64,000 bases of DNA from positions 1 to 64,000 of the IMG/VR virus record IMGVR_UViG_3300031998_000045, one strand, 5' to 3'. Shown here one piece after another: positions 1 through 64,000 of this stretch (positions within the stretch are counted from its first letter, which is position 1; each line of letters begins with the position of its first letter). A program made the translations under genes and the position numbers. The notes under the pieces are model-generated. The model saw nothing but the letters and a program-made list of their open reading frames with translations, ran no database searches and had not been told where the DNA came from. This DNA comes from a virus. Its lineage: Duplodnaviria; Caudoviricetes.

Positions 1-1
1 A

Positions 2-670
2 AAGCCAGCAAATGACAAGCTTCGGCTTGTCGTCGAGACAACATCTGACTACAAGAAGACAGGCATCTACTCAGCGCAAAGAGATGACACAAGCAAGCCC
101 ATTGTCATTGACTGGGGAGACGGGACTGTTGAGAATGTCAATGGTGATGTCAGCTAGAAAGTCCATGAATATGCTTCAGTAGGCACTTTCAATGTAGTTG
201 TTTAGAACATCAAATCGTATGCTGCATCTAATGGTAATAGTGACTGGTATATGTATGTTACTAATAATACCATTATATTAAAATAGATAACTGCTATGCC
301 AGACAGCATAACTAGCATTGGAAACTATTCATTGGCAAATTGTGCCTTTGTGTATGTAGCAATTGGTAAAAATGTGACGAGCATAGGAGATTATGCATTA
401 TAGTTTAATGATTTTACTAGTTTTACAATTGGCAATGACGTAACAAACATTGGTTTAGGCGCATTTTATGCAAATTTAGATTTAGAATAGCTAACAATTT
501 CAAATAGTGTTGTAGACATAGATAAGTATGCTTTTACATATTGTGGTAAATTAACAAATGTAATATTTGAAGGAAGAACAATTTCTCAAGTGCAGTCTAT
601 GACCAATTATGACTTTGGTATTAAGTTAGCAACATTCTGCTGGAATTCAAACGACAGTAACTTGCTCTGA
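2..670 (+). CDS. BspA-type leucine-rich-repeat (LRR_5) protein, 5'-truncated by the window edge; needs TAG=Gln
   Basis: Manual translation from nt 2 gives IVIDWGDGTVE (PKD-like), then MPDSITSIGNYSLANC / IGKNVTSIGDYAL / IGNDVTNIGLGAF / ISNSVVDIDKYAFTYC repeats and the cap FEGRTISQVQSMTNYDFG. Five in-frame TAG; first TGA at 668-670. Confidence 0.85.
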
Positions 671-1331
671 TGGTTCATTTATCATTACATCATCCTGTAT
701 CCTCAAAGGCACTGACATTCTTCTTGCAGACGGGACAACAAAGAAGATCGAAGACCTCACCTACAGCGATGTCCTCAAAGTCTGGGACTTCGATGAAGGA
801 CAGCTTGGATCAGCAAAAGTCTGCTGGCTGACAAGACCAGGCTTGAAGAATGGACATTACTACTAGCTCACATTTGACAATGGAACTGTCTTAAAGACTA
901 CTGGTATCAACTCAAACCACCGCATATTCAGCGTAGACCAAAGCAAGTTCACAAATGTCTGCGATGCAAAAGTCGGAGACAAAGTCTTCTCAATCAACGG
1001 AACGCTCACGATAACCGACGTCTAGTACATTGAAGAAGAATGTGAGTACTACAATGTGATGACCTCTGGCAAGATAAACTGCTTTGCAAACGGCATCTTG
1101 ACTTCTGACAGATACGGCAACCTCTATCCAATCTAGAATATGAAGTACGTCAAAGATGGCAGAGCAATAAGACCATACAGCGAGTATGAAGCTGTCGGAA
1201 TTGACCGCTACTGGTATGACAATCTGCGTCTAGGTGAGAACATTGAGACAGTTGAGAAGTCAAAGGAGTATGTCTGGAAGTGCATTGGACAGATGCTGCC
1301 TTTGCCATAGGACAATGAGCTTGCGGACTGA
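609..1331 (+). CDS. Hint (intein-like) domain protein, probably the frameshifted C-terminus of the LRR gene; needs TAG=Gln
   Basis: Reads TTVTCSDGSFIITSSCILKGTDILLADGTTKKIEDL...YYNVMTSGKINCFANGILTS, matching Hint blocks A and F/G. Five in-frame TAG; ends TGA. Confidence 0.75.
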
Positions 1332-1349
1332 CAAAGCATATCACCTGCA

Positions 1350-1432
1350 TATCAACTTCTATAACCTGCTTATCACTTGCTTATCACCATTTATAAACAA
1401 CTTATAAACAGGTTATAAACAGTCTGTCAATA
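1350..1432 (+). repeat. Cluster of short direct repeats (TTATCAC x2, TTATAAACA x3)
   Basis: Read directly from the sequence. TTATAAACA is one mismatch from the DnaA-box consensus TTATNCACA. Confidence 0.5.
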
Positions 1433-2122
1433 AGTCACTTTGTAGATTTCAAAGGCATTGTAGACAATCTCAACATGAACTAATGGTTTATGTTTTTTCA
1501 GAAGTCGAGTGCATCTGAGGGTGCTCTGCAAACATCTGGATGCATTCTGCATATAGGACGGCTAGCTCAAAGATAGTTGGAACTTTGCTAAAAAACAATC
1601 TCTTTGAGGCATGCAGATTTTCCTTAGGGTGGTCTCTTTCGAGACCAGGTAGTTTCTTTTCTGTCTGTCTCTCTCGTTCATTCTCTCAGATTCTCTCAGA
1701 TTCTCTCAAGACACTGCCACAGAGCGCGCAGCGCTCGAGACTTCTCTCAGACTCTCTTTTGGCACTCCCTCGCATGCTCGCTCTCTTCGGCGCTAGGCGT
1801 CGCCGCGATTTTTCTACAAATTTTTTCAAAACTCTCTACGCGTGCGAGGAAATTTGTAGATTTTTGTAGACTTTCTCTCCAAGGCTGCGCGCTTCTTCTA
1901 AGCGCCGCGAGCTTCTTCAACTCGCTTCTTTCAGACTCTCAGCGCGCTGAAACACCGCACACTCTCCAAGGCTGCGCTTCGTCGTTGCAGAAAGTCTACA
2001 AGTCTAAGCGCTTGAAATTTGCTAGGCCTTGACGCGAAAAAAGCCGGCGACATATTGTTGTCGCCGGCGCTCTATGTTCATGAGAAGCTTGTATTTAGTC
2101 GCTTCTCAAGACTAGCTTCTAT

Positions 2123-2830
2123 TTACTTGTTCTTGCGGTTCTTGCGGTTCCTGTACTGTGCGCGCCAATATTCACACTTCTCTTCATTTGTGAACTGGCT
2201 GAAGGGCTTGTCAGGACGCACGTACTCAGTCTCCTTCTCAGAGGCTGACGTGCGGGAGCAAGTCTTCTTTGTGCATGTGCAAGAGCCGATGAACTCGGGA
2301 TCCTTCTTCAGCTCTTCAGCGACGAGCTTCCTGGCAGCTTCGTCAATTGCGATCTCCCTAGCGCGCTCCTTGACTTTGCGCTCAAAGGCTGCCTTCTTAG
2401 CTGCTTCCTGCCGCTTGTCATGCTCAGCCTTCACGATGCGCTTCTTCTCTTCCTGCTCCTTCTTGGCCTTCACCTGGTCAAATCCCGCATCGGCAATCCT
2501 CTGGAGGGTGGTGCCAAATCCGTCTCCGTCAACTGTCTTGTCGGGATTCACCTTGCCGAGCATGCGCTTGACAATAGCATAGACAATTGCCGTCTTGCGG
2601 TCGTAGACATCATTCTCGGACAGCTTGACAGTCGTGCGAGTTCCGTCGTTGAAGAAGACAATCGTCGTGTCTCCATTGTACTGGACACGAGAAATCTTGG
2701 GAACCCAGTGCCCTTCAATGATCTCCGGCTTGGAATATGGAATGTCAAGCAGCCGAGTGCTTGTCACGAGAGGAATGCTGTTGAGTGCACGGGCGATGTT
2801 GAACATCTCGTCAATGAATGTTTGTGTCAT
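2123..2830 (-). CDS. Conserved phage hypothetical protein with charged coiled-coil C-terminus
   Basis: Long ORF with GC3-rich codons; motif VQYNGDTTIVFFNDGTRTTVK...DVYDRKTAIVYAIVKR. Confidence 0.75.
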   Translation of the reverse strand: MTQTFIDEMFNIARALNSIPLVTSTRLLDIPYSKPEIIEGHWVPKISRVQYNGDTTIVFFNDGTRTTVKLSENDVYDRKTAIVYAIVKRMLGKVNPDKTVDGDGFGTTLQRIADAGFDQVKAKKEQEEKKRIVKAEHDKRQEAAKKAAFERKVKERAREIAIDEAARKLVAEELKKDPEFIGSCTCTKKTCSRTSASEKETEYVRPDKPFSQFTNEEKCEYWRAQYRNRKNRKNK

Positions 2831-2950
2831 GATTTGTAGACTTTCTTTTAGAGTTTGTAGACTTTGTTTGGTTTGAAATTGCTTAGGCTGTCTGAGCACG
2901 GGCAAAAAGGAGAAATCCCATGCCCAGACAGCAAGTGAGCTTTTCAGCTC

Positions 2951-3160
2951 TTAACCGTTGATGGCACGGCGAAGGTTCTTGAGAGTCCAATTCCCGCCAT
3001 TGCGCAGCGTCTGGCTCTTGGCGACCTTGAACTTGCGGGGCTGCTTGGCACAAGCGCGCTTCGTGCACGTGATGATGCCGTACTTGCCGCAGTAGGTGCG
3101 GTCTCCCTCACCAAGGGCATTGATGTTGCGGAGGGCGTTCTTCTCGTTGTTCTTGATCAT
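2951..3160 (-). CDS. Small basic hypothetical protein
   Basis: ORF MIKNNEKNALRN... with biased codon usage. Confidence 0.55.
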   Translation of the reverse strand: MIKNNEKNALRNINALGEGDRTYCGKYGIITCTKRACAKQPRKFKVAKSQTLRNGGNWTLKNLRRAING

Positions 3161-3230
3161 GTTCTTTGTTCTTTCTTTTTTAAATCTCACTATACGTGAG
3201 AAATTGTAGACTTTTGTTTGTAGATTTTCC

Positions 3231-3812
3231 TTAGGCTATGGCTGTTTGAGCTGGCTGCTGGCTAGAGGGTGGCGCAATGACTACTTTCGGCATCTTCACG
3301 AATGGCTTCCAGATTGTCTGTCCAACTCGCTTGAGAAGCTCATCTTTGTCTTTGATTGAGAACTTCTTGCCTTCTTTGTCTTGCCAGCCTTCTGTGTCAT
3401 ACTTGGCATTGTTGTTGTACCCAGCTTGGCGCTTGGGAGTCTTTGTCTGCCATCCGTCGAAGATGCTGAGACCGTCAGCCCAGCTCTTCAGCTTCTTGAT
3501 CTTTGTCTCCAGAATGTCTGCGAACTTGCCGTTTGAGCTGTCATTGCCGAAGTTTATCCTGTACTTGGCTGGATCATCTGGCCAGCTGTTTGGATTAAGC
3601 CTGACTGCATCAGCTGAGAGGTCTTTGACCATCTTCTTGAAGTTATCAAGGGTGTCTATCCTTGCTATCCACCTCTTGGAGGACTTGCTTGAATTGTACT
3701 TCTTTCCGTTGTCTCCAGGCTCTGAGTGGTACTGGAGAGTCACAAGCACTGCTGCTTCTGGACTTATCTGCACCATCACGCCCTTCAGGACTGTCATTTC
3801 ATCTATTAGCAT
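3231..3812 (-). CDS. Hypothetical protein
   Basis: 193-aa ORF ending TAA. Confidence 0.65.
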   Translation of the reverse strand: MLIDEMTVLKGVMVQISPEAAVLVTLQYHSEPGDNGKKYNSSKSSKRWIARIDTLDNFKKMVKDLSADAVRLNPNSWPDDPAKYRINFGNDSSNGKFADILETKIKKLKSWADGLSIFDGWQTKTPKRQAGYNNNAKYDTEGWQDKEGKKFSIKDKDELLKRVGQTIWKPFVKMPKVVIAPPSSQQPAQTAIA

Positions 3813-4084
3813 GTTTTGTCTAGCTTTCTTTGAATAGAAGTTGTATTGCTGTCTACGTCTATTATTGTATCACATATGTAGACATCTTAAACTGCTATTT
3901 TAGATTTTTTTTTCACCAATGCTTGAGGTCTTCTTCTGTGAAGTTGAGGCTCGCCATTGGGAAAGCTGCTGAAAGCATCCTGTCAAATATCCAAGTCCTG
4001 CCTGCTGATATATAGGATATGAAGCGCCTTGCTGTGTACATCTGGTCTCCTTTGACATTATCATACTAAGTGTAGACTTTTTGC

Positions 4085-4678
4085 TTAGGCCCCTTGCTAG
4101 AAGCTGAGATGCGCTTCACGAAGAGCTTTGTAGATGTCGTGTCTATTCTCTTCTATTGAAGATATCTCTACAAGACTGTAGTCTCTGCGGTTTCTGCGGA
4201 ACTTCTTGAGAGCTTCGATCAAGCTAGCTGCTCGCACATAGCTCTTCTTCTCATCAGAGAATCTAGTGAAGTAAGTGAAGCAGTACTCATTGAGCTTGCT
4301 GTCTTCAGACTTGGGCTTTGGCTTGTAGACTTTTGGCTTGATGACTGCATAGGGACAGCCAAAGTTCTCATCATCATATTCAACATCAAGCTTGTCTGCG
4401 GCAAGATGCAAAGTCCAGCTCTTCTTGTCAAGGCTAGCCATTCCACGCTTGCTGAGCTTGCGAAGAGCACTAGCAAGATCTTTTGGGCATTCTGCACATA
4501 GCTCACCAATCTGGTCATAGCTTGCTAGTCCCTTGGGATCTGCATATGCTATGTCCGCTATCTGGACTGACTCTGGAATGACAGCTTTCTCTGTGAAGTC
4601 GTCATCAACTAAGACATCATCTAGAAAAGCTCCAAGCTCCCAGCTTTCATTCTTTGTCAAAAATGAGATTCTGCTCAT
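4085..4678 (-). CDS. Hypothetical protein
   Basis: AAGGAG SD before the ATG. TAG at 4097-4099 is followed by TAA four codons later. Confidence 0.7.
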
Positions 4679-4711
4679 CGTCTTTCTCCTTTTTAGATTT
4701 TCCTAGGGTGG

Positions 4712-5266
4712 TCAGTCAAACTGGTTGGGATGCTTTTCGGCATTCTCAAACTCTCCTGCCATGCTTTCATCATCTATGCAGACAATAATGCTCTCGCCGT
4801 CTGTCTCTGAAGCAAGATTGTCAAAGAGGTCTTTCACTCCATACATTCCCCAAGCTGAAGAGACTGCCTTCCACCCACGATCTTTTGCATCCCACTTCTC
4901 TACTACATATCCATAGACATGTCCATTCCACCAGTCTTCATAGAGCCTGTGCTCGATGTCTGCAAACTTCTTGAGCTTCTCCTGAGTCCAGAAGGCTGGA
5001 TCTTCAGAGACCATCTTCTTGCAGCGCTCAGCTGTAGTATAGAACCAAAATGGCTGATGCCCCCAAGACTTCTTTGGACCGTCAAACTTCCAAGTCATGA
5101 GAGCCTCAGAGGGAATGTCTTCCTTAGACTTAGCTTTCTCGAAGACTAAGTCCTCATGCTCACAGGGCTCTTGAGCGGGGGTGTCTCGAACGATTCTGAT
5201 GCGCTGGTCTGCTAGGCGGGCTTTCTCAGAGCTCTTGTTGTAGATCTTCCAGGGATTCATAGGCAT
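4712..5266 (-). CDS. Conserved phage hypothetical protein
   Basis: SD-led; motif YEDWWNGHVYGYVVE...SAWGMYG. Confidence 0.7.
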   Translation of the reverse strand: MPMNPWKIYNKSSEKARLADQRIRIVRDTPAQEPCEHEDLVFEKAKSKEDIPSEALMTWKFDGPKKSWGHQPFWFYTTAERCKKMVSEDPAFWTQEKLKKFADIEHRLYEDWWNGHVYGYVVEKWDAKDRGWKAVSSAWGMYGVKDLFDNLASETDGESIIVCIDDESMAGEFENAEKHPNQFD

Positions 5267-5302
5267 TGTCTTTTCTCCTTTTAGATTTTCCTTAGGGTGG
5301 TA

Positions 5303-5758
5303 TTAGCAGTAATGAATAGCAGTTGACGGTGCCGTCTGGCCAAGCGCCTTCAGCACTCGAAGCTGCTCAACTTTTGGAAGTGCATTGAAGCTAGTTGTTG
5401 GAATGTCATTGTGTGAACCAAATGTCCAATGATTCTCAACAGCAGCTTTCCAGACATTGAAATGAGACCGGAGAAACTTAGCATAGTCATCCTTTGTCCA
5501 GGACTTTGAAAAGCGGATGCCATAGACTTCAAGCCCAGCTTTAGCTGCAAGCTTCTTGGCTTCTGCTTCAACTTCATCACGGTCTTCTTCTACACCATAG
5601 AAGAAATCTGGAAGCTTAGCGCTTCCATTTGCTCCAGCTGGAATGAAGTACTGCACAATGAATATGCCACCATTGAATATGTCATTTGAGTACTTCTTGG
5701 CATTGAACTTCTTAAGTCCATTGATCAGTTCATCTGCAGTTGCATAGTGGTCTTTCAT
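5303..5758 (-). CDS. Hypothetical protein
   Basis: SD AAGGAG, preceded by a promoter repeat at ~5803. Confidence 0.7.
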   Translation of the reverse strand: MKDHYATADELINGLKKFNAKKYSNDIFNGGIFIVQYFIPAGANGSAKLPDFFYGVEEDRDEVEAEAKKLAAKAGLEVYGIRFSKSWTKDDYAKFLRSHFNVWKAAVENHWTFGSHNDIPTTSFNALPKVEQLRVLKALGQTAPSTAIHYC

Positions 5759-5844
5759 GGTTTTTCTCCTTTTTAGTTGGATCAGCTGTTTGCCGCTGAC
5801 ACCATAGATCATATCAAAAAGTCTATGCTTTAGCCACTTAAGAC

Positions 5845-6126
5845 TTAGACGAATTTGACGTGGAAGTCCTCATTCATGATTTTAGCAATCTTTTCAGCTT
5901 GGATCTTTCCCTCATCGCCTACAAATGGACCTTTGTAGACTTTTGTCTTGATCCCATAGAAGCGATCTTTTCCTCCGCGTGGATTGACAGGCCTGCGCAT
6001 GACATACCACCACACTTTGTCAAGGATCTGTGGATCATTGCGAGAACCACTTGGAAGCCACGTTCGCTTCTTCACATAGTAAGCGCGCTTTGACTTGGGA
6101 ATTGAGTCTAGGATTGACACTTGCAT
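5845..6126 (-). CDS. Small basic hypothetical protein
   Basis: SD-led ORF behind a promoter repeat. Confidence 0.65.
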   Translation of the reverse strand: MQVSILDSIPKSKRAYYVKKRTWLPSGSRNDPQILDKVWWYVMRRPVNPRGGKDRFYGIKTKVYKGPFVGDEGKIQAEKIAKIMNEDFHVKFV

Positions 6127-6367
6127 CTACTTTTCTCCTTTTTTCAAACAGCTGTCCATCAGCTGCCGACACTATAGATCATATCAAAAAGTCTATGCTT
6201 CAGCCACTTAAGAATTCAAACATGTCTATGCATTTCTTAAATGGCTAGATATGATGGAAATTGTTATATAAGCACATTTGTTCTATATAGCAAAAGTCTA
6301 CAATCCAGCCACTCAAGCTGAAGTAAATATTGCATGGTAAAATATAATAAGAGAAAGGGCAGACACA

Positions 6368-6724
6368 ATGAAGAAGATTCTATCTTTAGCTCTAGCAGCA
6401 TCAATTGCTGCATGCGCATTCGGCCGTCCTGGACCTCACTTCGGTCCAAGAATTCCACATCATCCACATCACCACTGGAGAGCTCCACTGATCGGATACA
6501 CAGTTGGAGCAATCGGCGCAGGAATTGCAGCAGCTGCAATTGCTTCAACTTGGACAACATCAGCTCCTGTTGCAGCGCCAGCTCCAGCAGTAGTCCCTCC
6601 AGTTGTTGTTCCAGCAGCAAGAGTCTGGGTTCCGCCAGTGTATGAGACTCGTCCAGTGTACAACACTCTTGGACAGATCATCGGCTGGCAGCAAGTGATG
6701 GTCACGCCTGGATACTGGAGATGA
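6368..6724 (+). CDS. Secreted Pro/His-rich small protein (YXWGXW-repeat-like C-terminus)
   Basis: Signal peptide MKKILSLALAASIAACAFG; RVWVPPVYETRPVY...VMVTPGYWR. Confidence 0.7.
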   Translation: MKKILSLALAASIAACAFGRPGPHFGPRIPHHPHHHWRAPLIGYTVGAIGAGIAAAAIASTWTTSAPVAAPAPAVVPPVVVPAARVWVPPVYETRPVYNTLGQIIGWQQVMVTPGYWR

Positions 6725-6727
6725 TGC

Positions 6728-6934
6728 TTGATGAAAGCTCTGAAGAAGTTCTTCAAGAAAGTCATGGAGATCTTGCACATCATCTCCTCAGACTACAACC
6801 AGATCCAAGATGACAGAAAGTCTCCAAGAGAGACTCTGCCAGAGAAGAGCATGCTAGAAGATGCTCAGCAGAATGGACTTGACTCTGCTGAGCTTCTAGC
6901 TCCAGTCAGCTGGTGGAAAGAGGAGGATGTCTGA
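6728..6934 (+). CDS. Hypothetical protein
   Basis: Coupled ORF in the rightward operon. Confidence 0.55.
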   Translation: MMKALKKFFKKVMEILHIISSDYNQIQDDRKSPRETLPEKSMLEDAQQNGLDSAELLAPVSWWKEEDV

Positions 6935-7593
6935 TGTTTGCAGTAGACAATGACGTGAAGTTCACAAAGCTAGAGACTCTGGGACAGATTGCAGTGTCTG
7001 ACAGCAGAGCTTGGGCGCCGCTTCCGAGAGCAGATGTCTCTGAGAAGTGCGGTGCTTCTCTTGTAGCTCAGCTCTTAGAGAGCATCATCTACAGGACAAG
7101 ATGCTTTGGACAAGTGTCAGATGAGTTCATCAGCAAGATCTACACAGAAGCTTGCTGCACGGATGACATCCGGCTTGGACGGTCTTGTGACTTGCCGTCT
7201 TTGAAGTCTCTTCTCAAAGCAGTCTTAGACAGACAAGCAGTCTTGAACTCTGAGGTCATCTGGACAAAAGACTTAGAGACTCTAAGCCACTTCAATGAAG
7301 TCTGGGGAGTCTCAATTGTAGAGCTGAAGCTGACTACAGCTACAATGAATGCTCATAAGCATCTGATCTCAGATGTCGGAGAGCTGGTCTCAGAAGACTA
7401 CACAAAGGGATTTCTGCTGATCGGGACATCTGAAGAGTCTTGCCTCTTGCAGAACTCTCTTGGAACAGACTGTGGAGCATGCGGATTCAACATTGTTCCA
7501 ACACCAGTCTTTGAGAAGCTCTTTGTCAAGGGAGCAACTCTAGCTTTGAAGACTCCAGAAGAAAGTGAGGAAGCTGATGGTCAAGCCGATTGA
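6934..7593 (+). CDS. Hypothetical protein
   Basis: TGATG overlap with the upstream stop; GGAGG SD. Confidence 0.65.
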   Translation: MFAVDNDVKFTKLETLGQIAVSDSRAWAPLPRADVSEKCGASLVAQLLESIIYRTRCFGQVSDEFISKIYTEACCTDDIRLGRSCDLPSLKSLLKAVLDRQAVLNSEVIWTKDLETLSHFNEVWGVSIVELKLTTATMNAHKHLISDVGELVSEDYTKGFLLIGTSEESCLLQNSLGTDCGACGFNIVPTPVFEKLFVKGATLALKTPEESEEADGQAD

Positions 7594-8368
7594 GCAGATC
7601 AACATAGACTTAGAAGACAGCCCAGTTGACATGCGCTATGTTGCTAGCCCTGAGAACACATTTGCTTTGATAGCAATGGCGGACTACAAGAGAGACATCC
7701 ATCCTGTCTATGCTGGAAACTGGATAGAAGAGATCTTCCGTCTGCATTCAAACCATGTCAATGTCATATATGATGAGCAAGCCACCCATGACAACTTCTT
7801 GCGTCTGCTTGAAGAAGGCATAAAGTGGCCGTTCTTCATGTTCTATGAGAATGCACATGGAGCAACAAGGTCATTCCGCCTGTATGACACACATGTTCTT
7901 GCTAGAGAGATATATGACATCTTGAAGAAAGCTAAGCATAGAGTGCTTGGATTCTTCGACAGCTGCTACAGCGGCAGCATGATAGACACTGAGAACTTGA
8001 TGAAAGCACCTGCACCTGGCACAGCTGATGAGAATGCGCCAGACATTGCATCTTACATCACATCAATGTTCACTCATGACATGGCATTCAAAGCGGGATC
8101 TGGATCTCAGCTTCCGATCTTGAAGCTCTGCTCTGCAGCTGAAGACAAGAAGATAACAACATATGAGCCTGAGCAGCATACACAGTATGCTAGTGCAGTG
8201 CGCACAGCTTGGAAGAAGACTAAAGACGGTGGACGGTATGTAGACTTTGACTCATGGCTTCTGCAGAAGGGGTCTTATGGGCCAAAGGACCCTGAGCATG
8301 TGAACCATGTTGTCCCTCAGTTCTCAACTTTCGGCGGAGACTTCTCAGACAACTTAGCATTCACTTGA
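7577..8368 (+). CDS. Caspase-like (peptidase C14 / metacaspase-like) cysteine protease
   Basis: FALIAMADY, DEQATHDNF, FMFYENAHG (His), GFFDSCYSGS (Cys), CSAAEDK and C-terminal VVPQ follow the clan CD motif order. Confidence 0.75.
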   Translation: MVKPIEQINIDLEDSPVDMRYVASPENTFALIAMADYKRDIHPVYAGNWIEEIFRLHSNHVNVIYDEQATHDNFLRLLEEGIKWPFFMFYENAHGATRSFRLYDTHVLAREIYDILKKAKHRVLGFFDSCYSGSMIDTENLMKAPAPGTADENAPDIASYITSMFTHDMAFKAGSGSQLPILKLCSAAEDKKITTYEPEQHTQYASAVRTAWKKTKDGGRYVDFDSWLLQKGSYGPKDPEHVNHVVPQFSTFGGDFSDNLAFT

Positions 8369-8489
8369 CGCTTGAAGGGTGAGCCGCTTTTGAATGCTAG
8401 AAAAGCCAGGCACATATGTGCCTGGCTTTCTTTTTCAACTAAGTCTGTCTTATGCTGCTCAAGCTGGATTGTACTGAATGCACATCCAC

Positions 8490-9635
8490 TCAGCGGTCTG
8501 AGTATTTGAATGCCAGCTTCTTGGTCTTTGCCGAGATCTTTGACCACATCTTGTGAGTGTACAGCTTCTCGCATGCAGCTGCATTCTGCTCATCAGTGCC
8601 AGGATACATTGCACCGTTCAAGCACATCAGCATGAAGTCAGGACGGTTCTCCATCATAGACAGGATCTCAAAGAATCCGTCAAGACGCTTCTTGTCTTCA
8701 GCTTCATCTTTGCCCTTCCACAAGACATAAGTGAGAGAGCTGCAGAATGCATAGAGCTCATCATTCTTCGTCGGGATCTTGACAGGAATTCTGCCTTCAA
8801 GCATGTCAATGATGTTGTCAAACTTCTTGTTGATCTTGAAGAACTCAATGAACTCAATGCCCTTAGCTGGTCCGACAAGCCCGTAGACAATCTTCCTGAG
8901 AAGGCTTTCATTCCCCTGGTAGATCTTCACCATCTGTGACACTTTGTCCCAAGACCTGGGACTCGGCCAGCCACGCTCAAGATTCTCTTTCTTCATGCTG
9001 AACAGATGCTCCGGCCTGTACATGATGTATCCTGTCACAGCAGGATGCACGTCATGAGAATGCGCCCATCTCAGCCAAGCTTCATGGTCAGCTTCAAGCT
9101 CAATGTGGAGGAACCGGTTTGACAGAGCTGAGCTCATTGTCGTCGCAACAGCTCGGTCAGTTGTCAGATTTCCTGCACTGACAATGTACCACCCTTTGGG
9201 GACTTTGTAGAAGTCTCCGATCTTCCTGTCAAGGATCAGCTCATAGGCTGCGACCTGGCAAGACTTGTCACATGCGGTAATCTCATCCAAGAAGATGATT
9301 CCCTTTGAGTCTGGGTCTCTTGGCCAGAAGTCAGGAGCATTCCACTTCATGACTCCCTTCTCTTTGTCTACAGAGGGAAGTCCACGGATGTCAACAGACT
9401 CGATCTCTGCCAGACGCACATCTACAAAGCCTATTCCCAAGCTGTCAGCAACTTGCTTGACAACAGATGACTTGCCGATTCCAGGTGACGAGTGGATGAG
9501 TATCGGCGGAAGAGTCTCAGCCAGAGCTGGATTCTCAATTATCATCCTGCAGTTTGTCCTGAGTATCTCGATGAGCTCTTCAATGCTCATTCTGTTGTGA
9601 GTGTCAATAGACACTGTTGTAGTCTTCTCTGCCAT
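8490..9635 (-). CDS. MoxR-like AAA+ ATPase (copy 1)
   Basis: Walker A SSPGIGKS, Walker B IIFLDEI, AGN sensor, ALSNRFLH, WPSPRSW. Confidence 0.9.
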   Translation of the reverse strand: MAEKTTTVSIDTHNRMSIEELIEILRTNCRMIIENPALAETLPPILIHSSPGIGKSSVVKQVADSLGIGFVDVRLAEIESVDIRGLPSVDKEKGVMKWNAPDFWPRDPDSKGIIFLDEITACDKSCQVAAYELILDRKIGDFYKVPKGWYIVSAGNLTTDRAVATTMSSALSNRFLHIELEADHEAWLRWAHSHDVHPAVTGYIMYRPEHLFSMKKENLERGWPSPRSWDKVSQMVKIYQGNESLLRKIVYGLVGPAKGIEFIEFFKINKKFDNIIDMLEGRIPVKIPTKNDELYAFCSSLTYVLWKGKDEAEDKKRLDGFFEILSMMENRPDFMLMCLNGAMYPGTDEQNAAACEKLYTHKMWSKISAKTKKLAFKYSDR

Positions 9636-9651
9636 TTTTTCTTTTCTCCTT

Positions 9652-9864
9652 TTACATCTTGAACAAAGCGTCTGAAGCTTGCTCAACAATTCCCATGTAG
9701 TTGATGATGTCAAACTTGTTGAAGTCAAAGTCTGCAGACTTCATCAGCTCATGTCTGCACCAGTCTTCAACATCATCGTAGTCAAACATGTCTACATATG
9801 CTTCGTCAACAAGCACCTTCTCAGTGTGTCCATAGATGTCTTTGCATAAAGCTTCAAATGTCAT
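9652..9864 (-). CDS. Small acidic hypothetical protein
   Basis: SD-led ORF behind a promoter variant. Confidence 0.55.
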   Translation of the reverse strand: MTFEALCKDIYGHTEKVLVDEAYVDMFDYDDVEDWCRHELMKSADFDFNKFDIINYMGIVEQASDALFKM

Positions 9865-9918
9865 CTCTGCTCTCCTTTGACGGTATTGATTATATCATTT
9901 GTAGACTTGTTCAGCCAC

Positions 9919-10242
9919 TCAGACAGCATATTTTGTCAGCTTTCGTTCAAGATCTCTCAGATCACACAGCTCTTCTGTAGCTTCTTGGTTCACTTCAGCT
10001 ATTTCAGCCCAGCATTTTGTCTCAAGCTCAATTATTGCTGCTTCATATTTTGCTGTGATCTCTCTGCGTCTGTCTTGAGATCTCTTAAAGACTTCATTGA
10101 TCCTTTCACGCACAGTCTCAATAGACTCATATGACACAGGATCTAGCTTCTCAGCATTGAGATTTCTTATGTCATCTTGAATGTTCTGCGCTATTCTAAA
10201 TATGCTGATGGGTGCAGTCTCTAGTCTAGATAGATTGTCCAT
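9919..10242 (-). CDS. Coiled-coil hypothetical protein
   Basis: SD-led, heptad-like E/K/R pattern. Confidence 0.6.
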   Translation of the reverse strand: MDNLSRLETAPISIFRIAQNIQDDIRNLNAEKLDPVSYESIETVRERINEVFKRSQDRRREITAKYEAAIIELETKCWAEIAEVNQEATEELCDLRDLERKLTKYAV

Positions 10243-10253
10243 GTCTGTCTCCT

Positions 10254-10466
10254 TTACCGTGGACTATGCTGTGAAGTCTGTGTCTTAGCTTTTGCTATCA
10301 GCTCATTCTTCTCATAGTAGAGATCAGCTATGTATGCAATAGCTTTGTCATACATCTGGCGGTCTATGAGCTGGGCATCAACTGCTTTTCTGAATGCTGC
10401 ACGTATCTCATCATCAATAGCTGCAATCAGCTCATATGTGACAGGGTCTAGATCTTGCATGTCCAT
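10254..10466 (-). CDS. Hypothetical protein
   Basis: SD-led ORF behind a promoter repeat. Confidence 0.55.
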   Translation of the reverse strand: MDMQDLDPVTYELIAAIDDEIRAAFRKAVDAQLIDRQMYDKAIAYIADLYYEKNELIAKAKTQTSQHSPR

Positions 10467-10572
10467 AGCATTCTCCTCTGCTATAGATCATATCATGTCT
10501 AGACTGTTCTAGCCACTTAAGAAATCAACTTTCTTCAAGTGGCTAGATGATGACAGTTTTTAACAATGATGC

Positions 10573-12285
10573 TTAGCTAATGCTAAATCTTGCATTGTCA
10601 ATCTTAAAGTTGTTTGACACTTCAACATCAGACAAAGCTCTTGTGTAGACTCTGACATTGTAGACATTTCCACTGAACACTCTATTTGCTTCGCCTGAAT
10701 ATCCAGCACCAACTAGGAAAGGCATTGACAGTTTCAATGTAAGACGGTCAGACACCACATTAGACACAGTTGTCACAAGCTGTCCATTGACATAGACTTT
10801 TGCAGTATGCGTAGTCTCTGAGCCCTAGAAAGATATGCTCACCGGTGTGTTAGCTTGGACATAGCTGTCTAAAGACTTTCCAGATGACCCATCAATCAAT
10901 GTAGTGCTGTAGTTTACGCAGTACAACTTCACTGTGACATGGCCATTTTCATACTAGAATCCAACAATTCCAGGCTTGTTTGTGTTTCCACTGACGCTCG
11001 TTGTGTTATGGTCACCAATTATGCCAGCATAGTTCTAGAAATATCCAGAGTCTGGGCTGAACACGCATTCGATTGTCCATTCGCTGCTAAGTGCTGGAAT
11101 CAGTGTGTTTTCAGAAGTCTAGAATGCCATTGAGTCCCAAGCACCACTTCTTACAAAGCTTGCATATTTGCTGCTCCAAGAGACATAAGATCTAGACAGA
11201 TCATACTAGCCAGTTGAAGAAGCTAGGTTTTTCCATGTAGTTGCTGAAGAGCTATGTGTGCTGAAGCCTGCATTCTCTTCGCCATCCCATAGACCTAATA
11301 GACCAGTCTTGTTGTAGTCATTAGCAGTTGGCAAAGTTGATGGACAGATGTAGTCATGGTCTGGAAGAATGTCTCCTTTCTGTCTGTCAGATGCAGTTTG
11401 ACCCATTTCAATTCCTTGGACATCAGTCTTTCCATTTTTTGGAAACTATACTATGTATCCGCCTACAGGCTAAGTAGATGGAGATCCTGAGTCTATAGTG
11501 TTCATGTCTTTGTCACGAGGGATCGCTAGAGATGGGACATGCACTAAGTCTACATGACTTTCATTTTCTTGCCAAGAGTAGTGCATCACCCATGAATAGT
11601 AGTCTTCAACAGAAAAAGCATAGTGAGTGTGGCCGCTGAATGCAACAACATTTCCATGATTCTTCAGCATGTCTAGAATTGCTGCGCACTGAGTTGATCC
11701 AGATGCATATCCATAGTATTGTCCTTTGTTCAAGCCTGCATACTAGAAAGAGTTTGAGAAAGAGTTCAAGGGGTAGTGCATGAACAGATAGACAGACATT
11801 CCGGCAGCATTTGTCAGCTCAGTCTAGAGCCAAGAGATAGTTGAGCTGCTGTATGGAGTTGAAGATGGATTGCTGCTTGTGTCAATAGACATCAAGATGA
11901 ACCGGCTGTCATCAATAGTCAATGCATAGTTTGGAGTTGTGCCTATTGTGCTCTGCCAGTCTGCAGCTGAGTAAGAGTAGTCGTGGTTTCCCTTGCACGA
12001 GTAGAAGTTGATGCTGGGGTGTCTGCTCTTCACAGTTGTGAAGTTTGCATAGCTTGAAGCTTGAGCATTTGAGACAATGTCTCCACAGCAGAAGACATTT
12101 GTGACCCCTCTGTTCTCAAGCATTGTCAAAGCTCTGTCAAAGTCTTCAACTGCTCCCTGTGTTGTGTTGTCAAGATGCAAGTCTGAGACTACAGCAAACC
12201 GCTTTGCTTCTGGAGAATACAGCAGCACTTTGCCATTCAGCAGAAGAATGCTTCCATTCTACATCAAAATCTTTTTGTCGTACAT
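10573..12285 (-). CDS. Calcineurin-like metallophosphoesterase fused to a LamG/ConA-like domain (570 aa with TAG=Gln)
   Basis: Four track ORFs share one frame and are separated only by TAG (about 10). Motifs SDLH, GDIV, GNHD, WL*TEL...LFMHYP, SGHTH; C-terminal FSGNVYNVRVYTRALSDVEV. Confidence 0.88.
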
Positions 12286-12293
12286 GATGCTAT

Positions 12294-12620
12294 TTACCAG
12301 TCAATGATCTCATTCTTTGAAGAATGCTTAAGCATCTGTGTCACAACTGCTACGACAAATGTCATCTGGCTCTTAGTCTTCTTGCAGGCTTTCAAGTTTG
12401 AGCAGTACTTCTTGTCAAACTCATCGGCATCTAGCTCCAAGATCTTCTCATAGATGAAGTCTGAGACTTTGACTTTCTTTGTCATGTCATCAAACAGCTT
12501 GCTCTTCATGTACTTGAAGAACTCTCTTCCAAGGTCTTTTGAGTCATTGAACTCATCTGTCAGCTCTTCATATATGAATCCTGCTAGGTCAAGCAGCTTG
12601 TGCATCAACTCTATTCTCAT
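12294..12620 (-). CDS. Hypothetical protein
   Basis: 108-aa ORF followed by the next gene's GTAAATA motif. Confidence 0.55.
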   Translation of the reverse strand: MRIELMHKLLDLAGFIYEELTDEFNDSKDLGREFFKYMKSKLFDDMTKKVKVSDFIYEKILELDADEFDKKYCSNLKACKKTKSQMTFVVAVVTQMLKHSSKNEIIDW

Positions 12621-12711
12621 AAGAAAATTCTACATCTGTAGAGACTAAAAAAGCCAGATGCACAAACATCTGGCTGAACTATGAAGAAGGAATTCAAGAA
12701 GATCAAGAATA

Positions 12712-13128
12712 TCAAGAAAGTGTACGAGTCAATGCATAGCTTCCATTGTTGCCGGTAAATCCAATTGACGTTGGGCTAGATAGATCTGGTGTTATTCCTG
12801 AATTAATTGAAGTCCATGATCCGCCGCCTGGGCTATTTTCCATGTATGACCATTCATAATCTGACTGAAATTCATATTTCACTGAAAGTTCATATGCGCC
12901 AACGTCAGTAGAACTGCCTGCCCAAATGCATGATATTGCTGGATCGGATGTAGTTGGAATCAATTGAAATGCTGTAGGTTCTTCAGCTCCGTTAGGCATT
13001 AAACTGCAGTTCCATGCTTCTTGCGATGGAGTTGGAGTTGGCTCTGGAGGAGTTGGCTCTGGGCTGCCATTTCTGATCCAGTTTTCAATGCCAGGAGGCG
13101 GCATGCCTAAGAATGTAGTTGTTGCCAT
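12712..13128 (-). CDS. Pro-linker hypothetical protein, possibly a virion decoration protein
   Basis: PEPTPPEPTPTP linker followed by a beta-rich, AT-richer domain. Confidence 0.6.
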   Translation of the reverse strand: MATTTFLGMPPPGIENWIRNGSPEPTPPEPTPTPSQEAWNCSLMPNGAEEPTAFQLIPTTSDPAISCIWAGSSTDVGAYELSVKYEFQSDYEWSYMENSPGGGSWTSINSGITPDLSSPTSIGFTGNNGSYALTRTLS

Positions 13129-13140
13129 TTTTTGTTTCCT

Positions 13141-13479
13141 TTAGTTAGTTGTTTTGTCTGTAGATTCTTCTGAGCTCTGCTGTTCAGGGCTTTTCTTTGG
13201 AGGGAATATCTTCTTCAAAAGCTCATCTTTGAATGAACGGATGTCATGCTTCTGCATGTCATAGTATATGACAAGATAGTCTGGTCTTCTTCTTGGGCGT
13301 CCTTGTTTTCGTCTGAACTTCTGTGGGATCAGATCTCTTCTGCAAGTGCCATATGCTGTTCGAGTCTTGCCTGTAGACATCTTTGTGTATGTGAATTTGA
13401 CAATGCCCTGCTTCATCAGCTCAACTAACCGTTGAGCTTTCTAGTTCATCTCAATAAGCATTGGCAAAGTATATTCCAT
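13141..13479 (-). CDS. WYL_2/SH3-beta-barrel (DUF2693-like) protein; N-terminal extension needs TAG=Gln
   Basis: GIVKFTYTKMSTGKTRTAYGT...VIYYDMQKHDIRSFK. Upstream ATG at 13479 across one TAG, with GTAAATA 7 nt before it. Confidence 0.7.
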
Positions 13480-13564
13480 CAGATATTATTTACACTTTCA
13501 TGAGACAAAAAAAGCCGGGACCGCGCATAAACGGTCCCGGCACCACGACAACTAACCTACGACT

Positions 13565-14557
13565 TTAGTCATCCAAAGGCTCAAGTTCATCGCTGAAGTT
13601 CTCATAGAACTCACGACGAGCATCTACAAGGTCTGCATCATGCTCATCTCTGTAGTCGGGGATTTCAGGATGGTCGTCCTCAATATCATCTTCGTTTTCG
13701 TTAGACTCTTCAGGATTCTCATCAAGGTCCATTTTGCTTAGGTCCTCTTCATCAACCTTGCCATCAGCGCCATAGAGGTCACCAGCGGGGACAAGGTCTG
13801 CACTGAGAGGCTCTTCCTCAGCAGATGGAGGGTTGGCAAGAATGGCTGCAACTTCAGGTGGAAGCGGGCATGTCTCATCGATGGCTTCATCAATGTCATC
13901 CTTGGGCTGCTCAAGCGGCACTACTCCCTTGGTCTGAGTCTGGCTCTTGAGGAACTTCTCAGAGAGAGGGATGGCAACCGAGGCCGTGAAGTCCAGCTTG
14001 ACTGTGCCGTCTTCAAGCTTAGCTGTCCATCCGCTGCCGGAGTCATAGGCATTGCCATTGAGGATGTCAAGAAAAACTTTAGGCCCCTTGAACAGAGGAG
14101 AGCTCTTCATAGACTTGAGGCTGGCACGTAGGCTCTTCTTGGCCTCGCAGAGAATCTTCTTTGCCTCTGCCTTGTTCTTGTTCCTGGGCTCATGGACCTT
14201 CGGCTCCTTCTTCGGCTTCTCAGTCTTCTCAGGCTTCTGCTTGGGAGCCTTCTTCTCAAGCTTTGCCTTCTGCTTCTCAAGCTTTGCCTTCTCGCGAAGC
14301 TTCAGCTTCTTGGCACGCTCCCTCTCACGGAGCTTCTTGGCCTTAGCCTGCTCACGCAGCTTCAGCTTCTTGGCACGCTCCTTGAGCTTCTTAGCCTTGA
14401 TGCGCTCGCGCTTGGCCTTCTTCTGCTCGCGCAGCTTCAGGCGCTTCGCCTTCTCACGCTCGCGGAGCTTGAGCTTCTTAGCGCGCTCCTGCTCCTTGAC
14501 CTTCTTGGCCTTAGCCTTGTCGAGGTTCTTGGCTTCAGGGTTCTTCTGGTTCTTCAT
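13565..14557 (-). CDS. Histone-H1-like Lys/Arg-repeat protein with acidic C-terminus
   Basis: Repeated KAKKLKLRE units at the N-terminus; D/E-rich tail; GC3-rich codons. Confidence 0.75.
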   Translation of the reverse strand: MKNQKNPEAKNLDKAKAKKVKEQERAKKLKLREREKAKRLKLREQKKAKRERIKAKKLKERAKKLKLREQAKAKKLRERERAKKLKLREKAKLEKQKAKLEKKAPKQKPEKTEKPKKEPKVHEPRNKNKAEAKKILCEAKKSLRASLKSMKSSPLFKGPKVFLDILNGNAYDSGSGWTAKLEDGTVKLDFTASVAIPLSEKFLKSQTQTKGVVPLEQPKDDIDEAIDETCPLPPEVAAILANPPSAEEEPLSADLVPAGDLYGADGKVDEEDLSKMDLDENPEESNENEDDIEDDHPEIPDYRDEHDADLVDARREFYENFSDELEPLDD

Positions 14558-14636
14558 TGTCTGGTCCTTTCGTAGGTTTGTTGTTTTGTTGTGGTTGCCG
14601 GATTTGCTCCGACGTAATAGATTGTATCAAATCATG

Positions 14637-14933
14637 CTAAGCTTGGCCACTCAGCATTGACAAGATCTTTTGGCCAAGCTTTGAAATAAAGTACACACCA
14701 ATGCTTGAGTTGCCGGTGCCGGCTAAGCGAGCATACACTAGCTTGAGTTCTTGTAAATGGATTATTGGATTTTCTCCATATTTAGCTTGCCATTCAGAGA
14801 CAGATCCCTCATACTTCAATGTATGGACATCATGCCATAAGTTAGTCTTTCTTGGATTTTTGGCAATGCCTTTTAGAAGAAGAATCTCATTGGAGCGAAG
14901 TGAATTGAGGATGCGTTTAGCATTAGTCTTCAT
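14637..14933 (-). CDS. Hypothetical winged-helix-like protein
   Basis: SD-led; ends YFISKLGQKIL; TAG stop lies inside the next promoter. Confidence 0.55.
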   Translation of the reverse strand: MKTNAKRILNSLRSNEILLLKGIAKNPRKTNLWHDVHTLKYEGSVSEWQAKYGENPIIHLQELKLVYARLAGTGNSSIGVYFISKLGQKILSMLSGQA

Positions 14934-15011
14934 TTGGTTTCTCCTTTTAACTTACACTATAGATTGTATCAAAAAGTCTATGCTTCAGCCACTCAAGCAG
15001 TTGGGCTTTTT

Positions 15012-15227
15012 TCAGCCGGCGAGCTCACCTTCTTCAGTGCACTCTTCATAAGTCTCGCCGAAGTCATCAGTGAGAAAGAGCTTGACTTCACGGTCATCAT
15101 AGTCAACACCGCAGGCTTCACACATGTTCTTGCAGTCTTCAACACACTCTTCTATTGTAAGAAACTCATTGCTCCGATGAATGCATCCATTCTTAAGAGG
15201 GATCTCATAATGGTAGGTCTTGTTCAT
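15012..15227 (-). CDS. Small Cys/acidic protein, paralog of 58441..58656
   Basis: Shared C-terminus VKLFLT(D/E)DFGETYEECTEEGELA. Confidence 0.7.
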   Translation of the reverse strand: MNKTYHYEIPLKNGCIHRSNEFLTIEECVEDCKNMCEACGVDYDDREVKLFLTDDFGETYEECTEEGELAG

Positions 15228-15281
15228 TGGCTGTTCTCCTTTGCACTATAGATTGTATCAAAAAGTCTATGCTTCAGCCAC

Positions 15282-15659
15282 TCAAGCTTCAGGATAGATT
15301 TCAATGTCATCTTCATCAGCCGGGCGTATTATGATGAATGCGTCGTCTGCGCTGCCAATAGCTCCAAATGTGAACGTATGGCATTCATCCGGCTTAGCTT
15401 TTGCATTGTCAACAAGAGTCTTTACAATTGACTCAATGTTCTTAGACAAGGCATTTTCAAAGCCTTCATTGCCAGCTTCATCATCTTCAAGACCCTCAGT
15501 CTCCTCTTCCTGCCAGCTATGAAGCTCATCTCTGATGTAGTCTGCGCCATTGCATGCAATGGCGTCTAAGTTGTCATAGATGACGCCTTCATCACAGCCG
15601 CCGCCATAGTCAGAAGTGTTAAGACCAAAAAACCATTTGCTAGGAATATGCTTTACCAT
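15282..15659 (-). CDS. Acidic hypothetical protein
   Basis: SD plus promoter repeat. Confidence 0.65.
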   Translation of the reverse strand: MVKHIPSKWFFGLNTSDYGGGCDEGVIYDNLDAIACNGADYIRDELHSWQEEETEGLEDDEAGNEGFENALSKNIESIVKTLVDNAKAKPDECHTFTFGAIGSADDAFIIIRPADEDDIEIYPEA

Positions 15660-15722
15660 TTGTTTTCTCCTTTGGTTGCCGTTACGTTATAGATCATATC
15701 AAAAGTCTATGGTCTTAGCCAC

Positions 15723-17063
15723 TCAAGCATCTGCTTTAAATTTGACTTTTGTTCCCCAGTCGCAGAAGTCCATTGCTCCGTCTTTTGTTATAAGCCATAT
15801 CACAGGCAGACCAACAGGATTCTCTGGAATGCTCTCAATCCAGCCATCGGTCATCATGCATACACAGTCAACGTCTAGAGCATTGTCCTTTATGTACTCA
15901 AACACTGGTGTCATGCATGTACCGCCACCGCCAGTCATTGAGTACTCTTCATCAGTGATCTTATTCTCAAGCTCATCATCTTCAGTGTAGTGCTTGACTG
16001 CTCCGATCTCTGCGTCGCATTCAATTACCGTAAGTGAAAAGGAGCCAAATGTCCTCACAAGACCACAGAGCTCTCCAAGAAACTTCCCTCGGTCTGCCAT
16101 TGTAGATCCAGATGTGTCAATCCCTACAGCGATCTTTATCTTCTCTGACCTATGGCTTTGGACATACACATCATTGTAGACATGCCGTCTGTTCGGCGGA
16201 AGCCAAGACTTCTTTGATCCACTGCAGCATTGAGTGACAAACTGTGCCAGCACTTCTTCCCATTTGATCTCGGGCTCAAGTATCTGAGAGACGAGAGCTT
16301 TCACCGCAGCAGGAAGCTCGCCTCTAGACTTCTCACATCTCTGTGCTTCAGCAATGATAGCTTCTCGCATCTTGTCAGCAAAGTCTTTGCTCACTCGCGG
16401 CCGGAAGTCCTTGTCAACTCCGACATCTCCCCACTGGTCAGACACGCCGGTCTTCAGATTTCCATCATCATCTACGTCAGGAACCTGGTCATTGTCATAG
16501 ATGTGCTTGTCAAACTGAGTGCCAGACTCATTGTCCTGGTCTGATTCTCCACTAGACTCGTTGTCTTTGCCTTTGCCGCTCTTGCTCTTCTTTGGCTTCT
16601 TCTCGAGAAGAAGCATCTCATAGATCTCTTCAGCAGACTTCCCCTTCTCAGCTTCAGTCGGCATCAATGCCCACTTTGGAGGCTTGAAGCCGTCGTTCTT
16701 CAGAAGATGGTTGACTTCTTTGTCTGTTGCAATGTTGAACAGATCAGCATCTCTGCTCTGCTTTCTTGTCAGATGCATGAGCACTGCATGCCAGACTTCA
16801 TGAGCCAGCACAAACTTCTGCTCATCAGCTGACAGAGACTTCAAGAATCCAATGTCACAGTAGATCGTGTCACCGTCTGTGCATGCAGTCCTGACTCGGA
16901 AGTCTCTCACTGGCACAATGTCCATGCGCATGGCAATAGACCCGATGAACGGCCATGCAAACAAGATAGACTTCCGCCGGACTCCAAGAATTCCGACAGC
17001 TTCTTCTTTCAAAGTCTGCAGCTCTTCAGGAGAGAGCTTTCCGCTTGCTATCTTTCCGCTCAT
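15723..17063 (-). CDS. VWA-like/DUF2201-type HExxH metallopeptidase (copy 1)
   Basis: TACTDG, LAHEVWH, MIDAS-like GIDTSGST, GGGGT, MTDG. Confidence 0.88.
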   Translation of the reverse strand: MSGKIASGKLSPEELQTLKEEAVGILGVRRKSILFAWPFIGSIAMRMDIVPVRDFRVRTACTDGDTIYCDIGFLKSLSADEQKFVLAHEVWHAVLMHLTRKQSRDADLFNIATDKEVNHLLKNDGFKPPKWALMPTEAEKGKSAEEIYEMLLLEKKPKKSKSGKGKDNESSGESDQDNESGTQFDKHIYDNDQVPDVDDDGNLKTGVSDQWGDVGVDKDFRPRVSKDFADKMREAIIAEAQRCEKSRGELPAAVKALVSQILEPEIKWEEVLAQFVTQCCSGSKKSWLPPNRRHVYNDVYVQSHRSEKIKIAVGIDTSGSTMADRGKFLGELCGLVRTFGSFSLTVIECDAEIGAVKHYTEDDELENKITDEEYSMTGGGGTCMTPVFEYIKDNALDVDCVCMMTDGWIESIPENPVGLPVIWLITKDGAMDFCDWGTKVKFKADA

Positions 17064-17290
17064 GCTCTGCTCCTCAAAGCTCTGATCTTCTCAATGAGAG
17101 CCTCAATGTCTTTCACTTTGAACTCACATATTGAGAAAGCTCGTCCGAAGATTGCTTCAAGCTTGTCACGCACTGTCTCAAGGACTTCATCTTCATCATA
17201 AGAGAAGTCATCCGCTTCAGCATAGAAGCTGTGCTCAGAGTCTCGCATTCTAGCGTCATGATTGAATTCAACATCAACAAGAAGTCTCAT
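17060..17290 (-). CDS. Small protein, paralog of 17803..18021
   Basis: Shared pattern VEF...ETVRDKLEAIFGR...FKVKDIE. Confidence 0.65.
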   Translation of the reverse strand: MRLLVDVEFNHDARMRDSEHSFYAEADDFSYDEDEVLETVRDKLEAIFGRAFSICEFKVKDIEALIEKIRALRSRA

Positions 17291-17372
17291 AGTTGTTCTC
17301 CCTTCTGATGCCATAGATTATACAACAAAAGTCTATGCCCAGCCATTCAAGCTGAGCATAGACTGCTAAGAC

Positions 17373-17582
17373 TTAGTTTCCTCTGGAGCAGATGAACTCG
17401 CCCTTCATCTTGACATACTCTTGACCTATTCCAATTCCAAGCTGTCCAGTCCCATGCTTCTTCCAGCACTTCTCACACATTGTCGCCCAGGGTCCATCCG
17501 TAGTCCTAGCATCGTAAAGCTTGCCTGTGATCTGCTTTCCGCAGAAGTCACACTTGCTGCTGCCTATCCATCTGCTGCTCAT
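17373..17582 (-). CDS. Small Zn-binding (CxxC...CxxC) phage protein
   Basis: KCDFCG...YDART..GPWATMCEKC...LGIGIGQEY. Confidence 0.7.
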   Translation of the reverse strand: MSSRWIGSSKCDFCGKQITGKLYDARTTDGPWATMCEKCWKKHGTGQLGIGIGQEYVKMKGEFICSRGN

Positions 17583-17790
17583 TGTCTTCTCCAGCTTCAA
17601 TCTTCTCATTGCACACAGCTTCAATCGGCTTGATGATCGTCTTGATGCTGGCATTTGAATCTACATTGTGCTTCAGAGAAGTTATAGACTTTGCATACTG
17701 CTCAGCAAGAGTCTTTGTAGAGAAAGCAACTCGAAGCTCAGGCTTCTTGCTGTTGACGATCTCAAAGATTCCGTACATATCAATCTTCAT
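17548..17790 (-). CDS. Hypothetical protein
   Basis: SD-led ORF. Confidence 0.55.
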   Translation of the reverse strand: MKIDMYGIFEIVNSKKPELRVAFSTKTLAEQYAKSITSLKHNVDSNASIKTIIKPIEAVCNEKIEAGEDNEQQMDRQQQV

Positions 17791-17802
17791 TGTCTCTCTC
17801 CT

Positions 17803-18021
17803 TTAGTTGATCTCGTCTATGATTTCATCTATGTTCTTTATCTTAAAGTCCTCTACAGCAAATGGCCTGCCAAACATAGTCTCAAGCTCATTTGCCACCC
17901 ACTCACGGACAGACTCATAGTCTGCTTCAACATAGTCAATGTCAACTGGGACTCGGACATAGTCTCTGAACAGCTCAGTTGCAGTGGCTTCGTCAAATTC
18001 TACTCTAGCGTCAATCTTCAT
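17803..18021 (-). CDS. Small acidic protein, paralog of 17060..17290
   Basis: ESVREWVANELETMFGRPF..EDFKIKNIDE. Confidence 0.65.
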   Translation of the reverse strand: MKIDARVEFDEATATELFRDYVRVPVDIDYVEADYESVREWVANELETMFGRPFAVEDFKIKNIDEIIDEIN

Positions 18022-18050
18022 CTTTGTTCTCCTTTACGCTATAGATTGTA

Positions 18051-18275
18051 TCAAAAGCTTGATGCTTCAGCCACTTGACTTTCAAGGTATTCTTCAACTG
18101 AGACAACTTTGATGTCCCAGCCTGGAAATTCCTTCTTCAAAGACTCTGCGGCTTCTGGTCCAGTGTCAGCTTCAATGTAAGCAGTCCGAAAAGGCTTGTC
18201 TGGATTAACTAGAGTCTTGTCACATTTCCATGATGCGCTGTATCCGATCTTCCAGTCTTTCATCTCACACCTCAC
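18051..18275 (-). CDS. Hypothetical protein
   Basis: Coupled ORF. Confidence 0.55.
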   Translation of the reverse strand: MRCEMKDWKIGYSASWKCDKTLVNPDKPFRTAYIEADTGPEAAESLKKEFPGWDIKVVSVEEYLESQVAEASSF

Positions 18276-18774
18276 AGATGTTCATCTCTTCATCGTAGAA
18301 GTAGATGCTCTTTGCATTCACATGCTTGAGCATCCTCAAGCAGTTGGCACATGGCATGCTGTTTCTGCAGTGGCAGTCTCTGTCTAGACGGACATTGTAG
18401 AATGACAGTCTTGAGCAGTCATCCACTCCGATCTTCAAGATCGCAGAGATCTCAGCATGCAAGCTTGGGACATATGACTCTTCACCATACTTCCGGTAGA
18501 CAGTCTTGAGCTTCTTGCTGTAGCCAGACATGTCTCGGTCATAGTCATTCAAGCCTATCGCAATCACTTTAGACTTGTCAACTGCAAAGCAGACATTGAA
18601 AGTCCTTCCATTGCTAGTTGCGCCTTTGCGGAACAGAGCTTTAGCAAGATTCACATATCTGTGCATCCGGTTCTTGACAGCATTGCTCTCAACCGGAGCT
18701 GCACGGACATGTGAATAGTGCTTTGACCTGCGGCTCGCTGCAGGCGCAACTCGCTTTAGAAGAGCTTTTCTCAC
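18265..18774 (-). CDS. Cytidine/dCMP deaminase-like Zn protein
   Basis: SLHAEISAI and NSMPCANC motifs (HxE, PCxxC). Confidence 0.8.
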   Translation of the reverse strand: MRKALLKRVAPAASRRSKHYSHVRAAPVESNAVKNRMHRYVNLAKALFRKGATSNGRTFNVCFAVDKSKVIAIGLNDYDRDMSGYSKKLKTVYRKYGEESYVPSLHAEISAILKIGVDDCSRLSFYNVRLDRDCHCRNSMPCANCLRMLKHVNAKSIYFYDEEMNICEV

Positions 18775-18968
18775 TTCTTCTTGCTGTTGTCAGCGGGCTT
18801 GATGACTCCACGGCGCTTCAGCTCTTTGACAGCTGCGCGAGAAGAGTACTTCATCAGCTCTTCATTGCTCATCGACTTCTCAGCCGGCTTGACCTTGGTC
18901 AGCAGGATGAGGTTCTTAGACGAGCGGTTCTTGATGTTGGGTGCATGTTCACCGGGTATACGTACCAT
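18771..18968 (-). CDS. Small basic protein
   Basis: SD-led, behind a promoter repeat. Confidence 0.55.
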   Translation of the reverse strand: MVRIPGEHAPNIKNRSSKNLILLTKVKPAEKSMSNEELMKYSSRAAVKELKRRGVIKPADNSKKK

Positions 18969-19116
18969 TTTGGGTCTCCTTTAGTTTGCTGTTACGCTAT
19001 AGATTATATCAAAGTTTCAGTAGTTCAGCCACTCAAGAATCACAAAGATCTACTTTCATCATCAGCTCATAGATGTTCTGGAACTTGCCAGTCCCTCCAT
19101 TCTTGAAAGCAAAGAA

Positions 19117-19515
19117 CTAGAACTGTCCAGTCTGGCTGGATTTCGCTGCAGCTGTTGTGCGGTTCTTCAGAGCTTTGAACACTTCTCGGTAGACATCAGC
19201 TTTGTCAAGATCTGCTAGAGCTGCTAAGTCTTTGAGACTTATGAAGTTGCATGACCGCAGCATCATCATTGGATGACGTTTCTCAATCATCTTGTTCAAA
19301 GCAGGAACTGTGACATTTGTGTATCCTGGCACAACCAATGGCGGCAAAGTGCTGTCTTTCTCTTCTGAGTCAACCACAAGAAGAAACCTGTTGTAGTTGT
19401 TCTTTGCTTTGACTAGCAGTCCGATCCTTCCATCAGAAGTGAAAAGCTTTCCAAAGCTGTCCAGAAAGCTGATGACGTCTTCATCAGTCCCTTTGAATTT
19501 GCATTGTTTAGCCAT
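19117..19515 (-). CDS. Hypothetical protein (about 30 aa longer if TAG is read through)
   Basis: Ends in TAG; the frame stays open to a TGA near 19030. Confidence 0.6.
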   Translation of the reverse strand: MAKQCKFKGTDEDVISFLDSFGKLFTSDGRIGLLVKAKNNYNRFLLVVDSEEKDSTLPPLVVPGYTNVTVPALNKMIEKRHPMMMLRSCNFISLKDLAALADLDKADVYREVFKALKNRTTAAAKSSQTGQF

Positions 19516-19520
19516 AGAAT

Positions 19521-19940
19521 TCAGTCCTTCAGTTCAAGCTTCATCAGCCATTCATGGATTGACTTCCCTTTGAGAGAAGCTTTCTTCTTTAGAAGACTGA
19601 CTAAGCATTCATGCAGATACTTGTCGTCATGTTCTTTGTAGATTTTCTGGTCTGGCAGACAGACATAGCTTCCGGTCTCTAGAAGAGTAGATGCTGGAAG
19701 ACTTTTGCCTCTGTACTGCCGCCGATACCAGTCTGGATCAGCTCGAATGTCTCTCTGGTACATCTCATGGATGACAATCAGATGGTACTGGTAGAGATGC
19801 GCTAGATCATATTTGAATACATAGTCTGCGCTGTTGTCCTTCTTCCAGCCTCGGCCTCTCAAAGAGCAGCAGCTTCGATGCAGTGCTAGAAGATGCTTGT
19901 CATCTAGCCAGGGAATGAGATCTTGATGCCAGAGCCGCAT
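19521..19940 (-). CDS. Pyrimidine-dimer DNA glycosylase-like (TIGR02328-type) protein, copy 1
   Basis: MRLWHQDLIPWL...LLALHRSCCSLRGRGW...YVFKY...EM..R. Confidence 0.75.
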   Translation of the reverse strand: MRLWHQDLIPWLDDKHLLALHRSCCSLRGRGWKKDNSADYVFKYDLAHLYQYHLIVIHEMYQRDIRADPDWYRRQYRGKSLPASTLLETGSYVCLPDQKIYKEHDDKYLHECLVSLLKKKASLKGKSIHEWLMKLELKD

Positions 19941-19957
19941 GAGAATTTTCAATTAAT

Positions 19958-20032
19958 TGGCATCCCTGAGAGGACTCGAACCTCCAGCAAACTGCTTAGA
20001 AGGCAGTTGCTCTTCCTTTGAGCTACAGGGAC
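19958..20032 (-). tRNA. tRNA-Arg(UCU)
   Basis: Cloverleaf; anticodon stem ACTGC/GCAGT with loop CT-TCT-AA; TTCGAGT T-loop; CCA end. Confidence 0.9.
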
Positions 20033-20043
20033 ATATGCTTGAC

Positions 20044-20097
20044 AAGACGCATGTTTGGTGATTTTGCAGATCATTTAAGTTTTGCTGTATGCGTCTT
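20044..20097 (-). ncRNA. Scaffold RNA E1 displaying a Cys(GCA)-like anticodon loop
   Basis: AAGACGCAT-ACAGCAA...TGAT-CTGCAAA-ATCA-CCAAAC-ATGCGTCTT. Confidence 0.75.
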
Positions 20098-20102
20098 AGA
20101 AT

Positions 20103-20178
20103 TGGTAGGAGCGGTGGTAGTTGCAACCACGACTTCCAACTTATAAGGATGGCATTCTAACTGCTGAATTACGCTCCT
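20103..20178 (-). tRNA. tRNA-Ile(UAU)
   Basis: Acceptor AGGAGCG/CGCTCCT plus ACCA; loop CT-TAT-AA; variant T-loop TGCAACT. Confidence 0.8.
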
Positions 20179-20209
20179 AGTTATATATTTTACTATATTG
20201 ACAGAAAAT

Positions 20210-20935
20210 CTAAACAGCTGAGTTCAGGAAGTCAGCAACTATCTCACTTCTCTTCTGCTGTATTCTGTCTAGAGACTCTCTGTACTTCTTTCCAATGTCA
20301 TTGCAGATGTCTTCACACTCTTTGCTCAGTCTTTCAATTGCTTCATCTCTCTTCTTATGAGCCGCTATCAAGTCATTGTCCATCTTAGTCTTCAAGCTAA
20401 CAAGCTCTTTCTCACACGCATCTACAAGCTCAGCTGTCACAATGTCAAATGGAGCACCTGCCATCTTCTTGATGTACTCTTCTGAGTAAACAGTCTCAAG
20501 CATCTTCTTGTTGTCCGTCAGCATGTCTTTCCACAGCATCAAGAATTTCACAGGAACATTAGCATATCTACCCAAGCTTCTAAGCGTGAGCACTTGGCTG
20601 GTGTTGCGAAGTATGATGCTGTCTTCATCATATACTGCATTGAACTGCTTGAACAGACTGTCAATCCTGCTTGCAAAGAACTTCTTAACTGTGCTTTCAC
20701 GTTCATTGATGGAAAGACTGGGATGGACATAGCATTTTATGACAGTCTCTCCATAGAAGCTTTGGACAATGGACATGCGTCTGATGTCTATTGCATAAAA
20801 GAACTCCATTGAAGAGAATATAGTGTCTCCATAGTGCTTGGTCATTGTCAAAAAAGCATCTATGGCTGCAAATGCTTCTGGCGTGAACAGTCCAGTCTTG
20901 AATGAATATTCCTTCATGATTACCGCATTGTTCAT
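20210..20935 (-). CDS. TGLY/coiled-coil paralog family member 1
   Basis: N-terminal KTGLFT; GAPFDIVTAE followed by a coiled coil. Confidence 0.75.
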   Translation of the reverse strand: MNNAVIMKEYSFKTGLFTPEAFAAIDAFLTMTKHYGDTIFSSMEFFYAIDIRRMSIVQSFYGETVIKCYVHPSLSINERESTVKKFFASRIDSLFKQFNAVYDEDSIILRNTSQVLTLRSLGRYANVPVKFLMLWKDMLTDNKKMLETVYSEEYIKKMAGAPFDIVTAELVDACEKELVSLKTKMDNDLIAAHKKRDEAIERLSKECEDICNDIGKKYRESLDRIQQKRSEIVADFLNSAV

Positions 20936-21573
20936 CCAATCTCTCCATTCTCTGCTTTGCTCAGCATCTCTTTGATCTCGTTGCGCTTCTTTCTGAAGTC
21001 ATGCTTGACAGACTCTTGGGCTTCACTCCACTTCTTGTGGAGTGCTTCTGTCTCTGCATTCTCTTTCTCAACAAGCTCATCTAAAGCTTTATGCTCATCT
21101 TCTGCAAGCTTCTTCAGCTCTTCTTGGCAAACTTCAATCAGCTCCACTGTCACAGTGTCTCTCTTAGCTCCCATTAGTATGTCAAGCCATCCTTCTGGAT
21201 AAGACTGCTTCATGCTGTCTAGACTGTTGTCTAAGACATCATAGAGAGCTAGCATGAACTCAGACGGTAGAGCATGCGGACCGTCAGACAGAAAGAACTC
21301 GACAGGAATTCGGCTGTTTCTTGAGTCTGGATCATCAGGATCAATGCCGCTCTTCTCAAGCAAGTATCTGATCACTGTCTTGATGAATCCAGCAATGTTG
21401 TCATCTTTGACAGAGAAAAGCAATGCAACTTTGAACGACACCTCGCCATCTGGCTCACGGTCTGGAACAAGCGTGATGTTTGTGTTCTTAGCTTGGTTCA
21501 AGATCAGACACATCTCATTTACAAGCTCATAAGCAAGACCGCTGTGCATCTGAGTGTAGACTTTCTTTGTCAT
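20932..21573 (-). CDS. TGLY/coiled-coil paralog family member 2
   Basis: HSGLAY; GAKRDTVTVE followed by a coiled coil. Confidence 0.7.
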   Translation of the reverse strand: MTKKVYTQMHSGLAYELVNEMCLILNQAKNTNITLVPDREPDGEVSFKVALLFSVKDDNIAGFIKTVIRYLLEKSGIDPDDPDSRNSRIPVEFFLSDGPHALPSEFMLALYDVLDNSLDSMKQSYPEGWLDILMGAKRDTVTVELIEVCQEELKKLAEDEHKALDELVEKENAETEALHKKWSEAQESVKHDFRKKRNEIKEMLSKAENGEIG

Positions 21574-21731
21574 AGATGTTCTCCCTTCTGGCATAGATTA
21601 TATCAAAAACCAGACGGTTCAGCCACTTAAGAAAATGAAAAAGGCGTCCGCGGCAAGGAGAAAAATCCGCAGACGCCAGGCAAGCCCACGAAAGGAAAAG
21701 CTAAGCTTGCCATCAAATAAATTATACACTT

Positions 21732-22088
21732 TTATTTACAATCTTGTCGTCTGCATTTGCGAAGAGGCTTAGTCTCATGAGCATAGACTTCTTCTAGAAG
21801 CCGACATCCAGCTTGGCTTATTTCATAAGTGCATCTGCGTCCAGCATATATAGGGATTATCAAGCCCTTTTTAACCATAGCTGCATACATAGAGGAGCAC
21901 CATCCTCTAGATGAACGCCACAGTGGAAGTCCTAGAGCATTCCTAGAGATTTCGTCTCTAGAGCATGGACTATGATGGAAGACATACTTGAGCACTTTGA
22001 CATACTGGCTGTCCGGCTTGGGATGCGTGAAAGTGTATCCATTGTATGACATGCATTCACTATAGGCCACAATGCGGGTCATAGTCAT
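21732..22088 (-). CDS. Winged-helix-like protein, similar to 53975..54304
   Basis: TFTHPK..SQYVKVLKYV...GWCSSMYAAMVKKGLI...YEISQAG. Confidence 0.65.
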   Translation of the reverse strand: MTMTRIVAYSECMSYNGYTFTHPKPDSQYVKVLKYVFHHSPCSRDEISRNALGLPLWRSSRGWCSSMYAAMVKKGLIIPIYAGRRCTYEISQAGCRLLEEVYAHETKPLRKCRRQDCK

Positions 22089-22100
22089 TTCTCCTTTTGC

Positions 22101-22913
22101 TTAGACAAGCATGCTCTTTCCAGATCTGGCATTTGATATCAAAGACTTCAGATCATTCTTCTTCTTTGCAAACTTAGTTTTTGCAGCATCTAGCATTGTC
22201 TTGTACTTGACGTCAATTGAAGCTGTCCTGATCTGGAATTCTCTTTCAATTTCTTGCCTCAGTGCCTGGACTGCTTTCTTGTATTCATCTTTGATGCTCT
22301 CAATGGTCTTTTCAGACTCAGCATCTAAAGCATCAAGCTCTTCATTTGCTGTCTTGACTGTCTCATATGCAATTGGATCAAGCTGCTCTCCGATGAATGT
22401 GCTTGCATATTTCTTTCCATAGATGCCTATAACATCTTTCTTCAAGAATAAGTCTGCGACAAACATCAAGTCTTTGACTTTGACCATGTATTTTTTCGGC
22501 TTGTCTTCATTCCATTTTCTGCCGATGTTTGGTGAACGAAATCCAATCAGTTTGATCTTGTCATCCATATGCGACTTCAGATTCTTAGAAAAGAGTGTCT
22601 TCAGGTAGTCGTAGATGCATCTGCCAAGCTGAGCAAGGATCTTCTCAAAAGACATGCCAGACATCTCTATAGCAGACCGCCATTCATTGTCAGTCCAGTT
22701 GAAGAATCTGTCTATGACAACTTCATTTGTTGAATGACGCTCAACAAACCCTCTGCTGTAAAGCCATTCTATGCAGCTCCAGACATCTTTTGACATGTCA
22801 ATGTCACATGTGCCAAGCTCTCCAGCCCAAGAGTAGTTGTCTACAAAAGCTTTGACAGCATTGTATGCTTTGTCTGTGTACAAGCCTGTATGTATCAATG
22901 TGCTGCTTAGCAT
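22101..22913 (-). CDS. TGLY/coiled-coil paralog family member 3
   Basis: IHTGLYT; GEQLDPIAYE followed by a coiled coil. Confidence 0.8.
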   Translation of the reverse strand: MLSSTLIHTGLYTDKAYNAVKAFVDNYSWAGELGTCDIDMSKDVWSCIEWLYSRGFVERHSTNEVVIDRFFNWTDNEWRSAIEMSGMSFEKILAQLGRCIYDYLKTLFSKNLKSHMDDKIKLIGFRSPNIGRKWNEDKPKKYMVKVKDLMFVADLFLKKDVIGIYGKKYASTFIGEQLDPIAYETVKTANEELDALDAESEKTIESIKDEYKKAVQALRQEIEREFQIRTASIDVKYKTMLDAAKTKFAKKKNDLKSLISNARSGKSMLV

Positions 22914-22974
22914 CTTCTTTTCTCCTTTACACTATAGATCTTATCAAAAGTCTACAATGTCAGCCATTTAAAGC

Positions 22975-23256
22975 TTATAAGTCTACAGCTGAAGATGTCA
23001 CTTTCTTGGCAACTTCTCTGTCCTTCGGCTCAAAGATGTCATCTAAGCCGTGGATGTTGTACTTTTTCAGAGCTTCCTTGAGCTTCTCAAGAGCACGCTT
23101 CTCAATCTTGTAGATGCCCATTGCTGACATCGGCTTTGCTTCAGACTTTTCATCCCAGAGAGCAAATGCCGTCTCTTCATATGTCAGTCTCTTGCCGTCT
23201 TTGTGCTTCTGCAATGCTTTCTTCTTCTTGCTTAGAAGCTCTTCTTTGTCTGCCAT
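22975..23256 (-). CDS. Stand-alone sigma70 region-4-like HTH protein
   Basis: LTYEETAFAL...MSAMGIYKIEKRALEKLKEAL matches the region 4.2 pattern. Confidence 0.7.
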   Translation of the reverse strand: MADKEELLSKKKKALQKHKDGKRLTYEETAFALWDEKSEAKPMSAMGIYKIEKRALEKLKEALKKYNIHGLDDIFEPKDREVAKKVTSSAVDL

Positions 23257-23347
23257 ATCTTTGTCCTTTCAGCTCAAATGCATCTAAGCTGCCTGGACAG
23301 CCCTTCTGGACTGCCCAGACAATGTATGGAATTCCTATGTGCTAGTC

Positions 23348-23599
23348 TTAGCGTCCGTGCCAGATATGTCCGTTCCAGTCATAGACATTCATCTTCTTCC
23401 AAGTGCCAGTGGTCTCATCATACCACTTCATCCAGCTCTGCTTGAAGGCAATCTTGACATGCCTAGCACCAGCAGGAATGACAATGGTCTTCCCCATAGC
23501 TCCGTCTCCATGGACAGGATACTTCAGAGGAGTATTTCCCATGTCGTACCAGTTGTAGCTGCTGTTGGTGATGCTCTTGGATGCGGTCTTGGTCTTCAT
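23348..23599 (-). CDS. Small Trp-rich hypothetical protein
   Basis: SD plus promoter repeat. Confidence 0.6.
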   Translation of the reverse strand: MKTKTASKSITNSSYNWYDMGNTPLKYPVHGDGAMGKTIVIPAGARHVKIAFKQSWMKWYDETTGTWKKMNVYDWNGHIWHGR

Positions 23600-23662
23600 C
23601 TTCTTTCTCCTTTGTGGTTGTCTACGTTGTAGATCATATCAAAAAGTCTGTGGTCTAGCCAC

Positions 23663-24442
23663 TCAAGACAGCTGCATTTTTTTAGACTTTGCTTGCCGTC
23701 TGAGCTTTGAAGCTTCAGCGATCTTGTTATGCCATTCATTTTTGACATGCACAATCTTGTCTTGCCACTTAGACTTCAGCTGTGTGAGCTCGTCAGTCAT
23801 CTGGTTCTCCATGTCGAACACAATGTCTTTTAGAGACTTCTTCATGCTTTTGATCTCTTCATCAAGAGACTTGACCATCTCATACTGGATGGGATTCAGT
23901 CCGACACCTATCATCTTGTCAACGTCTTTCTTGCTCCATCTAGAGAGGTCTTTGCCAGCTAAGATGTCATGCAGCAGCACAATGTCATATACATCCACTG
24001 TCTCTATCTTGTCATCTGCATAGTATCCAGCTGAGTTGATCACTCCACGGCATATCTCAATCTTCATGCCGCGCTTTAGAGCTTTTCTGCTAGTGAAGCA
24101 TTTAGAAAGCTGTGCATTGGTTCTCGTGTCCGGTCTTCTATGCTTAGCTGCATGAGCTTTGATGAACTTAGCAAAGTCTCTCAATGCAGTGCTAGAGCAT
24201 GTGCTGTTGAACACAGATGATTCATCACTCCATCTGGAAAGGAAAGCATTGAAGTTGGCAATAGCAATCTCACCCGTGTCAAGCTGTCTGACAACACCAT
24301 ATTTGACAATTTCTTGAACATGCCTAGAGAACTTGTCTATGAAGCTGGAACCTGATATTGCCTGTCCATCAATGTCTTTAGCATTGACAAAGATGTTCAG
24401 AAGCTTCTTTGCTTTAGTTGAGTACAAGCCTGTGCAGACCAT
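23663..24442 (-). CDS. TGLY/coiled-coil paralog family member 4
   Basis: VCTGLYS; GVGLNPIQYE followed by a coiled coil. Confidence 0.8.
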   Translation of the reverse strand: MVCTGLYSTKAKKLLNIFVNAKDIDGQAISGSSFIDKFSRHVQEIVKYGVVRQLDTGEIAIANFNAFLSRWSDESSVFNSTCSSTALRDFAKFIKAHAAKHRRPDTRTNAQLSKCFTSRKALKRGMKIEICRGVINSAGYYADDKIETVDVYDIVLLHDILAGKDLSRWSKKDVDKMIGVGLNPIQYEMVKSLDEEIKSMKKSLKDIVFDMENQMTDELTQLKSKWQDKIVHVKNEWHNKIAEASKLRRQAKSKKMQLS

Positions 24443-24495
24443 GTTTTTTCTCCTTTGCATTATAGATTGTATCAAAAGCTCGGTGGTTCAGCCAC

Positions 24496-25194
24496 TCAAG
24501 CTGCGCAGAAGTTCTTCTTGGCAGACCGGATGTCTTCAATCATCTTCTCAAGCTTCTCGACTTCTGCTTCATTGTCAGCAATGATCTGCCGCTTGCGCTC
24601 TTCATGAGCCTTCTCTTCAGCTGCAAAGTCATCATCAAGCTTGCTCTTGAGACGCGCAATCTCTTCTCTCAAAGTCCGCAGAGACTCATAGCAGACTGGA
24701 TCAAGCGGGATTCCCTTGACTTTTTCAACAAGCTTCTTTGAGATTCCCTTCGGCATGCTATTTCCAGCAAGAAGATTTGCAGTGCAGACAAAGTCTCTAG
24801 CTTTGATCTTGACTTCAAGCTCTTCACCAGGTTCACATCTGTCATCATCAAACACGTTCAAGACTAGCTTCTCATCTAAGCATCCGCTGAGAGGGCGCTT
24901 GAACTTTCTGCACTGTATGCTTGCGAATTGAAGCATCTTCTTGCCGAACTCTTTGAGAATCTCAGTCTGAGACATGCCGCTTTCTTCAATGGCTTCTATG
25001 AAATTGTCATTACTGATGTGTTTGAACGGAACAAAGACAACTTCGTTTGAGTCATCTTGCACAACAATGCTATAGTTGTTGATGTCATCAATTTCGTCAA
25101 GTGAGCTGTTTTCGATAACAGTATTGTCTGAGAAAGCTTTAAGGCAAGTGCATGCAATCTTTGAATAGAGTCCTGTCCGTATCTGTGGTGTCAT
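24496..25194 (-). CDS. TGLY/coiled-coil paralog family member 5
   Basis: IRTGLYS; GIPLDPVCYE followed by a coiled coil. Confidence 0.8.
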   Translation of the reverse strand: MTPQIRTGLYSKIACTCLKAFSDNTVIENSSLDEIDDINNYSIVVQDDSNEVVFVPFKHISNDNFIEAIEESGMSQTEILKEFGKKMLQFASIQCRKFKRPLSGCLDEKLVLNVFDDDRCEPGEELEVKIKARDFVCTANLLAGNSMPKGISKKLVEKVKGIPLDPVCYESLRTLREEIARLKSKLDDDFAAEEKAHEERKRQIIADNEAEVEKLEKMIEDIRSAKKNFCAA

Positions 25195-25233
25195 CTTCTT
25201 TTCTCCTTTGCACTATAGATTGTATCAAAAGAT

Positions 25234-26052
25234 CTATGCTTCAGCCACTTGAAGTCTAGCAGCTTCTCTAGCAGCATTGAACCTCTTCACAAGATCTTTG
25301 TTCAGCTCTCTGCGCTTGACCACAAAAGCTTCATGGATGGCATTCTCGGCTTTGTCAATCTCTTCATCTTCTTGACGGTTGAGCTCTCTTTTTCTGTTGA
25401 GAAGATCGTCTATGGCATCTATGATCTCATCTTCAACAGCCTTCAGCACCTCATATCTGACTGGATCATTTGGTTCGCCTGTGAAGCTTTCTATGTAAGC
25501 TTCTGGAAACTTCTCAAGCTCAGCAGTCTTGTTTAGGAGCTTAGCCCAGATGAAGTAAGCATCTTTCAAAGACACTCTGACATTCTCAAGCTTGCATTCT
25601 TCATAGTCATCGTCATCATCGTCATCATCGTCCATGTACTGCAGCGGGTCTAGATGCAAACGGACTCTGTAGTATGAGCCTTTGTCCTTGAAAGACTTTC
25701 TGCTGTCATGCCGCCATTCTTCAGGAGAGCATTTTTTCAGAATGCCTGACTTGAATGCTCTAGCAATGCAGCATAAGATCTGCTTGTCAGACAAGCCGTG
25801 GAGCCTCTCTTCAAAGATATTTTCAAAGTAGTGTACATTAATAGCATTCTCAGAGTTGCCGATGACAACTTCGCCTGAAGGGTCTCTGTAGACTGAGGAA
25901 TACACGTTGATAGCCATACGGATGTTCTCTCCATTCTTTGTCTTGGGAAACCTGCAGCAGCAGACAGCAAGCACTTTCTTGACAAGCTCAACTGCTCTGT
26001 CTGTGTACAATCCTGTGCGGATGGCTCGGCGGGGGATGCTTTTGTAAGACAT
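25234..26052 (-). CDS. TGLY/coiled-coil paralog family member 6
   Basis: IRTGLYT; GEPNDPVRYE followed by a coiled coil; internal poly-Asp run. Confidence 0.8.
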   Translation of the reverse strand: MSYKSIPRRAIRTGLYTDRAVELVKKVLAVCCCRFPKTKNGENIRMAINVYSSVYRDPSGEVVIGNSENAINVHYFENIFEERLHGLSDKQILCCIARAFKSGILKKCSPEEWRHDSRKSFKDKGSYYRVRLHLDPLQYMDDDDDDDDDYEECKLENVRVSLKDAYFIWAKLLNKTAELEKFPEAYIESFTGEPNDPVRYEVLKAVEDEIIDAIDDLLNRKRELNRQEDEEIDKAENAIHEAFVVKRRELNKDLVKRFNAAREAARLQVAEA

Positions 26053-26122
26053 AGTTTTCTCCTTTGCACTATAGACTATATCAAAAGCCAGACACTTCAG
26101 CCACTCAAGACTTCAAGTTTTT

Positions 26123-26956
26123 TCATGACAGACTTACAAGATGCTGGTAAGATAGCTTTCTGCCTCTCAACTTGCTGATCTCAGCATCTATCTCGGCAAG
26201 ATGCTTAGCATATTCATTGCGGATCATGTCTATTGCGGCAGCATGCTCATTTTCTATAGCATGCACTTTTTCATCATATTCAAGCTGAGCAGCATTGATC
26301 TTGGCAGCACGAGCATTTCTAGCCTCTTCAACTAAGGCATCAAACTTGCTCTTGAGAGCTGCTTTTTCGCGGTCTAGTGAAAGAATTGCTTCAACAGCAA
26401 TGAAGTTGTTCGGCTTGCCGACTATTGAGTCCACAAGCTTGCGGTCGTATTTTGACATGTCTGCATTCATCAAGAAGTCAGCTACGACATTTGCATCAGC
26501 AATCTTCACTTTGCATTCATGGCTAGGGTTGTCATAGACAGAGACTTCTGTTCCAACTGCATAGCTGTATGCTTTGAACTTCAGATCTGTCGTCTTCTTG
26601 CCGCACATAGCTTTTATCAATTCTCCAATAATATGGCATACGTCATTGGCATCTATTCCCTCAATTTCTAGATCATCTATAAGATCATCATATTCAGGCT
26701 CAAACGGACCGATCAAGATCTCATTTGTGCTTTGGTCAATGCATGCACATCCTTTGACAAGTATTGGATCAGCTTTCTTCATGACTTTTGCCGTCTTCTT
26801 GTTGAAGACTTTCTCAACATTACCACGTTCATTTTCAACCAGCTCTTCAGCATTCATGATCTTTCTAAGCACATCAAATGCTCTGCTAGAATAGAGCCCG
26901 GTATGGATGACTTGCTGGCACTTGACAATCTCTGTTGTCTTTTCTTTCATCTTCAT
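26123..26956 (-). CDS. TGLY/coiled-coil paralog family member 7
   Basis: IHTGLYS; GKPNNFIAVE followed by a coiled coil. Confidence 0.8.
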   Translation of the reverse strand: MKMKEKTTEIVKCQQVIHTGLYSSRAFDVLRKIMNAEELVENERGNVEKVFNKKTAKVMKKADPILVKGCACIDQSTNEILIGPFEPEYDDLIDDLEIEGIDANDVCHIIGELIKAMCGKKTTDLKFKAYSYAVGTEVSVYDNPSHECKVKIADANVVADFLMNADMSKYDRKLVDSIVGKPNNFIAVEAILSLDREKAALKSKFDALVEEARNARAAKINAAQLEYDEKVHAIENEHAAAIDMIRNEYAKHLAEIDAEISKLRGRKLSYQHLVSLS

Positions 26957-27029
26957 TCTCCTTTATTGCTGCTGCACTATAGATTGTATCAAAAGCCCAG
27001 TGGTTCAGCCATTCAAGACAAAAGAAAAA

Positions 27030-27056
27030 GTCCAGCTTTGAAGCTGGACTTAGTCT
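27030..27056 (-). terminator. Intrinsic terminator ending the RNA-cluster transcript
   Basis: AGTCCAGC-TTCAAA-GCTGGACT hairpin followed by TTTTCTTT on the - strand. Confidence 0.7.
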
Positions 27057-27067
27057 TAGTCTAAAGC

Positions 27068-27121
27068 AAGACACGTGTGTTTGGTGATTTTCAAGATCAA
27101 TAAGTCTGCTGCAAGTGTCTT
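27068..27121 (-). ncRNA. Scaffold RNA E2 displaying a Ser(UGA)-like anticodon loop
   Basis: AAGACAC-TTGCAGCAG...TGAT-CTTGAAA-ATCA-CCAAACACAC-GTGTCTT. Confidence 0.75.
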
Positions 27122-27128
27122 AAAGGCC

Positions 27129-27229
27129 GAGTGTTTTTCATGTGCCGGCTCCATCACAGAGACTGTGCTTGCGGAGACACCCGACAGAAGATGAGCTCAA
27201 CACTGCGCGCCAGTGGAACTCCCACACTC
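27129..27229 (-). ncRNA. Unassigned three-way-junction structured RNA
   Basis: Closing GAGTGT/ACACTC; hairpin GAGTTC-CACTG/CAGTG-GAGCTC; hairpin TGTCGG-CTCC-CACAG/CTGTG-GGAG-CCGGCA. Confidence 0.5.
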
Positions 27230-27289
27230 AAACTTCCTGCAAGATTCAATTAAAGGAAAAACAAAAATGAAAAATGAAAGTGATGTTGC

Positions 27290-27443
27290 TAGCCGATGTG
27301 ATGTGAATATGGTGAGCCGCATTGTGGAACCCAGCACTTTGTTGCTAGATGAGATACGCTCATCAGCTTATCGTGCCAGCTAGATGCTTCAAGCACGGCT
27401 CTTACCTGAAGCCATTTCTCTCTGTACGCGTCTAGAGGAAATT
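27290..27443 (-). ncRNA. Possible multi-hairpin ncRNA
   Basis: Consecutive hairpins (GGCT/AGCC, GTGC/GCAC, GATGAG/CTCATC) in non-coding DNA within the RNA operon. Confidence 0.35.
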
Positions 27444-27446
27444 GAC

Positions 27447-27496
27447 AAGACTCATTTTGTTTCATTCCGTAAATGATAGTCTGCTGCATGAGTCTT
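27447..27496 (-). ncRNA. Scaffold RNA E3 displaying an Arg(ACG)-like anticodon loop
   Basis: AAGACTCAT-GCAGCAG...TCAT-TTACGGA-ATGA-AACAAA-ATGAGTCTT. Confidence 0.75.
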
Positions 27497-28544
27497 AAAA
27501 TGATGTAAATTCAAATTCTTCATAAAACTATTTATTTTTGTTCAACTATACAAAATCATAAAAACGATTAAAATGTTTTTGAACATATATATCTTGCTTG
27601 CATGGTTTTGGAGACAACTAATCTTTAATAATATATAATGACCAGCCAGCTTTTAGTATCTCATTTCGTTTTATATTATCCCTATTCTAAATAGCTTTCA
27701 ATGATGATCGTCTATCATTTGATATCTATTTATAATGCCATGGACCATTCCATTGTATAGCAATTTTTTCATCTACTATTAAAACATCCACATCCCATCC
27801 ATTAAAAATAGGACTATTATGCTCAACATGTTTAAATGATGATTTGCATAAGTTATAAAATTTTATTTCACATTTTGATCGTCTTTGTTCATTCTATTTT
27901 GCAATTGATCGTCTTCCAGCCAAAGAAAGCTTCTATTTAGTTTCCTATGACATAAATTCATTTCGATGTGTTTTTACATACTATTTGCATTCAAATGAGC
28001 AACAACTGCTTTTATCAACATCTAAAAACCATTTTTTACATTTTATACATTGTTTAAATCTATAGACTTTATTCTAAGAACGAGCATTCATATGACTTTT
28101 TATTTTAACAACAATATATTTTTTATTAGTTGTTTGTTGTTTTTTAATTGTTTGTTGTTTTTTAAGTAACTATGGTTTATGTGAACGTCCTAATCCATTT
28201 GCGCAACTTCTTGAACAAAATCGTCTTATATATTTTTTACCTTTTAAAACTTTTTCATATTCATAATCTGTCAAATCTAACTGATACGGCTTTTTACAAA
28301 TAGGATTTTCACATATAAATGTACGTGGTTTTCGTGTTAATTCACGCTATATTTTTTCATGAGTAAGCTTTTCAGCATGTTTTCGATTCATTATTAAAGA
28401 ACCGCGTTTCTATGCTGCAATATTTGCTTCTCTTTTAGGATTGCATTTACATGTTCTCATATGCGCAGTTGCAATTCCTGCCATTCGAAATGAACCATCG
28501 GTTTCAAATTCTTTTCCACAATATTTACAATGTATTATTTTCAT
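27495..28544 (-). mobile_element. Free-standing Vsr/DUF559-like homing endonuclease gene with N-terminal Zn-finger repeats (349 aa, TAG=Gln)
   Basis: AT-rich ORF missing from the track; about 13 in-frame TAG and no TAA/TGA. CKYCGKEF, FCSRSCAN; C-terminal RSKCE...WDVDVLI..KIAIQWNGPWHY...RD..KR..I.KAGW. Confidence 0.85.
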
Positions 28545-28583
28545 ATTTTTTATTTACATTGTTAGCGGATATTTAAATCGAAT

Positions 28584-28663
28584 TGCGGACGGTCGAGTTG
28601 CACGACTAGGTTTCCCAGAAAGCGTATGAGACTTTCTACGCTGCTCCGCGTTGTTTCATCCGC
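28584..28663 (-). tRNA. tRNA-Met(CAU)-like, atypical D and T arms
   Basis: Acceptor GCGGATG/CGTCCGC; loop CT-CAT-AC; T-loop TGCAACT; no encoded CCA. Confidence 0.6.
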
Positions 28664-28689
28664 CATAAAATTCTTCAAAGACCAAATGC

Positions 28690-28748
28690 AAGACGCGTGT
28701 TGGGTTTAAGATTAACTGTCTTATCCAAGCAGCTGCTGTGTGCGTCTT
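28690..28748 (-). ncRNA. Scaffold RNA E4 displaying an Asn(GUU)-like anticodon loop
   Basis: AAGACGC-ACACAGCAG...TAAGA-CAGTTAA-TCTTA...GCGTCTT. Confidence 0.7.
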
Positions 28749-28819
28749 AAAGCTGGATGCTCATCGGCTTCCACCGCTTCACATATATTATTATACCGCA
28801 TTTGAAATGCAATTAAACT

Positions 28820-29527
28820 TCATGACATCAAAATGTATGTGTAGTCTTTTGTCACTTCAACAATAAATACATCATCTGATTTGACAGCATCATACATCAT
28901 TTTCATTCTTCGGCATAGGTCATCATACTCAGCTTTCTTTTTCTGAGTTAGATCTAGCTTAGTCTGCTCATTTTCATCCATGAAATCTTCCTCTTTGAAA
29001 AATTTGAATTTTATTCTATCTGGCTGATATGTAGAGACTATCATTCCAGCATTGATGATGATCTTCATCCATTCATTGAAATAGTCTCCATGCACATCAT
29101 ATTCACCAATCATCTGACGAGTGCCAACTAATTTAACAGTGTGGTCTTTCATTTTAGAAATTGGTCCGTATAACATGTCAAATTCATGGATCATTTCATG
29201 GCATATGACATTCACCATTGAAACCATAGAATCATATTTCACTTCTCTTATGATCTTTATCAAAGGAACTATTTTTCCTGTAGCATTGTCAACTTTGAAT
29301 CCAATTGCTCCCTTTGCAATTTCATTAGTTCTGTCAATTATGCGAATTTCAACATCAGTAATCAACTTTGACTCAAAGATGACTTCATTCACTATTTCAT
29401 ATATAGCTTTTAGATCAGCTTCATTTGCAGAATACTCTGATGCTTCATCAGACAGCTTAGATCCAAATCTGTCATAAAGAGCTTTTCTCAATGGAAAATC
29501 TGACAACTTTTCACTAATAGCATTCAT
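28820..29527 (-). CDS. SprT-like Zn metalloprotease
   Basis: ICHEMIHEF...YDVHGDYF (HExxH plus downstream HG..F). Confidence 0.8.
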   Translation of the reverse strand: MNAISEKLSDFPLRKALYDRFGSKLSDEASEYSANEADLKAIYEIVNEVIFESKLITDVEIRIIDRTNEIAKGAIGFKVDNATGKIVPLIKIIREVKYDSMVSMVNVICHEMIHEFDMLYGPISKMKDHTVKLVGTRQMIGEYDVHGDYFNEWMKIIINAGMIVSTYQPDRIKFKFFKEEDFMDENEQTKLDLTQKKKAEYDDLCRRMKMMYDAVKSDDVFIVEVTKDYTYILMS

Positions 29528-29550
29528 ATATAAAATATACTTCAAATGAA

Positions 29551-29912
29551 TGGACGTGGGGAGAGTCGAACTCCCGTCTTGCTCAGTCTTTCATGCACCT
29601 TGTTCACATGCTTATGCTCTGCTTAGTTTCTCTCTGCTGCAGCAAGAGCAATGACTCGCAGGAGATCTTGTGGAAATGACTGACCTCAAGCGCTTCCACA
29701 TCTTGAGGACGTTCCGCCAAGTGATGATGCAGCTTCCGGTACCAGCGGACGGTCTCCCAGAGCTGCAGGTTGTCTTACAGATCGCTTAGATCAAGCAGCC
29801 ATAGCGTAGTCATACTCGCCATTTAGTTGTTTGCTTGGTTTTGAAGTGGACTAAGCTCCACTGCATGCATAGACACACAATTGATTCTGCCAATCGATAC
29901 CGTGTCACGCCC
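29551..29912 (-). ncRNA. ssrA: tmRNA; tag peptide (A)GEYDYAMAA
   Basis: Acceptor GGGCGTG/CACGTCC-A with G3-U70; T-loop TTCGACT; resume context CTAAAT-GGC GAG TAT GAC TAC GCT ATG GCT GCT TGA. Confidence 0.93.
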
Positions 29913-29922
29913 TTGAAGTTGA

Positions 29923-29997
29923 TGGCGTCTCCAAGTGGAGTTGAACCACTCTTGCAAGTATGAAAAACTTGAGTCCTAGCCGATAGACGATGGAGAC
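29923..29997 (-). tRNA. tRNA-Glu(UUC)
   Basis: Cloverleaf; loop TT-TTC-AT; GCCA end. Confidence 0.9.
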
Positions 29998-30011
29998 ATC
30001 TTGAAATTGTC

Positions 30012-30087
30012 TGGTCACGGTGACAAGACTTGCACTTGCATGCCACTGCTTAAAAGGCAGTTGCTAACCTATTTTAGCTACACCGTG
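30012..30087 (-). tRNA. tRNA-Lys(UUU)
   Basis: Loop CT-TTT-AA; variant T-loop TGCAAGT; ACCA end. Confidence 0.85.
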
Positions 30088-30091
30088 AAAT

Positions 30092-30168
30092 TGGTACCAG
30101 TGATGGGATTCGAACCCATACTGAAGTGATTTTGAGTCACGTGCCTCCTGCCTTTGGGCTACACTGGC
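30092..30168 (-). tRNA. tRNA-Leu(CAA) with short variable loop
   Basis: Loop CT-CAA-AA; 5-nt variable region; TTCGAAT; ACCA end. Confidence 0.88.
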
Positions 30169-30174
30169 ATTGAC

Positions 30175-30234
30175 AAGACGCGTTTAGCTTGTATTCATTA
30201 TCAGTGAATTGCTTTAGATTGCTGTGTGCGTCTT
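30175..30234 (-). ncRNA. Scaffold RNA E5 displaying an Ile(GAU)-like anticodon loop
   Basis: AAGACGC-ACACAGCAA...AGC-A-ATTCA-CTGATAA-TGAAT-ACAA-GCT...GCGTCTT. Confidence 0.78.
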
Positions 30235-30244
30235 CAAGAAGAAA

Positions 30245-30319
30245 TGGAGCCCGCAGAGAATTCCGAGATCTCAACCTGCTGCTTACAAGGCAGCCGCTCT
30301 GCCGTTGAGCTATACGGGC
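30245..30319 (-). tRNA. tRNA-Thr(UGU)
   Basis: Loop CT-TGT-AA; irregular T-loop; CCA end. Confidence 0.82.
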
Positions 30320-30334
30320 GCTTCATTTGAAAAT

Positions 30335-30423
30335 CGGAGAGAGGAAGATTCGAACTTCCGGGCCACATAGCTGCAGCCAACTCCTTAGCAAGGAGCCTCT
30401 TTAGACCGCTCAGACATCTCTCC
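30335..30423 (-). tRNA. tRNA-Ser(GCU)
   Basis: Loop TT-GCT-AA; long variable arm; no encoded CCA. Confidence 0.9.
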
Positions 30424-30429
30424 AAGAAC

Positions 30430-30518
30430 TGGCGGATGCGAGAAGATTCGAACTTCTGTGCCCTTTCAGGCAAACGGTGTTCAAGACCGCCCCGTTATGA
30501 CCTCTTCGGTACGCATCC
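30430..30518 (-). tRNA. tRNA-Ser(UGA)
   Basis: Loop CT-TGA-AC; long variable arm; GCCA end. Confidence 0.9.
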
Positions 30519-30530
30519 AGTCAAAAGACT

Positions 30531-30650
30531 TGAAGCTAGGGATCCTCAGCGTATAGGCATGCCCGACGGGGATAACCGAGCTACGGCTACAAAGATTCCC
30601 TCCATGCTGTGGAGAACCCGTGCTGCTACCATGTTCAGCTGCTAGCTTCA
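30531..30650 (-). ncRNA. Unassigned ~120-nt rod-like structured RNA
   Basis: TGAAGCTAG/CTAGCTTCA closing stem; CAGC/GCTG and ACGGG/CCCGT inner stems; terminal hairpin with ACAGCA loop. Confidence 0.5.
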
Positions 30651-30659
30651 AAAATAGAC

Positions 30660-30723
30660 AAGACTCATTGTGCTTGTTCTCCGAATATGGTGGGGAATAA
30701 GCTGATGCTGCTGTTTGAGTCTT
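30660..30723 (-). ncRNA. Scaffold RNA E6 with an irregular payload hairpin (possibly CAU)
   Basis: AAGACTCA-AACAGCAG...GCTT...ACCATAT...AAGC-ACAA-TGAGTCTT. Confidence 0.65.
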
Positions 30724-30747
30724 AAAATATCAAAATGGGCAATTGAC

Positions 30748-31707
30748 TTAAATTCGTTTTTCAAAAATTTTCTCAAGCTATCTGACAACATTATTTTTAG
30801 GACGAATTCGTATTGTCATATAACCGTGCTTTAATGCAATTTCGTCTTTTTGTTTATCTCTACTATTTCCTTCAGAATGCCAGTATTCACCGTCAATTTC
30901 AATAAATAATTTCTCTGAAGGAATATAAAAATCAACAAATCGTTTCATTTCATTAAAGCAAAATTCTTTTTGATGCTCAAATATGATTTTATGCTCAGTC
31001 AACCAATCAAATGCAACCTGTTCAGGATATGTCATTTTCTTTTTATTGCCAGCAAGTTTCCTGTTTGGATGTTTTTCTGGATGATCATGATACAGCTATT
31101 TCTTCTTTTCAGATACTTCTTTACGTTTCTCTATTGTCCAATATTTTGAACAACATCTATTGACAATAGTACCATTAGCTATTTTAGTTTTCATTGTTTT
31201 TGAAACAGAAAGAGCATTTCTCATAATACGTTCATCTGTTTCTTTCGTCAAGCCTTTGTTCCAAGAAGTTCTTTTTTGAATCGGATGAATCTAATGATTA
31301 TGCTCAAACAACTAAGCTCTAGTTTCAAATATCAAGTTGCATTGTTTACATTGCCATGTTCCTCTTGGAGCTCTAGCTTTAAGATGTTGTTCATGAATAT
31401 TCATCTATTTTCTAGATCTTCTTTTTTTGCTTATCTCAGCAAAGTCATTCTACTAAGCAGAATAAGATCTTCTACATGAATCAGAGCAAAATCTTCCAGT
31501 TCCATAGCTTCCATCATGTTCTTTGTTGCATTTAGGATTTTCACATTTGAACATTCCATTTGGAAGTCTTCTAGCTTCTTTCTTCAAAAGATCATCTTTT
31601 TGCTTTTTTGACTTATATTGCTTATAACTTTTGCAAGTTCTTTTATGACCCTAAAGAGAACGGCCATTGTCAAATTCTTTTCCACATGTACATTTATAAA
31701 TTTTCAT
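30748..31707 (-). mobile_element. Free-standing Vsr/DUF559-like homing endonuclease gene with Zn fingers and NUMOD-like motif (319 aa, TAG=Gln)
   Basis: Track fragment MTYPEQ...VDFYIPSEKLFIEIDGEYWH extends to the ATG at 31707 across about 8 TAG. YKCTCGKEF, FCSDSC, WNKGLTKETDERI. Confidence 0.88.
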
Positions 31708-31748
31708 ATTCTTATTTACTCAAGTGCATTACCAAACTCATCTAAAAT

Positions 31749-31827
31749 TGGTCAGGGCGAGCCGTGCTGCCCGGCTACCTATGGGACCCAAACCCATCGT
31801 GCAGAAATGCTGCTATACCACGCCCTG
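31749..31827 (-). tRNA. tRNA-Pro(UGG), aberrant T-loop
   Basis: Acceptor CAGGGCG/CGCCCTG plus ACCA; loop TT-TGG-GT; T-loop GGCAGCA. Confidence 0.75.
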
Positions 31828-31838
31828 TAAAATAAAAG

Positions 31839-31953
31839 CAAGACACATTTTTACGTGCTCTACCAGCTGAGCTACGAGATCTAAGATCTCGGCAAGATTC
31901 GAACTTGCGACCCCGAGCTTACCAGGCTTGAAAATACTGCTGTGTGTGTCTTG
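31839..31953 (-). ncRNA. Scaffold RNA E7 containing a circularly permuted tRNA-Thr(GGU)
   Basis: Order: CAAGACACA-CACAGCAG, anticodon hairpin AGC-CTGGTAA-GCT, T arm GCAAG-TTCGAAT-CTTGC, acceptor CGAGATC-TTA-GATCTCG, D arm GCTC-AGCTGGTA-GAGC, TGTGTCTTG. Confidence 0.85.
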
Positions 31954-31960
31954 AAGAATC

Positions 31961-32050
31961 TTTGACTGCTGAAACCGCTCACTCATAAGTTTTCCGAGCC
32001 TCCTGTTAAGTAAGGCTCAGGTTGGATTCGAACCAATAGCAGCAGTCAAA
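31961..32050 (-). ncRNA. YrlA-like (Y-RNA-like) permuted tRNA mimic without an anticodon loop
   Basis: Terminal 11-bp stem TTTGACTGCTG/CAGCAGTCAAA encloses T arm (TTGG-TTCGAAT-CCAA), loop-closed acceptor stem (CTGAGCC/GGCTCGG) and a D-like arm. Confidence 0.7.
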
Positions 32051-32069
32051 AAATGAACAATGAAAATAA

Positions 32070-32154
32070 TGGTGGACCCGAAGAGAATCGAACTCTCACG
32101 CGAAACCGCACTGCTTGCAAAGCAGCTCCAATCACCACACTCTGACACGGGCCC
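32070..32154 (-). tRNA. tRNA-Ala(UGC) with an extra variable-arm hairpin
   Basis: GGGCCCG/CGGGTCC (G3-U70), A73, CCA; loop TT-TGC-AA; GCG-GTTT-CGC variable arm. Confidence 0.82.
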
Positions 32155-32170
32155 ATAAAGCCAATAAAAC

Positions 32171-32217
32171 TAGATGCCAATTTTATTCTACAGATACAAA
32201 CCTGCTGTAAGCATCTA
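32171..32217 (-). ncRNA. Scaffold RNA E8 displaying a Tyr(GUA)-like anticodon loop
   Basis: TAGATGC-TTACAGCAG...TAT-CTGTAGA-ATA...GCATCTA. Confidence 0.7.
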
Positions 32218-32304
32218 AAAAAAGAAACTGTCAATTGTCAAAGATCAAACATTTATTTACATCGTGTGAGTCAAATCCCAAGCAACGGTCTTCATTCCCT
32301 TAAA

Positions 32305-32342
32305 CATGTATACATTATACCACATTAAAGTGAATTCTTAAA
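32305..32342 (-). promoter_or_regulatory. Sigma70-type extended -10 promoter driving the RNA cluster
   Basis: TGTGGTATAATGT on the - strand; a similar GCGGTATAAT lies at 28790-28800. Confidence 0.55.
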
Positions 32343-32343
32343 C

Positions 32344-32547
32344 TCAAAGCTCATCTGGACAGAAGCCGGTTATCCGAGTCTCATTCAGCATCCGGCTCTC
32401 TTGTATCTTCAGAGACATGTAGTTGCACAGCTCTTCATTGAAAGCTCGCCGGATAGACTTTGGAACACATGAAGCAACTCGCTTCTCAGCACGTATGATC
32501 TTTGCCCGGAGCTTTTCAAGATCAGTCTTGTCTTCATTCTTCTTCAT
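32344..32547 (-). CDS. Hypothetical protein
   Basis: SD-led ORF. Confidence 0.55.
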   Translation of the reverse strand: MKKNEDKTDLEKLRAKIIRAEKRVASCVPKSIRRAFNEELCNYMSLKIQESRMLNETRITGFCPDEL

Positions 32548-32557
32548 GGCGCTTCTC

Positions 32558-33046
32558 CTAGATGCTGTTGTCTGAGATCTTCTTTGAAAGACTGATCAAG
32601 CTCTCAGAAAGCTCTACTATCTTGATGTAGGTGTCCATCCAAGGGCTGAGTGTCTGACTTGAAGTGTTCTGTGTCTCTTCCTGCTCAGGCTTCTGCTTCG
32701 GAGCTTCAGCTGTCTCTGCATTCTCCTTCAAGATCTTGTACTGTCCGTTCCAGCGCTTCCACCATCCAGACTCGTCCAGCTTCTTGCAGTAGTCTTCACC
32801 CTTCTTGGTGAGATGCTTCCATCCAGCATACTCCCTTGACTCGCTTGCTGGCACAGCATAGATGAGTCCGTCTTTCTTAAGGCGGTACACAATGTTGCTG
32901 ATCCGCTTGCTGGCTCGCTTTGAGCCAAGAGCATCTACCATCTCAGGCCAGTCGTCAGTGAATCCGCCAGGCGGCACCATGCATGGATGTCCACCTGCGT
33001 AGTAGTCAAGCATGAGCAGCTCATTCTTCATTGTCAAGTCATTCAT
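32558..33046 (-). CDS. Winged-helix-like hypothetical protein
   Basis: NIVYRLKKDGLI...HLTKKGEDY. Confidence 0.65.
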   Translation of the reverse strand: MNDLTMKNELLMLDYYAGGHPCMVPPGGFTDDWPEMVDALGSKRASKRISNIVYRLKKDGLIYAVPASESREYAGWKHLTKKGEDYCKKLDESGWWKRWNGQYKILKENAETAEAPKQKPEQEETQNTSSQTLSPWMDTYIKIVELSESLISLSKKISDNSI

Positions 33047-33059
33047 CTTCTGTCTCCTT

Positions 33060-33422
33060 TTACTTTATCACAGGTGCTTCTGACTTCAGCTTTGGGCTCT
33101 TCTCCTTGACAACGTACTGTCCCTTGTTCTCACGAAGAGACTTGTCAAGAATGTCATTGAAGCGAAGATTGGGGATCTTCTTCTCAAGTGGAAGAGTCCA
33201 GTCACGGTCACTTAGATCTGAGAACCAGGCAGATGGATTCTTCTTGCCCCAGCTGCTGTCTGTAGACCTGTCTACATAGTTTGGATCAATGTGCACTTTG
33301 GGATTGACTTTGTCTGCACAGTCACCAGGCTTCACCAGCTGGTTGACTATCTCATCATGCTTGCGCCTGAATGTCTCATCACGCTTAGCTTCAATCTCAT
33401 CATTGTCAGTCGATCTGATCAT
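33060..33422 (-). CDS. Hypothetical protein
   Basis: 120-aa ORF ending TAA. Confidence 0.6.
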   Translation of the reverse strand: MIRSTDNDEIEAKRDETFRRKHDEIVNQLVKPGDCADKVNPKVHIDPNYVDRSTDSSWGKKNPSAWFSDLSDRDWTLPLEKKIPNLRFNDILDKSLRENKGQYVVKEKSPKLKSEAPVIK

Positions 33423-33460
33423 GTTCAGCTTCTTTCTCTTTGTTGTAGTTGTCGGTAGTC

Positions 33461-33628
33461 TTAAGCAGTCTTGCTAGATGTCAGCTGAGCTAGTCTTGCT
33501 GGAATGACCTTGTTCCGGTTGCAGTCATCACAGCATTCACCGCTGGCTTTGACAGGAGCTGGGTTGTTTCCCCAGCCATAGAACTTCTTGCTGCAGATGC
33601 AGCATGTCTTGCATGGTCTTTCAGTCAT
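33461..33628 (-). CDS. Small Cys-rich phage protein (55 aa, not in track)
   Basis: MTERPCKTCCICSKKFYGWGNNPAPVKASGECCDDCNRNKVIPARL; SD plus promoter repeat. Confidence 0.7.
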   Translation of the reverse strand: MTERPCKTCCICSKKFYGWGNNPAPVKASGECCDDCNRNKVIPARLAQLTSSKTA

Positions 33629-33717
33629 AGCTTTCTTTTCTCCTTTACGCTATAGATTGTATCAAAAGCTTGATGGTTCAGCCACTTAAGAAGCTAACTG
33701 ACTTCAGCTTCTTGAAC

Positions 33718-33957
33718 TTATGTGAACAATTTAGTCTTCTCGATCTTGTGAATGTAGACATGCGGCGAAAGTGTCATCTTGCTGGCGAAGATTGCTGCAG
33801 CTTCAAATGCTGTCTTAGCTCTAATCGCCATAGCTGATGAATAATGCAAGTCAAATGTCACTTTGATGTGAGCTTCATCTGTGTTATCTATAGATGCGCC
33901 TAGCACATATGTGACTAGCCACATTGAATCTTCTTCTTTCTTCTTGAACGGCCACAT
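33718..33957 (-). CDS. Hypothetical protein
   Basis: SD-led MWPFKKKEE... Confidence 0.6.
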   Translation of the reverse strand: MWPFKKKEEDSMWLVTYVLGASIDNTDEAHIKVTFDLHYSSAMAIRAKTAFEAAAIFASKMTLSPHVYIHKIEKTKLFT

Positions 33958-33970
33958 TGCAAGTCTCCTT

Positions 33971-34216
33971 TCATGCTCTCTGCAGTCGGTCCCACTCAAT
34001 TGCATACTTCATGTAAGTGTTGATCGCAGCATCGAACGCTGCATATGCAGCAAAGCTCGTGTCATCATCCGCAGGATGGTTTTTCTCTGCTTCAATGACA
34101 TGTTGAAGCGCGATGAATATGTCATTGTTCAGCTTGCCATCAGGAGCGAGGAGCTCTTCAAGCTCCTCTTCGCGGGTCTTGACTTCCATTTCAATGACTG
34201 AGTTGATCTTGACCAT
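33971..34216 (-). CDS. Small acidic protein
   Basis: SD-led ORF. Confidence 0.6.
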   Translation of the reverse strand: MVKINSVIEMEVKTREEELEELLAPDGKLNNDIFIALQHVIEAEKNHPADDDTSFAAYAAFDAAINTYMKYAIEWDRLQRA

Positions 34217-34456
34217 TGTGGGTCTCCTTTCAGCCGACTGGATAGCGCTGGTTCAAGACATCACAGCACATCGAAGCTGCTGCCATGTCATATGCCACTG
34301 CATAGACTTTCTGGTTCTTGTCTACAATGTGGTACTCAGGAAGTCCATATGGACCAACTGCAGTCACAACTTTAAGTGGTCTGTCTGTAAGCATCTTCTT
34401 TTCTCCTTTACGCTATAGATTCTATCAAAGCCCAAGCGCTTCAGCCATTCAAGAAG

Positions 34457-35416
34457 TCAACTTCCTGAACAAGCGCAGTCTGGCTTCTCAACAGGAAGCT
34501 TCCAGTTCTTGATGAACTCGTCAAGATCTCCCATCACTGCAGACTCTCTAGCGCCAAATGGATAGTTCTCTCTCACCGGAAGTGTCTGACCGTTCCACCC
34601 TTCAAACACAGCTTTCTTCAGCTTCGGGCAGCCGGCAAACACATTTTCGCCGATTGACTTGACACTTTCTGGAATTCTGATCTCTTCAAGAGAAGTGCAG
34701 CCATAGAAAGCTCGTGGATCTATGATCTCAAGCGTGCTGGGAAGGACAACTTTCTTCAAGCTTGTGCAGCCGTAGAAAGCTCTCTGGTCTATCCACCGGA
34801 CTCCCTCTGGAATCTCAATGCTCTCAAGAGAAGTGCATTCCAAGAAAGCATCAGCGCCGATCTCAAGAACTGGTCCGCGGAATTCTACTTCTTTCAAGCT
34901 GTAGCATTTCTTGCAAGTCAGATGCTCAATCCGGCGCATAGCTGGAAAAGAGATCTTCTCAAGAGAGTCACATCCCTTGAACACAGCACTTCCCATTGTC
35001 TTGACTGAGTCAGGAATCCAGACTTCTTTTAGAGCAGAGCAGTTGATGAAAGCGCTTCCACCGATCTCTTCAACTGAGTCTGGGATGTCTACAGCAGGAA
35101 GTGTGATGATGTTTGAGTAGCATCCTGAAGATATGATCTTGCATCTCGGCACGTGGATGGGGAAGTCTATCTCTGTAGACATTGCACTGATGTAGGGACG
35201 GTCATCAAGCCAGAGCAAGAACTGGTCTGGAGGCTGGACTTCTTCAAGACTGTCATTGAAGAAAGCCATGTTCCCGTCTCGAGTCAAGATGCCGTAGCAT
35301 AGCGTGTCTCTTGGCGAGCAGAGCTTGACTGCGTTGTTTGCTTTGACGAGAGCAAACTTGTCATCTGCGAGATCAAGCTTCATCTTGAACTCGCATGGGC
35401 TCATGAATCTAGACAT
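34457..35416 (-). CDS. BspA-type LRR protein with MSPxExKMKLDL N-terminal domain
   Basis: IPDSVEEIGGSAFINCSAL-type repeats; cap ENYPFG. Confidence 0.9.
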   Translation of the reverse strand: MSRFMSPCEFKMKLDLADDKFALVKANNAVKLCSPRDTLCYGILTRDGNMAFFNDSLEEVQPPDQFLLWLDDRPYISAMSTEIDFPIHVPRCKIISSGCYSNIITLPAVDIPDSVEEIGGSAFINCSALKEVWIPDSVKTMGSAVFKGCDSLEKISFPAMRRIEHLTCKKCYSLKEVEFRGPVLEIGADAFLECTSLESIEIPEGVRWIDQRAFYGCTSLKKVVLPSTLEIIDPRAFYGCTSLEEIRIPESVKSIGENVFAGCPKLKKAVFEGWNGQTLPVRENYPFGARESAVMGDLDEFIKNWKLPVEKPDCACSGS

Positions 35417-35419
35417 AGC

Positions 35420-35707
35420 TCAGCATCCAAATGTAGAAGAAGTGTTGAAAGAGTCGCTCCAGTCAATTCCCTCTTCTACTTTGCCGTCATACTCAAGTAT
35501 CTCTCTGATGAGACTCTTCTTCTTTGGCTTCTTGACTTCAATTCCGAATTCTTCAATAGATGCACTGTCATCAGCATTCTCAAGAAGCTTCTTCAACTCT
35601 CCGACTGTCATGCTTTCTTCTCCATTCTGTCTTTCGGCTTCAATATCTTCATCAGATGGAACTTCCAGTTCTTCAGCTCTCGCTCTTCTGAGAAGAACTT
35701 GAGCCAC
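35420..35707 (-). CDS. Acidic hypothetical protein
   Basis: MTVGELKKLL motif. Confidence 0.55.
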   Translation of the reverse strand: MAQVLLRRARAEELEVPSDEDIEAERQNGEESMTVGELKKLLENADDSASIEEFGIEVKKPKKKSLIREILEYDGKVEEGIDWSDSFNTSSTFGC

Positions 35708-35967
35708 TGCTCTGGAGTTCCATAGCTTGAAAGACTGTCTACATTCTTTGATGGGAACTTCAATGCTTCATGCACATCATGAGTTATCTTGTAAGAAGCA
35801 AATCCCTTCCCGTCATTCATGGCTAGAAATCCCTGCTGGTCTTTGTCAGTTCTGTCAAATCCCATCAAGACAAACCAGTCTTCTTCATTCTTCTTTCTTG
35901 CTCTTGTCTTCTGGATCTTCTGAGCTTTCTGCTTCTTCATTGCTCTCTCCGGTCTGGATTCCATCAC
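35608..35967 (-). CDS. Basic hypothetical protein
   Basis: Overlapping operon ORF. Confidence 0.55.
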   Translation of the reverse strand: MMESRPERAMKKQKAQKIQKTRARKKNEEDWFVLMGFDRTDKDQQGFLAMNDGKGFASYKITHDVHEALKFPSKNVDSLSSYGTPEQWLKFFSEERELKNWKFHLMKILKPKDRMEKKA

Positions 35968-36409
35968 CCTCTACAGCAGACTTCAAGACAGACATCACAT
36001 TGTCAACCATTGACAGAGACTTTCTGTTGCAACGCAGCAAGTAGAATCCAGCGTAAGATGACAGAGCATAGCTCATGACAATGAACACATTTGCTATGTC
36101 AGTCCAGCCATAGTGCTGAAGAGCTATGTATATGCCGAACACGAACAAGATGTCTATGACACATGCACATATCATCATCACATCAAACTTGCGGCCATAC
36201 TCTTCAATAGCTTTGTCAGTTCCAATCTTGTCTGGGTCATGCTCATCAGCACGCTGTCTGGCAAGCTCTGCAACGTCATCATAGACACTGTCAGTCGTGT
36301 CATTCATCTTGGCAAACTCAAGGAGAGCTTTGCCCATCAGGTCGGCCAACGCTCCGAGGAACGTCAGCCAGACCGAAGCTTTCACTAAGAAAGCTTGTAT
36401 CATACGCAC
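35885..36409 (-). CDS. Membrane protein (3 hydrophobic segments)
   Basis: VWLTFLGALA; MMICACVIDILFVFGIYIAL; ANVFIVMSYALSSYAGFYLL. Confidence 0.65.
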   Translation of the reverse strand: MRMIQAFLVKASVWLTFLGALADLMGKALLEFAKMNDTTDSVYDDVAELARQRADEHDPDKIGTDKAIEEYGRKFDVMMICACVIDILFVFGIYIALQHYGWTDIANVFIVMSYALSSYAGFYLLRCNRKSLSMVDNVMSVLKSAVEGDGIQTGESNEEAESSEDPEDKSKKEE

Positions 36410-37959
36410 TCCTGAAATGCAGCTTCTACCGGCGCATAGCGCTCAGAAGAGAGCTGGTCAACCAGCGCTTCAAACGGGTCGAGCTTGCTGGACAGAGCCA
36501 TCTTCAAGACTGAAGGCGAGAAGCCAGACACAAGTGTGCATCCGTTCTCCATCTGCTGGACAGGGATGACCGTCCTAGAGTTTGCGCTGATGTTCCACCA
36601 CGCCATCTTCGGCACAATGTATCCAGCGTTCTTGTACATCTCGGCAATCTCCCGCATCAGAGTCTTGTCTTCTCCCCAGTCAGTCGTGCCTTGGTCAAAG
36701 TGCATGTCACTGAGGATGAGGATTGTCGAAGGCAAGTCTTCCTGCTTGAGGTTGTTGTTCACAGCCGAGTCGAGGATGAGCTTCATCGTCTTGCGCAAGT
36801 CTGTGTTGGCACATTCAGCTTCTGCGTAAGAGAGAGCAAGCTTGTCAGCAAGAGTCTTGCAGTTGCTCATGTCAATGTACTTCGGCTTGTTGCTGAAGCT
36901 GATGTACTTGTCCTTGTACGGTCCAGAGAGCTTCTCACTGGTGTAGATGCCGAGAGAGAATGCAACATCAATTGCCTGCATTCCGCCTCCACCGACTCCA
37001 ACTGTCATCGAGCCAGAAGAGTCTACGACGCAGAGCGTCTTCCCAGTGTCAGAGGATGCATAGTCAGGAAGCGCCTTCCACATCTCCTCAAGGGCTGTGT
37101 CAGCCTTGATGTGCAGAGTCCTCCAGTCAAAGTAGTTCTGCTTTGCCGTCGTCATGTAGCTGTGGACGATGTCGCAGGGGAAAGCTGTTGAAGAGTTTAT
37201 CTTCACTCCCTCATCCCCGCGGGCCAGAGACTCAAGCCATGCCTGGCGACGGGCAGCATCATGCTTTGTGAATGCATTCTTGTACTTGATGTTGGCGAGA
37301 CTCGGCACAGCATTGTAGTCTACTTCACTCCACTTGTTTGCAGAGATTCCGACTTCAACTACCTTAGATGCTGCACGCAGCTTTGACAGAGTCTTGCGGT
37401 ACTGACGCTCAGTCATGCCGAGGTCAGCTGCAATTGTGCGTCCAAGAGCTTTTGTCTTCGGCGAGCTTGTGCAGACAGAGGGAAGCCACTTCGCAAGAAG
37501 CGAGACAGACTTGCCAGCATCTGCAGCTTCAAGGTCAGCTGTCAGCTGAGCTGCAATGATGTCAAGAGCTTTCTTCCAGAGGTCTCTCTTGAGCTCGGAC
37601 ATCCAGAGATCATCCCAGCGCCCATACTCAGGTGCCAGCTTGAGAAGCTTCTCAGCGAGCTCTGGCTTCTGACCTGCAAGCCAAGAGAAGCAGATGCGGA
37701 AGAGACGCCGCTCTCCCATTCCACCTCTCACGTCACGAGAGAAGAAGAGCCACTTCACTGCCAGAAGCGGGTCTTCAAAGTATGCTTCTGCAAACTTCTT
37801 CTCAATGGTGGTCTCATCTGCCTGCCTCAAGCTTGAGACAGAGAAATTGATGTCAAGCAGCGCTTTGCCAGTTGTGGCATGCATCACTGCTCCATTGTCA
37901 GACAGAGTCTTCTCATTCTTGAGCTCTGACTTCAATGCTTCTTCGAACTTGTCATTCAT
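36400..37959 (-). CDS. DUF2828-family protein (helical N-terminal domain plus C-terminal VWA; putatively Ro60/TROVE-like)
   Basis: TLSDNGA...LLDINF, LFFSRDVRGGMGER, EYGRWDDL, LAKWLPS, WSEVDYNAVPS, VVDSSGSM, FSNKP, NTDL, ILSDMHFD, WNI. Confidence 0.9.
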   Translation of the reverse strand: MNDKFEEALKSELKNEKTLSDNGAVMHATTGKALLDINFSVSSLRQADETTIEKKFAEAYFEDPLLAVKWLFFSRDVRGGMGERRLFRICFSWLAGQKPELAEKLLKLAPEYGRWDDLWMSELKRDLWKKALDIIAAQLTADLEAADAGKSVSLLAKWLPSVCTSSPKTKALGRTIAADLGMTERQYRKTLSKLRAASKVVEVGISANKWSEVDYNAVPSLANIKYKNAFTKHDAARRQAWLESLARGDEGVKINSSTAFPCDIVHSYMTTAKQNYFDWRTLHIKADTALEEMWKALPDYASSDTGKTLCVVDSSGSMTVGVGGGGMQAIDVAFSLGIYTSEKLSGPYKDKYISFSNKPKYIDMSNCKTLADKLALSYAEAECANTDLRKTMKLILDSAVNNNLKQEDLPSTILILSDMHFDQGTTDWGEDKTLMREIAEMYKNAGYIVPKMAWWNISANSRTVIPVQQMENGCTLVSGFSPSVLKMALSSKLDPFEALVDQLSSERYAPVEAAFQECV

Positions 37960-38011
37960 CTGCTGTTCCTTTTCTCTTTCAGTTGTTGTCCAAAAAGGCT
38001 TGTGCTTCTCT

Positions 38012-38275
38012 CTACTCTTCAATTGGAAGATAGATCTGGCAGCTGTGCACTTCAGCGCCAAACTTGTTTGTCAAGATGTTGCAGCAGAAAGTCTCTATTG
38101 CATCTTCCACTGTAGTCTTCTTGCTCTTCTTTGCTCCCTCAATGACACCGTCTGGAATGTTCAATGTCATCTCTTCAGGAAGATTGTAGATCTTTGTCTT
38201 CCCTTTTGGATTGCTCCACTTTATGTTGCACACAGTCACCTGCATGCTGTCCGTCTCATTGTCTATGTTCTGCAT
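38012..38275 (-). CDS. Hypothetical protein
   Basis: 87-aa ORF directly upstream of DUF2828. Confidence 0.55.
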   Translation of the reverse strand: MQNIDNETDSMQVTVCNIKWSNPKGKTKIYNLPEEMTLNIPDGVIEGAKKSKKTTVEDAIETFCCNILTNKFGAEVHSCQIYLPIEE

Positions 38276-38396
38276 TGTATGCTTTGTTAGAACTGCTTAG
38301 AGAATTCAAGCAATGCTCATGCATTCGCCTGCTGCTGAGTCTAAGCTTCTCAGCTAGATTATATTATATCACATTTTCAGATAGCATAAACATCTG

Positions 38397-39026
38397 TCAA
38401 TGCATTGTCTTTGGACGTAAGAAGAACAGCTTTCCGCTAGCATCTCTCTTGCATCTGAGAAGCTTCTTTGGATTTGTCCTGAACAATGCATCTAGATATC
38501 TCATCAGCTCATCATCAGAGACAATCTTGAATCCCCACTTCATGCAGCCGACATTCACATTCATTATGCCATGGTCTAAGTCTAAGCAATGCTTCCATGC
38601 ATTATGCACATGCCCACATATGACTATTGGCGAAGCAAGACAGCATTTGTCTATGCGGATGTCATAAGACGGATAGTGAGACAGAGAGACTGATGGATAC
38701 TTCTTGCTCAGAAACAGATGCATTGAGTCACATATAGACTTCACTTTGTTGTGTATGTCATGATTGCCTCTGATGTTCAAGAAGGTCGCGGACAAGTCCT
38801 TGACAAACTGGTCAGGTTTTTCACTAAGACCTTCATGTCCACGGTCATTGCCAAACTGTCCAAGATCTCCAAGATGGTATATCACATCGTCTTCTCTGGC
38901 CCACTCTCTGCAAGACCTGATGAGGGCTGCATCATGAGACTCTATAGACTTGAAAGGCCACTTCTCAAGGGACAGCAAGAGCTTAGATCCCAGATGGAAG
39001 TCGGATGTGAAGAATCGTCTGGCCAT
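38397..39026 (-). CDS. Calcineurin-like metallophosphoesterase
   Basis: FFTSDFHLG, YHLGDLG, IRGNHD, SHYP, ICGHVH. Confidence 0.9.
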   Translation of the reverse strand: MARRFFTSDFHLGSKLLLSLEKWPFKSIESHDAALIRSCREWAREDDVIYHLGDLGQFGNDRGHEGLSEKPDQFVKDLSATFLNIRGNHDIHNKVKSICDSMHLFLSKKYPSVSLSHYPSYDIRIDKCCLASPIVICGHVHNAWKHCLDLDHGIMNVNVGCMKWGFKIVSDDELMRYLDALFRTNPKKLLRCKRDASGKLFFLRPKTMH

Positions 39027-39055
39027 AGCATTAGACTATATTATACATCTTCCGC

Positions 39056-39802
39056 TTAGCTTGAATATGCATGGCTAGTCTTCATTGTAGAGACCATGTC
39101 ACATACACTTGCATCTACAAGGTTGTCGCTGAGAAGGCTGTCAACTTTCTTGAACAGCTCATGCTTCTCATCATACACGCGTTCTGCAAGCGCCTTCATG
39201 GCTTTGTCATATGCAGCTTTGAGCTTGGCTGCCTCTTGCTGTTTTTTGCTGTCTATGTCAGCTAAGCAGTCATAGATGTGGACAGCAAATTCAAACTCAA
39301 TAGGGTTGAGCTCTCTTCCAGCAAAAGCTTTCACTTTGTCGGGCGGCCAGCTCGACACATCAGCATCTGCAATGAGTGCGGCTGCCAGCAGTATGTCATC
39401 TATCAGAATAGGCTCCTCGCTATAGGGGGATATGGATTCATGCTTGGCAGCTGCTAGATCTGCTAGATCCATGTGTGGCTCCTTGTAGCCAGTGCGCCAA
39501 AGATGCTCATGCTCATACTCAATCATTGTGGTTGTGATGATGACAGCGGCAGCGGCGTCTTTTACAACGCTAGGTGGAATAACTCGGCCAGGGTGAAGAT
39601 CATATTTTATAGCTATGGTCATGTCATCTAAGTACTCAATTCTCATGACGGTAGGCCATGGCGCTATCTTCAAAAGCTTTGCCATCTCAGGCGTGGCTCT
39701 AGCCATCCGAGATGCATTCAAGAAATTGCTAGCTTTGCTCCATATGAGATGCAGGATCTTGAAGGCTTTGTAAGAATGCACATTAGTTCTGACAGTGGTC
39801 AT
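39056..39802 (-). CDS. TGLY/coiled-coil paralog family member 8 (divergent)
   Basis: VRTNVHSYKA; GRELNPIEFE followed by a coiled coil. Confidence 0.65.
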   Translation of the reverse strand: MTTVRTNVHSYKAFKILHLIWSKASNFLNASRMARATPEMAKLLKIAPWPTVMRIEYLDDMTIAIKYDLHPGRVIPPSVVKDAAAAVIITTTMIEYEHEHLWRTGYKEPHMDLADLAAAKHESISPYSEEPILIDDILLAAALIADADVSSWPPDKVKAFAGRELNPIEFEFAVHIYDCLADIDSKKQQEAAKLKAAYDKAMKALAERVYDEKHELFKKVDSLLSDNLVDASVCDMVSTMKTSHAYSS

Positions 39803-39914
39803 TGCTCTCTCCTCAAATTGCTTAGGTCCATCTGGCTAGAAAAACCCAGCTCTGAGAAGTGGCCACCACACCACACCTCAGAGCTGGGCACCGCTTTCGC
39901 TAGCCTGACACCAC

Positions 39915-41288
39915 TCAGGCCGCGAACTTCACCACCTCACCGAAGGCTTTCACATGCTCGTCGGTAGAATCTTTCGTGAGGATCCAGAGGACCGGAATGC
40001 CGGGGTCATCCTTGGCTTCCATGGTCTCGATGTAGCCGTCTGTGAATATCACCAGGGCATCCACGTCCAAGCTGTTGACCTTGATGTAGTCGAGGATCGG
40101 ACGCAGACGGGTTCCGCCGCCGCCGCAGACCTTGAAGTTCTTGTTGGGTCCCTCAAGGAAGGGGTCGTCCTGGGTGTAGTGCTGGACATCTTGGATGTCC
40201 CGGTCACATTGGATCACATCGATGTCGTAGGCCGAGAAGCTCTTGGCTATTCCCTTGACCTCCGAGAGGAACTTGACCATGTCCTCCGAGGTAGACCCCG
40301 AAGTGTCCAGGCCGATGGCGAGCTTCAAGGCGTTGCCCTCATGGGAGGGGAGGTAGGTGCCCGTGTGGACGAACCGGCGGTTGGGCTTCGACCAAGTGGT
40401 GTCGAACCCCGAGGTGCGGGTTGTGAACTGCACCAAGACCTCCTTCCAGGATATCTCAGGCTTCAGGAGGTTTTCCACCAGGCTCTTCAGGTGGCCGGGG
40501 AGAGATCCACGGGTCCTCTCAATCTGCTGGGCGGCTGCCACCGCGGCTGACCGCACCTTCTCAGATTCCCTAGGGTCCACATTGGGGGTGAAGTCCTCGT
40601 CCTCACCGATCTTGCCGTAGCGGTCAGAGTACTCTCCAGCACCAGACTCCTTGTTAAGCTCATCAGACTTGCCGATGTGCTTGTCAAACTGGCCTTTCAG
40701 CTTTTCATTAGGCTGTCCAGGCTTGGACATGCCAGACATTCCCTTGCTAGGACCAGACTGCTGTGTTCCATTGTTGCCGCCTTTGTCATCGCCACCAGGC
40801 ATCTGGCAGTTCTGCTTGGCCCCCTGGAGGAGAAGCTCATAGTATTCCTCGGCGCTCTTCTCAGCCGGGAAGCCATAGTCGGAGGGGAGGAACAGCTCTT
40901 TCGGAGGAATCAGACCGTCAGCCTTCAGGATGCCGTTGACCTCCATGTCAGCCGCAATGTTGAAGATGCTGAGGTCACGCCCCTCAATACGGAGGGGATG
41001 CATCATCACGGCGTGGTAGACCTCGTGGCCGAGGACAAACATCTGCTCCTCACGGGTCAGGCTGGAGAGGAAGGCGATGTCGAAGTAGATCGTGTGGCCG
41101 TCTGTGCAGGCCGTTGGGTTGCGGTGGTCACGGGTTGGGATCAGGTCCATCTGCATGGACACAGACCCCACAAAGGGGAACATGCGCTGGAAGTTCATGC
41201 GGGTCTCAGCGAGGATTCCGTTGGCATTCCTCTTGAGCTCCTTGAGCTCCTCGGGGGTGAGCGTATTGTTGGTGGTGTTCTTTTTCAT
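39915..41288 (-). CDS. VWA-like/DUF2201-type HExxH metallopeptidase (copy 2)
   Basis: TACTDG, LGHEVYH, GLDTSGST, GGGGT, FTDG; GC3-rich. Confidence 0.88.
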   Translation of the reverse strand: MKKNTTNNTLTPEELKELKRNANGILAETRMNFQRMFPFVGSVSMQMDLIPTRDHRNPTACTDGHTIYFDIAFLSSLTREEQMFVLGHEVYHAVMMHPLRIEGRDLSIFNIAADMEVNGILKADGLIPPKELFLPSDYGFPAEKSAEEYYELLLQGAKQNCQMPGGDDKGGNNGTQQSGPSKGMSGMSKPGQPNEKLKGQFDKHIGKSDELNKESGAGEYSDRYGKIGEDEDFTPNVDPRESEKVRSAAVAAAQQIERTRGSLPGHLKSLVENLLKPEISWKEVLVQFTTRTSGFDTTWSKPNRRFVHTGTYLPSHEGNALKLAIGLDTSGSTSEDMVKFLSEVKGIAKSFSAYDIDVIQCDRDIQDVQHYTQDDPFLEGPNKNFKVCGGGGTRLRPILDYIKVNSLDVDALVIFTDGYIETMEAKDDPGIPVLWILTKDSTDEHVKAFGEVVKFAA

Positions 41289-41414
41289 AGGTGGTGTTCC
41301 TTGGTGGTTGGTTGGGCTTGCGGTATAGATTGTATCAAAACTCAGGTGGTTCAGCCACTTAAGATCTTTGATTTAGCTAAGGTCCCTCAGATGAGGGACC
41401 TTAGCTGTCAGGCC

Positions 41415-42551
41415 TTAGGCATCCAGCGTGTACTTCTGGCTGAAGGCTTTCGAGTGGGTCTTGGCGAACTCAGCGTAGGAGGGAGACCCGGAGATGAGCT
41501 TCATGGCTTCGATTCGGCTGATCCTCCTGTTCCCCTGCATGGCGTTCTTGATGATAAGGGTTGCATAGTCCGAGGACATTTCGTTGAGGATCCTGTACAT
41601 TCCTTCGACCCTGGTCTTGTCGTCCTGGCTGTCATGGCCATTCCAGAGGAGGTAGGAGACCGCAGCTGCGAAGGCGCACTTTTCGTCAGACTTGGTGGGG
41701 ATGACCACGTTTGCCTTAGGGTTGACCAGCATCTCAAGGACGTCGTCGGTCTTCTTGTTGACCCGGTAGAACTCCATGAACTCCATGCCCACACCAGAAC
41801 CGACCAGGCCATAGACCGCTTTCCTCAGGATGTCCTCGTTGCCGGCAAACATCGGGATCACATTGGAGACCCTCTCCCAGGAGCGGGGTGAGGGCCATCC
41901 CTGCTCGAGGTTCTGGTCGTCCATCTTGAACAAGAGGCCAGGGCGGAACTTGATGAAGCCCGTGATGGCAGGATGGATGTCATTGGCCACGGCCCAGAAG
42001 CCCCAGTCCTCAGGGTTGACGTCCACCTCAAAGTGCATGAAGCGGTTTGCCAAGGCGGAGGACATGGTCTTGACCACGGCCCTGTCAATGGCCCGGTTGC
42101 CTGCGGCTATGATGTACCAGCCGTCCGGCACCTTGTAGTTGGAGTTGGAGATGCAGCGGTCCAGGACAAGCTGGTAGGCGGCCACCTGGACGTCCGGCGG
42201 GGCGGAGGTGATCTCGTCCAGGAGGATGATTCCCTTAGACCCCTTGTCCTTGGGCCAGAAGGCCGGGACGTTCCAGTTGGTGACCTTGTCCTCAATGGAA
42301 GGCAGGCCGCAGACGTCCACACGTTCGAGCTGGGCAAGGCGGACATCCACGAAGCCGATGCCAAGCTTGTTGGCGATGTTCCGGATGATCGTGGACTTGC
42401 CGACGCCAGGCGCCCCACGGAGCATGATGGCCGGGAGGCTCGAGGCCAGCTCAGGGTTTGCGATGGCCGTCTTCACCGCGGCTGTGATGATCTCGACTGC
42501 CTCGGCGGTCGTGATGGAGTTGTGGAGGTTGATGTTGGTGGTGTCGCTCAT
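41415..42551 (-). CDS. MoxR-like AAA+ ATPase (copy 2)
   Basis: GAPGVGKS, ILLDEI, AGNR, ALANRF, WPSPRSW; adjacent to VWA copy 2. Confidence 0.9.
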   Translation of the reverse strand: MSDTTNINLHNSITTAEAVEIITAAVKTAIANPELASSLPAIMLRGAPGVGKSTIIRNIANKLGIGFVDVRLAQLERVDVCGLPSIEDKVTNWNVPAFWPKDKGSKGIILLDEITSAPPDVQVAAYQLVLDRCISNSNYKVPDGWYIIAAGNRAIDRAVVKTMSSALANRFMHFEVDVNPEDWGFWAVANDIHPAITGFIKFRPGLLFKMDDQNLEQGWPSPRSWERVSNVIPMFAGNEDILRKAVYGLVGSGVGMEFMEFYRVNKKTDDVLEMLVNPKANVVIPTKSDEKCAFAAAVSYLLWNGHDSQDDKTRVEGMYRILNEMSSDYATLIIKNAMQGNRRISRIEAMKLISGSPSYAEFAKTHSKAFSQKYTLDA

Positions 42552-42626
42552 TTGCTTGGTCCTTTCGGGTTTGGGTTGGTTGGGTTTGCGGTATAGATTG
42601 TATCAAAAGACTGAGGGTTCAGCCAC

Positions 42627-43328
42627 TCAAGAATTCGCCAGGCCGTCAATTGTCGCCTCGATGGAGGCATTGAGCTCGGCGATCTTGTGAGCGGTCTCCT
42701 CGCGCAGGTCCTTGATGCGCTTCTCGTACTCGGCTTTCACTGCCTTGACCTTGGTCCAGGACTCGCGCTGGAGGCGGTCCGCTTCTGCGTTGGTGCTCTG
42801 CTCCAGGGCGGTGATCTCTTCCTTCAGGCTATTGATCATCTCGGCTGTGATGGGGTCCCTCTGGGTGCCCCGGATCTCATTCAGGAAGGCCATCGAATAC
42901 CGTGAGGCCGGTGGCGTGCGCCCCAGGAACATGTCATAGATGTAGTAGGCGTCCTTGATAGAAAAGGTTAGGGTGGTCTCCGGGTCAATCCTAAGGGTGA
43001 CCTCCAGTTCATTCTTGTGGTCCCAGGCATCATATTTGCCTTCCTTCTTGAGAGCCTCCATGATGCGCTGCTTGAAGAAGCACCCGAGTTTTTTCAAGGC
43101 AACCGAATCGCTTACGCCATCCCAGGCCGCAGCCGCACCCCATGAGTTTAGCTTCCCGCAGGCGAGGACCACCTCGCCGGAGGAGTCCATGTCGACCGTA
43201 GACTTGTTGATGCACCTTCGTGCGAAGGTATTTGCGTGGTTGTTGTTGTCCTTCTTCTGAAGAGTCAGAAGACCTTCAATGATCTTACGAGCCTTGGTTG
43301 AATAGAATCCGGTGTGGATCGTGCGCAT
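42627..43328 (-). CDS. TGLY/coiled-coil paralog family member 9
   Basis: IHTGFYS; DSSGEVVL; GTQRDPITAE followed by a coiled coil. Confidence 0.8.
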   Translation of the reverse strand: MRTIHTGFYSTKARKIIEGLLTLQKKDNNNHANTFARRCINKSTVDMDSSGEVVLACGKLNSWGAAAAWDGVSDSVALKKLGCFFKQRIMEALKKEGKYDAWDHKNELEVTLRIDPETTLTFSIKDAYYIYDMFLGRTPPASRYSMAFLNEIRGTQRDPITAEMINSLKEEITALEQSTNAEADRLQRESWTKVKAVKAEYEKRIKDLREETAHKIAELNASIEATIDGLANS

Positions 43329-43834
43329 AGTGCGCTCCTTTCATTGGTGTGGTTGGTGTTGACGGTATAGATCTTATCAAAAGATCCGTGGTTTAGCCAT
43401 TTAAGATTTTGATTTTTTTTAGATGTGTGCCGGAGGGGCACCAGGTGTATTAGCCATCTTCAACTCCTTTCGACATAGATCTTATCAAAGTTTCGGGTGT
43501 TCAGCCACTTAAGAGTGGGAATTTTTTTCACCCGCATGGACCGGCTATGGCCAAGTGGCCATGCCATGTGGTGGCTGCCACCACCACTCCCTCGCATTAT
43601 AGATCATATCAAAAACTCAATGCTTCAGCCATTTAGAAAGTCAAAATATTTTTCTTTAGAAAAGACAAAGCTCTAAATGGCTGATAAGACTGGATTTTGG
43701 TATAAGCGCATATGTCAGCTCAAATGCACATATAACAAAGATCTGCAGCTTAGCCATCTAAAGCAGAAGACATTGCAACATATGTCTAAGTCTATATAAG
43801 AAAAAATGCCGCATCTAGCCACTTAGCATATGCT

Positions 43835-44056
43835 TTAATTTGCATGCTGGCGCATTTCTATCCAGCCAGCCAATGACGCCACATCACGCATGTTCTCATA
43901 GTCTACAAGCTGCCGCATTATGCTTTCATAAGCTTTCTTGTATGAGCTTCCATATCCATGCATAGCGGTAAACCCTTGCACCATGTCATTCAGAGCAGCA
44001 CTTAGATGCCCTTTCATGATGTATATGCCTTCAACATAAGGGAACACCATAGCCAC
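43835..44056 (-). CDS. Hypothetical protein
   Basis: 73-aa ORF. Confidence 0.45.
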   Translation of the reverse strand: MAMVFPYVEGIYIMKGHLSAALNDMVQGFTAMHGYGSSYKKAYESIMRQLVDYENMRDVASLAGWIEMRQHAN

Positions 44057-44630
44057 ATGCTTTTCAGCTAGCAGACTTCCCTACTCAATGAGATCTGCTC
44101 TGCGCATCTTAGCATATGCTCTAGTGCACTTCTCCGCCTTTGACTTGAACGGCCACATAGCTCTCCACCTCATTTTGCTTGCTTTCTGCACGATGACAGC
44201 CTGCCTTTTTCAGCAAGCTCTATGCACTTCTCATAGTGGGGACATTCCCCACAGTACTCAATCTGGTCACACGCCATAGTGTCCCTCCCCTCATGCGACA
44301 GTGATGGACGGGTCATACGGGGCGGCCGAGACGACCTTCTCACCGCGGCTGCACTTGTGGTCTGCGCGGACACGGGCGTCAATGATGCCCTCCGCGGCAA
44401 TGATGACTTTGCGCGTGCCGGTGGGCGTTGCGAGTGTGACGATGTAGCGGTTCATTCTGGACTCCTTTGCTTTAGTGGTTGTTGATGAAATAGATCTTAT
44501 CAAAGCTTTTGCAGCTTAGCCACTTAAGCTCGTCTTGACGTGCAGGCATCTGCAGCGCTGTCTCTTCAGTTGGCATTTTTTCTCTCCTTTGGCACTATAG
44601 ATATTGTCAAAAGTCTATGATCTTAGCCGC

Positions 44631-44927
44631 TTAATGCTCTTTCCAATATGCTTTAGAATAGTAAGAGTTAAGCTTCTGCTCTAGCTTATCACCAATGTAC
44701 TCGGGATGGCGCGTCTGCCAGTCATTCATTGGGCATTTTTCATTGTGTGCCGGGCATCCCATGCAGTATGGACCATAGAGCAGGCAGCCTTTGCGCTTGA
44801 GGTCTTCAATCTCAAGCAGAGCAATCTCTCGCAAAGTCTCATTGTCCTTGACTCCATACTCATCTTTGGCATATGCCATCATGTCATTGATGAGCTTCTC
44901 GGTGACTGGCTGTGGTGTGTAGGTCAT
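44631..44927 (-). CDS. Hypothetical protein with CxxCP..C motif
   Basis: SD plus promoter repeat; YCMGCPAHNEKCP. Confidence 0.65.
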   Translation of the reverse strand: MTYTPQPVTEKLINDMMAYAKDEYGVKDNETLREIALLEIEDLKRKGCLLYGPYCMGCPAHNEKCPMNDWQTRHPEYIGDKLEQKLNSYYSKAYWKEH

Positions 44928-45176
44928 TGTCTTTCTCCTTGATTGACACTGTAGATCATATCAAAAACTAAATGATCTAGCCGCTTAGCGCCACATGGCA
45001 TTCACACTTTTGTTCAAAGCACGACGTGAGCTAGCCTTGTCACGCTTAGACAAGATCGTGCGTGTGGACAAATCACGACGTATCAGCACACGTGGCATGT
45101 ATGGAAGCTTCTTTCTTGACATGATGTTCTCTCCTTTACGTCATAGATCATATCAAAAGTCTGCAGCTTCAGCCAC

Positions 45177-45395
45177 TCAGCTGCCGTCAATCTCAAGCTG
45201 CTCAAGGATCATGTCTCGGTTGAACCAGACGAAGTCATTGATCTCTGTCTTAGACGGAGTCTGTCCGTCAAAGTAGTCTTCAATCAAAAGCTGAAGATCA
45301 GTCAGCTTCTCTTCATCTCTGACTTCAGCTATGGTGTCCTTAGCACCAGACCAGAAGTCAAATGTGAAGATGTCAAACTCTTCTGTGTACTTCAT
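45177..45395 (-). CDS. Conserved small phage protein
   Basis: FDFWSGAKDT...SKTEINDFVWF. Confidence 0.7.
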   Translation of the reverse strand: MKYTEEFDIFTFDFWSGAKDTIAEVRDEEKLTDLQLLIEDYFDGQTPSKTEINDFVWFNRDMILEQLEIDGS

Positions 45396-45758
45396 GATGT
45401 CTCCTCAATGGTCAGACAAGACACGTCTTTCTGCAAAGTCTTCAGCCTCATCTTTAGACGGAAATGAAGCTATGACTTTAGATCCATAATACCGCATGTC
45501 AAGCACATTCCACTCATCGCGGCCGCGCACTTTGCGCACTTTTATTGACTTTCTGTTGTCTATGAGCTCTCGGTAAGTCATTGTTGTTCCTCCTTTGTGC
45601 TATAGATTCTATCAAAAGTCTACGACTTCAGCCACTTAAGAAGCCAACTGACTTCAGCTTCTTGAACTTATGTGAACAATTTAGTCTTCTCGATCTTGTG
45701 AATGCAGACATACAGTGAAAGCACTGACAGCTTTATTATGATTTCCCTTTCTTTTCCA

Positions 45759-46058
45759 TCATGGAAGGTCTTCATTGAATTCCTTCAAGCCGTCGACGAG
45801 CCACTCCTCGAGGCTCGCCTTGAACTCCTGGCGCAGCTCCTCGATTTCGGCGGCGTCGTCCCGTTCAGTCGTGTCGATGTCCCATATCCCCGCGAGGTTG
45901 TGCACTCCGTTGAGGAGCCGGCCGGCAAAGCAGTTGACGTCGTGGATCCGGCGGCCGGAGTACCGGCGGCACCGCTCGTAGACGTTCGCTGCCCGACGGC
46001 AGAGGTCCTGCGCGTCTTGCGGCATCTTGTCGGTTATCTCGGAATAGAGGTCAGGCAT
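45759..46058 (-). CDS. Hypothetical protein
   Basis: GC-rich ORF behind a promoter repeat. Confidence 0.65.
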   Translation of the reverse strand: MPDLYSEITDKMPQDAQDLCRRAANVYERCRRYSGRRIHDVNCFAGRLLNGVHNLAGIWDIDTTERDDAAEIEELRQEFKASLEEWLVDGLKEFNEDLP

Positions 46059-46118
46059 CTTCTTCTCTTCTTTGCATCATAGATTGTATCAAAGACCAAG
46101 CAGCTCAGCCACTCAACT

Positions 46119-46409
46119 TCATATGCCATTCCACTGAAAGCCAAGAGCAGACACGCCAACTGAGATGTCTATCTTCACAGGAACAGCTTTGAATGACTTC
46201 TTGCCTGCAAGATATTCCCAGTAGCAGGTCTTCCAGAAGAACATTGCATCTTCCGGTGTGCTGAAGAGCTGGTCATAGACTCCCTTCTCCAATGGAGTCT
46301 TATGCACATTTCCATACTTAGTGCCTTCAGCTGTTGTGTGGACGCCTAGAAAATAAGCATGGTCTTTGTCTTCAAGCCCGACAGTCCAGCCTTTGAATGT
46401 CTGTGTCAT
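46119..46409 (-). CDS. Hypothetical protein
   Basis: SD-led ORF. Confidence 0.6.
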   Translation of the reverse strand: MTQTFKGWTVGLEDKDHAYFLGVHTTAEGTKYGNVHKTPLEKGVYDQLFSTPEDAMFFWKTCYWEYLAGKKSFKAVPVKIDISVGVSALGFQWNGI

Positions 46410-46423
46410 AGCTTTATCCTCTC

Positions 46424-46636
46424 TTAGACTGCTAGCTCACCATGCTCAGGACTACGTGCAAACACATCACCGGACTCAGTGATGCACAAGATCTTGACAT
46501 CATCAGCATGAGCATGCAGCTCTCTGCATTTCTTTCCGCATTCAATGACAAATCTCTTGTAAGATGAGAACTTCTCGCTTCTGAAAAGCTTTTGCTTTGG
46601 AAGACTTATCTCGAACATGTAAGCTTCATGCATCAC
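46424..46636 (-). CDS. Hypothetical protein
   Basis: SD plus promoter repeat. Confidence 0.55.
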   Translation of the reverse strand: MMHEAYMFEISLPKQKLFRSEKFSSYKRFVIECGKKCRELHAHADDVKILCITESGDVFARSPEHGELAV

Positions 46637-46717
46637 TCTCTCCTTTGCACCATAGATCTTATCAAAAGTCTACAGCTTCAGCCACTCAAGACTTGACTTC
46701 ATCACTTAACTTCATTG

Positions 46718-47086
46718 TCAAATTTGCAAGTCAATGCCTTTGCTGTGAAGATTGCTTATGCACTCTTCAAGATATCTGCTGTCATGTTCAGGATAGTCAG
46801 CTGATGACAGTTGGCTAGTGAAGTCAGACATGTCAAAGCCAATGCGCTTGCCACGATAATGGATGTCATGCCATTCAAGTGCCGCATGGTAGCCTCTAGC
46901 TTCCATCTCATGCATGATTTTCTCATGATAGCTGTACAGCATTGAATATGGATGCTTAAAGACATAGTTGACTACGCTATGCTTCTTTCCCCAACCTTTG
47001 CCACGAAGTGCTGTGCATTCACGATGTTGGCCAAGAAGCTGCATTCTTGGCAGCTTGGCTATCATGTCTTTGTGCCAAAGTCTCAT
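46718..47086 (-). CDS. Pyrimidine-dimer DNA glycosylase-like (TIGR02328-type) protein, copy 2
   Basis: MRLWHKDMIAKLPRMQLLGQHRECTALRGKGWGKKHSVVNYVFKH...EMEARGY. Confidence 0.85.
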   Translation of the reverse strand: MRLWHKDMIAKLPRMQLLGQHRECTALRGKGWGKKHSVVNYVFKHPYSMLYSYHEKIMHEMEARGYHAALEWHDIHYRGKRIGFDMSDFTSQLSSADYPEHDSRYLEECISNLHSKGIDLQI

Positions 47087-48236
47087 TGCTTGTACTTCTT
47101 CATCGTGTCTTCAATTGTCTTTATCTCATCAGGCGTCATGTTGAAAAGCTTGTAGAGGTCATCATCTGTCCACTCGCCTTCATAGCCCTTCTTGCCTGTG
47201 CGCGGATTGATGGTGTCACCAAGCCATGGTAAGAAATCAGGGTGGACGTTCACGTCCACCATAGATTCTTTATATATGTACTTAAATGCATTTAATGCAC
47301 AACTATTGTAAAAATTCTCTCGTTCTTCTATTGTATTAAATTCAATATTTGAAACTTCAGATTTTGGTTTAAGATTTCCCCATATCATTTTATCACGATA
47401 TTCTTTATATGTTTGTCCATAGCAATTTTTGCCATCATTATAATATGCTTTTTCTTTTGTCATCATGAAAAGTGGAGGACATTTTTCAGTCCAGCCTTGT
47501 TTTCCACCACATATTAAAGAAATAACACATGCAAATTTTCTTGGTACACAATGTTTAATATGTGGTTCAATTGTATTATTTTTTATAAAATTAGCATAAC
47601 ATTTATCAATAATAGCATTTTGACAAACAAATGATTTATTACTAATACCTGGAATACATTTATAAATTCCGCATTGAACATTTAAGCAATTGCTAAATAA
47701 TTCGCATGATTTATCAGATGATATAATATCTAAAGCATCTATATGCTTAAGTACAGATGATTCAAATCGCTTTTGATCACTTTTAGCTTTCCATTTTGCT
47801 AATGGATCCTGTAGCCATCTTACTGGGCTCAAATTCACGCACACACTCTTCTCATCATTCAAATGCTTGATTGCCTCAGCAAGAATCTTCAGATGCAAGT
47901 TCCTGCTGTATGGCGGATTCATCACAATACAATCAAACTTCATGTCAGTCTCCTTGAAGTCAAACTTCTCTAAATATTTTACATTGCTAGTCTTCGGCAA
48001 GATGATCTTCAAAGCTTTGTTGCAAGACTTGTTCCCTACAACTATGTATCTAGCTTCAGGATTCAAAGCAACCAGCTTGGCAATATGCAAGACAAATTTG
48101 AGATCTCATAGATCAAGACAGTCTTGTCTGGACCAAGATCTCTCGGCATATGCTTCTCAAACAGACCGAAGTAAGTGCATCCATCAGCATGCATCTTGCT
48201 CTGGTCTATCCGAAGCTCTGAAATGTCTATCTCCAT
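47083..48236 (-). CDS. N6-adenine DNA methyltransferase (Eco57I-like NPPY); start separated from the body by a -1 frameshift
   Basis: FDCIVMNPPY and an AT-rich TRD-like segment. The SD-led ATG at 48236 runs 57 codons to TGA 48063; the MTase body is in the -1 frame from A-AAT-TTG at 48093-48099. Confidence 0.75.
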
Positions 48237-48367
48237 TGTTCTCTCCTAGTTGTTCCACTGCACTATAGATTGTACCAAAAGTCTATGCTCATAGCCACTT
48301 AAGAAACAGATAAAAGCTGGCTTCCATCTGGAAGCCAGCTGCAGTGGTCCAACCACAGACCAAGGTA

Positions 48368-49705
48368 TTACATCATGAAGTTTGCAAAAGTCTTCTCACT
48401 CAAGTGAGTGTCAAGAAACTCAGCCATCTCGGGATCTTGGACAGCATATTCAAGCGCAGCTTCTCGGCTCTTCTTCCAGAGCTGCATAAACTCTTCATTG
48501 TCAAGAAGCTTGCAGATCCGCTCGCGGAACTTGTCAAGCAAGTCTACAGGATCAGCATTCTTCCTGTTCATCCAGACTTCACACCAGCCCTCAGCATCTT
48601 TCTTCTTGACAACTTCTCTGAACTCCTGGTCGTCAGGGATTCCGTTTCCGTCATTGTCTTCCAGACCGCTGAAGAAAGTGTCAAAGCAAGAAGTCAAGAT
48701 CTTCTTCTTGACAGCTGTGAACACTTCTACGATCTCTGGGTCTTTCTCATCCATGTCATTCCACTTGTCTTTCTGCTCATGTGCAGCATCTTCTTCATCA
48801 AGAATTCTGACAGCAGACCCAGTGCTGATGTCTATCTTCTTGCCCCAAGAGAAGCAGTCACTTGTCAAGTCAAAGTTGTTCAGTCCATGGACAAGATTCA
48901 TCAGTGTCTTCAAGTTGTCATTGATGACATAGACGTTTGCATGTCCGTCATTCACCTTTGTGAAAGTCTTCTTCTTGAGCTCTTCAACTTCAACAGTCTT
49001 CTTGAACAGCTTCCCCCAGAAAGTGTCTAGAGGCTTGACAGTCTTCTCTACGACTTCCTTCTCAATCGAGAAGTTCCGGACAGCTCGGCCGATCTGCTGC
49101 ATTGCAGTCTTGTCGCAGTTTGAAGCAGTGATGACAGCATTGAAAGACTTGACATTGATGCCTTCACCGATCATCGCGACTTGGAAGACAAGCACAGGCA
49201 AGCTGTCTTCAAGCTTGTCAATGTCCATTATTGCATCATAGGCTGCCTGAGCATCTACTTTCTTCCCGTCAATCTCAGCAGACAAGTCTTTCTTGATGTT
49301 TGTCTTGTCATCAGTGACAGTCTTCATTGAGTGGATAGAGATCAAGTGGAACTTCTTTCCAGCATTCTCCTTGAACCACTTCTTCTCACGAAGGTTTGCA
49401 ACCTGGTCAATTGATCCGCAGTTCACCAAGATAGTCGGACGGAAGATCTTTCCAGACTTTTCATATACTTCCATCTCTCGGTTGTATACAGCTTTAACAG
49501 CTGCGGGCCAGTCTTCATCACTGCAGTTGACAAGGTTGAGAGACGGCCTGCAGATCCAGCCGTTGTCCATTGCAAGCTTTGGCGAGCATTTGCAGATGTT
49601 CTTCGGGTTCTTCACTGTCATCTTCTGCTGCACCCAGTCAGGAGTGCCAGACATCATGATGACATTCTTGAACAGATGTGCTAAGTTCTTCTCAGACTTC
49701 TTCAT
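48368..49705 (-). CDS. SF2 helicase C-terminal half (motifs III-VI)
   Basis: IMMSGTP, ILVNC, FQVAMIGEGINV, QQIGRAVR. Confidence 0.8.
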   Translation of the reverse strand: MKKSEKNLAHLFKNVIMMSGTPDWVQQKMTVKNPKNICKCSPKLAMDNGWICRPSLNLVNCSDEDWPAAVKAVYNREMEVYEKSGKIFRPTILVNCGSIDQVANLREKKWFKENAGKKFHLISIHSMKTVTDDKTNIKKDLSAEIDGKKVDAQAAYDAIMDIDKLEDSLPVLVFQVAMIGEGINVKSFNAVITASNCDKTAMQQIGRAVRNFSIEKEVVEKTVKPLDTFWGKLFKKTVEVEELKKKTFTKVNDGHANVYVINDNLKTLMNLVHGLNNFDLTSDCFSWGKKIDISTGSAVRILDEEDAAHEQKDKWNDMDEKDPEIVEVFTAVKKKILTSCFDTFFSGLEDNDGNGIPDDQEFREVVKKKDAEGWCEVWMNRKNADPVDLLDKFRERICKLLDNEEFMQLWKKSREAALEYAVQDPEMAEFLDTHLSEKTFANFMM

Positions 49706-49761
49706 TGTGGTGTCTCCTCTCTACTGCATAGATTGTATCAAGTCTAGACAAGCTTAGCCAC

Positions 49762-50520
49762 TCAAGAAAGAGCTTCTATCTCATCAGCGGTCTCTTTGAA
49801 CATCCGCCACTTAGCGCTTTCACCAGTCTTGCTGGATCCCTGGATCCGCTTTGCATCTATCCACTTCGGGCCGAGAAAGACGACAGAGCTCTTGAAGCGC
49901 TCTTCAAGCAGCTCATTTGCTGGATCTGAAGTTGCAATGATGTACTGGCATGGGGTGCTGGTGAAGTCTTTCAAGTCATCTTCAGAGATGAGCTTGTCTC
50001 TGCGAAGCCACAAGTCAGACTGGCAGGCAGCTTTGACAAAGACTTCAGCATCTACTTTGTTGTGCTCACTGTAGTTCTTGACTTGGATTCCAATGGGAAG
50101 TCCATTCCGCTTTGCTGTTGCATCAAAGAACTCTTCTTGAGTCGGGTCAACTGGGCAGTAAGTTCCGGGCTTGATGAAGTCAAGAAGTCCATTCTCAGCC
50201 ATCATCTCAACCAAGATCTCTCCGAGGTTGCCGCGGAACTTTGTCACAACTCGGTCTATGGCATGCTTCCACTCACCGTCATTGTCATGGATGATCTTCG
50301 GCACAAGCTTCAAGAAGACTTTCTTGCATGCTTCATCACATGTCTTCCGCCACAGACTGACAAAAGATCCAAGCTGGCTCTCTTTCAGCTTGTCTGTGCA
50401 AGTCCTGAACACTTCTAAGTAGTCAGGCTTGAGGAACATCTTGTCTCCTCCAAGAGCAGACAAGAAGATGTGAGATGTGTTCTCATTCCGCTTCCACTCT
50501 ACCAGCTGTGCAGTCTTCAT
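49762..50520 (-). CDS. PD-(D/E)XK (Mrr-like) endonuclease
   Basis: GNLGEILVE...EFFDATAKR...IGIQVKNY (E..D..QxK). Confidence 0.65.
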   Translation of the reverse strand: MKTAQLVEWKRNENTSHIFLSALGGDKMFLKPDYLEVFRTCTDKLKESQLGSFVSLWRKTCDEACKKVFLKLVPKIIHDNDGEWKHAIDRVVTKFRGNLGEILVEMMAENGLLDFIKPGTYCPVDPTQEEFFDATAKRNGLPIGIQVKNYSEHNKVDAEVFVKAACQSDLWLRRDKLISEDDLKDFTSTPCQYIIATSDPANELLEERFKSSVVFLGPKWIDAKRIQGSSKTGESAKWRMFKETADEIEALS

Positions 50521-51062
50521 GCAATCCCCCTTCCAAGGACTTTCTCAACAGAAGATGTGTAGTTGTGTGCTTCATCAAGCACAACATTGCCGAGCAGCCA
50601 TCCTCTGCCTTGGATCTTGTGCAGAAACTTCATCCATCTGCGCCATCTCAGCTCAGTGCCGTCCTGCTCAGTCCCCCAGAGAGACTCATCACAGACAACT
50701 GCAACTGCATGCTGAGAGCTGAAAGTCCTTGCTCTCAAGTCCATGTCATGCTGTGTGCAGTCTTTTCGCATGATGTCATAGTCTCTGCCGTCTTCTAAGC
50801 CAAGCTCTTCTTTCAGATATGCACGGATCTCATCTGCCTGCTGTGCACATAGACGGATGCGCGGTGTCACAAACATCTGGAAAGTCTTCTTGTCTCGGTT
50901 CTTCTTGATGAAGTCTCCAAGCGCGTAAGAAGCGAGATCAGTCTTTCCAGACCCGACACATGCATTCACAGGTATGACATTGTGCATGTCATTCGAGTTG
51001 CATGCTTCTACAACTTTGACTCCCTCTTCTTGCCAGCTTCTCTTTGTCTTGCTCATAGACAA
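50517..51062 (-). CDS. SF2 helicase N-terminal half (Walker A/B)
   Basis: ACVGSGKT, FVTPRIRLCAQQ, VVLDEAHN; stops shortly after DEAH. Confidence 0.85.
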   Translation of the reverse strand: MSMSKTKRSWQEEGVKVVEACNSNDMHNVIPVNACVGSGKTDLASYALGDFIKKNRDKKTFQMFVTPRIRLCAQQADEIRAYLKEELGLEDGRDYDIMRKDCTQHDMDLRARTFSSQHAVAVVCDESLWGTEQDGTELRWRRWMKFLHKIQGRGWLLGNVVLDEAHNYTSSVEKVLGRGIA

Positions 51063-51206
51063 TTCTCCTTTGCATTATAGATTCTACCAAAAGACAGTCT
51101 CTTCAGCCATTTAAAAACGCGCTTTATATAGGGAATTTTAATTGTAGACTTTCGACTAGTCGAGTGGCTGCCATTTCAAGCTTTGATATAGGTAAATAAC
51201 TTCATT

Positions 51207-52127
51207 ATGGCAATAAGACGAATATCAGATCTAGGCAATCTGTCAGCTGACATAGCAGAACCAGTGCTCAGCAACTGCTTGCTTGAGGTGTCCTATCCAA
51301 AGGGCAATGAGCAGTATGTTGACAGCAACACTCAGTGGCAGTCTTACTATGTCAATGCGCAGTATCTCAGTGAGAACATGCCAATGCCTACCGCAACTTC
51401 TAGCCATCCAGGCACAGTCATAATAGGTGACAACATCAATGTAGACTCAAATGGACGGATCTCAGTGCTGTCAGCCAACTATGACAGATGGGGCGTGGTG
51501 AAGATGCCAGCTCCAAGAAGCGGCGGCAGAGTCGGTGTCCTTGGTGTAGATGAGAACGGACGTCTTGTAGACAACACTGAGCAATATCAAAGCTCTTAGA
51601 CAACAGAGACCAGCTTTGATCTGCAGACGGTGTTTGACATGATCTACCCCGTTGGATCAGTGTATGTCTCAATGCTTGGCACTCCACCGCCGTTTGCTGA
51701 CAACTACATCGGACTTGTGAACTGCACTTGGAAGCAGATTGACAAAGACTGCACTTTGTGGTCTACAGCTTCAGCCGATCTTCCAGCGAGCATCAGCCCT
51801 AGCACAGATCCAACAGTGTCTAGCAACTATGTCTCTGAGACTCTTCCAAAGCTTCCGGACATCCAATGTGAGATAAGCGGCAGCCATGTGCACAGAGCAC
51901 CGTTCCCTGACTGGGACAAATGCGGCAGCCACACTCAGTATTCATGGGCAGGACGGCCTACATACAGTCCAATGGGAATACAAGACTTGTCAAGCTTGAA
52001 CACTAAGTCTGCTGGAGCTCATGGGCACAAAGTGAGCTACAAGTCGGCTGTTCCAGAAGCTTACCAAGATGAAGCTAGTGTCCGTCCACGCGGCTTCAAA
52101 TGCTCAATGTGGGTGAGAGTTGCATGA
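51207..52127 (+). CDS. Tail fibre/baseplate-like structural protein (306 aa, TAG=Gln)
   Basis: Two track ORFs joined across one TAG. ATSSHPGTVIIGDNINVDSNGRIS repeat; FDMIYPVGSVYVS...WKQI baseplate-type motif. Confidence 0.75.
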
Positions 52128-52298
52128 CAGACTTCCTTGACATGTGCTTCTGTGTCTCATCCGGAGCCACCCTAGCAGTTCTCGCAGTCAGTGCTCTGCT
52201 GCTCAAGAAGACTTCTCTGCTGTCTGCAGATGAATGCTTCAGAGGCTGCGTGAAGCTCTTCCTCGGAACTGCTAGTCTGGCAGTCATATTCCGGATAC

Positions 52299-52811
52299 TC
52301 AGCCAGCTAGCTGCAGAGCGCTTTCAATGATGTCTGCAACCTTCTGCTTTGCTCTCAGCATTCTGCAGCAAGTGATGTCTACCCAGCCAGCGGAAGGGAC
52401 TGCATACAGCTCTCGCATCTGCTGGAGATCACTCAGCACTGAGTCAAATGTCTTAGCAAAGTCTTCAAGCGCATTATGAGATTCTTCATCCAGAGACTTC
52501 TCTACCGGCTTCTCAGCTGGGCTCTCAAATAAGTCCATCTGCTGGGGCTTGCGCTGCTCAGCCTTGATGAGAGCTTCAGCATAAGCAGCGCCTTTGTCTG
52601 TGAGGACATAGACACCGCCTCTTACAGGGCAATTGTCAAGCTTTCTGAGATAGCCGTCTTTGTAGAGATTGTAGAAAGCATCTCTAAGAGAGGCTGCTGA
52701 AGCAAAGCCTGTCTTGGCTAGTCCTCCGTCTTGAAGCAGAGATCTCATGCTTGGCGCTGTGCCGCAGTTGTCCCAGGCGATCAGGACGAGAAGCTTGTCT
52801 TTCTTAGTCAT
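52299..52811 (-). CDS. Winged-helix-like protein
   Basis: AFYNLYKDGYL...YVLTDKG. Confidence 0.6.
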   Translation of the reverse strand: MTKKDKLLVLIAWDNCGTAPSMRSLLQDGGLAKTGFASAASLRDAFYNLYKDGYLRKLDNCPVRGGVYVLTDKGAAYAEALIKAEQRKPQQMDLFESPAEKPVEKSLDEESHNALEDFAKTFDSVLSDLQQMRELYAVPSAGWVDITCCRMLRAKQKVADIIESALQLAG

Positions 52812-52912
52812 TGTATTTTCTCCTTTAGCTGATTGACATGATAGATAATATCAAAAGTCTGCCTGCATAGCCACTTAGCTTCTGCAGACAGACCTCTAGT
52901 CATCCATATTTG

Positions 52913-53398
52913 TCAGACAAGCTCAGCAATCTCAGCAAGATGAGCATTCACAGCTTCTTTGACTTGATTCACCTTGCCAATGATTTCAGTCCATTCTTTG
53001 CTGTAGTTCATCTTCCACACAAGTCTGTTCCTGTATCTGCCCTCGTATCGCTTAGAGTCTTTCTTAGTCGGCGGATGCAAGTCAAGACCAGCCTTGCGCA
53101 TGATAGATGCAAATGCCTTGAGATCTACCTCAGCTGGATTGTTGTGGTTCCCTCGAATGAAAATAGATCCAATGAATGCTGCTTCATCTGGCTCTAGTCT
53201 GAAGTCACAGTCAAGTCCAACTCTCACTGACTTGCCCTTGCTGTTCTTGACCGGATTGGTGTTTGCATAAGAAGAAATCTCTGGATTGAACTTCTTTTCT
53301 CGCTTCCATCCTGGAACAGATGCAAGCTTAGTGTAGTCCATGAGCTTACGCACGCAGCTGTTGACAATGTCATTTTTAACACTGTTGTCGGATGCCAT
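52913..53398 (-). CDS. Hypothetical protein
   Basis: 161-aa ORF. Confidence 0.6.
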   Translation of the reverse strand: MASDNSVKNDIVNSCVRKLMDYTKLASVPGWKREKKFNPEISSYANTNPVKNSKGKSVRVGLDCDFRLEPDEAAFIGSIFIRGNHNNPAEVDLKAFASIMRKAGLDLHPPTKKDSKRYEGRYRNRLVWKMNYSKEWTEIIGKVNQVKEAVNAHLAEIAELV

Positions 53399-53458
53399 TG
53401 TATGCCTTCTTTCTCTTTAGTTTGTTGAAGTTGAAATGCCAGTCTAGACTATGTCTCA

Positions 53459-53926
53459 TCACTTCAGAGCTGCCAGCAGCTTGGCTACCTGCTCAATTGC
53501 TTCCTGGCACTTTGCAATAGCTTCCTGGACCTGCTGCTCCCAGCCATTCGCCGGCGTCTCAGACTCAGCTGACGGCTCTTCCTCAGGCTCTTCCTCGTCA
53601 AGCTCAGCTTCGGCCTTGAGGGCTTCATTCAGCTTGTCTGAAAGACCAGGGGTGAGAATCCCGCCCTCATACACCATGCGCTTGGCTGTCTCAAGGTCGG
53701 TGATGATGATGGTGCCGTCCAGGCCGTCATAGTCAATGTAGCCATGCTTGGCCAGATAGTAGAAGCCGTTGAGCACACGCTTGCGCCATTCATGAGAGTA
53801 GTACGCCTTGATGAATGGCTCCGGATTGACGAAGAGCTGCTCGCCGTCGGATTCGGCAGCTTCGGTGAGGTTGGCCAGCAGGTTGCCGGCGAAGGAGGTG
53901 GACATGAGCTTGGTGTTCGTGTTCAT
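53459..53926 (-). CDS. Acidic hypothetical protein
   Basis: GC3-rich, SD-led. Confidence 0.65.
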   Translation of the reverse strand: MNTNTKLMSTSFAGNLLANLTEAAESDGEQLFVNPEPFIKAYYSHEWRKRVLNGFYYLAKHGYIDYDGLDGTIIITDLETAKRMVYEGGILTPGLSDKLNEALKAEAELDEEEPEEEPSAESETPANGWEQQVQEAIAKCQEAIEQVAKLLAALK

Positions 53927-53974
53927 TTTTTCTCGCTTTCTGTTGGTTGGTTGATAAGTTAGATTGTACTTGGA

Positions 53975-54304
53975 TCAGGCAAGGTCGCCCTCCATCTTAG
54001 CCTGGAGGAGGAACGCCTTGCCTTTGGGGGTTGCACGCCAGAAGCACTGGCGGCCTTCACGCCGGAAGGTTGCCAAGCCGTAAGCCGTGAGGGTTGCGAA
54101 TTCGCCGTTGTGGCGTGGATTGTGGTGGCTCTCAGATATGCCGCCATGTGTTATCGCCAGGATGTCCCAGCGCCTCAGGCCCGGGAAGTTGACCAGAGCC
54201 TCGAGGATGCGCATGTACTTGGGCATCTTCTGAGCGTGGGCGAACGTGATTGCCTTGGTGGTGCTGTTGCCGCCGCGGCCGTGGATGAGGGTTGGCTTCT
54301 TCAT
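53975..54304 (-). CDS. Winged-helix-like protein, similar to 21732..22088
   Basis: TFAHAQKMPKYMRILEAL...EFATLTAYGL...WRATPKG. Confidence 0.65.
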   Translation of the reverse strand: MKKPTLIHGRGGNSTTKAITFAHAQKMPKYMRILEALVNFPGLRRWDILAITHGGISESHHNPRHNGEFATLTAYGLATFRREGRQCFWRATPKGKAFLLQAKMEGDLA

Positions 54305-54335
54305 TTGGACTCCTTTGGTTGGTGGTTGGGTTGGT

Positions 54336-54620
54336 TTAGACAGACACCTTGAAGGGCATCCGGCGGAGGCGTGAATTGTCATGCCACTGCTTTGGCCTCA
54401 AGTGGACCTCATGGTAGCCCGTGTGGTCCAGGCCGTTGCCGTCAAGGCGGTTCTTGTATCCAGCGTGGTCCCTTGTGCCCGCCGGGTTGAGGGTCATGCC
54501 CGACCTGAACTCAGGCATTTCCTGAGGCTTGGTCCCGAAGAGCTGCTCAAGGACTTGGGCCTTGACCTCATCTGAGGTCTTGTGGATAGCTTCAGGACAT
54601 TCATGGACGATTGACTTCAT
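54336..54620 (-). CDS. Small protein, paralog of 59374..59658
   Basis: IVHECPEA...AGTRDHAGYKNRLDGN...GYHE...DNSR.RRMPFKV. Confidence 0.75.
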   Translation of the reverse strand: MKSIVHECPEAIHKTSDEVKAQVLEQLFGTKPQEMPEFRSGMTLNPAGTRDHAGYKNRLDGNGLDHTGYHEVHLRPKQWHDNSRLRRMPFKVSV

Positions 54621-54700
54621 TTGGTCCTTTCGTTGGTTGGGTGGTTAGTTGGCGGTTGGGAACCACCCCACAAGGGATTGTGAGGGTGGCCCCAGATTGC

Positions 54701-55186
54701 TTAGGCCATCTTGGTGACCTTGGTGATTCCCTCAATTCCGTAGGTCCTCCAGGTGACAGGCGAGGTGGAGGGGGCGGCCTTTGGGAGGTAGTTGGTCTTG
54801 AGGTCCTCGACCTCCGCCTGAGTGGCGAGGCGGCCGTCGATGTAGTACTCGGTGTGCTGGTCCTCAAAGGCGGACAAGGCTGCGTAGAATTTACCAGGGG
54901 TTCTATCGGCCTCCATGAGCCAGGAGGACCCGTCCACGTAGTGCTTTCCGGAGGGTGCCTGTGCCACAAAGTCCTTGGCCAGGCCTTGGCTTTCCAGAAC
55001 CTTGTTCACCTCATCCTGGTAGCATGCGCCCGCGACGGCCGTGAAGGTCGACCTCTTTTCCACAGAGAAGGTGGTCGGTGCCTTCGTCGTGCGGTTCTTC
55101 TTCGTCAGTCCCGGAGTCGTCCTCACCTCGAAGGCGTAACGAGCAGGAGTTGCCGTGATAGCGTTCGTGATTTCGGTCTTCGTCAT
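54701..55186 (-). CDS. Conserved phage hypothetical protein
   Basis: Thr/Ala-rich, GC3-rich; C-terminus WRTYGIEGITKV. Confidence 0.7.
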   Translation of the reverse strand: MTKTEITNAITATPARYAFEVRTTPGLTKKNRTTKAPTTFSVEKRSTFTAVAGACYQDEVNKVLESQGLAKDFVAQAPSGKHYVDGSSWLMEADRTPGKFYAALSAFEDQHTEYYIDGRLATQAEVEDLKTNYLPKAAPSTSPVTWRTYGIEGITKVTKMA

Positions 55187-55817
55187 TTTTCTCTCCGTGT
55201 GGTTGGTGTGGTTGGTTTATGGGTTGCACCACCAGGTGCCGCCCGAAATTGATCATATCAAACTGGATGAATTTCAGCCACTTAAGATTTAATATTTTTT
55301 TTCGAGCCATTGAGTGGCTGATTTTTTAGATGTTTTATTGTCCCTCACATTGTTGATCATATCAAATTGGAGGAACTCTAGCCATTTAAAAATTAAATTT
55401 AATTAAATTAAATTTAATTTTTAATTTTTTATTTTTAATTGATCTCCATTGTCCCTCGCATTATAGATCATATCAAAAATCATTGACTTCAGCCATTTAA
55501 AAGATAAAAATATTATTTTTTATGAAAATAATATTTTAAATGGCTGAAAAAAAATTTGATATAATCACGAGCCGCCGCCCATTATACCAAAAATTCGCGC
55601 GGCGGTCATTTAAAAAATAATTTTTTTTAATAAAAACCCCTATATAAGAAAAGGCGCCGCGTCTAGCCATTTAAAAATAAAAATATTTTAAATATGTTCA
55701 AATATGCTCCACATCAACTGGAACACTCAGACACACAGCAGCCATAGATGGCTTGCTATGCATCTAAGCAGTCCCAGCTTCGCAGCTGTCATGCAGCAGT
55801 GGTTGAAGCAAATCTGC

Positions 55818-56051
55818 TCATTCATCCTTCTCATCATAGATGACTGTCTCGTCCCAGACACCCTCTGGGCAGCCGTAGTCCTCATTGTCCGAGCAGGCAA
55901 TCCAGACTGCAGTTGTGTCTCCGTCATCATTCCGCTGCTCACAAATGTTCATTATCCTGCCGACCATTGGATACCGCGGCTGCAGCCCAAGCTTCACAGG
56001 TGTGTCATCTGGCACTTCACTGAGTGCTTCAATCAATTCTCCGACTGTCAT
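55818..56051 (-). CDS. Small acidic protein (MTVGELIEAL motif)
   Basis: SD-led. Confidence 0.65.
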   Translation of the reverse strand: MTVGELIEALSEVPDDTPVKLGLQPRYPMVGRIMNICEQRNDDGDTTAVWIACSDNEDYGCPEGVWDETVIYDEKDE

Positions 56052-56185
56052 TTCTCTTCTCCTTTGTGGTTTTTGGTTAATGGGCTTTCCATGCCCTTGC
56101 ACGATAGACAATATCAAAGCATTTGCCGTTTAGCCACTTAATGCAAAAGACTTTTCAAATGCTCAAGCGGCCAAGCTTGACAATG

Positions 56186-56467
56186 CTAGCTTGCTTGAGA
56201 ACGTGTGCAGAAGTGGCATACATGGTACTTCATCCAGTAGTCTTGTCCAAATCGCTCTCTGCCAATGCGCTCAAGCTCCCGCATCCTCTTCCTGAACTCA
56301 GGCGACACTTCCCATTCTTCGAACTCAGAATATGGGACATTATGTCTTGCTACTTCAAGCACTCGGAGATCATTGTCAAGGAACTTGTAGCCAGATTCAT
56401 CAAGCTCGCCGGCTGATATCATGCAGTCAACGAGAAAATCTTCTTTTTTGTCTACGACTTGCTTCAT
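56186..56467 (-). CDS. Hypothetical protein
   Basis: SD plus promoter repeat. Confidence 0.6.
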   Translation of the reverse strand: MKQVVDKKEDFLVDCMISAGELDESGYKFLDNDLRVLEVARHNVPYSEFEEWEVSPEFRKRMRELERIGRERFGQDYWMKYHVCHFCTRSQAS

Positions 56468-56526
56468 TGTCTCTCCTTAGCGTGTTGACATCATAGATCA
56501 TATCAAAAGTCTACAGCTTCAGCCAC

Positions 56527-56880
56527 TTAGAAGGACGGATTCTGGTACGAGTAGCAGGGACCGAACCGCCAGTCCATCGTCTCTCGCGTCCGCAGCCCGT
56601 CAGCATCCAGCTTCCACCACCGTCCACGCCACGCGACATACCTCATCTCAGTCGGATGCTCCGGGTCGAAGGGATCTGGAGTCAAGCTGCCGTCCTCCCA
56701 GCACTTCGTGAAGTGCTCCTGTGGACGGTAGACGCCGATCGTCTTCTCGTCCTTGTTGACTTCAGACACGTAGTACCCGTACGTGTCACTGCCGCAGTGG
56801 TGCATAGCGCCTGTCCCGACCTGCACTGACTCAAACATCTCGTCGAGCGTGCGGATGTGCTTCTTAGTCTTCTTTGCCAT
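56527..56880 (-). CDS. Conserved phage hypothetical protein
   Basis: VQVGTGA...GSDTYGYYV...FG..YSYQNPSF. Confidence 0.7.
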   Translation of the reverse strand: MAKKTKKHIRTLDEMFESVQVGTGAMHHCGSDTYGYYVSEVNKDEKTIGVYRPQEHFTKCWEDGSLTPDPFDPEHPTEMRYVAWRGRWWKLDADGLRTRETMDWRFGPCYSYQNPSF

Positions 56881-57124
56881 CTCTTCTCTCTCCTCTCGCT
56901 GTAGATCATACCAAAGTCTGAGCAGCATAGCCACTTAGCTTCAAGACTTTCTCATGTGCGTGCTTGTCATGCTTCAGCTCATTGACAACAGCTACTACCA
57001 CTGTAAGCACAAGTCCGACAAAGGCAACTGATCCAATCACTGCTTCTACCATCTTCTTCTCTCCTTCCGCTATAGATCATATCAAAAGTCTATGATCTCA
57101 GCCACTTGAGAAATCCGTTTTTTC

Positions 57125-57307
57125 TCAGCATTCTTCTACACTGACAATGTGACTGTACCCTGGACATTCTGACATTGCAGTCCTAGCAGCCTCTTCGCGG
57201 CTGTCCGCTTGGACAACTACACTAGAAATCGGTCCAGTCCACTGTCCGAGGGACTGAGATGACGGCTTGCACAAGACAACTTTGTACTTCATCTTGTCTC
57301 CTCTCAT
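57125..57307 (-). CDS. Small hypothetical protein
   Basis: VQADSREEAARTA motif. Confidence 0.55.
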   Translation of the reverse strand: MRGDKMKYKVVLCKPSSQSLGQWTGPISSVVVQADSREEAARTAMSECPGYSHIVSVEEC

Positions 57308-58182
57308 TCAATGTCTACAATGTACTCCCCTACGAGCAGCAGCTCTTCAGAGATCTTGTCTGCTTCTTTGAAAGTAGCGTCTTTGATAGTCACTTTCCGA
57401 GTGCTTCCGTCCAGACGGCGGAACACCACTGTCCAGTCTTTAGAAATGTCTTCAGTCATGGTCTAAGTCTCCAGATGAGATTATATTGTCTGTAGACTTA
57501 TCGCAGCTTGACAACCGACTCTACCACATACCACCCTTCCAGTCCGAACGTCTTCACGGCTTCAACAGCAGCCTCGCTTTTTGTGAACCCGCTGAAGACA
57601 CAGGATTTGCTTTCATCCGTATATGGGTTGACAAGTGTGACATAGTAAGAATTTCTCTTCATCTTCTTCTCTCCTTTGCGAGATAGATCATATCAAAAGT
57701 CTGCAGCTTCAGCCACTTAAACCATGTCTATAAGCTTGCTTCAAAGCATAGTCACAGACTTCACCACATAGAAGCCTTCCGGGCCATATTCGTCTACAGC
57801 TTCAATTGCTGCAGTCCGAGCATCACTTGCAACATAGGCAACTGTCTTTCTAGCTCTGCTGACAGGATCGACCAAGACAATGCAGTAAGTGTTGAACTTC
57901 ATAGCTTCTCTCCTTTGCGAGATAGATCATATCAAAAGTCTATGATCTCAGCCATTTGAAAAGACAAAAAAAGTCCAGCCGTCCACTGGAGGAAAGAGTT
58001 CCACTGGACGGCTGGACTGCCATCACCCAACCACGGGAGAATCAACCACAGAAAGTCTACGATCTAAGCACTAGCCACCCTCCGACTACTGCTGCAATGA
58101 TCTGCAGAGCAATTGCCGCAAATGCACATGCCACTTTAATGTCAATCATGTCCATTGTCTGTCCTTTCAAAAGTCTACAATC

Positions 58183-58380
58183 TCAGTTGCTCTGGTCTTC
58201 ACAGAGTCTGTCACAAATATACTGCAGTCCCCTGAGAACACACTCCATTTCTCGTCTATGCTCTTCTCTAAGCTTTGCAACATGGTGCCATATTGCAAGT
58301 GGTGAAACAACTAATGCTACTCCAAAGAATAGCCATGCCACCCACACATATGCTCCAATTATTCCGAGAACTATGTTCAT
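58183..58380 (-). CDS. Small membrane protein
   Basis: Hydrophobic N-terminal half; SD plus promoter repeat. Confidence 0.6.
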   Translation of the reverse strand: MNIVLGIIGAYVWVAWLFFGVALVVSPLAIWHHVAKLREEHRREMECVLRGLQYICDRLCEDQSN

Positions 58381-58440
58381 CTTCTTCTCTCCTTTGCATG
58401 ATAGATCTTATCAAAAGTCTATAGTCTTAGCCACTTAGCC

Positions 58441-58656
58441 TCAGCTAGCAAGCTCACCTTCTTCAGTGCACTCTTCATAAGTCTCACCGAAGTCTTCAGT
58501 CAAGAACAGCTTGACTTCATCGCTGTTGTAGTCAACATTGTAGACTTCGCATGCCAGCTTGCAGCGCTCGACGCACTCTTCAATTGACTTGAACTCAGCA
58601 CTCTGGTAAAGTCCGCCAATGTTAAGTGGAAATTCGAAATGGTAAGTCTTGAACAT
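58441..58656 (-). CDS. Small Cys/acidic protein, paralog of 15012..15227
   Basis: Near-identical C-terminus at the DNA level. Confidence 0.7.
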   Translation of the reverse strand: MFKTYHFEFPLNIGGLYQSAEFKSIEECVERCKLACEVYNVDYNSDEVKLFLTEDFGETYEECTEEGELAS

Positions 58657-58828
58657 ATGCTCTCTCCTTTTAGTTGATTGACACCATAGATCTTATCAAA
58701 AGTCTACAGCTTCAGCCACTTAAGACAAAGCAAGTCCAGCCGCTCAGCAGAGGAGAGAGTTCCACTGAGCGGCTGGACTTGTCTTCTGACCCAACCACGA
58801 GTCCTCCCAACCACGGGAGCAGATTGTC

Positions 58829-59098
58829 TTAGTAGCGCTTCTTGAGCAGCACTGTGTCTTCTGTCAGCTCGATCTTCAGCATCTGGACTTCCGGACGACA
58901 GAAGAACTCACATATGTCCGTGTCCCAAGCGTGGTCATCTACGAACACCCGGTTCAGGACATACTCCATCCACTGGTCCTCAGGCATCCCTAGGGCTGCC
59001 ATCTCAGGCTTCTGCTGGTCAGCATACCACGTTCCGTCGTAGTCCGGGTTGCTGGGGCATTCAATTGTCAAAGCTTTTGGCTCTCTCATCTCATTCAC
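58829..59098 (-). CDS. Hypothetical protein
   Basis: SD plus promoter repeat. Confidence 0.6.
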   Translation of the reverse strand: MNEMREPKALTIECPSNPDYDGTWYADQQKPEMAALGMPEDQWMEYVLNRVFVDDHAWDTDICEFFCRPEVQMLKIELTEDTVLLKKRY

Positions 59099-59316
59099 TC
59101 CTCATCATAGATTCTATCAAGACTTGTCTGTCTTGGCCATTCAAGGCTAGACTATTTACCAAAATGAGACGCGCTTTAATAGGGCATTTCCAGCAGGGTG
59201 GACAGACTAGTCAGACGACATAGGCTTTTGCCATAGGGTGGCGCCTAAGTCTTTTTAGCCATAGTCAAAAGTCTACAATTTAAGCCCAAGTCTAGACTTC
59301 AAATTGTAGACTTTCT

Positions 59317-59356
59317 ATTTAGATCTATCTTATATCTTTATAAGATAGATCTAAAT
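59317..59356. repeat. Perfect 18-bp AT-rich inverted repeat with 4-nt spacer
   Basis: ATTTAGATCTATCTTATA-TCTT-TATAAGATAGATCTAAAT. Confidence 0.9.
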
Positions 59357-59373
59357 AATCAGATTGCCCGCTC

Positions 59374-59658
59374 TTACACATTCACCTTGAAGGGCATTCT
59401 GCGGAAGCGGCTGTTGTCGCCTTCACTCTTGACTCGGATATGGCATTCATGATATCCGAAGTGCTGGAGATTGTTTCCATCCAGCCGGTTCTTGTACCCG
59501 GCATGGTCACGAGTTCCAGCTTCAGGACAAGTGAACCCGGACTTGTAGTCTACAGCTGGCTCAACTTTCTTTCCAAACAGCCGCTCAAAGACACCGTCCC
59601 GGACTTCGTCGATGGACTTGTGGACGGCCTCTGGACACTCATGGACAATGTTGCGCAT
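59374..59658 (-). CDS. Small protein, paralog of 54336..54620
   Basis: Same conserved blocks as 54336..54620. Confidence 0.75.
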   Translation of the reverse strand: MRNIVHECPEAVHKSIDEVRDGVFERLFGKKVEPAVDYKSGFTCPEAGTRDHAGYKNRLDGNNLQHFGYHECHIRVKSEGDNSRFRRMPFKVNV

Positions 59659-60397
59659 GCTTGCTTTTCCTTTTTCGTGGTTGGTGTGCTGTGGGCGCTC
59701 TTCCGCGCCTCGCATTATAGATCATATCAAAAAAGCGGCACTTCAGCCACTTAAAAAATAAAAATATTTTTCAAGATCTTAAGTGGCTGAAGCTGAATGT
59801 TTCAATATAATCAACTGCTGTTGTCTATATATCAAAAATCTACAGCTCAGCCACTTGAAAAATCATCTTTTTCATAGACTTCTTGAGTGGCTGAACCTAG
59901 CTTTGTTTGATATTGTCTAGCCATCTAGCCATAGATGGGCTGGAATGAACAGCCAGCCTAGGTTGATGAACTAGGCATTTAAGCCCCAGCTGCCTCTCTC
60001 GGGACATCCAGCCATGGTCTGAACATGGACTGGCTAGCTATATAGGTCTAGCTAGCTAGGTAGATATGGCTAGCTGGAACCTAGCCAGTGGTGGTCTGAT
60101 GGGCCAGAATTCATCAGAAGCCATCCTAGGTAGTGGCTAAATGGTCTAGCTGGAATGGCACAGAACCATGGCTAGCCTAGGTTCTGCGACCACCTAGCTT
60201 CTGGCAAAACGCGCTATATATAGGGATTTTCTGGAGCGCGGTCTGACTAGTGCGAGCGTGTTTGTAGACTTTTTGAGAGAAGTGCTTGAGTTTGAGCGAA
60301 GTCTTGAGAAGAGAGAGAGATCTTTAAAAGCTTTGAAAGATGTCTTGTGCAGTAGTCTAGAAAAAGAACTATATGCGTAATGTGTAGAATATGCTAG

Positions 60398-61069
60398 ATG
60401 AACAATCCTATTGGATATATTAAGTCAAAATGCTTTGACCAGCTTGTCTGCAGGCATCTTCTTTCAGCTGAAGCAGAACTTGCATCTAAAGACAATGACT
60501 TTGACGGCATAGACATCATATGCGGCAGAGAGAAGATTGACACAAAGTACCAGCAGAACAAGAATTCTGACGACTTTATATGGTTTATAACAGGCAGGCA
60601 GCATAGAGGCGGCGAGCGTCTGAAGTTCAAGAGCAAAGACGGCTGCAGTCTAGAGACAGACCGCTTCATGGTGTTCTTCTATGTCAGTCCAGAGAAGATT
60701 GAATGGATAGATGTCAGCGCAGCTGAGATCTTAGATGTCTTAGAGAGCGGCTTAGCTGAGAAAGACAGCTCAAAATGCTATGAAGCAGACAGCAAGAATG
60801 TCAAATATGGCAAGAATGGACATGCATGCTATGACATCTTATGCTGGGCTAAGCTGAGCTGGCTTAGGGATGTGTGTCCAGAAGCTTTCAAAGTGTGCAT
60901 AGACAAGAAGACAGCTGAGAGCTTTGTGAAAGTCCAGAGATACTTCAATGAGAAGATTGGCAGCAGTCCTGAGATTGTAGACAAGTTCATTGAATGCATC
61001 AACAGCTTTGTAGACAATGGGCAGAGCCTTGAGCTAGTTGTAGACAATGTCTTAGCAAAGATGTCTTAG
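60398..61069 (+). CDS. Putative PD-(D/E)XK-fold nuclease
   Basis: DNDFDGIDII....KIDTK pattern. Confidence 0.5.
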   Translation: MNNPIGYIKSKCFDQLVCRHLLSAEAELASKDNDFDGIDIICGREKIDTKYQQNKNSDDFIWFITGRQHRGGERLKFKSKDGCSLETDRFMVFFYVSPEKIEWIDVSAAEILDVLESGLAEKDSSKCYEADSKNVKYGKNGHACYDILCWAKLSWLRDVCPEAFKVCIDKKTAESFVKVQRYFNEKIGSSPEIVDKFIECINSFVDNGQSLELVVDNVLAKMS

Positions 61070-61313
61070 CTGAGTGCTTGAGAGAAGTGCCGAGCAGATG
61101 CTTTGCAAGCAGAGACAAGAAAGCCAGAGCTCAGCTGCTTCGGCAGCTTAGATGAAGACGAAAAAGAGAGAAAGACATGAGGTTCATCAGCTAGTGGAGT
61201 GCACAGCACAAGCACTGGGCAGATGAGTGAAGATGAAGCTTGGGCGAAGAGCTTGGACCATCTTCGTCGCGGACATTGGGAGTGCAAAAGCATCTGACAT
61301 ATGAAAGATGGGC

Positions 61314-62072
61314 TTAGCCTCTGAACTCAAAGACACAGTCTTTGCTTCTAATGCCGAACGGCCAGCCGTTGAGCCTCTTCATCTGGTCTTCTGTCTTGCC
61401 CTCAAAGACAGCATGTGTGAGGCTTGAGCAGTTCAAGAATGTGCCTCTGCATATGCAGTTCACGCATGCTGGAACAACTATCTCTTCAAGTGATGTGCAT
61501 CTGTAGAAGAGAAAGTCAGGAAGTGATGTGCACGAGCTTGAGAGCTTGATGTGCTTGAGGCTTGTGCATCCGTCAAATGCTCCTCTTCCAAGGCTTTTCA
61601 CAGAGTCTGGGATCTCAATGCTTTCAAGAGATGTGCAATGCATGAATGCATTGTCATTGATGTCTTTCAAAGTGTCTGGCAGATTGACATGCTTGAGCTT
61701 TTCACATCTGAAGAATGCATCATCACTGATTCTCACAAGCTTGTCTCCAATGACGGCTTCAGACATCATCTCTCCAGCAAGCAGCCCGCTAGCAAGCTGC
61801 TCAAGATCCGGCGGCAGCACTAGCTTGCATCCATCTGGAATGCATGTGGTGTCCATTGCATGCGGAGTGCGGCACAGATGGCTGACTCCGCTCAGACTAG
61901 CTTCTCTGCAGTGCTTGTCAAAGAAGTAGAAGCATCCGTCATCAGCAACTAAGCCTCTCAGCTTAGAGCGCCCTGACCATCCACCGAAGCTTGCAATGCT
62001 GTCAATGAAAGCATTCTTGTCTTCAGCCAAGTCTAGCCTCATCTTGAGCTCATATGGGCTCATCAACTTCAT
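61314..62072 (-). CDS. BspA-type LRR protein (tandem array member 4)
   Basis: MKLMSPYELKMRLDL; LRR_5 repeats; GKTEDQMKRLNGWPFG cap. Confidence 0.9.
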   Translation of the reverse strand: MKLMSPYELKMRLDLAEDKNAFIDSIASFGGWSGRSKLRGLVADDGCFYFFDKHCREASLSGVSHLCRTPHAMDTTCIPDGCKLVLPPDLEQLASGLLAGEMMSEAVIGDKLVRISDDAFFRCEKLKHVNLPDTLKDINDNAFMHCTSLESIEIPDSVKSLGRGAFDGCTSLKHIKLSSSCTSLPDFLFYRCTSLEEIVVPACVNCICRGTFLNCSSLTHAVFEGKTEDQMKRLNGWPFGIRSKDCVFEFRG

Positions 62073-62721
62073 CCAGCTTTCCCGCTTTGAAGACAGACTC
62101 ATCTTCAACTCCCCATGGATAGTTGTCCATAGCTCTAACTTCTTCAAGAGTCTTGTCCTTGAAGATGATTCTCTTCAAGCTTGTGCACCGGATGAATGCA
62201 TCTACCCCAATGCTTGTGACAGAGTCTGGGATAGAGATGCTTGTCAAGCTGCTGCAGTCACTGAATGCCCAGCTCCCAATGCTTTTGACAGAGCTGGGAA
62301 TGTCAATGCTCTTCAAGCTTGTGCAGTAGCTGAATGTCCATTTTCCAATGCTCTCAACAGAGTCTGGAATGATGATGCTTGTCAAACGTGTGCAGTCGTA
62401 GAATGCATAATCTCTGATGATTGTGACAGAGTCTGGAATGATGATGCTTGTCAAGCTGCCGCAATGGCTGAATGCGCCTTCTCCAATGATTGTGACAGAG
62501 TCTGGAATGATGATGCTCGTCAAGCTGCCGCAGTCATATAATGCGCAGCTTCCAACGCTTTCAACAGACTTTGTGATGTCATTTCCCTCATCATCAAAGA
62601 AATGCATGTGTCCGTCATCTGTGACAATGGCATTCATCCTGTCTGACACAGAATGCTCTTTGACGAACTTTGCTCGGTCTTCAGCAAGGTCAAGCTTCAT
62701 CTTAAGCTCATATGGGCTCAT
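62050..62721 (-). CDS. BspA-type LRR protein (tandem array member 3)
   Basis: MSPYELKMKLDL; tandem 69-bp units (SIIIPDSVTIIG..AF..C.SLT). Confidence 0.9.
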   Translation of the reverse strand: MSPYELKMKLDLAEDRAKFVKEHSVSDRMNAIVTDDGHMHFFDDEGNDITKSVESVGSCALYDCGSLTSIIIPDSVTIIGEGAFSHCGSLTSIIIPDSVTIIRDYAFYDCTRLTSIIIPDSVESIGKWTFSYCTSLKSIDIPSSVKSIGSWAFSDCSSLTSISIPDSVTSIGVDAFIRCTSLKRIIFKDKTLEEVRAMDNYPWGVEDESVFKAGKLDEVDEPI

Positions 62722-62722
62722 G

Positions 62723-63424
62723 TCAGGATCTCTCTGCTTTTATGGCTTTCACATCTGGAATGCCCCATGGAAATCCAGACATCTCTCTCACTTGCTGCAT
62801 GGTCTTCCCTTTGAACAGCACTTCTCTTAGACGGTTGTCATATTTGAATGCTTCTTGCTCAATCTTCTCAATTTGTCTAGAGATGACCGCACGCTCTAAG
62901 CTAGAGCAGCTGGCAAATGCAAAGCTGCCAATGCTCTTGACCGAGTCTGGAAGCACTGCTTTTCTAAGTCTGACACATGATGAGAATGCTCGTGGCTCTA
63001 TGGCTCTAGCTTCAGCTATGTGCACAGCTGACATATTGCAGCACATGCTGAATGCACAATGGCCAATTGTCTTGACTGTCTCAGGTATCCAGACTTCATC
63101 AAAGTCAGAGCTGCTTAGAGCAAACTCTGGAATGACTTTCACTTCTGGAACATAGAATGCTCCTCTCAGAAGCTTCAGATTTAGAGATCCTGAACCTATT
63201 CTAAGCCTAAAGTCATGCAGCTGGCACTTTGCCGCATCAACTGGACTAAAGCTGTCATCAAGCATTGCTATATGCCCGCCCGCTGTCAAGACTCCATAGA
63301 AGAAGTCAACACCATGAGATGTCTTTGCAGTCAGCTCCATGACAGAGAGACTTTCTGCTAGAGCTCTTCTGTCATCAGCCAAGTCTAGCTTCATCTTAAG
63401 CTCATATAGGCTCATCAACTTCAT
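62723..63424 (-). CDS. BspA-type LRR protein (tandem array member 2)
   Basis: MKLMSLYELKMKLDL; GKTMQQVREMSGFPWG cap. Confidence 0.9.
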   Translation of the reverse strand: MKLMSLYELKMKLDLADDRRALAESLSVMELTAKTSHGVDFFYGVLTAGGHIAMLDDSFSPVDAAKCQLHDFRLRIGSGSLNLKLLRGAFYVPEVKVIPEFALSSSDFDEVWIPETVKTIGHCAFSMCCNMSAVHIAEARAIEPRAFSSCVRLRKAVLPDSVKSIGSFAFASCSSLERAVISRQIEKIEQEAFKYDNRLREVLFKGKTMQQVREMSGFPWGIPDVKAIKAERS

Positions 63425-63945
63425 CCAGCTTTCTCCGCTTTGAAGACAGACTTGTCTTCAACTCCCCATGGATAATCGGCCATAGACTTCACTTCTTCAA
63501 AAGTCTTGCCTTTGAAGACAACCCTCTTCAAGCTTGGGCACCAGCGGAATACACTATCCCCAATGCTTTTGACAGAGTCTGGAATTACAATGCTTGTCAA
63601 GCTTGAGCAGTTGAAGAATGCACATTCTCCAATGCTTATGACAGAGTCTGGAATGACAATGCTTGTCAAGCTGCTGCAGTCACTGAATGCCCAGCTCCCA
63701 ATGCTTTTGACAGAGTCTGGAATGACAATGCTTTTCAAGCTTTCGCACCAGCTGAATGCACTGTCTTTAATGCTTATGGTAGACTTTGTGATGTCATTGC
63801 CTTTGCTGTCAAAGAAATGCATATGTCCGTCATCTGTGACAATGACATTCATCACAGATGACATAGAATGCTCTTTGACAAACCTTGCTCTGTCATCAAC
63901 TAAGTCTAGTTTCATCTTAAGCTCATATGGACTCATCAACTTCAT
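63421..63945 (-). CDS. BspA-type LRR protein (tandem array member 1)
   Basis: MKLMSPYELKMKLDL; GKTFEEVKSMADYPWG cap. Confidence 0.9.
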   Translation of the reverse strand: MKLMSPYELKMKLDLVDDRARFVKEHSMSSVMNVIVTDDGHMHFFDSKGNDITKSTISIKDSAFSWCESLKSIVIPDSVKSIGSWAFSDCSSLTSIVIPDSVISIGECAFFNCSSLTSIVIPDSVKSIGDSVFRWCPSLKRVVFKGKTFEEVKSMADYPWGVEDKSVFKAEKAG

Positions 63946-64000
63946 GCTGACATTTTAACATGAAGTCTATGATCTTTAAACTGCTCAAGCCCAGACCATG

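What the first reader, a model, noticed from the sequence alone, without database searches (positions are those of the whole stretch)
20044..32217. Family of eight scaffold RNAs, most displaying a different tRNA anticodon loop
Seen in sequence: eight non-coding elements on the - strand (20044, 27068, 27447, 28690, 30175, 30660, 31839, 32171) share a 7-9 bp terminal stem whose sequence covaries between copies (AAGACGCAT/ATGCGTCTT, AAGACTCAT/ATGAGTCTT, AAGACAC/GTGTCTT, TAGATGC/GCATCTA). Each has a conserved 5'-side bulge (A/G)CAGCA(A/G) and a payload hairpin. Seven payloads are 7-nt loops in anticodon register: CT-GCA-AA (Cys), CT-TGA-AA (Ser), TT-ACG-GA (Arg), CA-GTT-AA (Asn), CT-GAT-AA (Ile), CT-GGT-AA (Thr, in E7) and CT-GTA-GA (Tyr); E6 is irregular. 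Six of these seven anticodons are absent from the window's conventional tRNAs. Inference: a modular anticodon-display RNA family. It could act as decoys for host anticodon nucleases (PrrC/RloC/PARIS-type defence), sponges for synthetases or modification enzymes, or donor pieces for tRNA repair. I do not recognise it as a named Rfam family.
Basis: partly seen in the sequence, partly recalled or inferred. Interest (0 to 1): 0.95.

Follow-up and report, generated by a model that had tools for sequence, protein, structure and literature searches.

The report
Partner RNAs of phage Ro60-like protein
Eight small RNA genes in this large gut phage's tRNA cluster share a conserved 'handle' and mostly carry tRNA anticodon arms. 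Elsewhere the same handle sits right beside genes for a Ro60-shaped ring protein that this phage also encodes, so they are most likely that protein's partner RNAs, an RNA family I found in neither Rfam nor the papers searched.

Summary
All eight elements lie at the stated places on the - strand. Each has a 7-9 bp closing stem, (A/G)CAGCA(A/G) exactly 3 nt after the stem, and an unpaired G at the 3' end. E1, E2, E3 and E5 carry clean anticodon arms. E7 holds a whole circularly permuted tRNA-Thr(GGU). E4 (A33), E8 (3-bp stem) and E6 are irregular.

The handle is widespread. In 80 bacterial-genome loci chosen only for a DUF2828 gene, 117 of 151 handle elements lie on the gene's strand within 1 kb upstream. 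That zone is 7% of the search space. 35 of 39 handle-bearing viral records encode DUF2828.

The window's own DUF2828 protein (36400-37959) folds like Ro60, with a helical-repeat ring plus a vWA domain.

Best reading: these are Y-RNA-like partner RNAs of a Ro60-like protein, with tRNA parts as exchangeable payloads. Binding and function are untested. The anticodon-nuclease decoy idea stays open.

In E. coli phage Bas63 the homologous protein, gp130, is reported to counter the Ppl defence, and handle RNAs lie just downstream of its gene.

This scan has already found the same family in at least 19 other genomes.

The parts
20043..20097 (-). E1: handle AAGACGCAT/ATGCGTCTT+G with ACAGCAA. Payload is an anticodon-like arm TGAT-CTGCAAA-ATCA (GCA, Cys). 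It lies between tRNA-Ile(TAT) and tRNA-Arg(TCT).
   Evidence: (41.5 bits)
27067..27121 (-). E2: handle AAGACAC/GTGTCTT+G with GCAGCAG. Payload TGAT-CTTGAAA-ATCA (UGA, Ser). The payload matches E1's apart from two substitutions, both in the anticodon triplet (GCA vs TGA). A terminator-like hairpin follows at 27051-27028.
   Evidence: (38 bits)
27446..27496 (-). E3: handle AAGACTCAT/ATGAGTCTT+G with GCAGCAG. Payload TCAT-TTACGGA-ATGA (ACG, Arg).
   Evidence: (40.5 bits)
28689..28748 (-). E4: handle AAGACGC/GCGTCTT+G with ACAGCAG. Payload TAAGA-CAGTTAA-TCTTA (GTT register, Asn, but A at position 33).
   Evidence: 45.5 bits
30174..30234 (-). E5: handle AAGACGC/GCGTCTT+G with ACAGCAA. Payload ATTCA-CTGATAA-TGAAT (GAU, Ile). 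It lies between tRNA-Thr(TGT) and tRNA-Leu(CAA).
   Evidence: (48.1 bits)
30659..30723 (-). E6: handle AAGACTCA/TGAGTCTT+G with ACAGCAG. The payload is an irregular hairpin with no anticodon-like loop.
   Evidence: 33.5 bits
31839..31952 (-). E7: handle (C)AAGACAC/GTGTCTT(G) with ACAGCAG enclosing a circularly permuted tRNA-Thr(GGU). Order: anticodon arm, variable loop, T arm, acceptor stem closed by a TTA loop, D arm.
   Evidence: Rfam YrlA RF02553 matches the T arm, closed acceptor and D arm at 41.5 bits, E 1.8e-6, below the gathering score of 69
32170..32217 (-). E8: variant handle TAGATGC/GCATCTA+G with ACAGCAG. The payload is weak: TAT-CTGTAGA-ATA (GTA register, Tyr, 3-bp stem). TAGA-type handles are common beside DUF2828 genes elsewhere, for example in Veillonella.
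   Evidence: (34.2 bits)
36400..37959 (-). Gene for the proposed protein partner: 519 aa, Pfam DUF2828 + DUF7788, PHROG 850 'RNA-binding protein'. The predicted fold is a Ro60-like helical-repeat ring plus a vWA domain with DxSxS.
32314..32341 (-). Promoter-like site (TTAAGA-16 nt-TG-TATAAT) upstream of E8. It may be the start of the RNA-cluster transcript.
   Evidence: This is a consensus match only; the number of such sites in the region is no higher than in shuffles.
27028..27051 (-). Terminator-like hairpin (10 bp followed by a T run) directly after E2. It may be the end of the RNA-cluster transcript.
   Evidence: consensus match only

Best explanation
The eight elements are genes for small non-coding RNAs built as 'handle + payload'.

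The handle has three parts: a 7-9 bp stem formed by the RNA's two ends, the motif (A/G)CAGCA(A/G) on the 5' side 3 nt after the stem (presumed single-stranded), and an unpaired 3' G. I infer that the handle is the docking site for the phage's Ro60-like ring protein (DUF2828 + vWA, window 36400-37959). This mirrors how the closing stem and 5'-strand motif of Y RNAs dock onto Ro60.

The payload is exchangeable and mostly tRNA-derived. In this window it is five credible anticodon arms (Cys, Ser, Arg, Ile and, inside a whole permuted tRNA-like body, Thr), two doubtful arms (Asn register with A33; Tyr register on 3 bp) and one irregular hairpin.

I further infer, by analogy with Y RNAs, which tether or gate Ro60, that the payload brings a tRNA-recognising factor to the ring protein, or occupies that factor. 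Candidates are a host tRNA-cutting defence nuclease, a modification enzyme or an RNA repair or decay enzyme. If so, the set of RNAs gives one protein several tRNA-like faces.

The RNAs sit inside the tRNA/tmRNA cluster. They would probably be released from its transcripts when the flanking tRNAs are processed (inferred).

Shown here: the family, its handle, the payload classes, the gene linkage and the protein's fold. Not shown: expression, binding and function.
For: 1. Family and handle are real.
- The pattern AAGAC-N5-CAGCAR-N20-50-GTCTTG hit more than 111 viral contigs. 69 of 122 matches had complementary stem positions 6-7, against about 14% expected by chance.
- A scan that fixes no stem sequence (any 7-bp stem + 3 nt + RCAGCAR) gave 151 hits against 6-9 in shuffles for the bacterial loci, and 187 against 9-18 for the viral loci.
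- There were 65 different stem 7-mers in the bacterial loci and 96 in the viral loci. G-U pairs occur. 139 of 151 bacterial hits are followed by G.

2. Linkage to the protein gene.
- In 80 bacterial-genome loci chosen only for a DUF2828 relative, 117 of 151 elements lie on the gene's strand within 1 kb upstream. That zone is 7.0% of the search space.
- 49 of the 80 loci have such elements, in 1-8 tandem copies, a median of 84 nt from the gene start.
- 35 of those 49 loci have no tRNA gene. The link is therefore to the protein gene and not to tRNA clusters.
- No protein neighbour of the window's gene recurs in those loci beyond a single locus, so among the neighbours tested only the RNA recurs.
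- 35 of 39 handle-bearing viral records encode DUF2828, including 16 of 16 that are at least 90% complete. Only 699 of 50,697 phage records do.

3. The same handle lies beside the gene in unrelated cultured phages: Mycobacterium phage Archie, Listeria phage LMTA-57, Campylobacter phage F352, Salmonella phage Si3 and E. coli phage Bas63.

4. Protein fold. The AlphaFold model has pLDDT 85.9. The top 13 PDB matches are all Ro60/TROVE, over the full length, with E 2e-9 to 2e-5 and TM up to 0.60. They include Ro60 of Thermus phage phiLo. D313, S315, S317, T386 and D418 are invariant, as in a MIDAS site.

5. Bridge to known Y RNAs. The same handle encloses YrlA-like permuted tRNA bodies in E7 and in L040, L093, L087, L066 and L049.

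6. A relative (L206, DUF2828 69% identical) has a handle RNA with the same Cys-GCA loop on a different arm stem and a different handle stem.

7. Published context. Bas63 gp130 was called Ro60-like and a counter of the Ppl defence, and its authors guessed that some neighbouring 'tRNA genes' are Y RNAs (bioRxiv 10.1101/2024.10.10.617714). gp130 is the DUF2828 homologue.
Against:
- In this window the RNAs lie 4.2-18 kb from the DUF2828 gene, not beside it.
- The hairpin directly in the gene's leader (38295-38346) is not a family member.
- The handle motif differs from the GNCGAA/CGAA motif of known Y RNAs (PMC4201824, PMC12135203).
- The protein does not match Pfam TROVE or any PDB sequence. Both the protein and the RNA correspondences rest on shape and architecture.
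- Upstream same-strand position would also fit a cis-acting leader.
- 31 of the 80 DUF2828 loci gave no strict hit.
- Part of the viral co-occurrence may reflect shared ancestry of the contigs.
Confidence: 0.7

Rival explanations
1. Free-standing decoys or sponges. The anticodon arms act alone, soaking up host anticodon nucleases, synthetases or modification enzymes. The handle only stabilises the RNA and sets its ends, with no role for the Ro60-like protein.
For: Anticodon-like loops are strongly enriched. The commonest anticodons, UUU and GUU, belong to tRNAs that known anticodon nucleases cut (own knowledge: PrrC and PARIS cut Lys; colicin E5 cuts Asn and Tyr). E1 and E2 differ only in the anticodon. 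The window's RNAs are not next to the protein gene.
Against: This does not explain why the handle sequence and its spacing are conserved across unrelated phages. It does not explain why the elements sit directly upstream of DUF2828 genes in loci without tRNAs. About 60% of payloads have no anticodon-like loop.
Confidence: 0.12
2. Cis-acting transcript elements. The handles are processing or stability signals of tRNA-cluster transcripts, or autoregulatory leader sites on the DUF2828 mRNA, and are not separate trans-acting RNAs.
For: The position is typically 3-650 nt upstream of the gene on the same strand. In the window they are embedded between tRNAs. Autoregulation by leader binding would still involve the protein.
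Against: Tandem arrays of up to 8 copies occur. Copies also lie downstream of the gene and, in this window, kilobases away. Elaborate tRNA-like payloads are not expected of a processing signal.
Confidence: 0.1
3. Unusual decoding tRNAs. These are armless or permuted tRNAs that are matured, charged and used in translation by this TAG-recoded phage.
For: There are seven different sense anticodons, six of them missing from the window's tRNA set. A 7-bp end stem followed by a single unpaired base resembles an acceptor stem plus discriminator. E7 has every tRNA part.
Against: There are no D or T arms and no encoded CCA, whereas 8 of the window's 9 conventional tRNAs encode CCA. The same end-stem sequence is used for all anticodons, which conflicts with synthetase identity rules (own knowledge). 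E7's acceptor stem is closed by a 3-nt loop. Most family members carry no anticodon arm at all.
Confidence: 0.04
4. DNA-level repeats. These are miniature inverted-repeat elements, or recombination or homing-endonuclease target sites, spread through the tRNA cluster.
For: They have terminal inverted repeats. Two endonuclease-like ORFs lie between copies.
Against: Orientation relative to the neighbouring gene is strictly strand-specific. Stem sequences change while pairing is kept, and G-U pairs occur that would be A-C on the other strand. The asymmetric CAGCAR motif has fixed spacing. No target-site duplications were noted.
Confidence: 0.03

Closest known systems
Ro60 (Rsr) with Y RNAs in bacteria and phages: YrlA/YrlB (Rfam RF02553; Chen et al. 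2014, PMC4201824) and Yrl1/Yrl2 of Thermus phage phiLo (PMC12135203)
   Same: - A ring protein of helical repeats plus a vWA domain.
- Small RNAs encoded beside its gene, often several in a row.
- RNA ends paired into a closing stem with a short conserved motif on the 5' side.
- A variable module that often mimics tRNA. E7's module matches the YrlA model.
- In phage phiLo the Yrl RNAs also lie upstream of the Ro60 gene.
   Different: - The protein belongs to Pfam DUF2828/DUF7788, not TROVE. It has no sequence-level match to any Ro60.
- The handle motif is RCAGCAR at a fixed 3-nt distance from the stem, not GNCGAA/CGAA.
- Many payloads are bare anticodon arms, which YrlA-type RNAs lack.
- No member reaches the Rfam YrlA threshold.
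Bas63 gp130, a Ro60-like counter of the Ppl defence system (PhageMaP preprint, bioRxiv 10.1101/2024.10.10.617714)
   Same: It is the same protein family: 32% identity over 94% of the window's protein, locus tag bas63_0130. The gene lies next to a tRNA cluster. Its authors guessed that it has Y-RNA partners.
   Different: The preprint does not identify the RNAs. It suspects annotated tRNA genes, whereas the handle RNAs lie in the unannotated gaps between them. Ppl is not known to act on tRNA.
Phage tRNAs that evade or replace host tRNAs cut by defence nucleases (T5 tRNAs against PARIS and against retron Eco7; T4 against PrrC; own knowledge)
   Same: They are tRNA-derived phage RNAs within tRNA clusters, and anticodon identity matters.
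   Different: Those are complete, chargeable tRNAs. Seven of the eight elements here lack D and T arms, and none has an open acceptor end.
Circularly permuted tRNA genes of Cyanidioschyzon merolae and other algae and archaea (own knowledge)
   Same: E7 has the 3' half before the 5' half, with flanks that pair.
   Different: Those precursors are cut at a bulge-helix-bulge motif, circularised and matured into real tRNAs. E7 has no such motif. Its break lies between positions 26 and 27, and its topology is that of YrlA.

Membership tests
Y RNA, YrlA type (Rfam RF02553) | The RNA's 5' and 3' ends pair into a closing stem | tested here: met
   All eight fold with a 7-9 bp end stem. Across the family, pairing is kept through many different stem sequences.
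Y RNA, YrlA type (Rfam RF02553) | Conserved Ro-binding motif GNCGAAN0-1G (CGAA) near the 5' end (PMC4201824, PMC12135203) | tested here: not met
   The conserved motif is (A/G)CAGCA(A/G), 3 nt after the stem. There is no CGAA in the handles.
Y RNA, YrlA type (Rfam RF02553) | tRNA-like domain: T arm, acceptor stem closed by a loop, D arm | tested here: inconclusive
   Met by E7 only (model positions 24-84). E1-E6 and E8 lack it.
Y RNA, YrlA type (Rfam RF02553) | Score at or above Rfam's gathering threshold (69 bits) | tested here: not met
   E7 scores 41.5 bits. The others give no match at E<=10.
Y RNA, YrlA type (Rfam RF02553) | Encoded beside the gene of its Ro60 partner | tested here: met
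   Met for the family with the Ro60-like DUF2828 gene. In this window the RNAs lie 4.2-18 kb downstream on the same strand, not adjacent.
Y RNA, YrlA type (Rfam RF02553) | Physically bound by Ro60 | not testable with these tools
   Needs immunoprecipitation or a gel-shift assay. The complex predictor offered here takes no RNA.
Ro60 / TROVE protein (Pfam PF05731) | Match to the TROVE sequence model | tested here: not met
   Pfam gives only DUF2828 + DUF7788. There is no TROVE match anywhere in the 86.7-kb record and no PDB sequence match.
Ro60 / TROVE protein (Pfam PF05731) | Ring of helical repeats followed by a vWA domain | tested here: met
   The top 13 Foldseek PDB matches are all Ro60/TROVE over the full length, probability 1.00, TM 0.36-0.60, on a model with pLDDT 85.9.
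Ro60 / TROVE protein (Pfam PF05731) | MIDAS metal site (DxSxS ... T ... D) in the vWA domain | tested here: met
   D313, S315, S317, T386 and D418 are invariant in 32 aligned relatives. That these residues form the MIDAS site is inferred from the pattern.
tRNA (Rfam RF00005) | Cloverleaf with D and T arms, an open acceptor stem and a 3' CCA or discriminator | tested here: not met
   ARAGORN and Rfam call none of the eight. All end in GTCTTG (E8: ATCTAG) without CCA. E7's acceptor stem is closed by a TTA loop.
tRNA anticodon-arm mimic (descriptive class) | 7-nt loop with U33 and purine 37 on a stem of about 5 bp | tested here: inconclusive
   Met by E1, E2, E3 and E5, and by E7 with one mismatch. 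E4 has A33, E8 has a 3-bp stem, and E6 has no such loop.

The most novel reading that the evidence does not exclude
A programmable phage ribonucleoprotein. One Ro60-like ring protein is loaded with a set of handle RNAs whose tRNA-part payloads (anticodon arms of particular tRNAs, elbows, whole tRNA bodies) each capture a different host tRNA-recognising defence enzyme, or direct repair or decay of particular cleaved tRNAs. Swapping the anticodon, as between E1 and E2, would retarget the particle. This would be a general, RNA-encoded counter-defence module found across Felix O1-like, Listeria, Staphylococcus, Campylobacter and Mycobacterium phages and megaphages.
Probability: 0.25. Interest if true: 0.9.

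Novelty: new variant of a known kind. Interest (0 to 1): 0.75.

Why it matters
Ro60 with its Y RNAs is a long-studied but poorly understood RNA surveillance particle. A second, sequence-unrelated branch of it appears to be common. About 700 sequenced phages carry the protein, including workhorse phages of E. coli, Salmonella, Listeria, Staphylococcus, Campylobacter and Mycobacterium, as do many gut bacterial genomes.

I found this branch's partner RNAs neither in Rfam nor in the papers searched. They lie in gaps of tRNA clusters that annotation leaves empty or fills with doubtful small ORFs.

The payloads are tRNA parts, often anticodon arms, and the protein has been reported to defeat a bacterial defence in Bas63. 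The family therefore offers a concrete, testable route to what phage Ro-like particles do during infection, and to whether phages use RNA mimics of tRNA against tRNA-targeting immunity. It would also improve the annotation of phage tRNA clusters.

Tried and rejected
- Searching viral contigs with the neighbouring SprT-like 241-aa protein gave no relatives.
- A single-sequence fold of the DUF2828 protein was unusable, with pLDDT 40. The alignment-based fold replaced it.
- Sequence and profile searches of the PDB found nothing relevant.
- The hairpin at 38295-38346 (-), in the leader of the DUF2828 operon, looked like a ninth copy (GCTTAGA/TCTAAGC stem plus CAGCAG). Its spacing is wrong. In relative L206 the hairpin is conserved but CAGCAG is not (CAACAG), so I rejected it as a member.
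- The weak model hit at 35866-35910 lies inside a coding region, so I rejected it.
- Close relatives L204 and L205 (DUF2828 75% identical) have no tRNA cluster or handle RNA within 10 kb, so element-by-element orthologous comparison was possible only with L206.
- RtcB, RNA ligase and TROVE were not found in the 86.7-kb record. The record is about 30% of a genome, so this says little.
- I considered bulge-helix-bulge processing of a permuted tRNA for E7. I rejected it because the bulge is on one side only and the topology equals YrlA.
- I considered hammerhead, twister, hatchet, pistol and hairpin ribozymes. None gave an Rfam match on the eight elements at E<=10.

Full report
**Setting.** The window is the first 64 kb of an 86.7-kb IMG/VR virus record judged about 30% complete. 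Its only DNA-level phage match outside tRNA genes is to Prevotella phage Lak-C1. Several ORFs carry in-frame TAG codons. It is therefore a fragment of a large gut phage, apparently TAG-recoded. On the - strand between about 32.3 kb and 27.0 kb, and again near 20 kb, lies a dense RNA cluster. It holds nine conventional tRNAs, a tmRNA and the eight elements of the finding.

**Checking the observation.**
- Seven start AAGAC and end GTCTTG. E8 is TAGATGC...GCATCTAG.
- The inner stem pairs differ between copies yet stay complementary.
- (A/G)CAGCA(A/G) begins exactly 5 nt after AAGAC in all seven, and at the same distance in E8.
- Each folds with the end stem closed.
- A generic 'stem + CAGCAR' scan has a background of about 15 hits per shuffle of the 86.7-kb record. 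The eight are marked out by sharing one stem core and one fixed spacing, all on one strand, in two short stretches (20.0-20.1 kb and 27.0-32.2 kb).
- No further copy exists in the record.

Payloads:
- E1, E2, E3 and E5 have 7-nt loops with U33 and R37 on 4-5 bp stems.
- E7's loop CTGGTAA belongs to a complete circularly permuted tRNA-Thr(GGU). Its order is anticodon arm, variable loop, T arm, acceptor stem closed by TTA, then D arm.
- E4 has A at position 33, E8 has only a 3-bp stem, and E6 is irregular.
- E1 and E2 have the same arm and linker and differ by two bases in the anticodon.
- Of the seven anticodons, only UGA is shared with the window's ordinary tRNAs.

**Is it a known RNA family?** At Rfam gathering thresholds only tRNAs and the tmRNA are found. 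At E<=10, none of E1-E6 or E8 matches anything. The interior of E7 matches the tRNA-like core of YrlA, the bacterial Y RNA. The score is 41.5 bits against a threshold of 69, with E 1.8e-6, over model positions 24-84, which are the T arm, closed acceptor and D arm. I tested that lead.

**The family outside this window.** An exact pattern for the handle hit more than 111 viral contigs.
- 69 of 122 matches had complementary bases at stem positions 6-7, which the pattern does not fix. About 14% is expected by chance.
- A covariance model of the handle found 121 copies in 50 of these loci, commonly 2-4 in tandem.
- To avoid circularity I wrote a scan that fixes no stem sequence: any perfect 7-bp stem, 3 nt, RCAGCAR, closure within 125 nt. 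It gave 187 hits in the viral loci against 9-18 in shuffles.

**Payload classes.** The same handle encloses several kinds of payload:
- bare anticodon arms;
- YrlA-like permuted tRNA bodies (L040:6065, L093:5209, L087:3463, L066:166, L049:1821);
- ordinary-order tRNA-like bodies (L040:1316, L057:4722, L022:2228);
- lone T arms;
- unrelated AT-rich hairpins.

In L161 the arrangement is inverted: a tRNA-shaped RNA carries the hairpin-plus-CAGCAA module in its anticodon arm. Among 274 unique elements, 98 have an anticodon-like loop on a stem of at least 4 bp, against 19 (maximum 32) in shuffled payloads. 43 carry a T loop. UUU (Lys) is the commonest anticodon in the arm-only class, followed by GUU, UGA and GAA.

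**Link to the protein gene.**
- The window encodes a 519-aa DUF2828 + DUF7788 protein at 36400-37959 on the - strand.
- 35 of 39 handle-bearing viral records encode such a protein, including 16 of 16 that are at least 90% complete. Only 699 of 50,697 phage records do.
- In many records a handle RNA lies 25-130 nt upstream of the gene on the same strand.

The cleanest test used 80 bacterial-genome loci chosen only because they encode a DUF2828 relative.
- The model's hits pile up on the gene's strand just upstream.
- The stem-agnostic scan gave 151 elements against 6-9 in shuffles. 117 of them lie in the same-strand 1-kb upstream zone, which is 7.0% of the search space.
- 49 of the 80 loci have 1-8 copies there, a median of 84 nt from the start codon.
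- 35 of those 49 have no tRNA gene in the locus. The linkage is therefore to the protein gene and not to tRNA clusters.
- No protein neighbour of the window's gene recurs in more than one of these loci.

The handle also sits beside the gene in unrelated cultured phages: Mycobacterium phage Archie, Listeria phage LMTA-57, Campylobacter phage F352 (with a Ser-GCU arm), Salmonella phage Si3 and E. coli phage Bas63.

**What the protein is.**
- It has no sequence match to any solved structure or to Pfam TROVE.
- A model built from 32 relatives has pLDDT 85.9 and pTM 0.87.
- Its 13 best PDB matches are all Ro60/TROVE proteins, aligned over the full length. They include Xenopus and human Ro60, Deinococcus Rsr and Ro60 of Thermus phage phiLo, with E 2e-9 to 2e-5.
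- The vWA part keeps an invariant DxSxS...T...D pattern.
- PHROGs calls the family 'RNA-binding protein'. Some mycobacteriophage records call it 'Ro-like'.

**Interpretation.** Known Ro60 partners share three traits (PMC4201824; PMC12135203). They are encoded beside the Ro60 gene. They pair their ends into a stem carrying a short conserved 5'-side motif that Ro60 contacts. They carry a variable, often tRNA-like module.

The elements here have the same plan, with a different motif (RCAGCAR, not CGAA) and a protein of the same fold but a different sequence family. I therefore read them as Y-RNA-like partner RNAs of the DUF2828 protein, with confidence about 0.7. The gene linkage, the handle and the fold are shown. 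Binding is inferred.

What the particle does is open. Y RNAs tether or gate Ro60. Bacterial Ro60/YrlA operons respond to tRNA damage (title and abstract of PMC7790460, listed). Jumbo-phage genomics places canonical TROVE proteins among RNA-repair genes (PMC7824862). In phage Bas63 the homologous gp130 was reported to counter the Ppl defence, and its authors suspected Y RNAs among the neighbouring tRNA genes. I find the handle RNAs in the unannotated gaps of that cluster.

A role in counter-defence, with tRNA-part payloads engaging tRNA-recognising host factors, is thus plausible but untested.

**This window's particulars.**
- The RNAs are not adjacent to the gene. They lie 4.2-18 kb downstream on the same strand, interleaved with tRNAs. 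E1 lies between tRNA-Ile and tRNA-Arg, and E5 between tRNA-Thr and tRNA-Leu.
- A promoter-like site precedes E8 and a terminator-like hairpin follows E2. These are consensus matches only.
- Release by tRNA-processing enzymes is an inference.
- A relative with a 69% identical protein (L206) has a handle RNA with the same Cys-GCA loop on a different arm stem (TAGAA/TTCTA) and a different handle stem (AAGGCAT/ATGTCTT, with a G-U pair), next to its tmRNA. That fits selection on the structure and on the loop.

**Novelty.** I found no paper describing these RNAs in six literature searches and no Rfam family. The Ro60-like fold of the protein has been noted for Bas63 gp130, and canonical phage Ro60/Y RNA pairs are known. 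I class this as a new variant of a known kind. This scan has already reported the same handle family in at least 19 other genomes.

Noticed in passing
window 31961-32050 (-): A tRNA-like RNA without an anticodon arm, directly upstream of E7. It has an 11-bp closing stem (TTTGACTGCTG/CAGCAGTCAAA), a canonical T arm (TTGG-TTCGAAT-CCAA), an acceptor-like hairpin closed by a 13-nt loop and a D-like segment. This is YrlA topology with a different closing stem that itself contains CAGCAG. It has no significant Rfam match: only chance-level overlaps with unrelated families, and no YrlA or tRNA match at E<=10.
   Followed up: partly
window 31750-31830 (-) and about 28590-28670 (-): Two tRNA look-alikes. 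The first reads as Pro-UGG by my reading of the sequence and ends in CCA. Their D- and T-loop positions hold GCAGCA. Neither ARAGORN nor Rfam calls them.
   Followed up: no
window 30780-31706 (-) and 27560-28545 (-): Two AT-rich ORFs inside the RNA cluster. They have zinc-finger-like CxxC motifs and several in-frame TAG codons, and they look like endonucleases. The TAG codons suggest TAG is read as an amino acid in this phage.
   Followed up: no
window 30530-30651 (-): A 122-nt multi-hairpin RNA between E6 and tRNA-Ser. It is closed by GAAGCTAG/CTAGCTTC and has ACAGCAT in a hairpin loop. It has no Rfam match.
   Followed up: no
window 38295-38346 (-); L206:5715-5782: A conserved hairpin (GCTTAGA...TCTAAGC) just after a promoter-like TTGACA/TATAAT site, in the leader of the operon that holds a 98-aa ORF and the DUF2828 gene. 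It is conserved in a relative, but there it lacks CAGCAG. It is probably a separate leader structure.
   Followed up: yes
window 32070-32154 (-): An 85-nt tRNA with anticodon TGC (Ala) but a long variable arm, which is typical of Ser, Leu and Tyr tRNAs. Its identity is unclear.
   Followed up: no
window 29548-29912 (-): A phage-encoded tmRNA (95 bits) with tag peptide GEYDYAMAA. Relative L206 has one with tag GTTDYAMAA.
   Followed up: no
L022:3293-3916: A full-length ROOL RNA (292 bits) in a 240-kb phage contig, starting 17 nt after a handle RNA (L022:3181-3276) and inside a tRNA cluster.
   Followed up: no
L093:1222-1302; L040:2327-2377: Sub-threshold matches to the type-P1 twister ribozyme (41 bits against a gathering score of 67) inside tRNA clusters of two jumbo-phage contigs.
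   Followed up: no
L161:2523-2656 and 2251-2365: tRNA-shaped RNAs upstream of a DUF2828 gene in a Lachnospira MAG. Their anticodon arms carry long inserts. The 2523-2656 RNA carries a hairpin followed by GCACAGCAATTTT, which is the handle in circularly permuted form.
   Followed up: partly
L207:6333-6403 (Bas63, MZ501086.1 82693-82763): A weak handle-RNA hit (15.4 bits, E 0.05) overlaps the annotated 50-aa hypothetical CDS bas63_0137 on the opposite strand. That small CDS may be a mis-call.
   Followed up: no
window 38397-42551 (-): Upstream of the DUF2828 operon lie a metallophosphoesterase, a DUF2201 metallopeptidase-like + vWA protein and a MoxR-type AAA_5 ATPase. This gene order is kept in close relatives (L204-L206) but not in other DUF2828 loci.
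   Followed up: partly
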